A DNA stretch of 64,000 nucleotides, from NCBI GenBank assembly GCA_965202585.1, contig OZ241834.1, forward strand, positions 37,262,001 through 37,326,000, in the 5' to 3' direction. The translations under genes were made by a program, and so were the position numbers. The notes beneath the pieces were generated by a model, which worked only from the letters and a program-made list of their open reading frames with translations, did no database searches and was not told the DNA's origin. How positions within the stretch are numbered: position 1 is the stretch's first letter; each line of letters opens with the position of its first letter. The DNA is from Thalia democratica (taxonomy: Eukaryota). This document shows positions 1-64,000 of this stretch, in pieces.

Positions 1-2108
1 CTATAAACTTCGCTAAAAAGCCTACTAAAGTCTTTAATTCAACTCTACGTTCAATATTTCAACTGATTTCTGCAACATTATTCATAACTTCCTAAAAATA
101 TCCAAACTAGCTCATGACTTTAGTTATACTAAAATGATGATCCTTCTTTTTTTCAAAGAACAAACCGAAAAAAACTTTCGGTTATCGAGTAGTACACCAC
201 TTGGATACAGTTTAACGTCTTGTCCAGGACACCTAATACTAATGCTAAAAGTAATGTTTTTTAAAGTATATATAACTGATTATATATTGGAACTTAAACA
301 AAAAAAAAACAAGCAGCAAGTTTAATTAATAAATATCCTAAAAGATTAATTAAAACTTTTTTGTATATAAGAAAATTTTTGTTTTGGAATATTTTGTTTT
401 GTACATACTAAAGTTTTTGTTTTTAATAAACTTGTTAATCATGAAATAAAGTTTGCTTTCAAAGTTTTTTTTTTAAGGTAGAAAAGTACTACACTATAAT
501 TGTTTTTATAAACTTTCAAAAGTATCAGTTGTACTAAATGGCAAATTTAAACTTGACTTTTAGTTAATAAGCAATCAAAAAACAAAAGTCAGCACGAACA
601 AAAATATTTAATAAATCAGGTACCTTAAAATAAAAACTAAATTAAACACCAAACAGTATTTCTAAACTAATACTTAACTTCAGCTTATATGGATTAAAAT
701 ATTTTATTTTTATGCATTATTTTTTCCGAAACAAAACATTCTTTTGACATTATCAAAAAATTTAGTATAGTTAAAACATAGTTATCACATAATAAGTTAA
801 GTAGGAAAACCTTTTCCTTTTTTTTTTTTAGATCTCTAGGTGTTTATTTAAGGACTTATAATTTTTATATAGACTTTCTCAAACAACTACATATAAATGT
901 TTTTCATTATATTTCAATGTGTAAACTAAAAAACTCTGTTCAGCGTCGTTATTTAAAAGTTTTGCTAATGACAATTTTCGATTAACTCTGACAATTAAGT
1001 TTAGAAAATGTACAAACAATTAAGTTAAAAATCAAAAATTCTTGCTTAAGTAGACTAGAAGAAAATATATTTTATTTAGAAAATCTTGAGTTAATAAAAA
1101 GGCTGCCTTTTTTTAACTTTACAAAAACAATATGTACTAACTATATGTAGTAATTGAATAAAAGTCATTTTGACTGTAAAGAAACTTTAATTAATAATTC
1201 ACCAAACTGTTGATTAGTACTTAATTTATTGTTGCTGTCTGTGAAATAATTGATTATTAACTATTTTAAACTAGTTTTTGTGTCATTTTTTAAATTAAAA
1301 GCTTGACAACTTTTTAAGAAGTAGACTAGTATGGTATTTAACATAATTTTACATCACAGACTTTTTTCAAAAAAAATTCTTATACTACAAAACTTTTAAA
1401 GCTAGTTGTTGAAAACTTTAGCAGTTAAAACTTTAATTTAACATGTATTAGGTAAAAACAAAAAATAATAATAGAAAATGTTTTGCTTACTTAAAACAAA
1501 AGGATAGAAATTATTAAAGAAACTTATGCTAATAAAAGTGTTGTTATTCTTTTAATTTAACAAAAACATTAGAAGAACATGTATCAGTTTAAAAATATAT
1601 TTTATGATTTAGAAGTTTAACTATCACCTGATGAATTTAACAAGACAAAAATATCTATTTTGACTTGTAAACTAAGATGTTGAATTTTAATTTGTCTTAA
1701 TTGAAGTCTATAAGATTAGTTATCTTAAAACTAAAACTGTTGTATCTGATAACATTTTTATAACTAAAGTTGACAGTTAAAAGATTAATGTATTATTTAG
1801 TCTAGTATTTTTTATAACTTACCCTTTAAGTTGTTGAGAAAAAGCTTGGTTTATTAAAAAGCAACTAAAAAAGTTGTAATTTTTTTTAATTTCAAGTATA
1901 AAACTCTAAAAACTTTGCTTTAACCAGTTAATTAAAACTTAATCTTGAACATTTCTATTATCACTTATTTAAGTTTTTTGATTGTTGTAAACACAAATTT
2001 TCTATGTATTTTTATAAAAAACTCAATATTTTATTCCATAGCTACAAAATATAGTACAACTGCTTAAATTTTACTGCGACTTACCACTTCGTCCAATAAT
2101 CATTCAAG

Positions 2109-2321
2109 ATGACAATCACACTAAATAATCCTGTTGGATTTGATGAGGTTAACTGGAGAAAGAGATTCACACAAAAGAAATACATCCGTCAGAGATACCC
2201 CCGTAAAAAGGACGCCCGTCAGAGAGAATATGCAGACAGGAAGCAGCGACGAGAAAAAGAAACATCAAAAAGAAGAAAAGAGAAACTTTACCAGCTCCAT
2301 GTAGCAGTTTTTGATTCATGA
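2109..2321 (+). CDS. Orphan small basic (Arg/Lys-rich) protein, 70 aa
   Basis: ATG-initiated ORF coinciding with a GC-elevated island in AT-rich DNA; no family recognised. Confidence 0.45.
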   Translation: MTITLNNPVGFDEVNWRKRFTQKKYIRQRYPRKKDARQREYADRKQRREKETSKRRKEKLYQLHVAVFDS

Positions 2322-4276
2322 TGATATAGGAAGAATAAGTTAGCTGAAATATTTGAAAGTCCAATGCTATCGATCTCACGTGTTTTGTTTTAATTTTTTG
2401 TTTTAAATTTAACTTGAATAGTTGTGATTATTGTGCTTTAACTTTAACTTGTGCAGAAAGTTAATTTTTTTTCATACTTTATTTTGATGCCAGTTAATTG
2501 TTTTTAAAACTATAAAGATAACTTCCAGTAATTATAATTTCTGAAACTATAATTAAAAGTTTACATTAGTACTTTCCAAATTGTTATCGAATGCTTTAAT
2601 TGTTTATATTTATTGTGAATTGAGCAGAGTTATTTAAAAAAATAGGCAATAAAACTCCATAAAAAACTAAGTCTATTTTGTATAAATAAGCTATGTTCTG
2701 TGAAATTTTGGACGTGTTTAAAATTTGTTGAGACAAATTAACAATTAATTTATAATGGCTAACTACAAACAGATAGAAATGAATTAACTTATAATACGAG
2801 CTATAATTATTTTCTTTAAATCTTCCCGTTTTCTACCTTTAATGCAACGTTTAGCTAATTCAAACTGCGAGTTATTTGAACTTAAACTAAATTATAAACA
2901 AACTAGTTTGAATATGTTATGAGACAAGTTTGTCTTAAAAAGGTGTCATCTTTAAAAGGTATATTATTTGTACAAACCACAAGTCTGCAGTCTATTTTGA
3001 TCTAAAAATGTTGCTAATTCGTGCAACAAAACTACATAATAAATATATAATTGCTGTTATTTATGTTATCACAGCTGCCCTGTAAACCTAACTGCAATTA
3101 TTTAATAATTATACCATATAAATTATAATATTCCATTTTCAATAAGGCTTGAATGCTAAAGTCTCACATAGTAAAAACATATTCTTATAAAAATGATGAA
3201 TTTTATCCCAGGTTATACTTTGAAAAAGTTCTCTGGCAACTTTAAATTTACCAAATTTACCAAGTTATAAACTAACAAAGTGTAGTAACGAGAAGATAAC
3301 ATTCGTGCTATAAAATCTAGATGGAAAATATCAAATACCTGTTTCCTATACAGTATAACCTTATTTACTATTAATGATTTCTTATATCTCCATATTTTAA
3401 TAGTCATGCTATGGTGTTAAAATATAATAAAAACGTAAAGTATACATGTGTTTGAATCGATAACTAAAAGTTGTTTTTTTTTTGTACACTAGGTCAGAAC
3501 TAACTAATTTGTTGATAATTTACTAGTAAACAATATAAAATCTAGCATAAAAAGCTAACTTCGATTATTTTCTATTTGTTTTTCTAAAATGTTAGCGTTT
3601 AAGGTTTCTAACAAAGTTTACTTTCATAATAATCGGAACACGCACGTCATAAAACAGTTAAATATTAATAATACTTCTTTAATGACGAACTTAACTAGTG
3701 ATAATGTTGATATATGGAAATTTTGTTTTCCTGGTTAAACTAATTGTCGAAGTTTAAATAGAATTACATTACTTAAAATTTGTATATTAAAAGTTTGAAA
3801 TAAGTCAGAAAAAATACAAATCAACTTCACCTTCGTTGGAAAGTAAAAATTTATCCAATGCGTTAGGGCTTGTAAGCTTCTAAATTATTTCAAACAACAA
3901 AAATAAGTTTAGTTTCAAATGTTTTTTTTTGAAAACTGCTATGGACAAAACAAATTTTATGCCCTATAATATATAAAGTTGTAATATATTAAGCTTCACG
4001 TTTCGTTTGTAGAAAAGTAAATAAAAATAGTATAAAAAAATGTTTATGCTTTATATTTCAAAGCTTTTTTGTATACAGACGAATTTAAGTGTAACTTTTC
4101 TATTTTGAAGTGTAGTTATTTTATATATTGTTATTAGTCTATGTTTAAAACTTTAAGCGTAATTTTAGATAAATACATTACGCATAAAGCTAGTTGAAAA
4201 AGATTAGTTATCTTAAACTTAAAGGCTGTACTGTTTAAGCTTAGTATTGTGATTTTTTATAAGTAATTTAAAACTT

Positions 4277-4392
4277 GTCTTGGACCAGTCATTAAACTGT
4301 ATCCAAGTGGTGTACGACTCGATAACCGAAAGGTTTTTCCGTGCACCAGGTCCTAGGACAAAATATTTTTAGCGCTTTTTTTGTCGTTCAAT
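4277..4392 (+). repeat. Dispersed ~120-bp repeat family (best + strand copy)
   Basis: ctgtatccaagtggtgtacgactcgataaccgaaagg...gtgcaccaggtcctaggac. Other copies: ~165-230(-), 16415-16508(-), 22614-22688(-), 29581-29692(-), 29973-30077(+), 30226-30313(-), 31802-31895(+). Confidence 0.8.
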
Positions 4393-7300
4393 TATACTAA
4401 CCAAAATGTTGTTTCAAAAAGATTTTAAAATTTTGATACTTTTTATGGTTATGTTTTATTCTAGTTGAGGTGTCGGCGGCCTTTTATAAATCACTGGCTG
4501 CTTTGTATAAATAAAGTCTTTAGCTGACCGCAGTTATCTTGAACTTGTTGGAGTAATCAGTATTTAAATACTCTTTTAAACAGTAGTCAGTATTTAATTT
4601 TTTAAACCAAAAATTGCCAAAACTAGAGCACTAGTAAAAAGTAATTTTTTTGATAAAAAGCTCAATTTTTTACCACAAAAATCTTTACTTTTTATTGTTT
4701 TAAAAATTAAGTTTCTCGCTAAAAAATGCCTCGCGGGTCGCTGATTTTTCTATTGCGGGCCGCAGTTTGCCAACCCCTTGGTCTAATATATTTAATTTGC
4801 TTTAAAAATCGTTCAGGGTAGCGTGTAGTAGTTTTTTTTTTGTCCACACCAATTACTAAAAACTTAACAAGTCTAAACATCTATTTTGAAAACTTTGTAC
4901 CTAGATCGACCAAACTAAAGAAAATACTAATGCTTAATATAAATAACTTTAAAAATAACTTGGCAAAATTTTAAGTAGACATTGTCATGCAAAATAATAA
5001 AGTAGTGTTAAAACTTATAATTTTTTTTCGCTGAAGACTTAAAAAAAAACAAACCAAATTTATACGAAACTTCAATTTTAATTTTTTTAAACTATCAATA
5101 CAAATATCACAATTAATTTCAGCTTTTAGTTTTACTTTTTTTTATGGAACGGGTAGCCATATACCTTATAAAAGAATCAAGGCAGAAAGTATTTGTTCGC
5201 AAGATTAAGCAACAAAAAAAAAATATTAAAAGAATTTTAATACGCGAATTATTATAAGTTGATCTTAACAAATATATACATAACTTTTACTTTGTCTTAT
5301 GTTTTCAGGTATCTAACTTTTGTTTCCTAAAATTCTATTACTTTGCAAATAATAGTCAAAATATTCTAGACAAATTTTTTTGTAAAATAACTAATTTCTT
5401 ATATACTAGCGTTGAACAAGTTTCACTATATATATTATAAAAAACTGATAAACTGTAATATTTGTATTGAAAATCTAGTGTGTACAAAATATTTTAATAA
5501 GATTTCTACTATTGACAGCTTTTAAAAAGTTTGGGAATCACTGGTCAATAAAATCAACGCGTTTAAAAACTAATTAAAATTTTATTAAAACTCATTTCTT
5601 ACCAAAAACGTATGTAGATTAATATATATACCAAGATAAAGTACTTATCATTCAACAAAAAACATTATTTTTAGTTTATTATTTCAAATAAAATTTTTAA
5701 TGTGTTTTCTCATACATATGAAAACTTTTAATTAAAAAAATCGTAAAATATCGAACCTTTGTTAAGCATTATTAAAAAAAAACATTTCAAAATAGAACAA
5801 AAACATTTTTTTAAATCATTAATTCTTAGTTACTCGAGAAATTTTCAACTATCTTTACAGACATAACATAAACATCATGTTTTGAATACATATTTCACAC
5901 TTAAATTAGAACCTTCGATGCTAAGTTAAAATTTTATTTTTTAAGTAGCTGTCACAAAAGAATGCATTTATATTTTATGAGATAAAACCGCAAAATAAGT
6001 TCATTAAAAAAATCGCATCACATTTTACATGTGTTCGTACAAAATTTTTAAGTATGATTAATGAAAAAGCTTTTGTTTTGGTTTATCTTTTTCTTGTTCG
6101 AAGTTATTCGTAAAAATTTTCGCATGAAGTTCAAAAAATGTGTATTAAAAAAAAAACGAAAAAAGAAAGCTTTATAAAATCGTACCTCGACATTGAATTT
6201 TATTTTCAAAACTAAAGGTTTAGAACTCAGCAGTTTTAATTTAGAAAAGTAGGTTTGAAGCTTTTTTTGAAATTTGAGTATATTATTTATTCAGCTAATT
6301 TTATGTGTATATCTAAACTTTTTTGTTTAATTAAAGCAAAATTTAATCCGATTAATTTAACTAATATGTTTAGTCTAAATTTTAGTAAAATAAAATATTG
6401 CTCAATACTTTATACTCTTGTATAATAAATACATAATAAAAATTTTGCTTCTTGAATAAAAAAATGAATAAACAAAGACAATTAAAATTCTATTGTTTTC
6501 ATAATGTTAATATACATTTGTGTAAAAGAGATTAAATAGATTATAAATTCATTGTTTAAACAAATTCATTTATTTTTACACAAAGTTTCAAACAGTAGCA
6601 ACTTTTTATATGAACATCTTAAAATTATTTTCTTATATACAAAGAAAGTTTAGTTGAGTAATTTATTTCTAAAATAATAAACTTATAAAATTTTGTTGAT
6701 TAGGATATTAACGGAATTAAATTATTTATATTAACTGTTAATTCACTTTGAAATAAAAACTTTAATAACCTATTTTAATTATATATATTTACAATACATC
6801 AAAACACAATCTAAATTTAAACATAGTTTATTTAATGAGATATAAATTTAAAGTTTAATATTATTAGTAAATTGTTACTAATTAAAATCCTACTTTAGAT
6901 AATTTTTATTACAGTTAAAATTCTAATTACGCCTGGTTATAATGCAACATAATTATGATAAGAAAATTAGTTTCAATTTGGTCAAATTACAGCAAATTTT
7001 ATATTCAACATGATAGAAAAAATTTTAGTTGCACAGATAGTTTATGAAAGAAGTCAGGCAGATATTTCTTATTATAAATATTTGACGTTTTTAGTTTGAA
7101 AATTTTAGTATTAGCTAGTTTAGACATAGCTCATCAAGTAAACTAATAAGTTTAAGCCAACTTAGCTGAATTAAACAGCTCAAATTTAGCAAAACTTTCA
7201 AATGCAAAAATGTTTTAAGTAAGTAGTAAGACATATATTTAGGATTAATAATATTTAACTTATTTAATATACTTGGCTAAACTTTAAGAGTGAAAAACAA

Positions 7301-7997
7301 AATCATGTAATATATATCTAATTATTGTAAAGATTATACAGTAAAGTACAATATTGACAATAAACATTATTAAAATTTTAAAAACAGCTTAAGTTTAAAT
7401 TCAATAGTTCAAAATTTAATAACTATAACCATTGAAAATATATGCAAAACATTAAAATACTGTTAAATATATAAGAAAATGTAAATATTGATACATTTTT
7501 GCATGCATAAAGTAAACTTAGACTAGATAATTGAAAATTCTTATGCTAGTGTATACAAATTATATAATTTTAAAATCATACGAAAACAATAAACATTAAA
7601 ATAAATAAAACCTTTACTTAGTGTACTCATAAAATTGCTTTACATTATATAAACAAGAGCTTTTAAATTTCATACAAAATAGCAAGTAATAAAATATAAG
7701 ACAGATTATCAAAAAAGATATCAATTTATTTTCATGTTTATCGGAACTACTCAAGCGTTAATTTTGCGTCAGTGTGTAAAATCTAAAGTTAATGAAAACG
7801 AGTGTATTGTTTTTTGAAGATTAAGTACAAACTTATATATCGTAATATTAATTGCTATGTTATGCAATTACATAAAAATACACTAAATAACCAAATTTAC
7901 ACAAATGCTTAAAACGTACATTTAAAAAAAAAGCATTGAAAAAACCATGTTAATAATTCAATTTTATTGTTTCAGAATTTTATTTTGAGAATATATA

Positions 7998-8372
7998 ATG
8001 CCACTCAGTCAAGCTATCACGTCACAACAAGGAATTCTAATATTTACAAATCTGATTGCATTGTTAACTTTGTCTTATTTGAGTAACGCGCATCAAGTTT
8101 TGTTCGAATATTGCATCGGAGTTATAAAACAACACGCCGAAACTGAGAGCAGGATAGAAAAATACCAGTGTATCTGTTTACAAGTGTTTATCTTCCTTTT
8201 AATTCTTAAGTCGTTCGAAATCTTATTCCGAGGAGTGATTAGATTCCTGTTTACTTTCTGGGAGAAAAAAGGGGATCGTCTGAAGTTCACAGCAGTCATG
8301 ACGTTTCCCGCTACATTCTACGTTGCTTTTCATTCCTTCGAATATTGTTTGAACAATTACATTGAAAAATAA
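7998..8372 (+). CDS. Small hydrophobic protein, 124 aa, ~3 TM-like segments (cluster ORF1)
   Basis: Intronless ORF, GC-elevated, tttcag acceptor 22 nt before the ATG, AATAAA just after the stop. Confidence 0.65.
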   Translation: MPLSQAITSQQGILIFTNLIALLTLSYLSNAHQVLFEYCIGVIKQHAETESRIEKYQCICLQVFIFLLILKSFEILFRGVIRFLFTFWEKKGDRLKFTAVMTFPATFYVAFHSFEYCLNNYIEK

Positions 8373-8712
8373 ATGACAATAAATAAAAAACAATTTAATT
8401 TTATAAATAGTTTAAATATTTTTACAGCTTACAAGTTGTATTTTATTAGTAAACGTATTGAAATTATTTATTTTAATTATAATTACTTTTGTTTCTACTA
8501 TTTAAAATTTAAATTGATTATAATTAGTCAAGCGCTAACTTTACTTTGATGACGTAATAAATCACTTTGCTTAAGAATTTAATGTAAGTTGTATTTGCTT
8601 CTAAAATAAAGTGTGTTTATGACAATATAAAAGTAAATAAATTATTAACAAAGTAGAAATTGTTAGCACACCAATTGAATTGATTTTTTCAGAACTTTTT
8701 ATAAGTATAACA

Positions 8713-9045
8713 ATGGATCTAAACAAACTTCTGAAAGCTTTGCAGCTGCGCCTTGCTTTGATGATCACGGCGGTGGCCATCATGAAGATCACCCAAGCGG
8801 ACGCGGATAAGTTTGGAGAGTTGGTGATTGGCGTTGCTGACTACGTAGAGCACCCGAACTTAAGACTAGCCTACCTATACGGGCTGGTGATCGTTGCGGT
8901 GCTGTCTGCTAAGTGGCTGGCGAAGTGCTTATTGGAGTTCCACAGCCAGTATTGGACGCGCATGTATGTAGAACTGAAGTTGATCGCAGTACTGCACACC
9001 ATTTGTGAACTGCTCATCCTGCAATATTACGTTAACGGACATTAA
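8713..9045 (+). CDS. Small hydrophobic protein, 110 aa, 2-3 TM-like segments (cluster ORF2; ATG at 8713)
   Basis: GC-elevated ORF, ttttcag acceptor 20 nt before the ATG; motif KITQADADKF shared with ORF3/4. Confidence 0.7.
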   Translation: MDLNKLLKALQLRLALMITAVAIMKITQADADKFGELVIGVADYVEHPNLRLAYLYGLVIVAVLSAKWLAKCLLEFHSQYWTRMYVELKLIAVLHTICELLILQYYVNGH

Positions 9046-9235
9046 AATTATTATTTTTATTAAAATGTGTTAGGATTGCAAATTATTAAATAATTTGTTT
9101 GTAATAAAGCTTTTTTAGTTTTATTATTTTTACAGTGTAACTTTTATTAATGTATTAGAACTTTTTATACTAGATAAAATGTAAATACTAACAATATATT
9201 TACTCAACTTTTTAGGACTTACTATAATCACTACA

Positions 9236-9487
9236 ATGGCTTTTGACATGAGATCAGCTTTGATTTTGGCAATAGGCATGTTCCTTCGGGTCAACCAAAT
9301 TGACGGGGAGAAGTTTCAGGAGATTCTGAGAAAATACGGAGATGAAATTGAAAGCCCGGCCGGAAAAGCAGTCTTCCACTTCTGTTTAGTTGCTTTTCCC
9401 ATCTGGCTTTCCTACAAGCTGGTCAAAGCGATGATCACGCTTTTTCGCAACGGAGTTCGGGTAGGCCTCATCGTGCCTGTTGAATAA
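9236..9487 (+). CDS. Small 2-TM protein, 83 aa (cluster ORF3)
   Basis: GC-elevated ORF; tactaac branch site plus ttttag acceptor 20 nt before the ATG; motif RVNQIDGEKF. Confidence 0.7.
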   Translation: MAFDMRSALILAIGMFLRVNQIDGEKFQEILRKYGDEIESPAGKAVFHFCLVAFPIWLSYKLVKAMITLFRNGVRVGLIVPVE

Positions 9488-9860
9488 ACAATGCATAGAA
9501 CTTTAGTACTTTGTATTTGACTTTTAAGTTGTTTAGTATAACGTTAAAATATTTTTATTGAGACGTTTTGTTTATTGAGTTGTAAAGTTGCTTTTTATAA
9601 AGTTTTAAGTTATTTTATAATTTATAATCAACATTAGAGTACTGACAATAACATATCTTTAAACACACATGTCATTATGTATTATTTAATTTGTATATAA
9701 CTTAAACAGACAGTTTATAAAACTTTATTTTACTCGTAAGACTAACAACTTTTGTTATTTTACATACATGTTTTGAAAATTAATTTAAATCAAGTACTTG
9801 GTATATGCTAACAAAAATTAATACTTAAATCATTTTAGGACTTACTATAAAAATATTACA

Positions 9861-10148
9861 ATGATTTTTAAGAACCTCTGTTTTCTATTAGCATTGGTTT
9901 TCCTAATGAGCTGCAACCAAAAGGACGCGGAGAGACTCGAGAGAGTTTACAACACTTGGGAAAACGAAGTAGAAGATCGGAATCAGCGCGTAGCCTCCTT
10001 TTCTAGCTTCTACGTGCTTCTACTTTTCGCGTATGCAACAGTGTGGGTCATTGTGAGGAGTTTGATTGTCTGGTTACATACCGAGGCCAGTGAGGAATTT
10101 GTTGCAGATGCACCTGTAGAAGAAGAACAGTTTATAGTAGAACAATAA
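9861..10148 (+). CDS. Small 2-TM protein with acidic tail, 95 aa (cluster ORF4)
   Basis: GC-elevated ORF; tgctaac plus ttttag acceptor 22 nt before the ATG; motif SCNQKDAERL; leader shared with ORF3. Confidence 0.7.
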   Translation: MIFKNLCFLLALVFLMSCNQKDAERLERVYNTWENEVEDRNQRVASFSSFYVLLLFAYATVWVIVRSLIVWLHTEASEEFVADAPVEEEQFIVEQ

Positions 10149-12450
10149 CTATGTTTATTGTGAACACGTTTTGTTTACTAACTGTATAAAAAGTGTTTTT
10201 TTTAAAGCTGTATATAATTTTAAACTTGAGTAACTTTTTAAACTTTAATACTAACAATATCTTTTTTTATAACATATACTTATTTTTTGCTTTATTTGTA
10301 TATAGCTATAAACAGTCAGTATATAGAACTTTATCTTACTCATATTAACAACTTTAGTTATTTACAGCAGCTATTTATAGTAAAATATGCAATATTTTTT
10401 TTTCCTTGTCAATCTATGGTTGATGGGTAGAATTTTCAGGTAAATTTAATTGTAAATAGAATAATTTTTCAAGGTCCTTTTAAAGACCACCCATTAAAAT
10501 ACTAAACATTAAATAAAAACTTTAAAATTATTATTTAAAAACAACCGTGGCTTTTGTTTTTAACAAAAAAGTTTTTTTTTGTTTTTTTGTAAGCTACAAA
10601 ATGGGAATAGTGGTTGTTATAAGAATTAACTTTTACTTCTCTTTTTTAAATAAAATTTCTTATTTTTTTTAACAAATGAATGAAAAACAATACAGTAAAT
10701 ACAAAACAACAAAAATTAAACAAAAAAAAAGTTATTCTTATGACTTTTTTCCCACCTTTACTGGGTTTTGATTTCATTTGTTTTTTTTAAATACTTGATG
10801 TACAAGAGAAGAAAAGTTATATCTTATAACCATAAACCACAAATAATAATTACTATAAGATTTTATTTAATTAAAAACTTTAATCATTTCGTAAACAAAA
10901 AAAAAATTATCACGTAGGTCATATTTAAAATAAACAAGTAATTATAACGTGTTAAGCTTTTTAAAAAACCAAAACGTGGAAGATGAAACAAACGATTTGC
11001 GAGCTATTGTGACGTCATAATTCAGCATCTGAAGATATGTGAGTTTAAAATTGCATGAAGGTAATTCGTTTAAAAGACTGGTCTTTTTAAGAAGGTCTTT
11101 GTAACAAGTTTTAGGACAACTTAAATATTAAGTTGTTAAAAAAACAATAATAACTCTTGAAACGATAAACAGTAAAAATTATTTAACCTACAAATTTTCT
11201 AAATGACTTGAGTAAATTGTGTTCATCATTTAAAAGCTTTTGTGACGTTTTTCAAACTGCATTGTTTTTCAAAATAAACATAATTATGATTAAAATTTAA
11301 TTGCTAATTAGCTTTTAATTTATACATAACTTGTTACAATAAGTCATTGCAAAACATAACTTTGGTAGGAGTCTTTTATTATTATTTTTAAAAGTTTTGA
11401 TTTCTGATACTGCCTTTTAAAGCTAAAACTTATTTTTACTTGTTGCAATTCAAAACTGTTTAGGACTTTAATTTCTTTAATTAGCTTAAGTTTAGCTAAA
11501 CAATTAAAGACTATTAAGTTAGTTTACAAAGTTAAAGCATGGCATTAGAAAATAAATAACTTATTGTAATTATGACTGGTAATTGGTTTGTTGAAAGCGC
11601 AAATTTTTAGTAATTAAACGTTTGTCTATCACAGATAATTCAAGAAATAAAACATTTAGAGTTTATCAAACATCAGAAATATAAATAAATTTCTGTCATT
11701 TTAAACAAAAGCCTAAGAAAAATATAATTAAGATTTAAGTCATTATAACTATAAACGTTATTTTGATGCTATTTAAAATTTTCATTCAGTATTCCTAACA
11801 CAAACAGACAAACTTAAATTAATTAATCAGTTTAGGGTTCGAAAAACAAAATTTGATAAAGCAATTCAACATGTGAAACCACAAAACGGAGTGACGTAAT
11901 AATGGACTGATATGACGGTATGACGCAACTAGCCTGCTTAGCAACATGAGTGATGGTGAAAACTCAAAAAAAGCAAATATACATTGAAGAGTTTTGTGAA
12001 AAGTTTTTATATTCTATTAAGACATTTGTTATGTAAATAACTTTAGTAATTAGTGTTTCCTTTGCCATGAGAACCTAAAAGCTTGATAAACTATATAACT
12101 TTAGTAAAATTATGGCTTAATATTACAGCTAATATATGGATAAACTTTCTAAGCTATTTTCTAAAATTTTGTCAGTTGATCAAATCAAGGAAAAACTTTA
12201 TATTTTAAGTAACATAAGTTATTTTATTTAATATTCTTATTAATGAATTCTAAAACTTATAACACTCTAGTTACTTTCCAAAAGATGTACCCAAGAAGCC
12301 TAATACATACATTTCAAACAGTGTTTGTTTTTTATTTATAAGAACTCAATTAAAAAGACACTTAGTATCCATTAAATTTTAAACTTAATGAATTAAAAAT
12401 AAATTACCAAACTGTATTAAAATTTTTTTGACTTTATGTTTGGTCTAAAC

Positions 12451-12751
12451 CAGGGGTTGGCAGCCTTTTTTTACTTATAGGCCAAATTTTTTATTAAAAT
12501 TGCTCAAAGCTGCAATATATAAAAAATTCTCGAGGGCCTCAGATGTTTAAAAATAATTGACCTATAGAAAAATACTATTCTAAAACAAAAATATAGTTAA
12601 TAAGCAGTAGTAAAAATTATTTACTAGAGCCTAATTGTAAGTTTTTATTACAAAGTCTTTTATTTTTAAAGTTAAAAAAAAAGATAGTTTTTAGCTAATA
12701 AGTACCTCGCGGGCCACAGACTTTGACTTTGAGGACCACAGTCTACCCTTG
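12451..12751. mobile_element. hAT-type MITE
   Basis: Starts caggggttggcag, ends ctacccttg; imperfect 8-bp TSD gtctaaac / gtttaaaa; subterminal cgcgggccac. Related ends occur at ~4780 and ~35886. Confidence 0.6.
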
Positions 12752-15700
12752 GTTTAAAATCAACATCAGTTTGTGTTGGTTATTTGTTGGTCCAAAACAA
12801 AGTCATTTTGATACTGTCATAGATCTGAAATGTAAGTATTCAATAAAATTTAGTGCCAGTTTATAAGCACTATACTGAATTATTTGAAATAACCTAATGA
12901 CCATCTTGAAAGCAATTTCAAATACTGCTTAATCCTTTAGTATAAAATATGTTAGAAGTTAAAAAAACTTCTGTGCAAAGTTTTTCTTTTAATTATAATA
13001 AATTATACTGAAAACTAGTTCGTAAGTTATTAAAGAATTAATAAGAGTTGAAAGTTGTTACTTTACAAACTTTAGTTATGTAAAAACTATGACTTAACAC
13101 TTTTATCTTTCAATTAAGTTATCATAGCACACAACTTTAAAGTATAAACAATTTTTAAGTTTTGTACAATACAAAAAAATTAAAGTTAACTAAAGAAATT
13201 AAAAAACATGAATGGAAACATGTTTCCTTTTTTAGATTGACAGCAAATTTTATTAACTTTACAGTAAACACTTTTTTGTAAATATAAAAAGAACAATTTT
13301 CCAATCAAATAAAACTTTGCCTTTTTAAACAGTATGTTGTTTACTCTTTTATAAACTTTAAAATTTATACTTTTATCTGTTTTTAGTTATGTTTCAAATA
13401 TTCTTATAAAGCTTAAAATAATAATTACCAATAAATTTTGTAAAAAATACAATAAAATTTATAATAACATAAAGCTCTGAAAAGTTTTTAAAGTTAACAG
13501 TACTTATATTAAACTAATATTAAATTGAAATATGCTTTAGAAAGTTGTTGTATCTTTTGTGAATAAGTTATAGTTTCTATTCTAAAGAAACTACAATTTG
13601 AACAATTGAATTTATTTAAAGAGCTTTACTTTTTGTAATTATTTAGTTGATAAGTAAACCTTTAATAGCATATGCAAAAAGTCTATTGTTAAATAAACAA
13701 CAGGGTTGCCAAAGGTTTTTTAACAAAATTTCAAGGTTTTTTGAATTTCTTATATGTTTTTAAAGAATAAGTATTCTGATCTATTTTTAGTAAAGAAGCT
13801 GATTTAAATAGTAAAAATACATTGGAAAGATGCTTAAAGCTACTTTAAATGTGTTTAAAAACATGTTTTTAAAATGATACAAATAAAATTTTATCTTTAT
13901 GACATGTTTTTTGTGTTTATCAGAATTTCTTTACATGTAAATCTAGTTTAAAATTTAAGCTGTTTTAGTGATTTTGTTCAAAATTCCAGGTTTTTGAAAA
14001 AACAAAAATAGTCGAACCTGGTTGCTATAGATTCAAAAACTAATTGTATGATTGACAGTAAAAATAATAATGTTGTTTATAAAAAAACTAGTAAATGTTT
14101 ATATTTAATAGTTACATCTAAAGATTAAGTGTGTGTAATTTGTTTGCAAAAATGATTTGTATTGTTAACTTTACATATTAAAAAAAAAATCATCAGTTTA
14201 ATGAAGATGTGAACTGCAGCAGTTAATCCAATAAATTAAATTAAACTAAACAATATTTTATATTCAATGTATAGATATTTCTCATTTTATTATGTAGTTA
14301 CAAAGAAATTATTATTTTTATTATCAATACTACAGTTAACTTGAATTTTTTTGAATATCAAGTTTTAAAGAACTTAAAATGCTCATAACTATTATTTTAT
14401 ATATAATTATTAAATAACTACTTAAATAATAGGTATTTTATAATTACTGGTTTATTTTTGAGTAAGCTACCTTAGTATTAAACTTATGATATTAACTTTA
14501 AGCTTATCTTTAAAAGCTTTGAGTTTTATTTTGAAAAGTTGTCAACATTTTATAAAAGTACAATTATAATTACACATTTTATAAATCTAAATGGATAGAT
14601 TTGTTCTCAGAGTTTTTTTAATTCTAATCATTTCATAAGCGCATGAAACACAAAGTTAAGTAATAAACCCTGAGTTTAAAATTGTCTCACTAATGTTTGT
14701 TCTTGCTCCTTTTTAGTAGAGCTTTTTCCTGGGGAAATAATAACCTATCAAGCTATAGCTATTAGATTTGTTCCTACATGTATTAAGCTTTAATTGTAAA
14801 GAAAATAATTACCTGTGTAAGTATGGATAGATATGTTTTCTTTAATGTAGTTTGGAATAAACACAAGCTCCATTGCTATCAGCCTCCAAATTCTAATTTC
14901 CTTCACTTTTTATACTGGTGAGACAAAAAGAATATAATCATTTTAGAATTGTTCTATATTCTCTGAACATAATCATTGAATTAGAATTAAATTATTGATC
15001 AATTTTATGTAGAAGTATTTTAAAAGATTTATCAATTTATTTAGCTTTATAAAAACTATCAATCTTAACAATTTAGATTACATTCTAGACAGCTTTGAAT
15101 GCATAACAATTGAAAAATAAATTTTATTTAATAACTAGTTCAGTATAGAGTTAAGTATAGAGATATAAAGAAAGACAACGTTGTTACTTAAAATACCTTC
15201 AATATATAACTCATATATACTTTTAAGCTGAGTAAAAGTTTGAACATAAACATTCATTAAGAGAGTAACTTCCCAACAATAATAACTCAACAGTAAACTG
15301 CAAAATAAAATTTATTCATTTAATTATTTACAGACTTCTACTTGTATTAACACAAGTCAAACACATAAACCTACTTTTAAAAGTTAATCATATAAAGAAG
15401 TATGTATAAAAACCTTAATATCTGTTTGTAGGTATAGATACCAAATGGAAAAGTCACAACAAAGTTTAAAAATAAATAAATAACTTGAATTTAAGATCAC
15501 CAGTAAACAATATTTTTAAACTTTTTTACTTATAATGATTTTATACTTTTCTGAGCTAATAATAAACCTATATGTTCATCAAAGGAAAGCTACTTAAGAA
15601 TGTTTATTGCCCTAAGTTTAGTACTTTATTAAGTGTATCAATCACTAATAAAAAACTATATTAAGTTCTCTATTGACTTGTACTAGTTATACTTTATCCT

Positions 15701-17872
15701 AAACTTTTTGAGTCTATTTCTATTATTATAACTTGATTTTTGGGTTCCTTTATATTCATGGCTACCAAATGAGCCAGAGTAACTGCCAACTCAATTTTAC
15801 GGTCCAGTAACTACGGTTCAACAAAATTGGATTTTTAAACAAAAATCAAAACTGCTCTAAATTTTTTAAAAAACAAAAACAAAACATTTTTATAAAAAGT
15901 AATAGATAACTTTGTAGTAAATGAATTTTCAAAATATAAAAACTAATATATTTTTTCGTATTTCTTTAAATCTTCGTGTACCGACATAATTTTATTTTTC
16001 TTCGACTCCAATGCTTAAACTTTTTTGTGCTCTAAAATGTAAAACTTTAGACTGTGAATTAATTTTACAACAGAAAAAAAGGAAACATTATATATTTAAA
16101 ATAAAGAATTCATAACACTCTTATATCACACTCCAATTTTTAACTACAAAAAAACGCAATTATGTTAAACTACGATTAGAAGCGAAGCAACTTTTAAACT
16201 ATTTGTATATCTAGCAGATATTTATACTAAAATAAGTTGAATTAGAGCTTTTATTTAAAAATTTAGTACCAAGAACTATCAAAACATAAACTTACAGACT
16301 AATGTTGTATATCAAGTATTTATTTCAGTACAGTTTGTTTCATAAGTTTTTTTTGGAAACTACATATATTGTATATAGTTTACTGAAAGAAAAAAATAAT
16401 GCTTTAAATAGTTTGGTCATAACACCTGGTGTACAAAAAACATTTTTAGTTATCCAGTAGCACACCATATGGATATCTTAATATCTTGTTCAGGAGAAGA
16501 CGTTAAAACATTTTGTTTCATTAATTTCTATTTTATTTCTTATACAGAAGCTATTGAAATAGTTTAATTTTAGCAAAATTCAGCACCTATTACGAACGTT
16601 TGACTTTAAGAAAAAGGCTTAATAATACTTAGGAGAAAGGAATAATAAATCTTGAGGAAATCTTAAAATAATTTAACAAATAAATCAGCAACTATCAATT
16701 TCTTAAAGGATAAGTTTTTTATCATTATTCAACTTAGTAATCAAAATAGAGAAAAAAGTATAGAACACCTTAGTTTTTCTTTTAAATAATAAAACAAAAA
16801 TAACTTTGATTGAGATAAGCTTAAGTTTTTAAAATATTTTATATGAAATTTTTATTCTGTACTTTAAGAATAAACTAATACTAAAGTATCTATATATATA
16901 TATAATTAAGTTTGTAAGGTAGCAAAGTTTTATAGTAAGTGAATTATTTTACGAAAAACTACATATGCAACAAAAAAGTAAGAAAATACTTTTAAATGTT
17001 GTGTTTTAAAAGCCTACATTACTTAAGACTCTATTGTCAGTCCTAAAAATCTAAAAGCTTTGACCAAGACTAAACATAAATAATAAAATTGCTTAGTTCT
17101 ATAACTTGTTTTTACGATAAATTAAACTATGAAAACTCGTAAAAATTAAACATAATAAATTTCAAGTACTGATAAGTGATAAATTTAAATATTAAACCAA
17201 GACTGCTTGTTAATTAACTAATTTGCTTCCAATATGCGAATTTTGTTTATTGGAATGTATTTGTATAAGTTTTATTTATTTGTTTAGTTTTTCATTATTT
17301 TCTTAGACTTAAAAGTAACTGAAAATAAATATAGATAATGCTTTAACAAAGTTTACTCATCCTGTAATCTTTAGTTGTACTAAGCACATAGAAAATCGGT
17401 TGAAGTTATATAATACCTTTATAAAGAATGAAAGCTAAGTATCAAAGTTATTTCGAATTCACCTAACAATTTAAGCTACAACAGTTCAAATGCGGTTGTT
17501 GTATTTACGATAAAAAGACTTATAACTAAGCTATTTAATTATCAAAATTATTATTATGAGAGCTCAAATTTTGAAAATTAATGAAACAACTTTTAAAACA
17601 AAAATTCAAAATCATCGGTTAAAAATACTACTATCTTAGTATAAACGATTGCAATAAAGATTGTTCAATTAAAGACGCTTAGGTAGAGACAAAACGAGAT
17701 TGTAATTTTTTAAATACAACAATCTAATTTATGTTAAGGATAAAAATCAAAATGAATAACTAAATAGTGAAAGTCCAAATTAATATAATGCAAATCTATT
17801 CAAAAATATAAATAAAAGAGTTTGTTAACGAAAATCCGAGCGAAACAAGTTCACTGAAATAAATAGTTATAA

Positions 17873-18114
17873 CAAATTAAACAGTACTTTTTTTGAAACT
17901 AACACATATTTCTGTGTGTTAACGGGTTAACACAATTTAATGGAGCTCTGTAAAAAATATATACTGTAAGATAAGAATAGCAAATATATATACCTACTTT
18001 AGATTATATTCTGCTTACAGTATTATTTTTTAAAGAGCTCCGTTGAAGTGTGTTAACCCGTTAAAACACAGAAAAATGTGATAGTGTAATATAAAAAGAA
18101 TACTGTTTAATTTG
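17873..18114. repeat. ~240-bp imperfect palindrome (foldback/MITE)
   Basis: The arms include tctgtgtgttaacgggttaacac...ggagctct and agagctcc...gtgttaacccgttaaaacacaga. Confidence 0.85.
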
Positions 18115-19689
18115 ATGATGCAAATAGTTGTTTTTTCGAGTTTAAGTTTTAACCAAAACTTTTTAATACGTTATTTTAAAACTTTGTGTAACTCAATTTT
18201 TTTTATAGATAATGTTCGTAAATAACTCTGTTTCGACTTTGCTTTGATAACATTTTAACTCTTAGTTTTTTGTATAATTTCAAAGTTATAAAATGTTAGA
18301 TTAAGAACTTTGATTCCTAGTAGGCGAAATAAAAATTATAGCGTTTGTATTGCTAACAGTTACATTTGAACTAGTTTCATTTTTATTTATGCAAAATTTA
18401 TAAAATAAGGTTATGCATTGTATTAATTATAACTACTTTTTCCAAGTTTGTTTACGGTATTTATTCCTTAAATACTCGATAATTTACCCAATCTAGTAGG
18501 AATGTCATAATCTAATAATATGTAATGTAACTTAAATTTTTGTTGAGAATAATATCTTGTTTATAAAGTCAAAAAACCAGTAAATTCTATCTTGTCATTA
18601 AGTAGTTGTTTGATTTGAAATTAAACTATTCCTACAAAAATTAAGTATTAAATCTATTATTTTTTGGTTAGTCGTATAAAAACTTAACTTTTTTTTTGTA
18701 AATTATTGTACCTAATTTAGGAGAAATTTAATTTCAAATGATGGACTGTAAAAATTTAAAATCTTATATTTTTCTAAAGTTTTTGAAAACTTAATTATTT
18801 TTTGTTATAATAGTTGTAATGTTAAATAAAGGTTTTTTGAAACATTAAAACAAAACTAATTTTATATTTAGTAGTTTTAGTTGATTCGTTATAATTTATA
18901 AAATTAAAGTCGCAGTTTAAGTTCTTGGATTTTGATTTTTTAAGTTTCTTTGAAATTTCTTTGTGCAAACAAAGATTTGTTTTTAATTTTAGTCTTTCGC
19001 TTTATAAAATAAAAATAATCAATAGCGGGATATATGACGTAAAAGAGCGCATTTTATTTGAAACTGTATTAAAATAATTGTTTTAAAAATATACAGTTTT
19101 CAAGTTTGTTTTTCAATAAAAGTTATCATTAAACTAATAAATAATTTTTTACGCAAAACAAGATATATAAAAAGTTTTTATAAATCAGACAACGTTTTGA
19201 CTGAACTGCAGCAATTGTTGTGAGTTATTATTTGTGTGGCAGTTTATTTATTTATATTAATCGTTTAAACAAATTTAATGTAAATGTATAAGCTGTTTTA
19301 AGTTCTATTTTACTAACAAATGTAGGAAACAATTACGCTTTTATTTATCTTCTTTCTTTTGTTTTTAATTCTTTATGATTTTTATGTCTTGTAGGTTTAG
19401 TCCAGATTGTGTTTGTTAGTAGTTTTAATTTTTTTAATTTGAATTTATGTTAGTGGGTGTTTACAAAGAAGTACATTTGTTCGCTTATGATGATTCATTC
19501 AACAAATGGTGCACGGACTAAACGCATACCTCCTAATCCTAACTAAAAAATTTGTGAATTACAAAAAAGCGACACCATGAAAGCTACAAAGCTATATCAG
19601 AATTTCCATGATTTTTAGAACTAGATATGGCTAACATTTAAAAAAATTGTAGTGGGTCGGTTCCCCGGCACTGTTGGAATACGATCTTC

Positions 19690-20477
19690 TAGTCGAGAAT
19701 CAAATAAGACCCTTTCGAGAACTACTGTGCCTCTTAAGTTTAGGACCTTCCGTTTTAGCCTAAATGCAAAATAAAACGCTTCTCTACAAGCTTAAGATTT
19801 CATTTTTTAATGATATGCGTACTTTTAGTCTGCGCCCTTTTTTAACGACCACCCTTGCCATCCCACCCAATTGCGTGATTTTCAAGCACTACAGCTTGAA
19901 TAAACAGTTTTGGAGTTAGTGCGGCTTTTAACACCAGACTTAGTCTTCAACGGATACTTTTTAAAAAGTTTAAATTTAGACATACCAATTGTAGAACTTC
20001 GCACGAGAGCAACTTTTATTTATCGTCATTACCTCCCGAGCCGGAAATGGGTAACTTACGGGCCTGATACCTTCCTTAGACATGGTAGCCGTTTCTAAGG
20101 CTCCCTCTCAGGGATCGAACTCTAATTCTTTATCAACCGTTACAATCTCTGTAGGTACTGAAAATAGTTTATACAGCAGTTACTTTAATGACATGTCGCC
20201 AGTACTAGGCTGTGCGATCCACAAGCTTATCCAGATTCTCCATTGTAACGACCCTTTTAGTTTTGGTCTGATAAATGCGCGCCTCATGTCAGTTCGGCGC
20301 TTTACGCATGTATTAACTCTAGAATTGCCACATTTACCAAGTAAAACTGTAAAATCAAATGAACCATAACTGATTTAGTAAGTCATTCGCAGTTTCACTG
20401 TATGTGAGCTCGTAGTTACACTTGCATGGCTTAATCTTTGAGACAAGCATATGACTACTGGCAGGATCAACCAGATA
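19690..20477 (-). pseudogene. 18S rRNA 5' fragment (pseudogene)
   Basis: The minus strand begins TATCTGGTTGATCCTGCCAGTAGTCATATGCTTGTCTCAAAGATTAAGCCATGC. It continues through GAGAGGGAGCCTTAGAAACGGCTACCA and a damaged GTGCCAGCAGCCGCGG motif (GTGTTAAAAGCCGCAC), then ends after the V4 region. Confidence 0.92.
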
Positions 20478-20600
20478 ACTATCCGAGAACGTTTAAACCC
20501 ATTGCTCGACTGAGCATTTTCAATGTAAATATTCAGTTTTACTATGACTTGGCTTAAAATCCTTGCTAACGTTACTGAAGGTCGGCACCGGCCTCTGCTA
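20478..20600 (-). other. Probable 5' ETS of the rDNA fragment
   Basis: GC-elevated sequence contiguous with the 18S 5' end. Confidence 0.5.
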
Positions 20601-22251
20601 TTTAAAGCTTTAAAGCGTTTTTTGTCTAATGAATGAACTTTCCCTAAAAGCAAGAAAAATATTTTCAATTTACCTAATGTCCTGTTTATGATTTTAAATG
20701 TCTTTTTAAATAGTTTGTAATTTATTTGTTACAATGTTAGGTGTTTATATAATTCAAGTTTTAATATATCGGAATTAGTTTTATGATAGTTAATTGTCGT
20801 TAAATAAAAAATAATTATGACATTTTTTATTTTGCAGAAAAAATATCAGTAAATGAATTAAATTTTTTTGTGTTGTTGTAATTGATTTTTGCTTAAGATT
20901 AGAAATTTTTGTACTTTTTTTAATTAAGCTGGAGAAGCTAGAAATGTCGCATTTTCAATTATTTAGTTTTACACAGCGACAGTTTAACTGGTTTAAATTA
21001 GAATAGTTTCACACATTTATTTAGTAGATAAAACTAAATATACGAGATAATAATTGTTTATCTTTGAAAATACAGGCTCATAATTCATCACAGTAATTTT
21101 TAATGCTAGGTTTAGATTTAAAAGTAAAATATATTTCATTTTGACAATGATGAATGAGTGTATATATGAGTTTAAAAGTGCTTTTAGTGAATTTTATTAC
21201 GCTATTCTAAAAAAAATGCCATTTAAAATAACAAAACATTGTTAATACAATAGATTTTTAAAATGATATTTTTATTTTATAAAGCCTTACAAGGAAATGC
21301 AAAAATATAACTATTCTAAGCTTGTAAACGAATAAAGATTTTATTATAATACTAAATTATAACATAAAACAAGATAAATACGCTATTTTACAACAGACAA
21401 GCTTTCGAAAAAGTTACAATATTTGTGGTGAGTTGTTATTTGTGCCAGTTTAGGTCTCTATGTAAGTCGTTTAAACTTAATAAAACATAAAAGTATAAGT
21501 AGTTTTAAATTGAGAAAAAATCTATGTTTTAACTAGTTTTCGTTCTTTTGTGGTATATTTTTTATGATTCTTACGGTTTGTAGTTTTGTAATGAAATATA
21601 CATTTCATTTTAAAATTTTAAAAGCGTGTGAATAAATACAGAATGTTTCGTAAAAATAAAACATTCGATAAGTTTTTCCAAAACAACATTAATATTCAAG
21701 GGAATTAATTTCATTCCGAATATATATCGGCTTTTGTCTTTTAAATACGCGTTAGTTGTTTTACTTACTTAAAGATGCTTCATTAATTAGTTTCGAGAAT
21801 CAAGAAAATGTCTACATCGCGGAGTTGATGTTAGTATTTTATATAACTTTACAATTGTTAATACTTTTTATAGATTTTATTTTTGTCGTGATTTAATAGT
21901 TTCTTTCTTCAGAACTAAGAATTATTATTTAAAATAAAGTAAATTGCATTTATTCAAAGTGTGTTTTATTCATAACTTAGAAATAAGTTTCGTAACTTTT
22001 TAAGCTACTCGTAAGTAAAGCAGTCGGTTTATAAGTTACTGGAGACCACGTAGTTAAGACATAAACATAAACTAGCAAAAAAATATAGCCTATTTGGTTA
22101 AAGTTTCAGTCTAGATTTTTGTTGTTAATAGTGTTAATTTTTAAAAATGAATTTTTAAGTAGTTGGTGATTAAATTTATGCAAGTGAAACTTAAGTAATA
22201 AAACAGATATTCATTTGCTTTTTGTATTTTGAGATAGTTTGTGTAATAGAG

Positions 22252-22410
22252 GGTACGCTGAATCAACGCAAACCTCCTAACTCAAAAATGTGTTATCTGC
22301 AAACAACCATAAAAATGTCAGAAATCATTGGTTTCTAGACCTCGCTATATGACTCTCGTTTGTCACAAAATATTAGGGATCGGTTCCTCGGAACTGCCGG
22401 AATAAAATGT
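22252..22410. repeat. Diverged dispersed repeat related to 19509-19686
   Basis: Shared blocks aacgcawacctcctaa and cggttccycggmactgyyggaata. Confidence 0.6.
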
Positions 22411-23608
22411 TCACGTCATTAACCGAAACGGTTTCTCCCACTGAGAACCACAGTTGTCATTTCAGCCAAAATTATATCCCCAAATGAAATAGTTTTTGAA
22501 AGAAAGCCGTGTATCAACATAATTTTTAATATCTAGCAGTACTAAACTTTACTTATTTTTTAATTTGATATAACACTAATAATGTATAAACCAACGCTTA
22601 AAATATTTTATCAGGGACTTGGTGTACGAAAAAACCTTTTGTAGGCCAGGATTTATACACCATTTGGATACCTTTTAACGTCTTGTCCACATCAATTAAC
22701 TCTGAAAGATTTAATTAAAGTAAACTAAGCATTTTAATCTTCTGATTAAAAAAATTGAAACAATGGCAACTCTACCGAAAACAAACATTTTGTTAAATTC
22801 TTACTTTAAAACTATTCCCTTTTTAACGTTATTGCGGAACAACACGTTTTACAAACTATTTGAACATTTAAATTTCAATCAAAACGTCCTTTTTTTCTGA
22901 CCAACTAACTTTGATATGATTTTAAATATTTCGTTTAAATATTAGTTGTTGCAACATTTAGTGTCAAATTATGCTAAAACTGTTATTTATCACATTGAAG
23001 TAGTAACTTTTCGGAACAAGTTTTTTGATAGTTTTAATTGTCATCAATTAAAACAATAATGTCGTAATTTATATTATACATCATGAAATATTAGTAAACA
23101 AATTATAGTAGCTTGTATTTTTATACTTGGTTTTTGCTTTAGGTTTAACAGCTTTATACTTTGTTGGAAATTCAATTTTCGGAATTATAAATGTTTTAGT
23201 TTCAGTAAAGTTGTATAAATTGTAATAGTTACGCTATTGGGAAATAAAACTACAATAAAAGGTATTATATATTGATTTTTTAAAGCACTGTTTAATAATT
23301 GTTTTTGATATTTTTCAGTGCCATGTTTTAGATTAACTACAAAGTAATTATTTCATAATTTATATATTGAAAACAAATTAAAACTTTGTAAGTAGTTGTG
23401 ATGAAAAAATTAGACTACTGATAAACAAATTTTTTACTATAAAAAGTTAAAACGTTTGTACTTAAATACATTTTCACAAAATTAATTATGTAAGAAAGCT
23501 TTGAAAAGACTACAATTAAAAAGAAATTATAACAATAGCTAAAATAAGTTATTAAAAATTAGTCGCAATGTCAAATTGTTGTTTTAAAAAACTCAAGTAT
23601 AATAGAAA

Positions 23609-24292
23609 GTACCAATTTAAGAGACACACATTCTAAGTTTAAAATTTATTCGCAGCGACGTTTCGACTTTACATCAGTCATTATCAACAAAATACTGTGC
23701 AAAATAACAATAAAGATTAGACACCCAATGAATTAAAATCCAACGTGGTCTATGAGTATAAATGCTCTTATGATAAGAGTATCCAGTATATTAAATTAAC
23801 TTCAAGACCATTAGTAGAAAGAGTTAAAGAACATTTAAAAGGCAAAACAGCTGTACCTGACATCATTAGCAATTGTAATGTTAGTAAAAATTGAAAAAAT
23901 AACTGTTAACAATTTTGGAATTTTGAAAGAGTGTAGAAATAAATTTGAGACCCTGATCAGTGAAGCTTTGCTAATTAAACGTTATAATCCAATTTTAAAC
24001 AAACAATTAACTAAGCTGGGTATTACCCATACACTAAGAATTTTTGACTAGTTAGATATATATTTGTTTAACAATGTGTAAATATTTATTTAACATGTTA
24101 TTTCATTGTAGTTTATAATTTCAATTTATAATTGTTTATAGATTGTATTATTTATATTTTTATATACTTAGTTATTTAACACTAATTTTTAGTTATTTTG
24201 CACAGTATTTTGTTGATAATGACTGATGTAAAGTCGAAACGTCGTCTGCGAATAAACTTAAACTTAGAATGTGTGTCTCTTTAAATTGGTAC
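23609..24292 (+). mobile_element. 5'-truncated Penelope-like retroelement: GIY-YIG endonuclease relic with inverted terminal repeat
   Basis: ~23720-24051 encodes SNVVYEYKC..QYIKLTSRPLVERVKEH / FGILKECRNKFETLISEALLIKRYNPILNKQ..TLRIFD (one frameshift). 23609-23707 is the reverse complement of 24190-24292. Confidence 0.85.
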
Positions 24293-27200
24293 ATATTTGA
24301 AGACTCCAGTATCCCCTCCTGTTTTTATAATAGAAAGTACTATTTTTTACAATCAACGAGTAAAATAGTCCATTTTAATTCTATTTTAAATTGTGTTTTC
24401 TAACATTTAAGTAGTCATTTTCAAAGTACAAAACAACTTTTTTAATGCTTTTTAGCTTGATAAGGATAGTGATGAGTATTTTTTTGTAATTTAAATTTTT
24501 TTATACTTCAAATCTACTAGGCAAGCATTATACAAGAAATTGAATTTTAATTAGGTCATAGACCATTTAATAAGGTCATTTATGTTTATTAAGAAAGTTT
24601 TTTTACTAGTTTATACTTAATAGGTAATTAGTAAGCTACTTAAATATTAAATTGTAAAATAGAATGTTACGCAGTTTTGTTTACATTAAAAAACTACACA
24701 ATTTATAGTTTTTCGTTGTTTATTATGCAAGTCAAACTTTTGCTTACCTCTTTTATTCGTGTGCATCCTTTTTTATTAGTTATTTTTGTTTTAATTTTCT
24801 ATAACCTGATATTTATAATTGTTTAAGAATTATCTTTAAAATAAATAATTACGATAATTTTAAGACCACCTTCAAATTTTACGTTCAAGTCTTATGGTTT
24901 ACTTGTAAAACACAAAACTAATCGTCTTAAAAAAAAACGTTCAAAGCTTATTAAAAAGATTGTTTAAAGAAAAATTATCATTACAAAAAGAATTTTCCGA
25001 AAGTTTCACTTATAAACGATTTCGCACAAATAATTTATTACTAATAGTCATTAACTTTTTAAAAGCTCTGTGACAATGATCCTTTTAATAATTTAACTAC
25101 TATCATATTAAATTTAAGTTTTTGATCATTTTTAAAAAAACTAAGCCACTGAACATATTTCTAAACCTATAATACGCTTATTAAATAGATGATTTAATTT
25201 AAGTTTAACTTTACGCTAAAAATAATTTCAAAGAAGCTTTTAAAGTTTATTAAACTTATAATTTAAAATTAAAGAAAAAGCCGCACATTATTACAATATA
25301 CTTAAAAAAAATAGTCACATTTGTTATCTTATAACTAAATATTTTCTAGAAATAATATTGTACCATTATTATCACGTTCAGACTGTTATTAAAAAGCGTA
25401 CTAATTTTTTTTTTGTATCTAGAAAAAATAACGTATTTTTACATAACTACATTATTTTCATATTGAAACAAAAACTGAAAAGAAAATTTGAAATTTTTAA
25501 GAACAAAAATAAATGCATTTTCTCATAATTATTTATGGGTGAAATTTTTCTCAACATTAACAAGCTTGAAGAATTTGTTTTAAAATTAGATAAAATACCG
25601 AAATGGTACATAAATATTTTGCAACAAATATTATGTTGCTTACTGTAGTTTAAACTAAAAAAATGTTTTTTTAAGTCGTAAACTAATTTAAATTTTCTAT
25701 TTAAAGATAATCAAAAAGTATTTTGAATATAAAATCTATTTTAATTTTGTTAATAAGCAATTCAAGTCGGTAAAACAATAAAATTGCTTAGTATTTCAGG
25801 TTTTTCAAAGTTTTTAACTTTAGTGCTAGAGTTAATCGAAAAGGTATTATATAATCAGTTTTCTATAAACTTGTTTGACCTACTTTAATCCCTAGAAATT
25901 AAAAAAATTGTAAAAAATTAATAAAAAATTATGAAATTTTTTAAACTATGTACGCATTAACACTCAAGCTGTGTTTTTTATTATCTGCAAACTATTAAAA
26001 AAAGTTTAATTCAGTGCATTTGTCAGTTCATATAAACAAAAAGTAGTAAACTAATTTAACATTATCAGCTATTTGTGTTCAAATTTCCTAGAACTACAAT
26101 TTTTTTTTTACAATCTTAATGTTTTACGGTTTAATTTGTTTTAAAGTTATACCACGATCAAACATTATTCTTATTTTTAAGAACTTTAACTGACTTAAAC
26201 CGTTTTTTTCTAAAGAAAAACGCTATGTTTTTTTATATTAAAAAATCATTGTTTGACTTAAAGATGGGCAGATTACGTTTTACAGGTCTAAACCAACATA
26301 ATTTCCTGTGATGTATGTATATTTTACTTATTAAATGAATTGTGCAACTAAAACAAAATTTAGATTCATGTAATAAACTTGCTATTAATTTGATATCTAC
26401 TACACATTGGTTCTTATTACGTTACATTATTCTTATAAATTTAGCACAGCAGGTTATAAAGTTTACCTACTTCGAACTAAAAAAACTTAGCAAATATTTT
26501 AAGCACTTTTAACAATATTCTTCCGTTAAAACTGTTAGAGAAGTTATAAAAAGTCGTTTTAAACTTTTGAATACGTAAATGCGATTTATCTTTAAAATAA
26601 TGCTTCTTAAATCGTTTTGCTTATGAAAGTAAACACTAGTGTATAATGCACTTCGTTTAAAATGATTTGATTTTAAACTAAATTGAAATTTTATGTATAT
26701 ATTTCAGGAAAAAAAAAATTTCAAATAGTTTATATTGCGATATTTAATTAAATTGCTCTCGATTTAAACAAAAAATTTAATAAAAACTGAACCACAAACA
26801 TGTATTTTGTTTTTAATTACTAAACACACTTGTTTGGTTAGATCAGAGGTCGGCAGCAATTTTAAAGTCAATATTTTTTTTTAAATATTGCAGTATCTTA
26901 ACTTTTGTTTAATTTGATAAAGTGTGTTTCTTTGCTAACTAAAATCAGCAATACTTTAGTCTTTTTAGAATACTTTGTTTAATCTGTTATACATCAAACT
27001 TTAAAGTTTTTGAATTACTTTTGCTCACTTCAAATCTTAAATAATCAACTCAAGTGTATGCAAAAATACTTAAATAATATACTTATATAAAGTTCTTAAA
27101 TAATTTTTAAATAAAGCAAAAAAATTGTTATTAACGATGCCTAAAATAACATAAAAGTACTTTAAACATCAACCTTTTTATATACTTATGTATAAAAGTT

Positions 27201-28913
27201 GAACTTCAATCACTATTTCTTATAATGTTTTGATGGTTATTTTTTTAACACTAAACAATAATTATATCATAACTTTTGTTGTGCTGATACTATTTAGAGT
27301 TGCCACTGTAACTAAAGCTTAGAGTATTTAAAATTTTTCAAACTAAACAAAGAAATTCATAGCTGAATATAAGAGCCTAAATAAGGATAATTTTTGTAAA
27401 ATTTGATAGCAATAAATAATTATTACAGTATTTTTTTGTGATAAAAAAAACTTAATAAAGTAAACAACACATACTTTTAATCTCTAAAAAATGTTGAAAA
27501 ACTAACAACGAAAGTGATATCATACAGTTCTGAAAAACTTATTTACAAACTTAAACTAATATGTATACTTTTCACTTAATTATATGCAATAAGAATACAT
27601 CTATATAAAATACAAAAATTTAAAGTTTTTTACAATAAACATTTTAGTTTGATTGTTGCTAAAAACTTAGTACATATAACAAAAATGACTTTTTACATTT
27701 ATAATTTTTCATCAGTCACACAAAATGCAGAGATATTTATATAAAAAATATATACAAACGACTACTTTAAACGAGTTTTTTAAATATTTTTATGAAAAAG
27801 TTGTTTAACAAAAACTTACAAAAAAAAAACAATTTTTTACAAACTCTATTTAAAGTTGAAAAAAAAAATGCATATTTTTAATTGTAAATGCTATCATGCA
27901 GATCACGATATACTTAGAAATTTTTTTTTTTAATTAAAAAAGCGTTTAAAGTAGTTATGCGATTAAACCAAAAATAACATAAACTTAAATTGATAGTTAC
28001 TAAGTTATCTTTAATCCAAGATTAAGTTTTAAATTAGATTAGGGTTTGATAGGTCAAAAAAAGGTTTTAATATAAAAAAATATTTTAATAAGTTTTTAAA
28101 TTGTAGCAGATAAAAACTGAAACAATAAGTACTTTAAATATTAACCGATACTAATCTATAGATGACGCAGTTAGATCGCAGTTTGCCGACATCTGATGAA
28201 CGACATCAAATCAAGAAGAACCTAGTTAAAGTTAAAGCTACTAGACAATCATACTAATATTAAGCTCACGGTTTAAAACTTTTATTAAATGTAAAAACAT
28301 AGGCAGTGGGCTTGAATAAAAGTGTTTACTATCTTAGAGTATAATAACTAAATAGCATTTTAAGATTTATTTTTATTCAAGTTTTTTCTTATATGTTATT
28401 GATATATATAGAAATAGTTTTATTTTTTTCATAAGTCAAATTCTATTCTGAAACTTGTTTTTAAACCAAAAGTGAATTATACAATGATTATTTAAAATAT
28501 AGTTATTAATAATTAAATTCAATTTATACTTAAAATTTACAATGTTTTAATATTTTTATCACATTTATATGTAAAAATTTAACAGTTTTAACGTATTTAG
28601 TACGTTTACCAAATTTTAATTTTACGATGAAAGATTTACTTTTTACAAAAAAAAAGTGTTTTTATATGTGTATTTATGTAAATTTTATATTCTGAAATGT
28701 GCAAAATATTGTTTTAGAAGTATTAAGTTGATGGCTAATTTAACGGAAAACTTGAATGTTAGCTAATATGAAACAATAGTCTTGAATTGAGAGTAAAAGT
28801 AAATAAAGTTTTTGTAACAACACAGTGTGTTAAACAAACATTATTTTGCCGCAGGCGTCTGTAACGTATGATCATTTATATTTATAAACTGCTCAAACTC
28901 ATTTCTCATGTGC

Positions 28914-28985
28914 GGGGATATAGCTCAGTGGTAGAGCAATCGTCTGCAGATCGATAGGTCCTTGGTTCAAATCCGAGTGTCCCCT
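28914..28985 (+). tRNA. tRNA-Cys (GCA)
   Basis: GGGGATATAGCTCAGTGGTAGAGC...CTGCAGA...GGTTCAAATCCGAGTGTCCCCT; acceptor and T stems pair; T-run terminator at ~28989; one T-T mismatch in the anticodon stem. Confidence 0.9.
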
Positions 28986-30463
28986 CCCTTTTTTAAACCC
29001 AAAGATTTACAAACGAAATTCTAAGTACTCTAGAATCATAACAAAAACATTTCAATAAAAAAATTTGCTATACGTGAACTTGAGAAATTAGAATTTTAAT
29101 TTTGAACCGCCAGATTTACCGTTGGGTTCAGCTATATATTTCGATCCAAAAAGCGACTTTTTCTTATGTTAGTGGTTTGTAACAAGTGATTACGTCAGTA
29201 TGTTGTTACGTCATAAATAGTTTAAAAGAACTTGAATTCATCGAACTTAGTTGTCTCTAGTTTTTAGTACTATCTCATTTTAAATATTGTCACGTAAACT
29301 GCATAAATTTTATATTATTGTTAATATACTGTCCCGCAACCCTATGACGTCATAAAGGTTTTCCTATAGATTGCGTACAGTCACGCGGGGCGTCTATGAC
29401 GAAAACGGTTGAAAAATAAAATGTTCTTAAACTACTTAGTAATTGTAACTAATACATATTAAATAATAATTTTTATTTCTGTAAACGCACTTTAACTTTA
29501 ACCAATTAGAATTGTTATAAATGTTAAAAGTGTTAAAAATGTATAGATTTAACAGAAAGTAGATTTAAAATATAAGTTTATTGAACAACAAAAAAAACGC
29601 TCAAAATATTTGGTCCTAAGACCTGGTGCACGAAAAAACTTTTCGGTTATCGAGTCCTACATCACGAATACCTTTTAACGTCCTTTCCAGGACTATAAGA
29701 GAAACCGTAGCAAATATTTCACAAAAATAAAAAAAATCAATCTGGTTAAACTGACACTACTTTTTAAAGCAGAAGTAACAAAACTGTTTTTAAAACCGTT
29801 ATAGACCGATAAAATAACTACTTTCAAAAACTTTTAAAAGTTATTTGAAGTAATAACAAACAAGCTTGATTGTTGTTTACACTATATTTACTGTAAAGTT
29901 TTCTTTTTATATAAAAATATTCTGACTGTTGAGATCTTAAATTAAAAGATTGATACTTATGAACATTGATATCTCGGACAAGACGTTATCTATTTCCGTG
30001 GTGTATGACTCGATGACCGAAATATTCTTTTCTTTCAATAGATCCTTAGATACCGGGATTACTTTTTTGTCGTTCAATAAACAGCTTAACTGATTTGATA
30101 TTTATAAGAACTTCACATGAACTAGTATAAGTAACAATGCCAGTATTAATAAAACGTATGAAGATAAAACAAAACAGTCAGAAACTATCGGTGGTGCAAA
30201 TCGCGAAACAAAAATATATAATCAGTTGAATGACAAAAAAGTTCCAACGACCTGGTTTACAAAAAAACCCAATAGTCATACACTACGGATACAGTTTAAA
30301 GTTTTTCCAGGACAACAGTCCAGAAAGAAAATAGATGCTTACTTAGAAAAAAAAAAACATTTTGACGAGATCTTAGATACCGTACAATTCTGTAAATAAA
30401 AATGTCTGTAAAGATACTTCCATACTGAAAACCATCTTATAAAGTAAACCTACACAAGCATTT

Positions 30464-30781
30464 TGGATTGGTGTCACTTTTGCACAAAGAATTTTGCAAA
30501 AAAACACTTTAACACGAGTTGTCATTTTTGTACTTGGTCAATTTTGCACGATGCATCACTTTTGCACAGGGTCAGTTTACCACCAACTTAAATTTAATTA
30601 AAGTTAATTGGTAAGCATTTTCTCCTGCCGGCTTGGAGAGCGGCCGGAAACGATTGTAACGGAGTTTTACTACCACTGCTACACCTAACCCTTACCCTTG
30701 GTCGGTAACTGACGAATTGTTCTAAAATAGACGCCGTGCAAAAATTTCTTTGTGCAAAACAGACTCGTCCCTGAGTATTTT
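30464..30781. mobile_element. MITE-like element of the same family as 40127-40608
   Basis: gtcacttttgcac repeats at the left end, gacgccgtgcaaaa...tgtgcaaaac at the right end, GC-rich core with cctaacccttaccc. Confidence 0.6.
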
Positions 30782-33700
30782 ATATATTTCTTTATTTTTA
30801 AACTACTTTCAGAGATGTGGTCCCTTCAAAATTTTTTATAAGAATTTAATTTGTTGTTAATTGTTAATCATGTAACTCTAAAACTAAACAAAACGATTAA
30901 AAGTTAGTTTAATAAGATATAAATAATTGACTACTGCAATTAAAAAATTTCAAATAATATTCTTAATAACATAACACCGCTGGCCGATTAGAATCTTGGA
31001 TTACCAACAAATGAGTTGAAACAAAGTATTTATGTTGGTTGGTACTTTGAATATCAAAGTTTTTACTTCTAAATTTTAAAACCAAAAGTTAGCTTCGTAA
31101 AAAAAGTACTATTTAAAAGAACATTGCTACATTCAATTATTTATTACTATAGAATTGTCTTTTAAAGCCATGTAAATTGAATAAGAAAGATTTCGACAGA
31201 CTATTTTTTGTTGAGAAATACAGTATATAAACTTTATTGTGTCTTTATATTTAAAAAACCTTTTTCTTTTAAACCATGAGAAAAGTTTTGATTTTAATAG
31301 CTTTGATTACATTTTATTTTAAAAGAAAGAAAAGTCTAAAAACATTTAGATTGCTGAAGTAAAAAAGTGTTAACAAAATTGATGACAGTCATACTATATA
31401 GACAACGATGGCACATTTTTTTGCAGATAGTTTGGGAATTTTTAGGTTTCATTAAAAAAAATACTTAAGTGTCTAGTACATAAGCATTTATATACAACAT
31501 TTAGAACTTCATGTAAAAAATTTAATGTAGTTTCACTTTTACTGATTTAGTATAGGAATTATAGAATACAAAAAAAAAAAACATTTTTAAAATATTTTTT
31601 AATGCATTCTATATAAAAAAAGTTTATTTTTTAGTGTTGTTACAGTTTTGAATTGACTCTTTGTCAAGGAAAAAAAACAAGTTAGATGAAAAAAATTTTG
31701 ACAAGAATTTTTTCGTTTGTTGTAGTTATTTAATTTTATTTTTTATCAATGTTTGACAAATACAGCTCGTTAGCCTGAGTAAAGCCGTAAATATTGTTTT
31801 ACATATCCGTGGTGAGCATAATCGATAGTCTACAGGTTTTTTGTGCACCATTTCCTAGGACCAAGTATTTTTTGCGTCTTTTTTTACCTTCAATACTATT
31901 TTAATAAGTAAAGTTAGTTTTAATGCACCTACGAGATCTCTGAGCTAAGTTTAGTTTGCTGAGTAAACTTTTGAAAAAATTTAAAATATATTTCTCCTTT
32001 AAATTAAAAAAAAGTGTTTGAATAATTGTGGTTGATAATTTAGCAATTAGAAACTGTAGTTTCGAAAATACAATTTTACTTTAAAAGTTTGGGACAAATT
32101 TTAAATAATCCAATTTAGTTGCACACTTTGTTATGATTCCATTGTAGTAATATAAGAAGCTAATTCATTACCATGCTTTGGAAGTTGTCCAAATTATCCT
32201 GGGAATAAAATAAAGCATGAAAAACATTAAGTAAATTGATTATTCAATGTCAAGGTTTCTTTTTAATGAAAAGTTTATTTTTTTATGAAATTTTTACACT
32301 ATGGTGTTCGAAAATACTAGATATTTCTTGTACATTTGAATATGAAGATGTTCATTCAAATCTCATTTTAGTAAAAGTGTTAGTGAAATGTAGACAAAAC
32401 GTAGAAATTATTTTGTAATTTAAAGCAGCTTTAAACTTAGAAAAAAAGAAGTGTTCTACACTAAGTTTGAATTTACTATACACCTTATTTCAGAGGTCAC
32501 TTGTAGTTATAAAAGCAGAACCTTATTTTTGAAAAATTTCCTACATTTACAGTTATGAGATTTATATACATGTTATTAAATAACTTTTGCAAGTTAATTG
32601 TCTGATTAAAGTCAATCTATTCATAAGTTATAAACCAATTTAGTTAGTATTAAGTACAATTTTACACCAAAGATACCCACAAATTAATAGACTCCCTATT
32701 TGACTGCAGTAAGAGTGTAATTAAAATATTGTTGCGTCATAAAAACTGAAGAGATTGACTTGAACTAAAGATGCTGTAAAATAAAGGTTATCAATATAGA
32801 ACATATTGATAATACTGCACATATAGAATTTTTCATTGCTATATGTGCAGTAACTTTGGAAATAGTAAGGTACTTAGCTAAAAATGAAACTTTACTGATG
32901 AGAAACAAAAGTTTTTTAAGTACCTATATAATTTTTCTTAACTTTAAGTGCAGTAATTTTGTTAATTTTTATTTGATCTGAACTCTACTTCCATCAAACG
33001 TACATCACAAATGAAAAATTATCAATCAGGTTAGAAATAATAATTTATAAAGATATTTAATAGTACATATATATTTTTTTTAAGTAATAGTGCTGTAAAT
33101 GTTTTAAAAATAAGGTTTGTTTTTAAAAGATTTCTGAAATAATACTTTATTAATGGATCAACGTGGAATTAAGACACAGTTTTAAAAAATTATTCATTAT
33201 TTATCAGTTTCTTAACTCTCTGTGCAGTACAACAATAAGGTTTTTATTCAGAGCTGCACTCTACTGACCTCTAAAAAGAATTGTAATACGTGGGATTAAA
33301 AAATTTAAAATTTTAACAAAACCAAGTTTGTTTAAAAGAGTACTCTCATAACTTTCTTTTTATTGTTTAAATGTATACATGGTTATTTTATTTATAAAAC
33401 CTTTGACTACGTCTTGTTTGGTTCAATGCAAACCATAAAGTTATTCAAATTTGTTTTTATGACAAACATGCTAGAACTACTAAAGATAGTTTTTATTGAA
33501 AGATAAATTTACCTTTAAAGTGCACAGTAGGTTGTATAAGTCAGCAACTTACTTGTGAAAACAAAAAATAGAAAGTTTTATAACAGTTTGAACTTGCTTC
33601 TTTGGCATTAGTTACTGTTTAGCTAAAAGGCATGTCTGGTTCTAAAAATTATTGTTTGACCAAATTTAGTCAGTGCCAGCCTCTGCTACAAAACAATAAA

Positions 33701-34938
33701 TATTTTGATTAAAGAAAAAAAAAACATTGTCATAATACTTTGAGCTAAGAAAAAACTTGTGATTAGTAGACAGGAAGAATATCAAATTAGAACTAATCAT
33801 TTAAGAATTGAACAATCCTTAATTTTTAACCCAGTTTTAATGGTTTTTATTTTAGATTAAAGGTAAGTTACTTATAGGTTATAAAGTAAGATCTCTAGAT
33901 CAAATTATTTTAATAATTTTTTTGACCTTAATAAAAAGTAAATTAGAACAAATTATATAAAAGACAGAAACTTCTAAGCTTAGAGTTTGTTTCAATGAAG
34001 GATGTTAAAAAAGTTTTATAAACTAGAAAAAAGTTTTTAATGACATATAATGTTTTTAAACTTATAAATAGGAAGCTAGAGGGAAAGATCACAAATAATA
34101 GTATTGACATGAAAGCTTAAATTAAAGCTACAACAAAATTTGAAATATTCAAATAGCTTTTGATGAAAAGTCCTAAAAGTTCCAAAAAGCTTTCAATTCA
34201 AAGGTGCTGAATGAAATGCAGTTTTTTCATTGTCAATCTATTGGAAGTTTAAAGTTCATTTAAAATATATTTCTCATTTTGGTATCAGCTAACCATCTTA
34301 AATTCACATTAAATGTTCCTTAAGAGTTAAAAATAATTTGATTGATCAAACTTAAAAAACCTAAGAAATTTAGTTTTCAACAAAAAGTTGAAAATGTGGA
34401 CTTTCAAAATACTGATACTTTATTTTAATTAATTAACTTTTAATCTAGAACAATAAGTTAAGTATTGGTAATAAACTAATTGTAAACATATAAAAAATCT
34501 TGTTTAAAAAATAAGGGCCAAAAAAAAAATAGTTTGAATAATCATTGGACTTTGATCCCTTGATCTTGAAAATTTTTGATTGCCTATTTGAAAGTTTTAC
34601 CATAAAACTACAAAATAAGATTAAATAGTAAAAAAAAGACATTATTTCTCTATTGCCTTCATCTTTTATTTATAAAGTTGGTTAAAAAAAAATAATTTGT
34701 TGTAGGTAAATTAGGAATTAAGTTGCAGTTGTATTGTTACAAATAAAACACTACAGACAGAAAAATAAGTATTAATTTTAAATAATTATAATTATCTGTC
34801 ATTATAATAGTTAAATACAAATAAAGTTATACCTGTAAGTTATAGTTTATTTTAAGTATGAAATGCAATGATTTAAAAAAGCAACATAAAAACAATATGA
34901 TTTTAATAGAGTTTTTATCTAATTTAAAGAAATATAGA

Positions 34939-34977
34939 ATGGCCAACAACTTGGATGATGACTCTTCAGCAGAGGAG
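34939..34977 (+). CDS. TTC39B: TTC39 exon 1 (MANNLDDDSSAEE)
   Basis: ATG, acidic N-terminus, donor gag|gttgtt, phase 0, in frame with exon 2. Confidence 0.75.
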
Positions 34978-37900
34978 GTTGTTTTTATTAAAAAAATAAT
35001 TTTCTTAGTATAAAAGGCTATAAATTTTGTTTAATATTTTATAAATGCATTACAGCTTGCGTTTTATTTTACATAATTTATATATTTGTTGTTAAATTTT
35101 TTAAATTTTTATGTAGACAAAAATTTTTTGTAATTTTTATGCAATTATATGATTATAAATTTTAAAATACCAAAATAATAAACTACTTTAGAAATTAATT
35201 TAGTTGAGTGAGAACGTATTAAGTAGATTAAAGATTAAACTGTTTTAAATATCTTTAAAAATAATATTCTGAGATTGTTTGTTGAGTTTGTTAATATTAA
35301 ATGTATATGTTTGTAGCGGGAAGACCTTCAGGACTGACACCTTCATGTATTCGAAGATTATAAACAACTGTTATAAATATTTTAATAATAATTCAATTAT
35401 TAAACATATTGATGGTAAAAAGTCTGAAAAGTTTATTAGAAAAAATAATTTACAATCACCATGTTATCCACAACACAATCATATTTCAAAACTTTGTGTA
35501 CTCAGCAGTTTTAAGTAACATTTATTATAATTCATCTTATAAATATTCTAGTGGGAAGACGCCACAGGATTAACACCTTCAGCAGGAAATTCAATGAGCT
35601 TGTCATCCGCAATCAAAGATGTTGACAACGCGATCAACCTGTTCTTCAACAATCAGTTTGGTGAGGCCAAGAAACTCTGCGCTGAAAAGTTTGTTTAGAT
35701 TTATTTTTAAAATTAATCAACTTCTACATATTTGTTCTCTGCACTGAAAAGTTTTTGATATGTTAAGTGTAATATATAAGTATTAGTTTAAAAATTGGCA
35801 GCCTTGACCATTGAACAAATGCTATATATTTGTTCCCTGCTCATAAACATTTGTAATATAACAAGTTGATTACATATTATGAGATCAGGGGTTGGCAGCT
35901 TTTTAAAATAAATATTTTTAAATGATTAAAACAGCTTACTTTTGGCTACATTTTTCTAGAAATATATTTTTGGCGACATATTAGTTTATAAGTATTGCTC
36001 TAAAAAACAAAAAAAAAGAAGAAATACAGTAATAAATTAACTTTTGATATTTGAATGTTCCCCCTAGGCCACAGATTGCTGCACTATAAATTCTTCAAAA
36101 GTTGTAAAATCACTTTGTATGATGAATTTTAGAAGAAACACTTTTAGAACATTAATAAGTCCAGAATAATTAACAATATAAGAAAAAAATTGTGAAAAAA
36201 ATAGTAGTTTGAAAATTTATGGTAAAAAAAGTAAGATTTTTGCAATAAAAAAGAATTCTGTCTAAACCAAATAATACAACTAATGCAATTTTGATTATTT
36301 ACTGCATCATTTTAAATAATTATAAATAAACATTTATTATAATTAACCACAGATCATCAACAAGTATTTATCACTCTATTGGAAAATCGACTTTACTTTA
36401 TTTAGAAGCTGTTATGACCTTTGACGCTGTAAGTTTTGATATTTTTACATATTTTTGAATTTTTTTGATTTTGAAATAAAACTGTCATTTGCCATGTATA
36501 TAAAAATTTTTTCACCAGTTTAATGTTGTTAAAACTTAATGATAAAACAAGTTACAATAAAGAAAGTTTTTACCTTACTCGTTCTATAAAATAATACAAA
36601 ATATTTATTATAGTTATCCAAGTATAACAAATTAATTATAGCCTATAGTTTTTTATACTTTTTCAAAGTAATTGATTTAATATAAACAGGTTAAGTAAAA
36701 ACATTTTAATATTTTCACCATATCTTATTATAACTAAAAACAAAGAGCAATATTAAAAATAAGTTGTTATTTATTTAAACTTTATTTGTTTTTTTAATTT
36801 GAAACTTTTTTTTACTAGAAAGACATCGAAGTTGCTATTACAAGTATTAAACAAGGACTCTCACTATGTGAAAAGTTAGTTTTATTTTTTATTAAATTGA
36901 AAGTATTAATAATTTCCACTATATGAAAAAGTTAGTTTTATTTGTAATGTAGTAAAAAAATTTAAAATAATTCACTAAGTAAAAAGTTAGTTTTATTTGT
37001 AATAAAGTAATAAAGTTAAAGAAATAGTCTTCTATAAAACTGATTAAAATATTAGTTGCATTTAAAATTTATGAGCTTCGATAAATAAGCTCAAACATTT
37101 TTTTTTTGTGAATGTTATTTATAAACTTAAACGAACTAATGATTTGTTGTGATTTGTTTGTGATGATACAATGACTACATTTTTTGTCTGATATTTCTTA
37201 AAAATCAATTTTTACTTTTATGCAAAACAGCCCTAATTCTTCTATTGACAGTTTTTGTGTTTTAGTAACAAAGTTGAGGGTTTACCACTAAAACTTAAAC
37301 TTTGACTGCTGATTTTTAGTTTTCTAGTTTCTTAAACTGATAGTATAAATGTAAAAACGAATGTTGGAAAGCATAATTAATTACATTTAATGTTTTTATT
37401 TAAATTAAATTTAAAATTTAAAATAAATTTTTAGTTATAGTTGAAAATACTTAGATCCTTTTGTTTAAACAAAGCTTGGTGTAAAACATTTTTAGATATT
37501 AACTTATACTCTAATTACTAACATAAAACTTAGTTAAACAAAAAAAAATACAGCATGAGAAAAAAGCAGAACTTAGTGGGAAGATTGGTGGGAACCTCTA
37601 CAAACACTTACACTGAAGGTAATTTTTACTTTTAATTTGAAATATATTATTTAAGCATTACCAAAAAAAATAAGCTTCAAGTTAGTATTAAAATGTAATT
37701 ATAATGGTACTTATTTAATGTCCAAGAAAAGTGGAGATAATGGTACCTTTTAGATGTGTTTTTAGAAGTTTTGAAAATAAACATGTTGATAATGCCACAG
37801 TGAGGCTCATTTGAACGTAAAAAAGTTGATTTAAAATTATTACAATTGTATAATCTGTTCTTCTTTATCTAAATCTAATGAACAAAACAAGTTCAAATTT

Positions 37901-40900
37901 ATTTAATTAATGCATAATAGTTTACATTCTCTGAGTTAAAGTTCACAAAATTTAAACTCCAACATTAAAAATAGTTTGTTAAATATATATTTTAATAATT
38001 TTTTAAAAATATTTTTCTGACCTTAACTTTTGTTTATTAAAGATCTGCTAAGTTTTTTGATTGAAAAAAATTCAAATAAGTTATTGAAATATTGCCTTAC
38101 GAAAATCTAATAAGAGTTTGAACTGTTGTAAGTTAAACTGTCTTGTAACTCTATGATACAGTTATTAAGTATTTTTTAATTAAGTTTTATATTTTTTAGA
38201 TGAATTACATGCAGAAGTAATTTATGCCGAACTGAATTTATTCTACGCAATGCTCACTTTTATACAGGTTGTTTAGATTATAATTAAAAAGTTTGTAAAA
38301 ATAATAATTTTATAAAATTGTTTAAGTTACAGTTGTTATTTTAAAGCAGAAGTCAATTAAGTATGTTACGCCTTCGTAATTTTGTTTCAAAATTATATTG
38401 TACACTGTTTTTTAATATTTTACATTACTAGTTTAAAAAACAGTAATTTAGTGCTACTGATTGTAAAAACAATTCAATCAAATAGAAATTTACCACTTTA
38501 ATGCATCTATAATTTAAAACTGCTATTATAAGATGTATTTAAAATAATTTTATAAATGTAAAAAATTAAATAAAAAGCTTAACAAAAAAAGGTACAAAGT
38601 CTACATAATGATAGGTTAATTTTTTAAAAAATAATTTATATTTTTTTTATAGGACGAAAGCGTGATGAATCTTGTAAAAGGAGCGTTGAAGATGAAACAA
38701 GGTTACAACAGCTACAAGAAATGCGAATGTTTGGACCAAGACATGACAAACATGTGTAATAACAAGCACTTCCAAGGAGCCATAAACCTCGGCTGTGGTT
38801 GTTTTAACATTGTTAGTTGTTTTGTTAGTTGAACACAAAGTTGATTAATTAAAGACATTTGTTAAACCAAAACTTTAACAATTGTCTTTAAAAGAACCTA
38901 CAAACATTTTCAAATATTGTTACCTATTGGCTAGGGCTGTTTAAACATTGTTACTTGTTTTAATAATCATAATTAGAAAAAAATAACAAAAAACCAAAAC
39001 TGAAACGTTTATTAAGACTTTGTTTTAATAATTACCTGGAAAATAACTTACAAGTATCTAGCCAATAAAACTTTTAAATGGTTTTTTAAAGTTTACTTTT
39101 TTTAGTGTGAATAAAAAAAAAATTGTCAGAGTATTTCTTAAAAAGAAGTAAAAAAATGTATATTTTCTTTTTGTATGCTAACTATGTAAATGTTTTCTGA
39201 TAAGACAAACCTAATGTTTAAAAAAAAGATTTGGTGAAATTTATTTTAATCTAATTGTCTGCACCCAGTTATTTTCAGTTATACATTCTTGGTTAATATT
39301 TTTTCTTTATATTTGAATAAAAATTGCTATAAACAAGTACATGAATATTTGTTCTATAGGGCATGTAATTTTTACATTATAAAGCAAGGTTCCCTAAAGT
39401 GAACCATTTTGCCACCTTGGGGGCAATTATAGAATTTTAGGGGGCCATAAGCAGCAAAGGGGCTAAAGAGGGGGGCATGAGCAGTAAAGGGGCCCCATGG
39501 GGGCTATGAGGCCATAATTTGAAACTCATACTAGATATTCTGGAGTTGATGGTGAAGAGCAGATAAAAAATAAGGTCCTAGGTATATTTAGGGGACACTA
39601 AATATTGTGGGAAGTCATAAGGTGTAAAAGAGGGAGTCATAAGGCCATAATTTTAAACTTACACCAGATATTCTGAAGTTGACGGTTAAGGGGAAAAAAT
39701 TAAGTGAATTTAGGGGAATTTTTTTGAGAGATATTGTTGGAGGGGGCCATTGCTATTTTTATTTCTTTAAAAGGAGGCTTTAAAAAATAATCTTAGGGAA
39801 ATCCTGTTAAAAAGTCATATCAATAATAAAATTTATATTAAACTTATAATAAAGATAATAAGTAATTTATCTTTTAGGGAATGTCATTACTACCAGCCAG
39901 AGTAGTGGCAATACTGAAGTGGATAGGCTTCGATAGCGACAAGAAAATAGGATTACAACAATTAAGCGATTGTTACCTGAACTCAAACGTGAGGAGTTCG
40001 CTTTCTTCACTGTTCGTACTTGGCTATCACCTGTTCATATGTTCGTTTGTCGGTTAGTTGATGTTGATATTTGTATACTTTTATTTTATTGTCTTCGTTG
40101 TTCGTACTTGGGTGTCACCTTTTCATGGGAACGGGTCACTATTGCACGAGGGGACACTTTTGCACGAAGGGTCACTTTTGCACGAAGGGTCACTTTTGCA
40201 CGAGGGGACACTTTTGCACGAGGGGACACTTTTGCACGAGGGGACACTTTTCACGGCAACCTTTTTCACGCAGGGTCACTTTTGCACGAAGGGTCACTAT
40301 TGCACGAGGGGACACTTTTGCACGAGGGGACACTTTTCACGGCAACCTTTTTCACGCAGGGTCACTTTTGCATAAAGAATGGACTTAAAAAGGTACGCTC
40401 CAACGTTAGTTACGCGTAAAGTACGCACTAAATCTCGAAATAAACAAAATAGAAAGTTTTATGAAGTACTTGACGCGGATACGTACTTGAGGGAGGTGCG
40501 TACCTCTTAAAGTGCTTTCTACAAAAGTGACGCCGTGCACAAGTGACCTTGTGTGCAAAAATGTCCCCTCTTGCCAAAGTGATGCTCGTGTAAAATAGAC
40601 ACCTACCCAGTTGTGGACTCAAAGACTGAAAAAATAATATAATTTTCCAGGAACAGCGGAACTAGAATGCGACGTTGAACTTTGCACGTCGATAGTTGAC
40701 AAAATGCTGAACAAATACCCGAACGGAATTTATTTTCATTTCTTTGCCGGCAGAATTCAACAATTTGTTGGTGATTTCGACAAGGTAAGAATTGAGTGGT
40801 GAAATCTAAAATAAAACATTAAAACTTGTATTCAGCAATTTGTTATAGATTTTGACAAGGCTAGAGAGTTAATTAGAAAAATAAAAAACACCTTATACAG

Positions 40901-43900
40901 TCATTTGGTTGGCGATTTATATAATTGATCATCTTATCATTAACAAAATATTAATTGTTTTTTTGATATGTAATGATATAATAAAAGTAATAAAAATGCA
41001 CAACTTTTAATCACCAGTTCTTTACATTTGATAAAGAAAATTTGAACTTACTTTTACTCACAGCAAAGTTCAGTTAGTAAAATTAAAATGTTTAACACGT
41101 TCGTTCAAATGATTAATCTATTTTAAGTATGACTTATGTCACGAGGTGTTAAGTAAAGTATGAAAAAAAAGTTGCACATTATTGATTAACTTTGCTACTT
41201 TTAAAATCTTTAATTAACTCTTTTATTTTGAGCTTAAGAAGATTTTAAAATAGAGTTTTATGGATATTATTTTTTATTTTAAAGAGTAGTAAAAATACAG
41301 CTAAGACGTTGTTTAAGTTAAGAATCTAAATTTAAATTTAGCAATTTTTTTTAACTAATAATTATATTTATCTTTTATGAATTTTTTAAACTTTGACCTC
41401 TATTTAACTGTAGGTAATGTACAAACAATTTATTTATTCTTATTGTTTTCTGAACTTTTATAATAAATAGTGTCTGTTTTTATTTTTAACAACTGTATAA
41501 TTTTATAAGGTAATTGAGTTTATTTTGAAAGCATAAACAGTTTTTTTTAAAAATGGTTCATTTTCTGTAAGACTAATTAAACTAATTTTAAGTTTTTATT
41601 TTAGGGTTTTTCATAATTTTAAAAATACTAATGAAAAAACATCTATCTAGTACATACTTTTTAAGTTACAAAAATAATGTAATTCACAAATTATTAAGGT
41701 AGAAAGTGATTGAGTATAAGAAATAAAAATATTCCAACATCAAAAATAAGTTAATTATAATTAATTTCTTTTAGCCACAGTTTAAAACGCAAACAGCTTA
41801 AAGTTAAAAAATATGTACTGAAAAGTTTTAAGACCCTTTAAAGTACTTTGAAGCTAAAATGATTTTTTTTTTGTTAAAATGTAATAAAACATTTTAATCA
41901 AGAAATATAATTTTACGTATTAAAGTTTTCAACAAATAGTGTGCATATTGTTTGAATTGTTTATAATTTAAACTTAATCAACTTAAAATCTAAAAGAAAT
42001 TGGATGTTTGCCTTTTAGTAAAATGTTTATGAAAATCAGTTCAAAAATATTTATTTTATTTGATTGAAAAATAACAATTTAAAATAATAAGAAGTTCAGA
42101 CTTTTAATAGAGCCATCGTATGAGTTTGAAAATTAATATATGATGTTGTCTAGACTTGTCTAGTATTATAAAATAAAAAATACTAGTTATATCACAATAT
42201 TATTTCTTCAAACAAGTTATAACTGTGTTTTTATTTTAACTTGTTGAACAATGTTTAAAATAGTATTAAATAGATGTTATTTTTGTCTTATGACAGATAA
42301 CAGTTGTTATAATTTCATAGACTTTTTTTAAGATCATCCATATGATTAATAATATTATCAAAAGCAATAAAAAAGTCTATAAAGTTAAACAATTTAATAA
42401 ATACAATGTTATTTAACAAGTTTTATGCATATTTTCAGGCATTTGAACATCTTAAAAAAGCTTCATTATTACAAAATGAGTCGCAAAATACATTTTAAAA
42501 AAGGCAATAGAACATTTAGAAAAAGTTAAAAAATAAGAAATAAACTTATTTCTATTTTTAGGCAATAGAACATCTTGAAAAAGCTTCCTCCCTTCAAAAT
42601 GAGTGGCAACAGTTTTCACATTTTTGCTACTGGGAACTTATGTGCTGCCACATTTACAAATTACAATACAAAAAAGCTGCGGAATACGCTGAATTACTAG
42701 TGTGAGTTTTTTATCTTAAATAATAAAAATAATTACAAATTGTTAGTGTGAGTTTATAATATTTAATAATAATATATTTTCAAATTACAATACAAAAAAG
42801 CTGCGGAATATGCTGAATTACTAGTGTGAGTTTTTAATATTAAATAATAAAAATAATTACAAATTGTTAGTGTGAGTTTGTAATATTAAATAATGAAATA
42901 TTTACAAATTACAATACAAAAAAGCAGCTGAATATGCTGAATTACTAGTGTCAGTTTTTTATCTTAAATAATAAAAATAATTACAAATTGTTAGTGTGAG
43001 TTTATAATATTTAATAATAATATATTTTCAAATTACAATACAAAAAAGCTGCGGAATATGCTGAATTACTAGTGTGAGTTTTTAATATTAAATAATAAAA
43101 ATAATTACAAATTGTTAGTGTGAGTTTGTAATATTAAATAATGAAATATTTACAAATTACAATACAAAAAAGCAGCTGAATATGCTGAATTACTAGTGTC
43201 AGTTTTTTATCTTAAATAATAAAAATAATTACAAATTGTTAGTGTGAGTTTATAATATTTAATAATAATATATTTTCAAATTACAATACAAAAAAGCTGC
43301 GGAATACGCAGAATTACTAGTGTGAGTTTTTTATCTGAAGTAATAAAAATTACAAATTGTTAGTGTGAGTTTATAATATTTAATAATAAAATATTTACAA
43401 ATTACAATAAAAAAAAGCAGCTGAATATGCTGAATTACTAGTGTGAGTTTTAATATTAAATAATGAAAGTTACAAATTGTCAGTGTGAGTTTATAATATT
43501 TAATAATAAAACATTTACAAATTACAATACAAAAAAGCAGCTGAATATGCAGAATTACTAGTGTGAGTTTTTTATCTTGAATAATAAAAATTACAAATTG
43601 TTAGTGTGAGTTTATAATATTTAATAATAAAATATTTTCAAATTACAATACAAAAAAGCTGCGGAATACGCTGAATTACTAGTGTGAGTTTTTTATCTTG
43701 AATAATAAAAATTACAAATTGTCAGTGTGAGTTTATAATATTTAATAATAAAATATTTACAAATTACAATACAAAAAAGCTGCGGAATACGCTGAATTAC
43801 TAGTGTGAGTTTTAATATTAAATAATGAAAATTACAAATTGTTAGTGTGAGTTTATAATATTTAATAATAAAACATTTACAAATTACAATACAAAAAAGC

Positions 43901-46900
43901 TGCGGAATACGCTGAATTACTAGTGTGAGTTTTAATATTAAATAATGAAAATTACAAATTGTCAGTGTGAGTTTATAATATTTAATAATAAAACATTTAC
44001 AAATTACAATATAAAAAAGCAGCTGAATATGCAGAATTACTAGTGTGAGTTTTAATATTAAATAATAAAAATTACAAATTGTTAGTGTGAGTTTTTAATA
44101 TTTAATAATAAAATATTTACAAATTACAATACAAAAAAGCTGCGGAATACGCTGAATTACTAGTGTGAGTTTTAATATTAAATAATGAAAATTACAAATT
44201 GTCAGTGTGAGTTTATAATATTTAATAATAAAATATTTACAAATTACAATACAAAAAAGCTGCGGAATACGCTGAATTACTAGTGTGAGTTTTAATATTA
44301 AATAATGAAAATTACAAATTGTCAGTGTGAGTTTATAATATTTAATAATAAAATATTTACAAATTACAATACAAAAAAGCTGCGGAATACGCTGAATTAC
44401 TAGTGTGAGTTTTAATATTAAATAATGAAAATTACAAATTGTCAGTGTGAGTTTATAATATTTAATAATAAAACATTTACAAATTACAATACAAAAAAGC
44501 AGCTGAATATGCAGAATTACTAGTGTGAGTTTTTTATCTTGAATAATAAAAATTACAAATTGTTAGTGTGAGTTTATAATATTTAATAATAAAATATTTT
44601 CAAATTACAATATAAAAAAGCAGCTGAATATGCAGAATTACAAGTGTGAGTTTTTTATCTTAAATACGAAAAAAAAATGTTGTTAGTTTTTTATTAAATA
44701 ACAAAATATTTACAAATTACAATACAAAAAAGCAGCTGAATATGCAGAATTACTAGTGTGAGTTTTTTATCTTGAATAATAAAAATTACAAATTGTTAGT
44801 GTGAGTTTATAATATTTAATAATAAAATATTTTCAAATTACAATATAAAAAAGCAGCTGAATATGCAGAATTACAAGTGTGAGTTTTTTATCTTTAATAC
44901 GAAAAAAAAATGTTGTTAGTTTTTTATTAAATAACAAAATATTTACAAGTTACAATACAAAAAAGCAGCAGAGTGTGCTGAATTATTAGTTTGAGATATT
45001 GTATTAAGTAATAAAAAAATAATTATTAGGTTTTATCAAATAACAAGGTATATACATATTACAATATAATAGGCTTCAGAATATGCTAAATTATTAATGT
45101 GATTTTTTAATATTAATTGGTAAAATGTTTACAAATTATTATAATAAGTTTTAAATTAAATAATAAAGTATGGAGCAAATACTTCTACACATAACTTCAA
45201 TAAATAATAGTTAACAGAGTAAGTTTAACAGTAAAAAATGTTAATACATTTATCTTCAATAAATAATAAAAAATTAAATAGATAGTAGTTAATAAAATAA
45301 ATAATAACAGTGAACAATCTAGTTAGAGTAAATGTCTATATACTTATATTAAATAAAAATTAAATGATAAAATAATATATAACAAAATGTATAATAACAG
45401 AGAACAATCTAATTGGAGTAAATGTCTATATACTTATCTTAAATAAATAAAAATTAATGTAATAAATAACAAAATGTATAATAACAGAGAACAATCTAAT
45501 TGGAGTAAATGTCTTTACACTTATCTTCATGCTTGCTTCTTATACGAAAATGACAGAACAGATCCTAGAGTCATGGAGCTAATGTTGTAAGTTTTATTTT
45601 ATATTACTAAAAACTGATTAAAATATAGTTTAAACCAACAAATTTTATGAAGTTTTAGCAAGTTTGCTAGAAAATATGATGTAACTGAATTAGGTAACTT
45701 TGTTAAGTAACAGTAACAGCTTAATTATTTTGATAAAACAAGCTGTTAGAAATAAGTTTAAAATTATGTTAATGTGTTACTTAGTTTTATCGAATATAAA
45801 TAAAACACTATTATTTCTATAAAAAGCACTTAACTATCTTTTCTTTGTTTTTAAAAATAAAATGTTTAATGGTTTATTTTGTGTAAATTATTTTTTAAAA
45901 TTAATCTTAATTTAATACAAAAAACTAACTAAATAAACAGTTAGTACAAAAACTTCAATTATTATTAGATTAATTTAATTGTATGACATTTTAACCAATT
46001 CACACAGTTTTTAATACAAAATTTTTAGTTTTTTTTATGTGTTATACCCTTTATGTAAATAAAATAGTTTTTGTTTATAACATACTTAAATACTAATACT
46101 TATATAAAAATGAAGGTATCTTTACATTAAAAAATTATTTTACATAAAAAAAACTTAAAACTATTTGCTCAATAATTAAAACTAAACAATTATCATTAAG
46201 ATCGGTTCAAGACAAATAGAAGAAATTGTCAGTTTGTTTTTTTTAAATTTTTAACTTAGTATAGAAAATATATACTTTTAGTACAAAATAAATCAATAGA
46301 TAATTTTAAATCAATAATTAACGTTATAACTTCAAATATTTTCAGATCGGTTCAAGGTAAAAAGAAGAAAGTATCTGGAAAATCACTTCCGATTGAGAAG
46401 TTTGTCTGCAGAAAAGCGAGGAAGTTTATCGAGCAAGGCGGGAGATTGGTTGCCCCAACTATGGTTCGTTTAATTAAATATGTAAAATATAATGATAAAA
46501 TAAAAAAATATTATACTAATAATGAAGTTTATCGAGCAAGGCGGGAGATTAGTTGCCCCAACTATGGTTCGTTTAATTAAATATATAAAGTATAATGATA
46601 AAATAAAAAAATGTTATACTAATAATGAAGTTTATCGAGCAAGGCGGGAGATTAGTTGCCCCAACTATGGTTCGTTTAAACTAAACATGTATAATATAAT
46701 AGTATAATATTATAAGTGTATTAATAATAATAAAGTTTATAGAGCAAAGCGATAACTTGTTGCTCCATGGTTTGTTGTTTTTTATTCAATTTAATGTAAA
46801 GTCTTTAACATGATTAGTCATACAATTCATTGTTGTTTGTAGACTTTTCTATAAACAAACTTGTACAAAAGTTCATAAAGTCAAGTAATATGTATAAATT

Positions 46901-49900
46901 TGTTTAGTTTAAGTCAAGAATATATAGTTAATAGTTATACAAGTTTATATTTTTGAATAAACTAATAAAGAAGAAAAAAAAGTTTAAAACTTGATTTTGT
47001 TCATTTCCTTTGTAAATTTACAGTAATCAAACTAAAAGTATCTAATTATACTTACAATAATCAACGTTTATGTTTTTTTAAAAAGTTGTGGTATTAAAAA
47101 AAAATGATTAATTTTTCTGAAGTAAGTGGCTGTTATTAATTACATGTTTAGTCTATTTCCGTAAACTAAAAACATTTTTATAAAATTTCTATTGAAATGT
47201 TAAAATAAGAATAGTTAATTATGGCCCATTAAAAGTAGTTAAAGACTTACGTCTGGCAATAAATCTGTAGTAAATGTCATGAGAATCAAAATTATTTTAT
47301 AAAGCTTATAAATTTTCTACTAACATTAGAGTTAACATCTATATTTAAGTTACTAAAAGGTAAATTGAAATTTTATTGGGTAAAAATTAAAGGGTAAGAA
47401 ATAAGTTTCAAATTAAATAAAAGCTTATTAACGTCACGAATTGAATACATTAATTTTTCATAAAGTCAGATGACTACTGTAAAACACATTAAACGTTTTA
47501 TACTTTAAAATATAAGTTCAAATATATAATTTCAAAAGGGCAGTGTAAAAAAAAATATTTTTTCTCACCTACCAAAAGATGTTTCGCGAAATTTGAACTT
47601 GAATGTGATAAATAAACAGGCAAAAGTAGACAAAATGAATTATTAAAAGTTGTTTATGCTTGCATAATATATAAGTCTTGTAAATTACAAGTAGATTATG
47701 TAAGTTACAAGATACGCATATTGTTCGTTTGCTAGCTATTGCATCTATGGTTTCCCACGAATATCTGTTATGTTTATGTACGCAGTTTTAACTGTTCGAC
47801 ATAATTGGAATTAAATTTGTATTTTCATAAATTTAATTTTGAAATAAAGTTAAATTTTTCCAATTTTTTTATCTATTTTATGAACTTTAAGTATTCTTTA
47901 ACATTGAGTTGTTTATAAAACTTCATAAAATTAAAATTTTCAAATATATATAATTTGAAATTTAAGTTGTATTTTAATTTTTTGTTTTTATTTTTTATTT
48001 TTTAGTTTGTTTTTTATGGATTTTCTTTTGTGAATTAAGTATTTAATTGGTGCTGTGTTTTTATTACTTTGTTTCTTTACTGTATATTTTTATAACAATT
48101 AAATGCTAATTAAACTTACTTTATTGTTTATATATATTGTTACTATTGCAACTTTTTTTAAAATTATTGTGAACGGTTTTTGCATAACTTTAATTATTAA
48201 ATTAGTACACAGTGAATTTAAAGGTTTAATTATATATACAACTTTAATAACAGAAAAACAGTTTTATAATGTGCATTTGAAATTTAAGCTTTAAGTATTA
48301 ACCTTATGGTTGTTTTAACTTAATAAGTTTATTAACTTTTGACCTAAATTTTCTTATCTTCTTTACTTTGTATATCACTTAAAAAGCATTGCTCCTTTTA
48401 AGGAATGACTTACCTAATATAGCTAAATTGAAATTTGATTTTCTTCTTAGAATAATTAAAGATAACTTGAAAAAAATCTTCTGAGTTTAAAAGTACGTTT
48501 TAAGTTCTTCTACATACTTCGACATAAAAAAAACATTATAAAAAAATATAAATGAAATCAAACAAAAAAAAGTTGAGATAAACCATATTTAAGTCTTAGT
48601 TATTTTGAAAATTTTTTTTTTATTATTGATAGTTTTAAAAAATACTTTGTCTCTAATTTACTCAAAAATTAAAAGTATATACCTACTTTTTTGTACAAAA
48701 AGTTGATAAAAGATATCACTTTCTGTATGTTAATTAAAACTTAAAAAAAATCTTTTTTCTTTTGGTAAAATATTAGCCACAAGTCTGCAGACTTAACAAG
48801 TCTTAAGTTTTGGGCAGAGATATCAAAACAAACAAATGCATGTTTATTTTATGCTACTTATAACAACAATGTCGCTACAAAGTTTAATAACCTTTGTGAT
48901 CAACTGTTGATCTTTGACTTTTGTAATAAAGATTAACACTTGATATTTAATCTTTGTTATTATAAAGGTTTAATCTAAAGTTCAACAATTTTGTCAGTAT
49001 TTCTTTAAAGCTGGCTATTTTCTTTTAATTGTACTTTGTTGTTTAAAGTAGTACACGTTAACTTTTAATTAACATTCGATCTTTGAACTTTAGTAGTAAA
49101 AATAACGACTTATTTTTTTCTGTATTATTACTTAGCGTTTCAAAATTTAATTTTTAATACTTTTTAAGTATGATGGATATTTTGAAACATGTTTCTGAAA
49201 CCAACCTTATTAAATACTAATTTAGAAGTTTAAGTTTTTTAATCCAAAATATAAAGAAAACTTATGTTATTGATATAATGTATCTGTAAAAATTTGACCT
49301 ATTGCTTAAAAATTAAAATTTTATTCTTTTTAGTTAGTAAACGAAGTTAATCAAATTTTAGCAAATGTAAGCTATGTAAACTTATTGTTTCAAAATAATT
49401 AAAAAAATTAAGCTTTTTATTAATATTATCTTCATAAGAAGTGCGAGTTTTTACACAATGCTTTAAATTGATTTCATACTTATTTAGTTGTGCTTTATTT
49501 GATTTAGTTTTGAAGAGCAGAATTTATAACTTTTTATAAAAGTCTGCTTAATGTTTAAGTTTTTCCTTTTGTGCATATCTTGAAATTAAGAAAAATATTT
49601 TCCAACTAAACTTTTATTGTGTTCTTAAAAATAATATTTTTTTTCAGTCATTTAAAAAGTACTTAAACATTTTTTTTCAATAAAGCTGAAATTTTTATTA
49701 AATTAAAAAAAACTAATATAATACTACTCCAAGTTATAAGATATATAAATCAAAGTTAAAACAAAAAGATTGAAAACGCTGTTTTATTTTTCATAGAAAC
49801 TTAAAGTATTAAGAAACACTGTTTGTTTAAAATCATGTAATTGCTGTCTGATGATTAATTGTTATAAAGTTAAAAATAGTTTGATTACTACAAAATAAGT

Positions 49901-52900
49901 GTGTGAGTAATTAAATTGAGTTTAATAAGTATTTATCAAATTAAATTTAATTCTACAAAAATTAAAAGAAAACTTAGATGGGTGAAAACCTTAAAAAAAA
50001 ATTAAAGAGTTTGATAAAAAGCAATGAAAAGTTGTCTTTTTTAGTTTGGAGTCAAAATATATTTTCAAATAAATTGAAAAATTCCTACAAATTCAATAGA
50101 ATAAATTATTATTGCCGGGAATTTCTATAGCTTGAAGTATTTTAAAACATTGTATAAATTTACTTTTTAAAACAAGTATTTATAACCTTTTAAATCAGGT
50201 ATCAATCCTGAGAAATGACTAAAATTTTTAAAATAGCATTTTTACATATTTTTTTAGGAATTCATAGCTGTATGGAGCCAGGTATCAATGTTGAAGAATA
50301 ATCAAAATGTTTAAAAAAATGTTAACTTTTTTTTTATAGCAGTGTGCAATCAAGTATCAATGCTGGAAAATAACCTTAATTATAAAAAGATATATATTTA
50401 TTTGTTATTTTTTTCAAGAATTCATAGCTGTATGGAACCAAGTCTCAATGCTGAAAGTTAATTAAAATAAGATTTTCATAATTTTTTTTTTAGGAATTCA
50501 TAGCTGTATGGAATCAAGTCTCAATGCTGAAAAATAACCCTGAATTGAGATTCCAACACTTGACAAAAATTTGCAACGAACTAGATGAGTTAAATGGAAT
50601 AAAAAAAGAACAAAACAAGCATTTGGACAACAGTAAGTTTCAAAATAATAATGTAGATTTTTTTTTTATTTCGAACCAAATAAGCATTTGGACAATAGCA
50701 AGTTTAAAAATATAATTTTCCAAGTGCACAAATACTGTTTTTAGTTTGTAAAAAGGATAAAATTAAGTTCCAATATTACTATAGTTTTAAAGTTGTAAAA
50801 AAAATTATGATAAATCTATAAACAGAATTACTGTTTTCTGTTGTTTTAATTAAAAAACTAGCATATTGTCTTATAGTCATATTTTTACTATGAGTTTCCA
50901 GTCTACTAAATGACAAAACTATAATTTGTTACAAATATACAATTTTCCCACATAGTCTTGGCAAGGCATGAGATTTAAAGGTTTTTTTATTATTTTTAAT
51001 TTATATTAATTTTTACAGACAGATTTACAGAAAAACGTATTTAATTATTTTTAATTTATATTTTTTTACAGATTTAGCAAGACACGACACAGGAAAATGT
51101 TTTTACTACTACGACGATTTCTGTTTATTGGAAAAATTAAAAGGAAATTTAATGGAGGCCGGAGAAAAATATTCGGTCGCTGAAATTTGCTATAATGGTG
51201 TTAAAGAAAAGTTTGTTAATTTATTTTATTACTAATTATAAATATATTCAGTTGCTGAAATTTGTTATAATGGAGTTAAAGAAAAGTTTGAAATTTTTTT
51301 TCAATTAGCTATACATTAACTATTATTAAAAATGAAAAAAAAGTTTAAATTTGTTAGAATGATGTAAATAAAGAATTTATCATTTCTTTTTTTTTAAAGG
51401 TATTGTTAATAATTATCATAAACAAATTTTACTGCTGAAAAGTATATTACAGTACAAACTGGTAAAATATTTAATAAATTTTTATTCAAACTAGGTGAAT
51501 ATTACTTATTGTTAAAAATATATAATACAAACAAATACCTAAATATATGTGATACTGGATCAAAAATCCATAAAAATAAAGTATAATGCTGCCAAATTTA
51601 AATTTATTTTGAATAAAATATACAGATACACTTATAAAATTAAGATTAAAATTAATACTAAGGTTTTATTCAAATTAATGGCTGTTTTATAAAGTTATAA
51701 TAAAAACTCTATTTAGATGAATTTAAATACTTCAGCTTGAAAAATATGAAATTACAACTTTATCAATAGATATATCTACTCTGTTAAAATAAAGTAAATA
51801 AATTTATGAATTAAAATAACGTGACCTTTTTAGTCGTAAAATTGTAAAACATACTGTACTAAATATTTGTTTTTGAACAAACTAATCTGTTTATTGTAGA
51901 ACAAAACATTTGACCTTTAAAAACAACTGATGTATTATTTAGTTTGTTTTTCCGCGTAAAACTTTTTATTGATTTAAAAATATAATTACCTTCCAAAACT
52001 TTAGCTGTCTGTTTTTAGACAAACTAAAAAGTTTGATTAATCAGAATTGATAAGCTTTAATTTGAAAGGGTATTGAAAAAAGAAACTAAAACACAGTTTA
52101 TTTTGTAAAGTTTTATATAAGTTATAAGCTAGGTAATTTTATAAAGTTCATTGCTAGAATAAAACAAAATAAAAAATAATGTAATTGTAATAAACGTATA
52201 TACTTTTTTTAAATGTTTGGGAATTGCTTAAAAAGCTGATAAAAATTATTTTATTATGATAGGTTTAATTTCAACATTCACTTATTATAAAGTTTTTGTT
52301 TTATAATCACTAATATTTGAACAATTTATAATAAAAGTAATATGAATCATTTTAATTTACAGACTTATTTAATTTAACCAGTCTTCAGTTTAGTAAAACA
52401 CAATTAGAATTTTGCTATAGTGTATTAAATGTTTTCAATTTTTTCATTTAAATGAATAAAGTTCAAACTGCAAAAAGCTTATAATTAAAAGAGCAAGTCA
52501 GTTTAATGCGTTTTTATTTAAATGAATAATTCAATCTGTTCAATCAATATTTTTGGCGCTGAATTTTTTAAAATCTTTTCTTCTACAATGAAAGGCAATT
52601 TGTTATTTTGAATGGCTTCTTTTATTCACATCAATGTAAAAAATATTTAAAGTGTTTTGATTAGTTAGTTTAAAATAAAAAACAGTATTTCAAATTAGTT
52701 TTAAAGAATATGGTTTTGAAATATAATAGTTATTAGAAAAAAAATGCTTACTTTGATTTTACTACTGAGTTTAGTTTAATTTGTTTTTAATTTTAAATTA
52801 AATTAGTACATATCATGCTTTGTACATATCACTCCTAATAAAGTCTTATCTAATAAAAAGTCTGATGCCTTCTAATATTTAAATATGATCTGATATTAAA

Positions 52901-55900
52901 ACTACTGTGTGTAAGATTAAACTACTTTTAAAAGTTTTAGAGATATGGTATCACCCATTTATTTTTAAAACCTAGAAATATTCAAATATAAAAGTATATG
53001 TAACAAATTTAACTCACATATTTACTTTTTAAAAACTAAAAATCATCATATATTGTTTTGATTTAGTTAGGTATTTTTTACTTCTCATTGTAACTTATAC
53101 AAGCTTCCCTTTCTATACAAGCTTTTCTGTAGAACATAGTTCATAGTAACAGGAAATCACGATTGTAAAGAAAGTTTCATTTTGTAAAATATTTAAATAT
53201 TAAGTATAAAATTATATTTATCTGTTTTAAATGTTTAAAATTTTTAACACTAAGTAGCTTAACTCATATATTTTAAACTAAACGTTTGTAGTTTAAATTT
53301 ATTGTATATTAAATATTTTTTAGTATAGTTTTAAGTAAATGTTTATATGATTTAAAAAATAATGTTTTAATTTTCGACTTAGGTATTTTATAAGAAACAA
53401 AAATATTTGTAGAAGTAGTTATCAAAACAAAAAATCTATTTATAAAACGACTACAATAGTTTAAGTTTGTCTTTTAGTTTTTCTACTCACACTATCAAAT
53501 TTATCACACATCAATTATTTGAAAGTTATGTAAAAAATTTATATACAATAGTTCTGCTAAATTGCTTAATTTAAGGAGACATACGTATAACACTTAACTT
53601 TTGTTATAGTACGGCCAATATCTGAAGAAAAAATGTTTTTAAAGTTCTATAAATTTTTGAATTTTAGTTTAAATTCAATGCAGTAAATGTATTTTTTATC
53701 AACAAAATCTGTTTTATAGTTTTTAAGTTTTTTAAATTAAACCAAAATTAGATAATCTCTGTGTTATATTGTTCTACAACTATATAGTTTTGATAATTTC
53801 AGCTACAATTATTAAGTATGTCAAAGTTTTAAGTTAAAAATGATAAATAAATAAACATTTTCAGCTACAAATACATAGTAAAAGACCAATATGTAACAAA
53901 TAAATAATAATAACAATTAATAAATTATTTTCCAGTTACAAGTACATTGTGAAAAATCACTATGTAGCTACTAAATACTAATAATAAATTAATTATTTTT
54001 ACTTACAAGTACATTGTGAAAGATCGTTATGTACCGAATAATAATAATAAATTAAATACTTTTCTAGTTACAAGTACATAGTAAAAGATCACTATGTAGC
54101 AATTAAAGAATAATAATTAATTATTTTATAGTTACAAATACATAGTGAAAGATCACTACGTAGCAATTAAATAATAATAAATTAATTATTATATAGTTAC
54201 AAGTACATTGTGAAAAATCGTTATGTAAAAACTTTGTAATAAATTAATTATTTTTAGTTACAAGTACATTGTAAAAGATCACTATGTAGCAATTAAATTA
54301 TAATAAATTAATTATTTTCTAGTTACAAGTACATTGTGAAAGATCATTATGTAAAAACTTAGCAATAAATTAATTATTTTCTAGCTACAAGTACATAGTG
54401 AAAGATCATTATGTAAAACTTTGTAATAAATTAATTATTTTCTAGTTACAAGTACATAGTGAAAGATCACTACGTAGCCGCTTCTGCGATGGCCGATTTG
54501 TCAATGTTGTTGGTGAAACAAGAAAAATTTGAAGAAGCCCAACAAATAGCCAAATACGCAAAGTTTGTTTATCTTTTATATAAAGTTAATTAGTTTATTT
54601 TAATTAGTTTGTATGGGGCTATAATAAAACTAAAGGTATGAAACTAGTTATTTTATACTGTAGATTTAAAAGTACTGTTTTATTCAGTGAAAAATATGGT
54701 TTGTAGCAGGACTTGAGGTTGTAAATTTTAATCCTTCTAAAGTAATACTTATTAATAAACTTTAATTTGTTTTTAGCTATTTAGAGGTCTACCATGACTT
54801 TTTTTTTGTATTTAGAAAAACGAAATTTTTTAATAACTGCATCTGTGATATTACATTTTTTATACATAATTTTTAGTTAAAAATATGGATTAACATTCCA
54901 TAAACTTTTTACAAGTTATTAAACATGAAAAACTTGTTCTAAAAAATATTAAGAAAAACTTGTTTTAAGTTCCTTCATCCAAGTTTTTCATAAAAAATTA
55001 GTCGTTGTATTGAAAAGTTCTGCATAGTTGCGTGATAAAAATCTCTTTTAACTTAAGATTTTTAGTAAAAACTTTTATATTAAAGTTGATTTAAAGATAT
55101 AACTTTGTATTAAAGCTCTTATGAAAAAATGTTCAGAATAACTTGTTTAAATTCTCTCACTAAAGTTTCATAAAATAAGTGTTTAAAAGTTCTGCAGAGA
55201 ATTGGTGTAAAACTTTTAATCACGATTGAATTAGCATTTATTTAAATACCTTTATAAAATGGTTTATTTAAAGGTATAATTTCGTATTAATGCTTTTAGT
55301 GTTATTTTTTTTGTTATTATTTATTAGTATTACACATGAGATATCTGTACTAACCTTTAAAAAAGTTACTATTATTATAATGATCGTGTTAATAAATATA
55401 TATTTTGCTTATTTACATCATAAACCGATATTTTTTTATTGATTTTATGAATTTGCGTTAAAATGTCTCTAATTTATATTGATATCTCATATCTTTTCAT
55501 TTAAAAATTAGCTTATTTGATAAAAATAATTTAAAGTCTAACTATACGTTTGCTAACAGTATTTTAATAATTTTAGTCAAATTTTTAACATTTTATTACA
55601 GTTTCAATAAATCAATCTTGTCATTAAAATCCTTTTTATCTAAATTATTTCTGAATTATATATATTTTTATAAATGTTTACAAAAATTTAAGTAGTTATA
55701 GTTTAAATGTTGTCAGAAAAATTAATTAACATTTTTTTTAGTTAAAGTTTAACTAAACATTGAAAAAATTAATAAGACTATTGTTTTAAATTTTCTCTTA
55801 TTGTCGAACAATTGAATTATTCTTGATTAAACACTGCTATAAACTATGTTATTGTTTATAAAGCACTTTCCTTTTAAATTATACATGTAGAACAAACTCA

Positions 55901-57976
55901 AATTACTTAACTTAAAAATCTATTGAAGTGAATAATTTGTTTTACTAAATATGTTGTTAATCTACAGTTTAGTTTAATAGATTTTAATCTTCTTGAAAGA
56001 AAAATATTAAAAGTAGGAACATTTTGTAATCCGTATTTTGTCAAAATGTATGACATTAATTTGCTTTTTTTCTTAAAATAAGTATATTACTAAAATTGTA
56101 ACATATTTTTATAAGTTATTATTCTGTCTTTAAAAATACAAATATTTAATGGTTGAAAAAATACTTGAGGTGTAATAAAAAGTATTTTTTGCGCTTTAAG
56201 TTATTTACTAAAATCAAAGCTTTTCATCGTAATTTTATTTTATAAAAACCACTTATTACCATGAAGGTCTAAGTATAACATCTTTAAATTAGTAAAAAGA
56301 AAGTCTATTATATTGTTGTAAAATTTAGTAGTGTTTTTTAATGGTAGTTATTTAATCGTATTTTTCATGTTTTTATGTATTTTGTTTGTATTTGTTCGTA
56401 TTAAAAATTAATTGTAATTTAGCCAATAACTATAGTTCAAATCAAGTTTAATAGTAAAAAATATATTGATTTAAAATAAATTCTAAAGTGTTGCCAAGAA
56501 ACCCTTTTATCACAAATTCTCAATAAAATGTTAGAAATAGTTTGTTACCAATTACCTAAATAAAATACAGAGTTAAATAGTTTACGTTTATTAATTACCA
56601 TAAACATGTTTTATATTTAATAAATTACAATTTATGATGTGTGAAACAATGATTTATAGGTATGAACTTATAAAGAAGTAAATCTTTCATTTGGTTTGAA
56701 ATTAAATTAATTGTTTAACAGATAATTGTTTTCGTTTTGTTTAGGTTTTTAAAATTTTAGATTTGTGAATTTTCGAATGTGAGTACAAATTTTTCTCTGG
56801 TTTAAATATCTATAAATGACGAAGGAAATAAATTTTATATATAATTCTCCTTTTTTTTGTTTTAATTAAAAACATGTACTTTGTATAATATTTGCAGTAA
56901 ACAAGGTTTATAAGAGAATATTCCTGGAAGTAAGTTTGTTGAAATTCAATAGACTTTCTTACTACTCATACTGAATAACTCAATTGAAAAGTATATTTTT
57001 AGCTTTTAAAAACAGTTTTTTGATTTTTCTCAATAAAAAAAATATATAACCTATTGCCTTGGTTTTAGCTGAATAATATAATGACCTGTTTTCATTTTTT
57101 TTGATTTGATTCTCTGATTTTTCACTGATTATTTTGAACTTAATGATGTAATAAAGAAATAGTAAAATATAAAAAGTTTTCAAAAAAGTAATAAATTTGT
57201 ATTAGTTACATTATAAAACATATGATTCATAAAAATATGTTAAAACTATCCATTGTTAAAATATATCTGTTTAACAAAAACGTTCTAAAGTATACAAATA
57301 AACTCACAAATTATTTTAAACTTCTTAAGGTGTATTACTTATTTACACAGCTAAATAAATATTTAGTTAATGTAGTAAGAGTTAATTTAACTATTACACA
57401 GAACAACTTAAAAAACTTACTTTAACAATATAACATTTCATTTTTTTCATAGTAGTACTGTTTAATGAGTAAAAATATTACAGTTTTAATTTCCACAAGA
57501 TTAATACACTTAATTTTATCTTTTTAATCAAAGCTTAAAGTACCACATATATTTGAGAAAAATTTTGATTAAAAGCTCTAACAATTTGATAACACATGTC
57601 TACAATCTTGTCTGGAAAATTATATACTTGATAGTTTTATTATATTTATCAATGTTGTAAAACTACTAGAAATTGTAAATGATTACAATTAGTTATTACT
57701 AATGTTGTTTTATAATAAAATTTTTGACCGGATAAAATTAATTAGAGTATAATAGCATTTAATGGAACTTTTTCAAAACAAATTTAAATTGTTAATTTTT
57801 AAATTCTCGATGGAAGCCATTAAACTATTTGTCAAAAGTTTATCAAAGTATTTTGTTTATTTATTTTGATTAATTTTTTTCACAGGAAAAACTATTCCCA
57901 TTACTCGATGGAATCCAGGATTCACTTCCGATTGCACGCAGTGACGTCATACGTTAAAACTGGAAGTAAACAATGA
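34939..57976 (+). CDS. TTC39B: Tetratricopeptide repeat protein 39 (TTC39A/B-like), 16 coding exons, 583 aa
   Basis: Manual splice: 34939-34977, 35552-35688, 36353-36428, 36819-36874, 37554-37618, 38200-38267, 38653-38811, 39878-40052, 40651-40784, 42562-42701, 45488-45586, 46346-46463, 50494-50632, 51072-51210, 54446-54562, 57886-57976. Total 1752 nt, all introns GT-AG, phases consistent. Motifs recalled from TTC39: NLFFNNQF, ELHAEVIYAE, MSLLPARV..LKWIGF, YPNG..F..GRI, FCYWELM, WSKC.Y.Y, GKSLPIEKFV.RKARK, DHY, YSMESRIHFRLH. A versus B orthology cannot be resolved by eye. Confidence 0.93.
35552..35688 (+). CDS. TTC39B: TTC39 exon 2 (WEDATG...NLFFNNQFGEAKKLCAE)
   Basis: ctag| acceptor, aa|gtttgt donor. 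Confidence 0.9.
36353..36428 (+). CDS. TTC39B: TTC39 exon 3 (SSTSIYHSIGKSTLLYLEAVMTFDA)
   Basis: acag| acceptor, |gtaagt donor; resembles SMYHALGYSTI..LQAVLTFE. Confidence 0.92.
36819..36874 (+). CDS. TTC39B: TTC39 exon 4 (KDIEVAITSIKQGLSLCE)
   Basis: ctag| acceptor, |gttagt donor. Confidence 0.88.
36875..37003 (+). repeat. Two echoes of the exon-4 3' end plus donor
   Basis: cactatatgaaaaa|gttagttttattt (~36917) and cactaagtaaaaa|gttagttttattt (~36973). Confidence 0.8.
37554..37618 (+). CDS. TTC39B: TTC39 exon 5 (MRKKQNLVGRLVGTSTNTYTE)
   Basis: acag| acceptor, |gtaatt donor, phases match. Confidence 0.85.
38200..38267 (+). CDS. TTC39B: TTC39 exon 6 (ELHAEVIYAELNLFYAMLTFIQ)
   Basis: ttag| acceptor, cag|gttgtt donor; conserved HAE..YAE motif. 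Confidence 0.93.
38653..38811 (+). CDS. TTC39B: TTC39 exon 7 (DESVMNLVKG...LGCGCFNI)
   Basis: atag| acceptor, |gttagt donor. Confidence 0.92.
39385..39806. mobile_element. hAT-type non-autonomous element
   Basis: TIRs caaggttccctaa / ttagggaaatcctg; near-perfect 8-bp TSD ttataaag / ttaaaaag. Confidence 0.75.
39878..40052 (+). CDS. TTC39B: TTC39 exon 8 (GMSLLPARVVAILKWIGF...ICSFV)
   Basis: ttag| acceptor, |gttagt donor; SLLP..IGF motif. Confidence 0.93.
40127..40608. mobile_element. MITE-like element with subterminal 19-20 bp tandem repeats (gggtcacttttgcacga)
   Basis: The left arm holds ~12 units and the right arm holds reverse-complement units; imperfect GGG...CCC termini; related element at ~30464-30781. 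Confidence 0.75.
40651..40784 (+). CDS. TTC39B: TTC39 exon 9 (TAELECD...YPNGIYFHFFAGRIQQFVGDFDK)
   Basis: ccag| acceptor, |gtaaga donor. Confidence 0.92.
42430..42561 (+). repeat. Two echoes of the acceptor plus exon-10 5' end
   Basis: tcag|gcatttgaacatcttaaaaaagcttca at 42439 and aag|gcaatagaacatttagaaaaag at ~42504. Confidence 0.88.
42562..42701 (+). CDS. TTC39B: TTC39 exon 10 (AIEHLEKA...FCYWELMCC...AEYAELL)
   Basis: ttag| acceptor, |gtgagt donor. Confidence 0.93.
42702..45105 (+). repeat. Tandem array (~120-125 bp unit, ~20 copies) of the TTC39 exon-10 3' end plus donor
   Basis: Unit = ttacaaattacaatacaaaaaagctgcggaatacgctgaattactagt|gtgagt plus intron; exact 120-bp period at 43801, 43921, 44041, 44161, 44281, 44401. 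Confidence 0.97.
45160..45487 (+). repeat. Echoes of the acceptor plus exon-11 5' end (2 clear, 2 degenerate)
   Basis: ataacag|agaacaatctaattggagtaaatgtctatatacttatctt at 45401, a similar copy at 45311, and fainter copies near 45215 and 45165. Confidence 0.88.
45488..45586 (+). CDS. TTC39B: TTC39 exon 11 (EQSNWSKCLYTYLHACFLY...MELM)
   Basis: acag| acceptor, |gtaagt donor. Confidence 0.9.
46346..46463 (+). CDS. TTC39B: TTC39 exon 12 (SVQGKKKKVSGKSLPIEKFVCRKARKF...PTM)
   Basis: tcag| acceptor, |gttcgt donor. Confidence 0.93.
46464..46776 (+). repeat. Three echoes (~103 bp period) of the exon-12 3' end plus donor
   Basis: gaagtttatcgagcaaggcgggagattagttgccccaactatg|gttcgt at 46524 and 46627; degenerate copy at ~46732. 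Confidence 0.93.
50251..50493 (+). repeat. Three or more echoes of the acceptor plus exon-13 5' end
   Basis: Copies at ~50258, ~50331 and ~50418 of gaattcatagctgtatggaatcaagtctcaatgctgaaa. Confidence 0.92.
50494..50632 (+). CDS. TTC39B: TTC39 exon 13 (EFIAVWNQVSML...KHLDN)
   Basis: ttag| acceptor, |gtaagt donor. Confidence 0.9.
51072..51210 (+). CDS. TTC39B: TTC39 exon 14 (LARHD...DDFCLLEKLKG...AEICYNGVKE)
   Basis: acag| acceptor, |gtttgt donor. Confidence 0.9.
53859..54445 (+). repeat. Tandem array (~60-70 bp unit, 9 copies) of the acceptor plus TTC39 exon-15 5' end
   Basis: Repeats of tttctag|ttacaagtacatagtgaaagatcactaygtag directly upstream of the real exon. Confidence 0.95.
54446..54562 (+). 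CDS. TTC39B: TTC39 exon 15 (YKYIVKDHYVAASAMADL...AKYA)
   Basis: ctag| acceptor, |gtttgt donor. Confidence 0.9.
57886..57976 (+). CDS. TTC39B: TTC39 exon 16 (KNYSHYSMESRIHFRLHAVTSYVKTGSKQ*)
   Basis: acag| acceptor, TGA stop; resembles the conserved C-terminal YSLESRLHFRI. Confidence 0.93.
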
Positions 57977-60900
57977 CGTCACAATATACGATAAATAATG
58001 ACGTACAAAAGTAAATGTATGGTGGTTGCAGAATTTATCGGTGAAGTTTTCAAAAAATGACACTTCTGTGTTGGGGCCATTTTTATTAGTTTTAAAATGT
58101 TTTTATTTTTATTTAAAGAAATTTAATCAGAAATGTTTGCATTAAAATATAAATTAGGTTTTATATCAAATATAAATCAATTAGAATAAAAGATTTAGTT
58201 TAAACAAATATTTTACATCAAACTATGTTTCATTATTTCCAAACTTTCTGGTGTGTCCAATAATTTTAATTTTATTATTTTCTTCCTTTCTATAGCAATG
58301 TGTTTCTGACGGTGCTGTTTTTATGTTTGTTTATTTCTATGTTTGTCTATTTAATACATTTTCTCTGATCATTAAAAAGTTGCTCTATTTTAGAAACGAA
58401 ACCATTTGTCGCTCTTTAGTAAAAGAGTTTTGGTTGAAAATATTTTATTATGATTGCTGTATCATTCGGAGCAGAAACAAAATTTTAGTTTTTATCATTA
58501 TCCATGTATACGAAGCATTTATTTTGATTGTCTTATAAGTATACTTTTCATACGTATCTTAAAGTTTCTTGTTTGAAAAAAATTACTTGATACATTGTTT
58601 TAACTTTTAACAAAATCAACTTTTATTATAAAGGCAGCAAATTTTATTTTATTCTAAATTTGATTGTTGGACTTTCTTAACAAATAATTTTAGCCTATAA
58701 GTTGTTTATAAAATTTAAGAAAATTCTGTCAAATCTTTTAGTTAATATTAAAAGCTGGATTTTTTGCTCTTTTAAATTCAGCAATTCTACAAAATTGTGA
58801 TTAAATATTTCTCTATTAAATAGATGAAATCTCAATTAGCAATTTTATTGTAAACCTCAATAAAATTGTCATTGTAATGAAAATATGCATCTATTTTTAT
58901 GTCAAAATTAGTTACAAAATGTTTTATTTCTGTTTTCTTCTTAAAATCATCTTTTTTCTTAGTTTACAACAAAATACTTTTTAAAATGTTTTTCTGTTTC
59001 TTACTTATTTTGCTTTTTTATGCTGAATAGTAGAGAAATTTATCATAATTACTCTTGGTTTTGTTTTATCCAATAAACTGAAGCAGTATTTTTGTGTGTC
59101 TAAGGTACTTTTTGTTTTTATTAAACTCTGACAAAAAAAACTACTTAATTAGTTACTCATAGTTTTACTTAGTACAACTACAATATACATAATAAAATAA
59201 GTATTTTGATAACTAGATTAAAGAACAGTGTTTTAGAAACACTGATATAAAGTAGAATAGTAAATTTGTTACATTTTTTTACATTTTGTTTTGTACAACA
59301 AATAACTTGAGTAAATTTTAAAATAACAATATACAATTTTTGGATTGTTTTGTTACAAGATATAGTTGATTAGTATTAATAAAACTACTTTAATAAACTG
59401 ATGTACAATATAAAATTAACTTTATGAATATAACCCAACAAGTTAAAAAGCAAGTTTTACTAAAAACAAAAGTTTTTAAACCCAAATAAAGTTTCATGCA
59501 TAACTCAAAACTTTTAAATAAAGTAAAGACTGCATCAGTTTTATATTAAAATAAATAATTATATATACAAAACATTAAAAAGTACATAAGTAAGAAAAAA
59601 ACTAGTTCTTTGTGGTTTTACTTAAACTAATACTGTATATGAGTATCTTTTTTAACTATTAAGATTGTTTTATGTTTGATGCACAAAGTATTTAAACGAC
59701 TCAAAATAAAAGTATTTTTAACTTCATCATTTACAAGTTTTTTATATTTTCCTTATTTTTTACTTGTTGAAGTATTGTAAATTAAAAACTTGTAACAGTT
59801 TTCGAGCTTAAGTTATTACTATAATGAACTACCACTAACTATGAAAAGTATTGTTTTTTTTTTTAAACTTCTGTCAAGGAGCTTATAAAAACATAGTTTT
59901 CAATTTTATTCTCAAAATGGAAAACTCCATCAAGGCACAAATAAAGCTTACATGGTCTCAAAACAACTTTCATAGTTCATACCTTTATTACAAAATTAAG
60001 TAAAAGATTATTATAAAAAAAAATTGTAACCATTTAATATCAAGAAAAATTGAATATCTTGTTTACATTTCATTCAGATTTATTTTAAAATATTTTGCAA
60101 AAGACTAATAAGTCATTGGGTTTGATAGAAGTTTTAAGTTTTTTAAAGATTTCATTAAATTAGTCTTGTTTGACAATTAAATTAATTAACTAAAATTTTG
60201 TCTAATTGTTTTGATTATAAAACTAAATATTAAAACAAAACTTTAAGTAAAAACCTTGTTAGTCTTTTTACAGTAGAAGTGTTTATTGTAAAAGTAAAAA
60301 GTTTTTTAAATAAAAGTTTTACTGGTGAGTTATTATGTTTTCTTTAAAAATATAAAAACTTGCGGAACTTATATTTTTGAGTAAATACTTAGTATAACCA
60401 ACTACTTTTTCAAGCACCAGTAAAATTATAAATATTAATCTTAATTTTGTTTGGTAAATGATAAAAACTTTGAGTATGTTCAACTGTTCCAGTGTTTGTT
60501 AACTAAAAAATTTATTTTATTCTAGAAAAACTGTAGTAAAATAACTTTTAAACTATACCAAACTATATATACAACTTTTTTAGAACTAATTGTTTTTTTC
60601 AACGTTGATTTTTAAAACTATTAGGTGGAAATATTATCTATAAATTTACTTTTTTGAAACATTTATAACTTAACATATGTTTAGTTTTTTCGAATGCATG
60701 GTTTATTATCTATTTTAAGCAAACAGTTTTTAGTTTTATACAACTAGTAAACTTTTATACAAGAAAAAATTCTTTAAAATTCCCTATATATATCGTTTAA
60801 TTTGTAATAATTTAATCGTATTCAAAACTTTGAAACAAGTAATTTAGGGAAAGAATTTAACAATAATAATCTTTGTTTTTTGTTACTTATTGCAAAAGTT

Positions 60901-61088
60901 TAATTTAGAGTTAGTATTTTTATTGTTTTAATATGTTTAAAGCTAATACTTGAAACTGAATTATATATTAATACACACATATTAATTAACGTATACTTCT
61001 ACATTTTATAATTAATTTTACTTGTTGTAACTAAAAGTATTATAATAACTAGTATATTTATAAATCTATAATACTTAATGAATAACAT

Positions 61089-61161
61089 AACATTATAGCT
61101 TAGTGGTAATAACTCAGAAACAATTAAACCGAAGGTAGTAAGTTCGAGTCCCAGCTATGTT
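61089..61161 (+). pseudogene. tRNA-like relic or tRNA-derived SINE head
   Basis: A-box-like TAGCTTAGTGGTAA, B-box GTTCGAGTCC, followed by a T-run; anticodon arm not paired. Confidence 0.5.
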
Positions 61162-61281
61162 AATTTTTAATACAAGAAACAACATTTGCTCCAAGTTGAA
61201 CAAAGATTTTCTATCTTTAAAAAATTCGTGATGCATTTAATGATACGTAGAAAATATATACAAGTATTTGTCATCATTTTA

Positions 61282-61618
61282 AATAGTTCTCGTAGCCTAG
61301 CGGTTTCAAAGCCGTAGAATCAACTGCGTAGCAGTTGAACAAAGATCGAATCTCATTAGAGGTAATTTGACTGAATAAAACTCAATTAATAAAGCTAGCT
61401 ACGTTAGTTAGATAATTTTTTTAATACTTCACTTGGTAGACTAAAAAAGTACTCTGAAGTGTGCATTTTATTTGTATTTGGACGTGGACCTTGTTGATGT
61501 GCACCACGTTGGATTTGATCTTGCAACCGCTACGCAGTTGCTTCTAAACAACATCCTCAATCGCTTCAACTGCTACGCGGTTAATTTAAAGACTTAACGT
61601 TAGGCTATGTGAACTATT
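61282..61618. mobile_element. MITE with ~21-bp TIRs
   Basis: aatagttctcgtagcctagcg vs cgttaggctatgtgaactatt; inverted subterminal caactgcgtagcagttga motifs. Confidence 0.7.
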
Positions 61619-64000
61619 CAATTTTAAGACAAACAATTATATATATATTATTTATTACCAATTAATGCATAGTAATATTATAAAGATGAATTTTTAGAAG
61701 TAACGAACTTTTATTCAGCTTGCAACAAATCTTGTATTATGTGCTAAAAAAAAAAAACTAACTTTGGACTCAATCTTGCTACCTTTGGATTAGATAATTG
61801 GGTGTTTTGCCATTGAGCTATTATGTTGTATGGATGTTAAGTTTAAAAAGTTTATATATATTTTTAGATAAGGTTAACATCATTGTTATTGTCGAGCTAT
61901 GCGTATTATGTAATTTAGTAGTAATAAAATGTATATAAATTACTTTGTAAATACAACTTGCGAAACTTTTTACCAAAGTATCTTTCAAAAGACTAACTTA
62001 ATATAAAAAACTTTGGTCAGAAAATTCGTAGGACTTGTGTAAATTAAACTTGGATAAAACTTGCAATGGGAGTTTTTATTAAGATTTTGAATATATGATG
62101 TAACTTAGCTTGTAATTGTGAATTAAAAACTTGTTAAGTAATACTTTATGCTTAAAATACATATTACTATACTTAACTTCGGATGTTAAACTCAAGACAT
62201 AATTATTTTGTATAAATAAATAGTTAGTCTTTAGAAGTATTGTTTGCTCCGAAAGTTTAATTAACAATTCTACATAATTTTAAACCTTAAAGATACTTTA
62301 TATCTAAAGTTTAAATATTTTTTTAATTGAAGTCGTTCTTTTACAAACTCAGTTTAGTTGTCTGTAAACAAAATTTCAGCAGTTTGAATTATTTAAAATA
62401 ATATTACTTTTTTAGATATTTGATAAATAAGTAGCTCTAGCTAAAAGGTTATTAATATCTTTTTTTTTCTAAGTAACTTCATAGTCAAGTACTTATCGGT
62501 TTTATATTCTTGAACAACCTAATGTTAGAAACATTATTATTTATTTTAAATTGAAATTAAATACAGCTTTTTGTAGCTTGTAATAGTGTTATAAAATAAA
62601 TTTACATTAATATCTTTATTATTGGCAATTTACTTAACAAGTTGAGCTCAATGTTATATGAAAAAAAACTTTTATAGCTCTTAGTGGAGCTCTAAGGTAG
62701 ATTTACTTTTAAGAAATGAACAGATGAAATAAGGAACTCCATTATTACCAATGCTTACACATACAAAAGTCTTTGTTAAGCAAATTTTATAATTGAATTT
62801 ATTAGTTTTATGAAAAATTAAAAGTGATAGAGCTTGCAACTTATTACTGTACTGAATATTAGAACTTGGTTATTTTTAATGCTTAGTTGGAAATACATGT
62901 TTTGAATTTCTATTAATCCTGGTGACTTGGGTAAAAATATACAAAACTGTTTTTCGGCGTTTCAGTCAACAAGCATCTATATTCTTTATGCTCTATGTAT
63001 AAAACTTGTCATAACTAATTTTGTTACCAATTTTTAACTTCATCAATATAAAGAATACATTAAATACTGAACTTTTAATATGGCACTGATTAGAAAAGTT
63101 GAAAAAAAGGTTTATGAGTTTGATTTAATTAATTTTATTGGTGCAAACTTACAGCAATTATTTGAATGTAAATTTTAAACACTATCTTACTCTTGGTTGC
63201 AATTTTCAACTATTGTGTATGTAAACTTATGTAAAAACATTAACAGGTAATGTCGTGTACAAATAAGTATCTGCTTTCAATGAATTTACTATTAAATATG
63301 TTTAAACTTTTCGAAGGAAAATAAGAAAACCATTCTTGTGAAAAATTACTTAAGTTAAGACAAGAAATACTTCTGTTTTAGTAAATAAGATACACACTTA
63401 AATATATTATTAAAAATTAAAAGAAAAGTTTAAGCAGTTGCATTCTAAAAATTTGTTAAATGACTTCATAATTTTCAATATAAGCATAAAATTACCTCAA
63501 AATTTGTTGCTTATACTTTCAATGCATTTACTTAAGATTGAATAATTTTGTTTGAATTAAAATTTTTTTTTCTTTTTGCTTACTAATAAAAAAAAATCTT
63601 TAAAGATCAGTTAAGTGTCTAGCTTTTATTATGTAAATAAATTTGTAGAGTCTAAGATACAATTCAAAAAAAACATTTTCATAATGTTATAAATTTTTGA
63701 CAATATAAAACTTTTTAAATACTAAGTTTAAATTTTTTTAACCAATAAAACAGAACATATTCTAAATAAATAACTAATATTTTAAAAAATAAGTCTTTTC
63801 GTTCAGACGTATCACACATAAAGGTTGACTTTAAAACATTTTTTTATTGTATTATTGTAACAACTTATGATTTTTTGCTTATTGACTCCAGGGTGAACTT
63901 CGTTATACAGATTACTTAGAAAAAAACTTTAGTTATAGTTTTAATACAGGAGTTTAAAAATTTACAAAAAATAATTATTTTTAAGCTACGCTAACTAGAT

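What the first reader, a model, noticed from the sequence alone, without database searches (positions are those of the whole stretch)
7998..10148. Tandem cluster of four intronless small membrane-protein ORFs, apparently an orphan family
Four co-oriented, GC-elevated ORFs (124, 110, 83, 95 aa) lie within 2.2 kb. ORF2-4 share an architecture: hydrophobic segment, then [NT]Q-x-D-[AG]-[DE]-[KR]-[FL] (KITQADADKF, RVNQIDGEKF, SCNQKDAERL), then a charged amphipathic loop, then a second hydrophobic segment. ORF1 has a similar hydropathy pattern without the motif. No family is recognised. A rapidly diverging tandem micro-membrane-protein family could act in gamete recognition, allorecognition or host defence; that function is speculation.
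Basis: partly seen in the sequence, partly recalled or inferred. Interest (0 to 1): 0.7.

Follow-up and report, generated by a model that had tools for sequence, protein, structure and literature searches.

The report
Orphan tunicate micro-membrane gene cluster
Four short GC-rich genes for tiny helical membrane proteins sit side by side in a planktonic tunicate genome; at least three are kept under selection in a sister lineage, they have no detectable relatives anywhere else, a spliced RNA from the opposite strand overlaps them, and their function is unknown.

Summary
Four co-oriented ORFs (124, 110, 83 and 95 aa) fill GC-rich islands (37-54% GC) in roughly 20% GC DNA.

ORF1-3 are real coding sequences. 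Against two environmental contigs from a sister lineage, the + frames give dN/dS of about 0.3 (P = 5e-7). No stops have arisen, and the start and stop codons of ORF2 and ORF3 are kept.

ORF2, ORF3 and ORF4 are paralogues (alignment z-scores 10.4, 5.6 and 3.2). ORF1 resembles them only in hydropathy.

No family was found by Pfam, PDB, the word search, an exhaustive HMM search of 1.84 billion proteins, or the animal's own 800-Mb genome. Only the sister-lineage orthologues turned up.

Two things are new:
- Each ATG lies 20-22 nt behind a TTTYAG acceptor, so "intronless" applies only to the CDS. The leader is probably spliced on.
- The one RNA-like contig (L014) is spliced at GT..AG sites of the opposite strand. 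It is an antisense, non-coding RNA whose exons cover ORF1-3.

Sense transcripts were not seen, and no RNA run holds the stretch. ORF4 has no orthologue, and its two haplotypes differ at four residues with no silent change.

Function is unknown. The recognition or defence idea is untested.

The parts
7998..8372 (+). ORF1, 124 aa. Three hydrophobic helices. Shares no significant sequence similarity with ORF2-3.
   Evidence: Orthologue P0002 on L014 is 84% identical. dN/dS is 0.32, P 0.0018. Hydropathy. No match to the ORF2-4 profile.
8713..9045 (+). ORF2, 110 aa, the family member with the highest GC (0.51; GC3 0.65). The loop between helices 2 and 3 is hypervariable among lineages.
   Evidence: A full-length 110-aa orthologue lies on the contiguous (genomic) contig L018, with the same start and stop. 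dN/dS is 0.30 (P 0.00085).
9236..9487 (+). ORF3, 83 aa, family member.
   Evidence: A full-length 83-aa orthologue P0003 lies on L018. dN/dS is 0.26-0.35. Similarity to ORF2 gives z = 10.4.
9861..10148 (+). ORF4, 95 aa, family member with an acidic C-terminal tail. No orthologue was found. A second haplotype differs by E27N, N31S, A84V and V93E.
   Evidence: Searches found no orthologue. One search shows the X2 contig with 5 substitutions; one search shows all are non-synonymous. Similarity to ORF3 gives z = 5.6.
7970..7975 (+). TTTCAG 3' splice acceptor, 22 nt before the ORF1 ATG.
   Evidence: It is kept in L014.
8687..8692 (+). TTTCAG acceptor, 20 nt before the ORF2 ATG.
   Evidence: L018 has TTTTAG at the same place.
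9210..9215 (+). TTTTAG acceptor, 20 nt before the ORF3 ATG. A TACTAAC branch-point-like box lies at 9186-9192.
   Evidence: Both are identical in L018.
9833..9838 (+). TTTTAG acceptor, 22 nt before the ORF4 ATG. A GCTAAC box lies at 9807-9812.
9651..9765 (+). Distal 3'-flank element of unit 3. It recurs after ORF4 at about 10255-10370 with 79% identity and marks the tandem duplication of roughly 605-625 bp.
11424..11468 (+). Remnant carrying the same flank motif plus TTTAGGACTT but no ORF. Possibly a decayed further unit.
   Evidence: repeat families D2 and D8; searches show no ORF.
7894..8350 (-). Antisense RNA, last exon seen. It covers ORF1 and 104 nt upstream of it. Its end is set by the end of the contig.
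   Evidence: L014 1-455 aligns at 90%. The acceptor at the orthologous position is not AG in the window.
8729..9018 (-). Antisense RNA exon covering ORF2 codons 7-102.
   Evidence: L014 457-741.
9019..9222 (-). Antisense intron, GTAAGTCCT...ATATTGCAG on the minus strand. It is present in the window and in L018 and absent from L014.
9223..9476 (-). Antisense RNA exon covering ORF3 codons 1-80 and 13 nt of its leader.
   Evidence: L014 742-995.
9477..12705 (-). Antisense intron, GTACTTATT...TTCAACAG. It contains ORF4.
12706..12824 (-). Antisense RNA exon in non-coding DNA.
   Evidence: L014 about 996-1108 at 86%. The match is unique in the genome.
12825..14812 (-). Antisense intron, GTAATTATT...CATTTCAG.
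14813..14948 (-). Antisense RNA, first exon seen. The contig ends here.
   Evidence: L014 1109-1242 at 87%. The match is unique in the genome.

Best explanation
The locus is a lineage-restricted cluster of four small protein-coding genes in a planktonic tunicate. ORF2, ORF3 and ORF4 are paralogues made by tandem duplication of a unit of about 0.6 kb. ORF1 is a neighbour with the same hydropathy plan but no demonstrable sequence kinship. Each encodes an all-helical micro-membrane protein with four parts: an N-terminal hydrophobic signal or anchor helix, a charged amphipathic loop of about 25 residues (opening with [NT]Q-x-D-x-[DE]-[KR]-[FL] in ORF2-4), a second transmembrane helix, and a short tail or third helix. 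I infer that they insert co-translationally into secretory-pathway membranes. There they would sit as helical hairpins, or as single-pass type I proteins if the first helix is cleaved, and act as small accessory or regulatory membrane subunits. This step is inferred, not shown. The coding sequences are uninterrupted, but every ATG lies 20-22 nt behind a TTTYAG acceptor. The mRNA 5' ends are therefore most likely made by splicing, probably by addition of the tunicate spliced leader at unpaired acceptors. With 170-350 nt from each stop codon to the next acceptor, this is not a Ciona-type spacer-free operon. In the sister lineage, the opposite strand is also transcribed into a spliced, non-coding RNA whose exons coincide with ORF1, ORF2 and ORF3. 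The cluster therefore lies under a natural antisense transcript, which may modulate its expression; that too is inferred.
For: Coding: in the comparison of window and L014, substitutions fall 30/16/44 on codon positions 1/2/3 of the + frames (P 0.0015). dN/dS is 0.31 overall (0.32, 0.29 and 0.35 per ORF) with no stop, while the five other frames carry 12-35 stops. Fisher's test gives P = 5e-7 overall and 0.0018, 0.00068 and 0.011 per ORF. A permutation matched for base and substitution type gives 40 synonymous changes observed against 25.2 +/- 4.1 expected (P 0.001), and 0 stop-creating changes against 3.15 expected. The only indel inside an ORF is 3 nt. GC2 is about 0.3 and GC1 and GC3 about 0.4-0.65 in all four ORFs. 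The contiguous (genomic) sister contig L018 keeps ORF2 at 110 aa and ORF3 at 83 aa, with the same start and stop codons.
Family: Smith-Waterman z-scores against shuffles are 10.4 (ORF2-3), 5.6 (ORF3-4) and 3.2 (ORF2-4). Units 3 and 4 align through their flanks.
Orphan status: no Pfam hit. The word search of 5.8 billion proteins returned only the L014 orthologues. The exhaustive hmmsearch of 1.84 billion representatives returned only P0001 and P0003. The animal's own genome holds only the three members, and each ORF is single-copy. Nothing was found in PDB or the Atlas.
Acceptors: TTTYAG ends 22, 20, 20 and 22 nt before the four ATGs. The chance is about 0.5% per ATG. The acceptors are conserved in L014 and L018. 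SL trans-splicing at unpaired acceptors is established for tunicates (PMC1488885).
Antisense RNA: L014 is colinear with the window in five blocks. Three of the four junctions fit CT..AC exactly on the + strand, which is GTAAGT..CAG, GTACTT..CAG and GTAATT..CAG on the minus strand. L018, which is 98.4% identical to L014 across ORF3, still holds the 204-nt segment that L014 lacks. The minus frames are closed.
Helical: the AF2 model has four helices, and hydropathy agrees.
Against: No sense-strand transcript was seen. The only RNA-like sequence is antisense and truncates the ORFs. No public RNA run holds 5% or more of the stretch's words, although other agents' notes report RNA data for this genome elsewhere. 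The ORF2-ORF3 spacer is only 7% diverged, less than dS (0.24-0.30). Part of the high dS may therefore reflect faster mutation of G/C at GC-rich third positions; the base-matched permutation answers this only partly. ORF4 has no orthologue on record, and its two haplotypes differ by five substitutions, all non-synonymous, which fits relaxed constraint as well as diversifying selection. The shared motif is altered in the ORF3 orthologue. The structure model has low confidence (pLDDT 56). That L014 comes from a metatranscriptome rests on its internal splice evidence and on my memory of the JGI sample series, not on a record I could read.
Confidence: 0.7

Rival explanations
1. The functional product is the minus-strand spliced long non-coding RNA. 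On this reading the GC-rich blocks are its exons, and the + strand ORFs are decaying or former genes that are no longer translated.
For: The only RNA evidence (L014) is minus-strand and spliced, and its exons match the GC-rich blocks. No RNA run holds the sense sequence. The spacers and splice sites are well conserved (7% divergence). ORF4's allelic differences are all non-synonymous.
Against: RNA-level selection cannot produce substitutions distributed by codon position (30/16/44) or dN/dS of 0.3 in exactly the + frame in three separate ORFs. Start codons, stop codons and lengths are kept in L018. Acceptors at a fixed 20-22 nt before each + ATG make sense only for + strand mRNAs. The antisense exons also include plain AT-rich non-coding DNA (12706-12824, 14813-14948).
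Confidence: 0.12
2. The four genes form one SL-resolved operon. A single + strand polycistronic precursor starts upstream of ORF1 and is cut into four mRNAs by trans-splicing at the four acceptors. This is a variant of the best explanation that differs only in the transcription unit.
For: The genes are co-oriented and tightly spaced. An unpaired-looking acceptor sits just before each ATG. AATAAA lies at or near each stop codon. Operons and the Ciona-type leader are reported for this genome by other agents (not checked here) and for Ciona (PMC1488885).
Against: Ciona operons characteristically lack intercistronic DNA. Here 170-350 nt lie between a stop codon and the next acceptor. No polycistronic or SL-bearing read was available. 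AATAAA is common by chance in DNA of about 20% GC.
Confidence: 0.25
3. The four ORFs are exons of one larger + strand gene.
For: The reading frames stay open from the acceptor into each ORF (one search reports open frames of 100-134 aa).
Against: Each block starts with its own ATG and hydrophobic N-terminus and ends in a stop codon that is conserved in L018. No plausible GT donor precedes the stops. The same architecture repeats in each block.
Confidence: 0.03
4. The cluster is foreign or mobile DNA: a viral, transposon or horizontally acquired cassette. That would explain GC-rich genes with uninterrupted CDSs in AT-rich DNA.
For: The GC contrast with the surroundings, the uninterrupted CDSs and the shared orientation.
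Against: Each ORF is single-copy in 800 Mb. No viral, transposon or bacterial relative appears in Pfam or in 1.84 billion proteins. ORF1-ORF2-ORF3 are colinear with L014, and the ORF2-ORF3 segment is contiguous on L018, at about 10% divergence. The genes carry animal-type acceptors and branch points.
Confidence: 0.03

Closest known systems
Taxonomically restricted (orphan) tandem gene clusters for small single- or double-pass membrane proteins, such as the metazoan SMIM-type micro-membrane proteins and the phospholamban/sarcolipin-type regulators
   Same: The size (83-124 aa), the all-helical hydrophobic architecture, the short charged loop, the tandem duplication and the narrow phyletic range.
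   Different: There is no sequence or profile similarity to any described family. No partner, location or phenotype is known. The comparison concerns the kind of protein, not membership.
SL trans-spliced genes and operons of tunicates (Ciona intestinalis; PMC1488885)
   Same: Co-oriented neighbours, each with a TTTYAG acceptor close to its ATG and a very short leader.
   Different: Ciona operons have no intercistronic DNA. Here the spacers are 170-350 nt, and neither the leader nor a polycistronic RNA could be observed.
Cis-natural antisense transcripts (spliced antisense lncRNAs overlapping coding genes)
   Same: A spliced, non-coding RNA is read from the opposite strand, with canonical GT-AG introns, and overlaps the coding sequences.
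   Different: One antisense RNA spans three separate small genes and uses each CDS almost exactly as an exon. It was seen only in a sister lineage and only as one environmental contig.

Membership tests
Any described protein family (Pfam, PDB, large protein collections) | Significant sequence or profile match | tested here: not met
   The best Pfam hits have E 0.013-0.22, all below the curated cut-offs. The best PDB hits have E 0.36-0.66. The hmmsearch of 1.84 billion representatives returned only the two sister-lineage orthologues. The Atlas feature scores are 0.87 or lower.
ORF2-4 paralogue family (defined here) | Pairwise similarity above composition-matched shuffles | tested here: met
   z = 10.4, 5.6 and 3.2 for ORF2-3, ORF3-4 and ORF2-4. 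The DNA flanks of units 3 and 4 align.
ORF2-4 paralogue family (defined here) | ORF1 is a member | tested here: not met
   ORF1-2 gives z = 0.9, ORF1-3 gives z = 0.4, and only ORF1-4 reaches z = 3.4. The family profile does not rank ORF1 above 2000 of its own shuffles.
Protein-coding gene under selection | dN/dS below 1 in the proposed frame only, with the frame kept in a relative | tested here: met
   Met for ORF1-3. It could not be tested for ORF4, which has no orthologue.
Protein-coding gene under selection | Sense-strand transcription and translation | not testable with these tools
   No RNA run holds the stretch. The only RNA-like contig is antisense.
Ciona-type SL-resolved operon | Cistrons directly abutting, with no intercistronic DNA | tested here: not met
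   320, 170 and 350 nt lie between each stop codon and the next acceptor. The criterion comes from PMC1488885.
Ciona-type SL-resolved operon | Downstream mRNAs carry the spliced leader, and a polycistronic precursor exists | not testable with these tools
   No RNA reads were available for this stretch.
Cis-natural antisense transcript | RNA from the opposite strand overlapping the genes, with its strand fixed by splice-site orientation | tested here: met
   Three of the four L014 junctions are GT..AG on the minus strand. The removed segment is present in the sister lineage's contiguous contig L018. This was shown for the sister lineage, not for the window's own animal.
Secretory-pathway membrane protein with an N-terminal signal | N-terminal hydrophobic h-region followed by a further TM helix | tested here: met
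   Kyte-Doolittle segments.
Secretory-pathway membrane protein with an N-terminal signal | Signal-peptidase cleavage site with small residues at -1 and -3 | tested here: inconclusive
   By eye, there is no consistent -3/-1 site before the NQ motif. No predictor was available.
Transposon or virus gene | Multiple copies, terminal repeats or homology to mobile-element or viral proteins | tested here: not met
   Single-copy in the genome. No such homologues were found. The viral-contig scan with the four-ORF alignment could not be run.

The most novel reading that the evidence does not exclude
The ORF2-4 family would be a fast-diversifying, polymorphic surface or recognition system. The supporting observations are that ORF4's haplotypes differ at four residues with no silent change, that ORF2's second loop is rewritten among three lineages, and that the paralogue CDSs are more diverged than their flanks. 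On this reading, paralogue expression is governed by a single spliced antisense RNA that uses each coding sequence as an exon. That would be a sense/antisense switch over a micro-gene array.
Probability: 0.08. Interest if true: 0.7.

Novelty: new member of a known kind. Interest (0 to 1): 0.4.

Why it matters
The locus adds a verified, selection-supported orphan family of micro-membrane proteins to a poorly annotated animal group. Such genes are routinely missed by gene finders because they are short, have no homologues and have uninterrupted CDSs. It is also a clean example of a single spliced antisense RNA whose exons mirror three separate small coding genes. That arrangement warns that a spliced transcript over an ORF does not give the ORF's strand. 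If the family proved to be polymorphic and recognition-related it would matter more, but nothing here shows that.

Tried and rejected
- A further downstream unit. I first suspected a fifth gene copy, but only a 45-nt remnant with no ORF lies at 11424-11468.
- L014 as a + strand mRNA or as a genomic deletion variant. Rejected because the junctions are CT..AC on the + strand, they truncate the ORFs, and L018 keeps the spacer.
- U12-type AT-AC introns on the + strand. Rejected because the removed segments start with CT, not AT.
- The minus strand as coding. Rejected because its frames carry 12-20 stops.
- Searches for more relatives or transcripts. Two metagenome-contig scans, with ORF4 and ORF3, found nothing and did not even return L014. 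A paper search for the JGI sample id found nothing.
- The Atlas look-alikes scored too low to use. Rfam found nothing on L014 or L018.
- The AF2 model has pLDDT 56, too low for a fold search, so none was run.
- Read laying gave only DNA contigs of one sample. They confirm the sequence and reveal a second ORF4 haplotype but say nothing about expression.
Full report
**1. The observation.**

- ORF1, 7998-8372, 124 aa
- ORF2, 8713-9045, 110 aa
- ORF3, 9236-9487, 83 aa
- ORF4, 9861-10148, 95 aa

The window averages about 23% GC. The ORFs form sharp islands of 37-54% GC separated by spacers of 13-25% GC. Only eight ORFs of 90 aa or more exist in the 64 kb, and three of them are here. The quoted motifs and the hydropathy plan are real. 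The window has no N. DNA contigs from the source sample reproduce 7600-10555 without a difference.

**2. Are they genes?**

Each ORF is single-copy in the 800-Mb genome, so the cluster is not a repeat.

The word search found a 78%-identical protein on the 1251-nt environmental contig L014. The exhaustive search found an 83-aa protein on the 861-nt contig L018.

L018 is contiguous with window 8687-9541 at 88.6% identity. It carries a full 110-aa ORF2, a 196-nt spacer and a full 83-aa ORF3, with the same start and stop codons as in the window.

Between the window and L014, substitutions fall 30/16/44 on codon positions 1/2/3 of the + frames. The selection results are:

| Comparison (window vs L014 unless stated) | dN/dS | Fisher P |
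|---|---|---|
| ORF1-3 combined (dS 0.245, dN 0.077) | 0.31 | 5e-7 |
| ORF1 | 0.32 | 0.0018 |
| ORF2 | 0.29 | 0.00068 |
| ORF3 | 0.35 | 0.011 |
| ORF2, window vs L018 | 0.30 | 0.00085 |
| ORF3, window vs L018 | 0.26 | 0.0016 |

The + frames carry no stop, while every other frame carries 12-35 stops.

G/C sites in an AT-rich genome may mutate faster, so I re-dealt each observed substitution among positions holding the same base. That gave 25.2 +/- 4.1 synonymous changes expected against 40 observed (P 0.001), and 3.15 stop-creating changes expected against none observed.

ORF1, ORF2 and ORF3 are therefore coding and under moderate purifying selection. ORF4 could not be tested this way, because no orthologue was found. 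It does share the GC1/GC2/GC3 periodicity of the others.

**3. Is it a family, and is it an orphan?**

Local alignment scores against composition-matched shuffles:

| Pair | z | P |
|---|---|---|
| ORF2-ORF3 | 10.4 | <0.001 (0 of 1000 shuffles) |
| ORF3-ORF4 | 5.6 | 0.002 |
| ORF2-ORF4 | 3.2 | 0.011 |
| ORF1-ORF4 | 3.4 | 0.010 |
| ORF1-ORF2 | 0.9 | not significant |
| ORF1-ORF3 | 0.4 | not significant |

A profile of ORF2-4 plus their orthologues does not rank ORF1 above its own shuffles. ORF2-4 are paralogues. ORF1 shares only the architecture.

Units 3 and 4 also align through their non-coding flanks. Nucleotide identity is 63% in the 5' flank, 46% in the CDS, 61% in the proximal 3' flank and 79% in the distal 3' flank. 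The array therefore grew by tandem duplication of a unit of about 0.6 kb, and the coding parts have diverged more than the flanks. A 45-nt remnant of the flank motif without an ORF lies at 11424-11468.

No relative was found outside the sister lineage:
- Pfam gave nothing above the cut-offs.
- The word search of 5.8 billion proteins returned only the L014 proteins.
- The exhaustive hmmsearch of 1.84 billion representatives returned only P0001 and P0003.
- The profile finds only the three members in the animal's own genome.
- PDB and the ESM Atlas gave nothing.

The orphan claim stands as far as these tools reach. Remote homologues of proteins of about 100 aa made largely of TM helices could still escape.

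**4. Gene anatomy on the + strand.**

Every ATG is preceded by a TTTYAG whose AG ends 22, 20, 20 and 22 nt upstream. No ATG lies in between. ORF3 has a TACTAAC branch-point-like box and ORF4 a GCTAAC box.

TTTYAG occurs 1.7-1.9 times per kb per strand. The chance of this spacing is about 0.5% per ATG, and only 3.3% of all ATGs in the window have such a site 15-25 nt upstream. The acceptors are kept in L014 and L018.

"Intronless" therefore applies only to the CDS, and the leader is spliced on. In tunicates, about half of all genes receive a spliced leader at unpaired acceptors (PMC1488885). Other agents' notes say this genome uses the Ciona-type 16-nt leader (I did not test this).

The spacers of 170-350 nt do not fit the Ciona operon type, which lacks intercistronic DNA. 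Whether there is one precursor or four promoters is open.

**5. The unexpected part: an antisense spliced RNA.**

L014 aligns with the window in five colinear blocks:
- 7894-8344
- 8731-9018
- 9222-9478
- 12702-12839
- 14813-14948

It skips 386, 203, 3223 and 1973 nt between them. On the + strand, three of the four junctions fit segments that begin with CT and end with AC. On the minus strand these are canonical introns:
- GTAAGTCCT...ATATTGCAG
- GTACTTATT...TTCAACAG
- GTAATTATT...CATTTCAG

The fourth junction has a usable minus-strand GT donor in the window, but no AG at the orthologous acceptor.

L018 is 98.4% identical to L014 across ORF3 and still contains the 204-nt segment with those same boundaries. 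L014 is therefore a processed RNA, not a deletion allele. Its two distal blocks are unique in the genome, which argues against a repeat-driven misassembly.

Read as + strand RNA, the junctions would cut off the ends of the ORFs. Read as minus-strand RNA, the molecule has no open frame and no Rfam match. So in the sister lineage a spliced, apparently non-coding antisense RNA runs across the cluster, uses ORF1, ORF2 and ORF3 as exons, and skips ORF4.

The conserved GGACTTAC in front of ORF3 and ORF4 serves two roles. It is the first bases of the + strand leader, and on the other strand it is a consensus donor, GTAAGTCC.

I believe the JGI sample (3300019144) is a marine eukaryotic metatranscriptome and PRJEB4352 is Tara Oceans DNA. 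That is from memory; a paper search for the sample id found nothing.

**6. What is missing.**

No sense-strand transcript was seen. No public RNA run holds a twentieth of the stretch's words. Only two DNA data sets from one sample do, and laying them confirmed the sequence.

Those data sets also showed a second haplotype over 9764-10259 with five substitutions in ORF4. All five are non-synonymous: E27N, N31S, A84V and V93E. The number is too small to separate relaxed constraint from diversifying selection.

The ORF2-ORF3 spacer is only 7% diverged, less than dS. Either it is constrained, since it holds the splice signals of both strands, or AT-rich DNA simply mutates more slowly here.

The shared motif is partly lost in the ORF3 orthologue (NQID becomes NRIT). 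ORF2's loop between helices 2 and 3 differs among all three lineages, including a 3-nt indel.

**7. Mechanism.**

Shown:
- Coding constraint on ORF1-3.
- Paralogy of ORF2-4.
- The helical, hydrophobic architecture. The AF2 model has four helices but pLDDT of only 56, so I ran no fold search.
- Conserved + strand acceptors.
- Antisense splicing in a relative.

Inferred:
- The proteins enter secretory-pathway membranes through the N-terminal hydrophobic helix. They would sit there as hairpins, or as type I single-pass proteins if that helix is cleaved. No consistent cleavage site is evident.
- They act as small accessory membrane subunits.
- The mRNAs are trans-spliced.
- The antisense RNA modulates the cluster.

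**8. Surroundings.**

The cluster lies in gene-poor, AT-rich DNA. The next recognisable features are:
- an SSU-rRNA-like fragment at 19808-20477 on the minus strand, and a tRNA at 28914-28985;
- what looks like the start of a TTC39-like + strand gene from about 35.5 kb (the name comes from another agent's note).

None of these is evidently connected with the cluster.

**9. Verdict.**

This is a real, conserved and genuinely orphan micro-membrane-protein gene cluster, three of whose four members are paralogues. It has a spliced-on leader and an overlapping spliced antisense RNA. In kind, it is an ordinary taxonomically restricted gene family. The antisense arrangement and the ORF4 polymorphism are the only features that might repay experiments.

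Noticed in passing
window 19808-20477 (-): Rfam SSU_rRNA_eukarya matches at 299.6 bits, with the whole 1831-position model squeezed into 670 nt. It is a fragmentary or heavily deleted small-subunit rRNA-like sequence inside a GC-rich block of about 1 kb (19.6-20.7 kb). That block also explains the 95-aa and 97-aa ORFs found there.
   Followed up: no
window 28914-28985 (+): A tRNA gene (Rfam, 67 bits) stands alone in AT-rich DNA.
   Followed up: no
window 11424-11468: A copy of the unit-3/unit-4 flank motif (TAAAACTT.TTTTTACT.GT) is followed by TTTAGGACTT, but no ORF follows. It may be the remnant of a lost further gene unit.
   Followed up: partly
window 11885-11935 and 11005-11015, 8551-8558: There are several TGACGT(A/C) CRE-like motifs. 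One dense group sits in a small GC-rich block at 11872-11963, downstream of the cluster. It could be a promoter or enhancer, and its strand and target are unknown.
   Followed up: no
window 12440-12760: A pair of imperfect inverted ends (TAAACCAGGGGTTGGCAG... / ...CTACCCTTGGTTTAAA) suggests a MITE-like element. Its right part is used as an exon by the antisense RNA. The repeat finder did not report the pair at seed 8. The L014 stretch that matches the right part had only one match in the genome search.
   Followed up: partly
window 8935-8975 (ORF2 codons ~75-88); L014 and L018: The loop between helices 2 and 3 of ORF2 reads EFHSQYWTRMYVELK in the window, EFNNVYWRGMNVEQK in L018 and EY-SEYWTRMHVEQK in L014. 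ORF2 differs by 7.3% between L014 and L018, whereas ORF3 differs by only 1.6%. This is a local hot spot of protein change.
   Followed up: partly
window 9764-10259: This is the only part of 7600-10600 where the two DNA data sets of the source sample assembled different haplotypes, with 5 substitutions and 1 inserted T. All five substitutions fall in ORF4 and all change the protein.
   Followed up: yes
window 40084-40410 (+): A GC-rich block is open in several frames and reads as short tandem repeats (…RGDTFA…, …RGHFCT…). It is a simple coding-like repeat at the edge of the region that other notes assign to the TTC39B-like gene.
   Followed up: no

Follow-up and report, generated by a model that had tools for sequence, protein, structure and literature searches.

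Tandem repeats whose units straddle an exon/intron boundary are known from amphioxus as "mirage" minisatellites, with examples in Adh3, troponin C (TnC), the globins BflGb6/BflGb9, and PGBD5 (PMC3087553, PMC3902484). The source for amphioxus mirages is Canestro et al. 2002, as relayed in PMC3087553. Mirage units are 10-160 bp long, span exon and intron, keep AG/GT, and leave splicing normal (PMC3087553, PMC3902484). The mechanism behind them is described as unclear (PMC3087553), and length or somatic instability is shown for Adh3. In humans, the 37-bp VNTR of F7 intron 7 starts with a unit lying across the donor of exon 7; splicing uses this first donor and ignores the identical pseudo-donors that follow it (PMC1557585). 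Intron gain by tandem genomic duplication (the Rogers model; Hellsten 2011 and Gao & Lynch 2009, insofar as PMC3443670 presents them) and tandem exon duplication, including mutually exclusive exons, are the other described systems that invite comparison.

The window analysed here is a stretch of 64,000 nucleotides from Thalia democratica. It contains a TTC39-like gene whose introns carry "echoes", or partial copies of the edges of the neighbouring exons. Echoes share with amphioxus mirages their tandem units across the exon/intron boundary, their occurrence at both 5' and 3' ends, the greater divergence of the repeats at the array edge, and a normal mRNA. They are direct head-to-tail repeats of a unit made of exon end, splice site, and intron; AG/GT is kept, and splicing is undisturbed at the three junction pairs seen in transcript-like contigs, which cannot show minor isoforms. 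Mirages, however, occupy few loci and usually one or two boundaries per gene, whereas the TTC39-like gene has echoes at 15 of its 29 junctions, many of them in old, decayed ladders. The amphioxus genome is also much less AT-rich than the genome described here.

The donor arrays of exons 10 and 12 have the layout of the human F7 repeat. At exon 12 a transcript-like contig uses the most upstream donor; at exon 10 the same choice is predicted from the layout. In contrast to the F7 VNTR, which is a single locus affecting donors only, acceptor ladders are as common in the TTC39-like gene, and in these the most downstream AG is the authentic one. The Rogers model likewise involves an internal tandem duplication that copies splice signals and is tolerated since splicing restores the mRNA. 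There, however, an exonic AGGT segment is duplicated to give a new intron, whereas the TTC39 units contain a pre-existing intron border, and the echoes lie inside existing introns, which they lengthen. Tandem exon duplication also copies exon sequence locally within a gene, but it involves whole exons with both splice sites and a preserved frame; the echoes are partial exon ends with one splice site, and they contain stops at a neutral rate.

The first-pass annotation of this DNA knew of no prior description of such repeats, although they had been described, as mirages in amphioxus (PMC3087553, PMC3902484) and as the F7 IVS7 VNTR in humans (PMC1557585). The kind itself is therefore already known; what is new is the density of echoes, the taxon, and an intron complement of which 24% is junction-derived. 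No genome-wide or non-amphioxus description of mirages was found in open-access full texts.

The TTC39-like gene and its transcripts

The gene was rebuilt on the + strand at 35552-57976 as 15 exons (exons 2-16) with AG/GT borders throughout; joined, they give an uninterrupted open frame of 570 aa with a stop at its end. Exons 2-6 lie at 35552-35688, 36353-36428, 36819-36874, 37554-37618, and 38200-38267. Exons 7-11 follow at 38653-38811, 39878-40052, 40651-40784, 42562-42701, and 45488-45586, and exons 12-16 at 46346-46463, 50494-50632, 51072-51210, 54446-54562, and 57886-57976 (the last with the stop). Exons 7-12 give collinear matches to Pfam PF10300 (Iml2/TTC39) over profile positions 110-399, and the family assignment is also backed by an atlas search; the exon 8 peptide, used as a query in a protein search, gave no match. 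GC content is about 23% in the window and about 20% in the TTC39 introns, which are rich in AATAAA-like sequence.

Three sequencing runs bear on the locus. Runs X1 and X2 are short-read DNA from one sample, probably the assembled individual; run X3 behaves like RNA and comes from another sample. An 803-nt contig of run X3 (record 18) aligns to 45488-45584, 46346-46462, and 50493-50576, that is, to exons 11, 12, and 13 joined at the borders of the model, and a second contig from this run gives an exact cover of exon 14. The authentic splice sites of exons 11, 12, and 13 are thus used past nearby decoys at three junction pairs, in contigs that drop rare isoforms. The exon 12 donor in particular is used despite three GT-bearing copies downstream that are 98, 98, and 75% identical to it. 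This RNA check took in exons 11-13 and 14. Decoy sites may be used at a low level, which is compatible with the contig data since contigs drop rare isoforms.

The locus is highly polymorphic. Exon 12 of the transcript-like contig differs from the window (46346-46463) at 6 of 117 bases and exon 14 (51072-51210) at 10 of 139, both in the other sample; in the DNA runs, a second haplotype is 7-9% different over stretches of intron 12.

Anatomy of the echoes

Each junction was represented by a probe of 35 nt of exon and 10 nt of intron, which was aligned to at most 800 nt of the adjacent intron and compared with 300 shuffles. A significant same-strand copy of the exon edge is present in the adjacent intron at 15 of 29 junctions, in 11 of 15 exons, so the exon-edge copies that the first-pass annotation had picked out by eye are real, and alignment places them within a few bases of where it had put them. 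The outcome is bimodal: 15 junctions score z 5.1-31.9 and are equalled by none of their 300 shuffles, and the remaining 14 score z ≤2.2. Nine echo families derive from donors (exons 2, 4, 7, 8, 9, 10, 12, 13, and 14) and six from acceptors (exons 2, 10, 11, 12, 13, and 15), so that both 5' and 3' exon boundaries are affected. Long exons are favoured, with echoes at 14 of 21 junctions of exons of at least 99 nt vs 1 of 8 junctions of exons shorter than 80 nt (p = 0.014).

Every echo is a direct repeat that sits on the intron side of its junction and shares the strand of the exon. Each consists of 13-58 nt of exon edge, usually the splice dinucleotide, and then some tens of bases of intron. Periods range from about 55 to 241 nt; TRF recognises head-to-tail arrays whose periods are 55-120 nt. 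Each ladder has the authentic junction as its end unit: the real donor lies upstream of all its copies, the real acceptor downstream of all of its own. In 8 of 8 multi-copy families, the copy farthest from the exon ranks with the most diverged. GT or AG is retained in most copies. About 24% of the intron DNA of the gene is recognisably junction-derived; the TTC39 introns hold dozens of silent decoy splice sites, and the net effect is intron growth.

All features that follow are on the + strand. The exon 2 acceptor echo (35311-35345; 83% identity, z 10.5) runs from intron -6 to exon +29 with its AG kept, 241 nt upstream; in the DNA between it and the exon, homology is no longer recognisable. 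The donor of exon 2 is echoed within 35712-35902 by a copy at 35737-35761 with GT kept (88%, z 5.8) and a decayed copy about 98 nt further on, the pair 35712-35805 and 35810-35902 being 68% identical. Exon 4 has two donor echoes (36896-36942 and 36950-36997) with the last 37-38 nt of the exon plus GT, a period of 55, and identities of 87% and 81% (z 5.9). A donor echo of exon 7, overlooked in the first-pass annotation, lies at 38900-38961 and contains GT preceded by the last 49 nt of the exon (62 nt aligned at 69% identity, z 9.1). The exon 8 echo (40092-40126; 86%, z 5.1) covers exon positions -48 to -14, without the junction part, and adjoins a foldback-type element. At exon 9, the last 29 nt recur at 40830-40865 with GT changed to GC (81%, z 9.1).

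Exon 10 carries the largest array. Its two acceptor echoes (42430-42486 and 42502-42525) extend to +47 and +21 of the exon with AG kept (82% and 92%; z 12.3). The donor array (42702-45120) contains 20 units of about 120 nt (TRF period 120, 19.6 copies, 91% matches), each made of the last 49 nt of exon 10, a GTGAGT donor, and about 70 nt of intron, with an inner 46-nt donor sub-repeat. The 20 major copies fall within 42776-45109, and their identities range from 82 to 100%, the distal ones being the most diverged. Two types of unit are present, which encode the same amino acids and differ only in silent codon positions.

Four acceptor echoes of exon 11 (45159-45440; z 17) contain its first 39-41 nt at a period of 88-90, with identities that fall from 96 through 88 and 74 to 72% with distance from the exon. 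Exon 12 has one acceptor echo (46188-46230) with its first 29 nt and AG kept (81%, z 8.7), and three donor echoes (46524-46780) of 98, 98, and 75% identity at a period of 103 (z 31.9; TRF score 507), the unit being the last 42 nt, GT, and about 60 nt of intron. Exon 13 has four acceptor echoes (50178-50474) of its first 43-58 nt at a period of about 80 (74-89%, z 20.5) and a donor echo (50673-50709) of its last 24 nt with GT changed to GC (86%, z 9.3). The two donor echoes of exon 14 (51240-51296 and 51347-51385; z 16.4) hold its last 45 and 27 nt at a period of 75 with 89% and 72% identity; the nearest one carries alternative alleles of exon positions 51175 and 51199, which are seen in other contigs. 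Nine acceptor echoes precede exon 15 (53857-54415; period 65-70, 84-96%, z 21.1, TRF score 640-703). Their unit is about 33 nt of intron, AG, and the first 30-34 nt of the exon, and AG is kept in eight of the nine.

Two fainter copies proposed in the first-pass annotation fared less well. The one near exon 16 (~57803-57825) is not significant (z 2.2, matched by 12 of 300 shuffles), and the one upstream of exon 14 is borderline, as it is a duplication of 55 nt of intron with hardly any exon sequence in it.

In a genome this heterozygous, echoes might arise from mis-joined haplotypes or from repeats collapsed or expanded during assembly. The locus is indeed very polymorphic, and copy numbers such as the 20 units of exon 10 are those given by the assembly; de Bruijn contigs of the sequencing runs break off within the arrays. 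The copies, however, do not look like haplotype duplications: they have diverged (69-98%) and are the size of exon parts. Short-read DNA contigs of runs X1 and X2 (one sample, probably the assembled individual) cover the exon 13 ladder (50156-50557) with 0 differences, which argues that the echoes are not an assembly artefact, and such an origin is highly improbable.

Junction excess and background DNA

The first-pass annotation had reported no obvious tandem arrays in mid-intron or intergenic DNA and had proposed comparing exon edges and their flanks with random intronic probes. Run on this gene, that comparison bears it out: against the 15 of 29 junctions, 45-mers of plain intron score z≥5 in 28 of 1064 cases, or in 9 of 1012 when two transposon-like GC islands are set aside (0.9-2.6%), and 45-mers from the rest of the window do so in 10 of 1562 (0.6%). 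The odds ratio of junctions to controls is 40-119 (p 3e-15 to 7e-20). Among the six TRF arrays scoring >150 in the 64 kb, five span a TTC39 junction and the exception lies inside the foldback element (p = 1e-6, rising to 2.5e-3 if junction arrays are granted a survival advantage of 6-fold). Planted duplicates at 10, 20, and 30% divergence are detected in 100%, 89%, and 47% of cases in plain intron and in 100%, 97%, and 72% when of junction type, so that detection is almost equal up to 20% divergence.

Part of this excess is survivorship, since selection holds one partner of each junction pair constant and sequence of exon origin decays more slowly than intron of 10% GC. In all five echo arrays tested, the half that comes from the exon has been preserved better than the AT-rich half that comes from the intron (identities 0.93/0.885, 0.90/0.79, 0.75/0.58, 0.74/0.68, and 0.79/0.67), and gaps are 2-6 times rarer in it. 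The intron half alone reveals only 3 of the 15 families (the exon 10 donor, exon 12 donor, and exon 15 acceptor), and isolated echoes occur without any flanking homology.

These observations favour the reading that duplications are born uniformly along the gene, with no mutational bias, and that junction-spanning ones merely stay visible for longer. The numbers make survivorship on its own an unlikely account. Uniform birth needs a 16-23-fold longer detectable life for junction copies, whereas the differences in decay suggest about 4-6-fold. When the 5-7 purely intronic families are scaled up about 5-fold, a conservative correction, junction families are still about 3-fold over-represented (p = 3.9e-4); with a 6-fold detectability advantage, the family test gives p = 0.02 on small counts (15 vs 7 families). 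In four arrays the AT-rich half is young enough for its repetition to be visible, and three of these four span a junction (p = 0.007); the approximately 42 kb of non-genic DNA in the window contains no comparable array.

The junction bias is real but far below the naive 40-fold, and its size depends on how much extra detectable life exon-anchored copies enjoy. As part of the explanation that we consider probable as a whole, the excess combines survivorship with a residual bias in birth or amplification of at least about 3-fold. The first-pass annotation had offered a process that duplicates exon edges and the selective survival of junction-spanning duplications as alternatives; the evidence points to both, the bias of about 3-fold being what remains after correction for survivorship. 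Its example of an edge-duplicating process was recombination that starts in conserved exon sequence and resolves in divergent intron, with which the high polymorphism of the locus is compatible.

Several candidate causes of the echoes were rejected. Hairpins do not distinguish the affected junctions, as the folding z-scores of 90-nt junction segments show no difference with or without echoes (p = 0.53). Snap-back templated insertion is ruled out, there being no inverted echo for any junction searched in the TTC39-like gene. GC-richness alone does not suffice, as GC-rich probes elsewhere in the window give local repeats in only about 1% of tests. Decayed whole-exon duplication is contradicted at exons 2 and 12, the rest of which is undetectable beside their upstream echoes. 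No microhomology or breakpoint motif could be defined at the unit borders in the decayed arrays. Only at the exon 15 acceptor is a strong hairpin predicted (z -2.7); the start of this exon (54449-54478) has a 10-bp inverted repeat with a 4-nt spacer, in which the real exon shows a single mismatch and most echo units show none.

Other repeats and elements in the window

Mid-intron duplications exist but are rare and faint, as indicated by two weak, purely intronic local duplications in introns 15 (54923-55250) and 12 (48899-49100), with z 5-8.5. One of the few other non-junction repeats in the gene is in a GC-rich island of intron 7 (39422-39700), probably a transposon fragment, where 39499-39566 is directly duplicated at 39632-39699 with 78% identity. 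Upstream of the gene model, 32819-32966 contains a direct pair with a 103-nt offset and 78% identity whose first copy ends in a donor-like GTAAGG; this pair could echo the junction of an exon that is missing from the model, such as exon 1 of TTC39 or an exon in the UTR.

Within intron 8, 40127-40640 is occupied by a foldback- or MITE-like element. It has arrays of an 18-nt unit at 40133-40377 with the reverse complement at 40522-40600, its inverted arms being 40136-40266 and 40522-40600. The 18-mer array 40133-40377, considered as a derivative of exon 8, was instead assigned to this element. A diverged relative is found at 30470-30780, 10 kb upstream. Inverted repeat pairs typical of small DNA transposons occur at 23609-24292 (94% over 108 nt, about 470 nt apart), 61054-61861 (67% over about 300 nt), and 17873-18114 (a 248-nt palindrome). 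The four tandem ORFs recorded in the first-pass annotation are present at 7998-10148, the GC-richest part of the window; they are intronless, 83-124 aa long, and membrane-like, and they account for the local repeats at 9.2-10.4 kb.

Coding signal and sequence exchange

The echoes are non-coding, with stops and amino-acid changes at neutral frequency. Among the distinct differences between echo and exon, 13 create stops (9.9 are expected) and 76 are non-silent. An apparent coding signature is nevertheless present: 44% of the distinct differences are silent vs 20% expected, and the third, first, and second codon positions are hit in the ratio 79:45:36. Selection at the protein level on alternative or mutually exclusive coding exon ends would produce such a silent excess. 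The stop-creating and non-silent changes speak against it, however, as do the short span of the echoes (13-58 nt of an exon) and the use of authentic sites only in the transcript contig. The silent excess itself arises because drift in an echo is unrestricted, whereas in the real exon it is limited to silent sites; it is close to the prediction for such drift, and two of the sites are segregating exon alleles. Of all the readings weighed here, selected coding ends are the least credible, with a negligible chance of being correct.

Direct signs of this silent drift are the synonymous unit types of exon 10 and the exon 14 echo alleles at 51175 and 51199. The exon copy under selection has passed sequence on to the array more than once: the synonymous units and the echo alleles indicate that exon versions of different ages, or different alleles, were copied or converted into the ladders. 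To judge from their silent-codon differences, the exon 10 units were copied on separate occasions.

A function for the echoes themselves has also to be weighed. Decoy donors might recruit U1 against premature polyadenylation in AT-rich introns, or copies of exon edges might act as splicing enhancers for exon definition. The retention of GT or AG in most echoes, the better conservation of exon-derived than intron-derived halves, and introns of about 20% GC with abundant AATAAA-like sequence would all suit such roles. Yet the older echoes keep GT/AG at about 11-12 of 17 sites (a hand tally), which is near the expectation for about 80% identity; the ladders decay steadily with distance; acceptor copies have no obvious benefit and a plausible cost; and half of the junctions have no echo. 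A functional role is accordingly very improbable.

Origin and wider significance

The echoes are probably "mirage"-type minisatellites, formed by the duplication of junction-straddling segments in direct tandem. The first duplication would arise by replication slippage or unequal exchange. Once present, an echo could serve as a misaligned partner for the real junction, promoting unequal exchange between sisters or homologues and gene conversion, and these processes would expand, contract, and refresh the ladder. Versions that disturb the exon would be purged by selection, leaving copies confined to the intron side. Splicing would stay accurate because no site but the authentic one adjoins the remainder of its exon, as may be compared with the human F7 intron-7 repeat.

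More tentatively, and with the balance of probability somewhat against it, a genome-wide process may preferentially duplicate exon-intron junctions, for example through nucleosome-positioned exons or through repair between highly divergent haplotypes. The exon-length dependence and the high polymorphism of the locus fit these nucleosome-linked or divergent-haplotype repair ideas. Two cautions apply to echo findings in this genome: the apparent junction specificity can be due in large part to survivorship, and the apparent coding signature can be due entirely to silent drift in the real exon.

If such a genome-wide process operates, "mirage" formation would be among the main forces behind intron growth and would keep supplying new splice sites, and the TTC39-like gene, with its 15 junctions, its exon-length dependence, and the silent differences of exon 10, would be one of its clearest displays. 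The TTC39 echoes make several questions testable: the origin of junction-spanning duplications, their share in intron expansion and in the birth of new introns or exons, and the way in which the spliceosome passes over dozens of near-identical decoys beside the real site.

Follow-up and report, generated by a model that had tools for sequence, protein, structure and literature searches.

The introns of one gene in a 64,000-nucleotide stretch of Thalia democratica DNA (contig OZ241834.1, positions 37,262,001 to 37,326,000 of the forward strand; hereafter the window) contain partial copies of the adjoining exon edges, which we refer to as echoes, and these copies differ from the live exon at synonymous sites more often than random substitutions would. 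This raises the question of whether intronic DNA can display a coding-selection signature of its own, as the first-pass annotation had proposed, or whether this signature originates elsewhere.

The host gene and the live exons most relevant to this question are as follows.

34939..57976, + strand: TTC39B-like gene with 16 coding exons and 583 codons (hand-built model, translates without stops)
42562..42701, + strand: live exon 10, whose last 50 nt are the template of an array (mRNA blocks)
45488..45586, + strand: live exon 11, with its acceptor at 45487 (mRNA block 45488-45584, frame check)
54446..54562, + strand: live exon 15, which uses the last acceptor of a 9-unit array (model and mRNA blocks)

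All junctions of the 16-exon model coincide with block edges of three expressed mRNA contigs (L001-L003) of a close homologue, originating from marine metatranscriptomes and referred to below as the relative. The relative's product (P0001) carries the Pfam domain PF10300 (Iml2-TPR_39) and differs from the window product at 15 of 584 codons; the presence of this domain and full-length similarity to TTC39 proteins place the host gene in the TTC39/Iml2 family, the nearest named proteins being TTC39B of the tunicates Clavelina and Ciona (48-49% identity). At the nucleotide level, the relative's mRNAs and the window coding sequence differ at 201 of 1752 sites (11.5%), distributed as 18/10/173 over the three codon positions and affecting 174 codons synonymously and 15 non-synonymously, which corresponds to a third-position excess of about 12-fold. 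Third positions are 30% different and saturating, with a GC3 of 0.30 in the relative vs 0.41 in the window, and about 5% of third positions differ among the relative's mRNAs themselves. Whether the relative is an orthologue or, as is possible, a recent paralogue makes no difference to its role as an outgroup. When a second, closer or bracketing outgroup was sought, the next relatives showed at most 57% amino-acid identity and are therefore too distant for synonymous sites; no exact match to the exon-8 open reading frame is on record in public assemblies.

Searching the adjoining intron with each exon edge by BLAST, and applying TRF for arrays, we found tandem copies of exon-intron junctions in the adjacent intron at 15 of the 30 junctions of this gene, which confirms the echoes at the places where they had been reported. 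The echoes are exon fragments of 14-52 nt residing in duplicated segments of 55-145 nt with up to 20 copies, the TRF arrays comprising 120 nt x 19.6, 103 nt x 3.2, 87 nt x 3.2 and 65 nt x 9.

35311..35345, + strand: echo of the acceptor and exon-2 head with a 1-nt deletion (BLAST; polarised)
35737..35754, + strand: echo of the exon-2 tail and donor (BLAST)
36917-36948 and 36972-37006, + strand: two echoes of the exon-4 tail and donor, with non-synonymous differences only and one 1-nt insertion
38900..38961, + strand: old echo of the exon-7 tail and donor, 69% identity (7 synonymous, 11 non-synonymous events)
40092..40126, + strand: echo of the exon-8 tail (BLAST)
40830..40865, + strand: echo of the exon-9 tail with a broken donor (GC) (BLAST, splice-site check)
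42423-42486 and 42502-42525, + strand: two echoes of the acceptor and exon-10 head (BLAST)
42702..45125, + strand: 20-unit array, units of 109-124 nt, of the exon-10 tail, GTGAGT donor and intron head (TRF, unit alignment)
45212..45487, + strand: three-unit ladder, about 87 nt, of the intron tail, acceptor and exon-11 head, one unit with TGG>TAG
46196..46230, + strand: echo of the acceptor and exon-12 head with AAG>TAG (BLAST)
46464..46767, + strand: three-unit ladder, 103 nt, of the exon-12 tail and GTTCGT donor (TRF, BLAST)
50230..50493, + strand: three echoes of the acceptor and exon-13 head (BLAST)
50673..50712, + strand: echo of the exon-13 tail with a broken donor (GC) (BLAST, splice-site check)
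51240-51301 and 51347-51394, + strand: two echoes of the exon-14 tail and donor (BLAST)
53846..54445, + strand: 9-unit array, about 65 nt, of the intron tail, acceptor and exon-15 head (TRF, BLAST)

These duplications crowd at exon edges and leave the intron interiors nearly free. No echo families were found in other genes of the window, and outside this gene only four local direct repeats were detected, each of them old and dispersed.

With every variant entered a single time per family, echoes and exons show 115 distinct differences, of which 57-60 are synonymous and 55-58 non-synonymous (in one count 55 plus 3 stops). The synonymous share of about 50% (51%) exceeds the 19-25% that three mutation spectra predict for random change (P = 2e-9 to 3e-15). 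Thus, a synonymous excess over random expectation is real (P < 1e-8), but the description of the differences as mostly synonymous was overstated and drew on favourable echoes. The individual counts of the first-pass annotation are roughly right: while all five changes of the exon-10 echo at 43995 proved synonymous as claimed, the first exon-14 echo has four synonymous changes and one non-synonymous change (AAA>ATA) instead of three synonymous ones only, the exon-8 echo four and one instead of five and one, and the exon-13 echo at 50258 four and one instead of five and two codons; the exon-15 units, reported as differing only synonymously, have one to three such changes each, some with GAT>AAT or CAC>CGT in addition. 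Moreover, no synonymous bias is apparent in the echoes of the exon-7 tail (7 synonymous, 11 non-synonymous), the exon-4 tail (0 and 3) and the exon-12 head (2 and 3), in the second exon-14 echo (2 and 5 codons) or in the distal units of the exon-10 array.

Per site, the density of differences is 0.15 at positions 1-2 and 0.37 at position 3, compared to 0.31-0.36 in the co-duplicated intron part, and within each class of change (GC>AT, AT>GC, A<>T) the rate relative to the co-duplicated intron is about one half at positions 1-2 and about 1.25-fold at position 3. Splice-proximal intron was taken as a rough guide only and turned down as the sole neutral yardstick, since the donor and acceptor motifs of the live copy are themselves under constraint. 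A simple two-branch model of the unpolarised counts predicts 36-40% synonymous differences vs the 51% observed (P = 0.0007-0.0135, best spectrum), and was therefore not taken as sufficient before the outgroup analysis; the extra silent differences may come from a directional increase in exon GC3 or from diverged alleles that were captured.

To assign the differences to branches, we made use of the relative: where it shares the exon base, the change was scored as echo-derived, and where it shares the echo base, as exon-derived. Echo-derived events are spread evenly over codon positions 1/2/3 (25/24/25 events at 169/170/167 sites; 18 synonymous to 56 non-synonymous), the density ratio of position 3 to positions 1-2 being 1.04 (0.59-1.50 by bootstrap over families) and the synonymous share of 24% lying inside the neutral range. 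Nonsense changes account for 5 of 58 non-synonymous events vs 10.6% expected, or about 6 under neutrality, and 1-nt indels are present in three echoes, which is at odds with a maintained reading frame. Exon-derived events, in contrast, are distributed as 3/0/26 and comprise 29 synonymous and no non-synonymous changes (P = 3.5e-10 vs an even spread). In other words, the relative's mRNA carries the echo's codon in 29 of the 57 synonymous differences and in none of the 58 non-synonymous ones, and the echoes thus retain ancestral states lost from the functional copy. In the first exon-14 echo (51240-51301), all four synonymous variants are found in the relative's mRNAs and its non-synonymous one is absent from them. 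Accordingly, the proposal of a coding-selection signature belonging to the intronic DNA itself is not supported, the corrected dN/dS of the echo branch being about 0.75-1.05, close to the value of 1 that had been named in advance as refuting it, whereas the suggestion that the echoes archive past synonymous versions of the exon is supported. Of the recurrent two-hit leucine swaps listed in the first-pass annotation, those at the exon-10 head echoes resolve into one change per branch (CTA in the relative, CTT in the exon, TTA in the echo). When saturation is corrected for, the echo branch has about 33-36 instead of 25 third-position changes (ratio about 1.4-1.5), so that a mild leftover synonymous excess may persist there, of at most about 1.5-fold compared to the 12-fold or so between live exon and relative.

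Taken together, these results make it probable that the echoes are neutral fossils of earlier synonymous versions and that the coding signature belongs to the live exon. In the mechanism we propose, tandem duplications of 55-145 nt across a junction would repeatedly drop an exon edge and its splice site into the neighbouring intron, where the one copy still joined to the remainder of the exon would be used, while the echoes, being non-functional, would decay neutrally like pseudogenes. As the live exon under purifying selection would accept synonymous substitutions only, any exon-echo comparison would sum two branches, that of the echo, which is random (about three non-synonymous changes per synonymous one), and that of the exon, which is purely synonymous, and the synonymous excess would arise because the two add up. 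Young echoes would show almost only the exon's silent changes because they have had little time to decay, and in old echoes non-synonymous changes would be at least as frequent as synonymous ones. Very deep allelic diversity probably adds some further silent differences.

Such diversity is central to a second reading, in which the echoes were captured from other haplotypes of a hyper-polymorphic population and their differences are mostly standing synonymous polymorphism. In these introns the second haplotype of the sequenced individual is 7-10% off the window, and a second sampled organism (organism B) is 5-11% off it (contig pieces, 46760-51420); echo variants 35570, 51178 and 51190 are polymorphic among the relative's mRNAs, and the divergence of these mRNAs from each other as well as the unpolarised synonymous share above the two-branch prediction point in the same direction. 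However, four to five silent sites per 16 codons amount to about three times the measured diversity, and allele capture is unneeded for most of the signal, since the layers of the exon-10 array form an ordered series toward the relative's state, as expected of substitutions over time. As a general account of the echoes, we regard allele capture as possible but doubtful.

In the exon-10 array, the old distal unit 44941 is closer to the relative's mRNA (3 differences over 50 sites) than the live exon is (6 over 50). The distal units are the oldest, and successive layers appear to record successive silent substitutions in an inferred order. The units are moreover a mosaic of types: four silent sites occur in five combinations, with all four gametes for two of them, and six units are identical to the exon-10 tail. 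Unit 42900 and the live junction unit match over 124 nt except at three clustered silent sites and a donor G>C, which looks like a short conversion patch.

Units have thus clearly exchanged sequence, as the cycling or conversion hypothesis of the first-pass annotation had supposed, but the purifying effect on the echoes that it invoked is undetectable. According to this hypothesis, array units repeatedly occupy the functional position or convert it, lineages with non-synonymous changes are purged, and the echoes are purified indirectly. Although the mosaic, the identical units and the patch would all fit, such a sieve should deplete echo-derived changes at positions 1-2 and remove stops, whereas the former are flat and the latter occur at the neutral rate; a Tyr>Phe variant persists in six array units and Leu>Gln in two, and single echoes outside arrays show the same pattern. 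We therefore consider it quite unlikely.

A further proposal, in our view unlikely, is that a junction-specific mutational process builds the ladders, for example repair or recombination aborting where conserved exons meet introns 7-10% apart between haplotypes, and that the ladders trade patches with the live exon, serving as a reservoir that returns old synonymous variants to it. Edge concentration, extreme heterozygosity and patchwise exchange of units are each seen at this locus; a connection among the three is a proposal only.

Mutation bias alone, in which AT-biased and CpG mutation of the echo at third positions rich in G/C would imitate a synonymous signature, appears very unlikely. 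Many differences do oppose NNC in the exon to NNT in the echo, and the relative's third positions have a higher AT content, so that a T common to echo and relative at exon-C sites, where the echo-relative association taken alone is not significant, could reflect parallel C>T changes rather than ancestry. In the same echoes, however, C sites show a C>T rate of 0.40 at position 3 vs 0.15 at positions 1-2, and A<>T and AT>GC changes are in excess as well. Moreover, third positions at which the echo differs tend to be those at which the relative differs, an association that is seen at exon-T and exon-G sites too and persists when sites are stratified by the exon base (Mantel-Haenszel odds ratio 3.7; CMH P = 0.00067).

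That the echoes are expressed coding sequence placed in the protein by alternative splice sites, as had also been suggested, is extremely improbable: many of their splice sites retain canonical motifs (GTGAGT in about 16 units, and acceptors with TTTCAG or TTTTAG), but besides the stops and indels the echoes carry, use of their sites leads to an in-frame premature stop or a frameshift in each of the 47 units, out of 48, that could be placed (read-through from exon 10 meets TGA after one codon), and the relative's mRNAs join the outermost sites only (e.g. 42701 to 45488, 51210 to 54446), echo sequence being absent from its contigs.

Overall, polarisation removes the tempting false lead of selection on intronic echo DNA and is applicable genome-wide. 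Read as neutral fossils, the echoes are dated, in-place records of exon edges with which synonymous substitutions can be polarised without a close outgroup genome, and could likewise polarise an increase in GC3 or in codons ending in C, should one have occurred across the lineage. The striking part is that half of the gene's junctions are duplicated and the intron interiors hardly at all.

Several known systems resemble aspects of this locus. One model of intron creation invokes tandem duplication of a segment bearing a splice site; the duplications described here likewise carry a splice signal in tandem, but the introns pre-exist at the relative's positions and the duplications lie inside them, with no new intron or exon. 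Pseudogenes are neutral molecular fossils of a functional parent: compared pairwise with it they give a dN/dS under 1, although their own, unconstrained branch evolves neutrally and keeps ancestral states. The same division is found here between a constrained exon and a free echo, whose branch is neutral and holds ancestral states; unlike pseudogenes, however, the echoes are fragments of an exon in the introns of the same gene instead of whole-gene copies at another locus, adjoin their parent and form multiple dated layers.

The closest anatomy is that of the 37-bp VNTR in intron 7 of human F7, the first unit of which spans the exon 7-intron 7 boundary and which presents identical 5' pseudo-sites in series, with the most upstream one alone being used (Borensztajn et al. 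2006, PMC1557585). This head-to-tail repetition of an exon end and its donor is also the anatomy of the exon-10 and exon-12 arrays: copies of one unit follow each other head to tail, as evident from the TRF arrays and unit alignment, and the terminal unit spans the live boundary, as evident from alignments across the splice site and the relative's mRNA blocks. The putative silence of the pseudo-sites at this locus is inferred from the relative's mRNA and the reading frames rather than from minigenes. In contrast to F7, the units measure 55-145 nt, up to 20 copies are present in several age layers, and duplication affects half of the junctions of one gene, on the acceptor as well as the donor side.

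The echoes, intronic copies of an exon edge together with its splice site, belong to a TTC39/Iml2-family gene in a very AT-rich setting (20-30% G+C across the window), and were identified by aligning the edges of each exon to the intron next to them. Such copies were found at 15 of the 30 junctions.

Features of the host gene and its exon-edge copies
34939-57976, + strand: TTC39/Iml2-family gene, 16 exons, hand-built model with clean translation
45488, + strand: true start of exon 11, following an AACAG acceptor at 45483-45487, as shown by the mRNA of a close homologue
42702-45125, + strand: exon-10 array, 20 units of the exon-10 tail (final 50 nt) with the GTGAGT donor (exon-edge alignment, as for all rows below)
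53846-54445, + strand: exon-15 array, 9 units of acceptor and exon-15 head (first 33 nt)
Exons 11, 12 and 13: ladders of two to three copies
Exons 2, 4, 7, 8, 9 and 14: single or double copies
Exon 10 acceptor side, exon 12 acceptor side and exon 13 donor side: single or double copies

Using exon 8 as query, a profile-free search retrieved a 584-aa marine-metatranscriptome protein (P0001), which is identical across exon 8 and carries Pfam PF10300, while the closest named proteins were TTC39B from two ascidians, Clavelina and Ciona (48-49% identity), which places the organism among the tunicates. The P0001 cluster has three members, all from metatranscriptome assemblies and each encoded on a 1.5-2.1 kb spliced-mRNA contig, and the alignment blocks of these mRNAs agree one-for-one with the modelled exon boundaries. 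The exon-11 start indicated by this homologue (hereafter the relative) lies 18 nt (45488-45505) upstream of the AG immediately before the most obvious open frame, and the exon-11 echo counts depend on its being taken there. Upstream of the gene, a tRNA-Cys (GCA) gene is present at 28914-28987 on the + strand.

Nearly all local direct repeats in the ~21 kb of intron are exon-edge families, apart from an array at 40133-40377, a pair at 39499-39699 and a stretch that extends the exon-2 echo; outside the gene, the window has almost none. In every ladder (42652-45125, 53846-54445, 45212-45487 and 51240-51394) the most diverged unit is the one farthest from the live exon, that is, the functional exon from which the echo was copied, which suggests that growth or homogenisation of the arrays takes place on their exon-proximal side. 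The transposon-like array at 40133-40377, in intron 8, consists of an 18-nt motif (GGGACACTTTTGCACGAG-like) with an 86-nt higher-order unit; a related motif cluster occurs ~10 kb upstream at 30460-30760, and both are probably a dispersed repeat or MITE. A G+C-rich block at 39350-39760 within AT-rich intron 7, with internal repeats at 39499-39566 and 39632-39699, is likely a transposon fragment.

The first-pass annotation had proposed that echoes differ from their exons mostly at synonymous sites. Scoring each variant (site plus base) once per family, in order to avoid repeated counting of array units, we obtained 57 synonymous and 58 non-synonymous distinct differences over 506 sites (60 synonymous, 55 non-synonymous and 3 nonsense over 519 exon-derived sites before the exon-11 start was set to 45488). 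The excess is real, but the synonymous share amounts to about half rather than most, as compared to 19-25% for random substitution on the same codons (P <=2e-9) under three null spectra (uniform, intronic differences to another organism, and co-duplicated intron parts). For GC>AT, AT>GC and A<>T changes alike, the rate of change relative to the co-duplicated intron was about half at positions 1-2 and about 1.25-fold at position 3, and since this pattern recurs inside each mutation class, base composition does not account for the bias. The individual examples put forward in that annotation were essentially correct on exon-edge alignment, though favourably picked: non-synonymous differences equal or outnumber synonymous ones in the exon-7 tail, the exon-4 tail, the exon-12 head, the second exon-14 echo and the distal exon-10 units.

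Comparing echo with exon pairwise, however, sums two branches, and because the live-exon branch is under purifying selection, even an unconstrained echo will give a dN/dS well below 1; the annotation's criterion for rejecting coding selection in echoes, a dN/dS near 1, must therefore be applied to the echo branch alone. A simple two-branch model with the best mutation spectrum predicted 36-40% synonymous changes, and as the observed 51% exceeds this (P 0.0007-0.0135), the branches were separated using the relative as outgroup.

Between the relative and the window coding sequence there are 201 differences in 1752 positions (18/10/173 by codon position); counted by codon, 174 are synonymous and 15 non-synonymous. 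The relative is an expressed, constrained close homologue, most likely a sister-species orthologue. At third positions it is 30% different from the window gene, with a GC3 of 0.30 versus 0.41 and 60 exon-C/relative-T sites versus 17 for the reverse, a gap which may reflect a lineage-specific codon-usage shift or biased gene conversion. For all 115 distinct differences between echo and exon, the state of the relative was scored.

Polarised differences (codon positions 1/2/3; synonymous : non-synonymous)
Relative has the exon's base, echo branch: 25/24/25 on 169/170/167 sites; 18 : 56
Relative has the echo's base, exon branch: 3/0/26; 29 : 0
Relative has a third base, branch unresolved: 0/0/12; 10 : 2

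All 29 changes assigned to the exon branch are synonymous, with the echo keeping the base of the relative, and none of the 58 non-synonymous differences matched the relative. These results support the view of echoes as an archive of past synonymous versions of the exon. At third positions, stratified by exon base, a difference in the echo was associated with a difference in the relative (odds ratio 3.7, CMH P 0.00067); the association was not significant for exon-C sites taken alone, where a T common to echo and relative may represent a parallel C>T change. An independent control, in agreement with the outgroup, is the frequency of C>T in echoes, which per C site was 0.40 at position 3 versus 0.15 at positions 1-2; most third-position C/T differences therefore cannot be echo decay. 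Silent changes on the exon branch have a strong directional bias, with T>C in codons for Tyr, His, Asn, Phe and Cys, TTR>CTR in those for Leu, and A>T at four-fold codons. This suggests that GC3 or the use of preferred codons has risen in this lineage, although the direction at C sites is insecure.

The layering is illustrated by the exon-10 tail, which in the relative's mRNA reads GCA GCA GAG TAT GCT .. TTA TTA. Echo 44941, the oldest of the well-preserved ones, has these codons except for one echo-specific change, an intermediate unit type reads GCA GCT GAA TAT, and the live exon and youngest copies read GCT GCG GAA TAC .. TTA CTA, so that silent substitutions of the exon can be read in succession from the array layers. 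Over 50 sites, the old unit has 3 differences to the relative and the live exon 6. All four silent variants of the exon-14 echo are found in the relative's mRNAs, from which its single non-synonymous variant is absent. The supposed two-hit Leu swaps dissolve at exon 10 into one step per branch (relative CTA, exon CTT, echo TTA).

Unequal exchange capturing diverged alleles may add further silent differences. Introns of the sample's second haplotype within 46760-51420 differ from the window by 7-10% with many indels, an extreme heterozygosity; for a second organism, the contigs over the same interval are 5-11% different and have many variants in common with that haplotype, and the relative's mRNAs are themselves polymorphic for some echo variants.

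The proposed cycling of units through the functional position, or gene conversion of the exon, is supported only as regards exchange between array units. Evidence for such exchange is a mosaic in the exon-10 tail, where four silent sites occur in five combinations, with all four gametes for one pair, and where a 10-nt patch holding three silent sites, together with a G>C in the donor, is all that separates the live junction unit from unit 42900. Against intermittent purification, the echo-branch profile is flat (position 3 to positions 1-2 density ratio 1.04; bootstrap over families 0.59-1.50) and gives no sign of purified echoes. The donor-killing G>C (GTCAGT for GTGAGT) is seen in exon-10 units 42900-42960 and 43148-43210, otherwise near-identical to the live junction unit.

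The same flat profile leaves coding selection on the echoes themselves unsupported: the echo-branch synonymous share of 24% is inside the neutral expectation, echoes hold 5 nonsense variants where ~6 are expected if neutral, and three have 1-nt indels. If outgroup saturation is allowed for, some 8-10 further events may belong to the echo branch, which raises the ratio to ~1.4-1.5 (dN/dS ~0.75 with the best spectrum), so that a mild residual synonymous excess may persist there; the ratio of ~12 in the live gene is far above this. Splicing of echoes into transcripts is not supported, as judged from sequence, since use of the echo donor or acceptor would add an in-frame stop or shift the frame in 47 of 47 placeable units (leaving out the exon-8 echo, which is without an exon end; exon-10 read-through meets TGA after one codon), and the relative's mRNAs join at the outermost sites only.

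Overall, the way in which the echoes evolve matches that of pseudogenes set against their functional parent. In anatomy they correspond to the human F7 intron-7 minisatellite, where the exon-intron boundary lies within the first unit and the pseudo-donors are silent (PMC1557585). The unusual points here are the scale and the stratification into layers, with half of one gene's junctions involved, on donor and acceptor sides, and up to 20 units.
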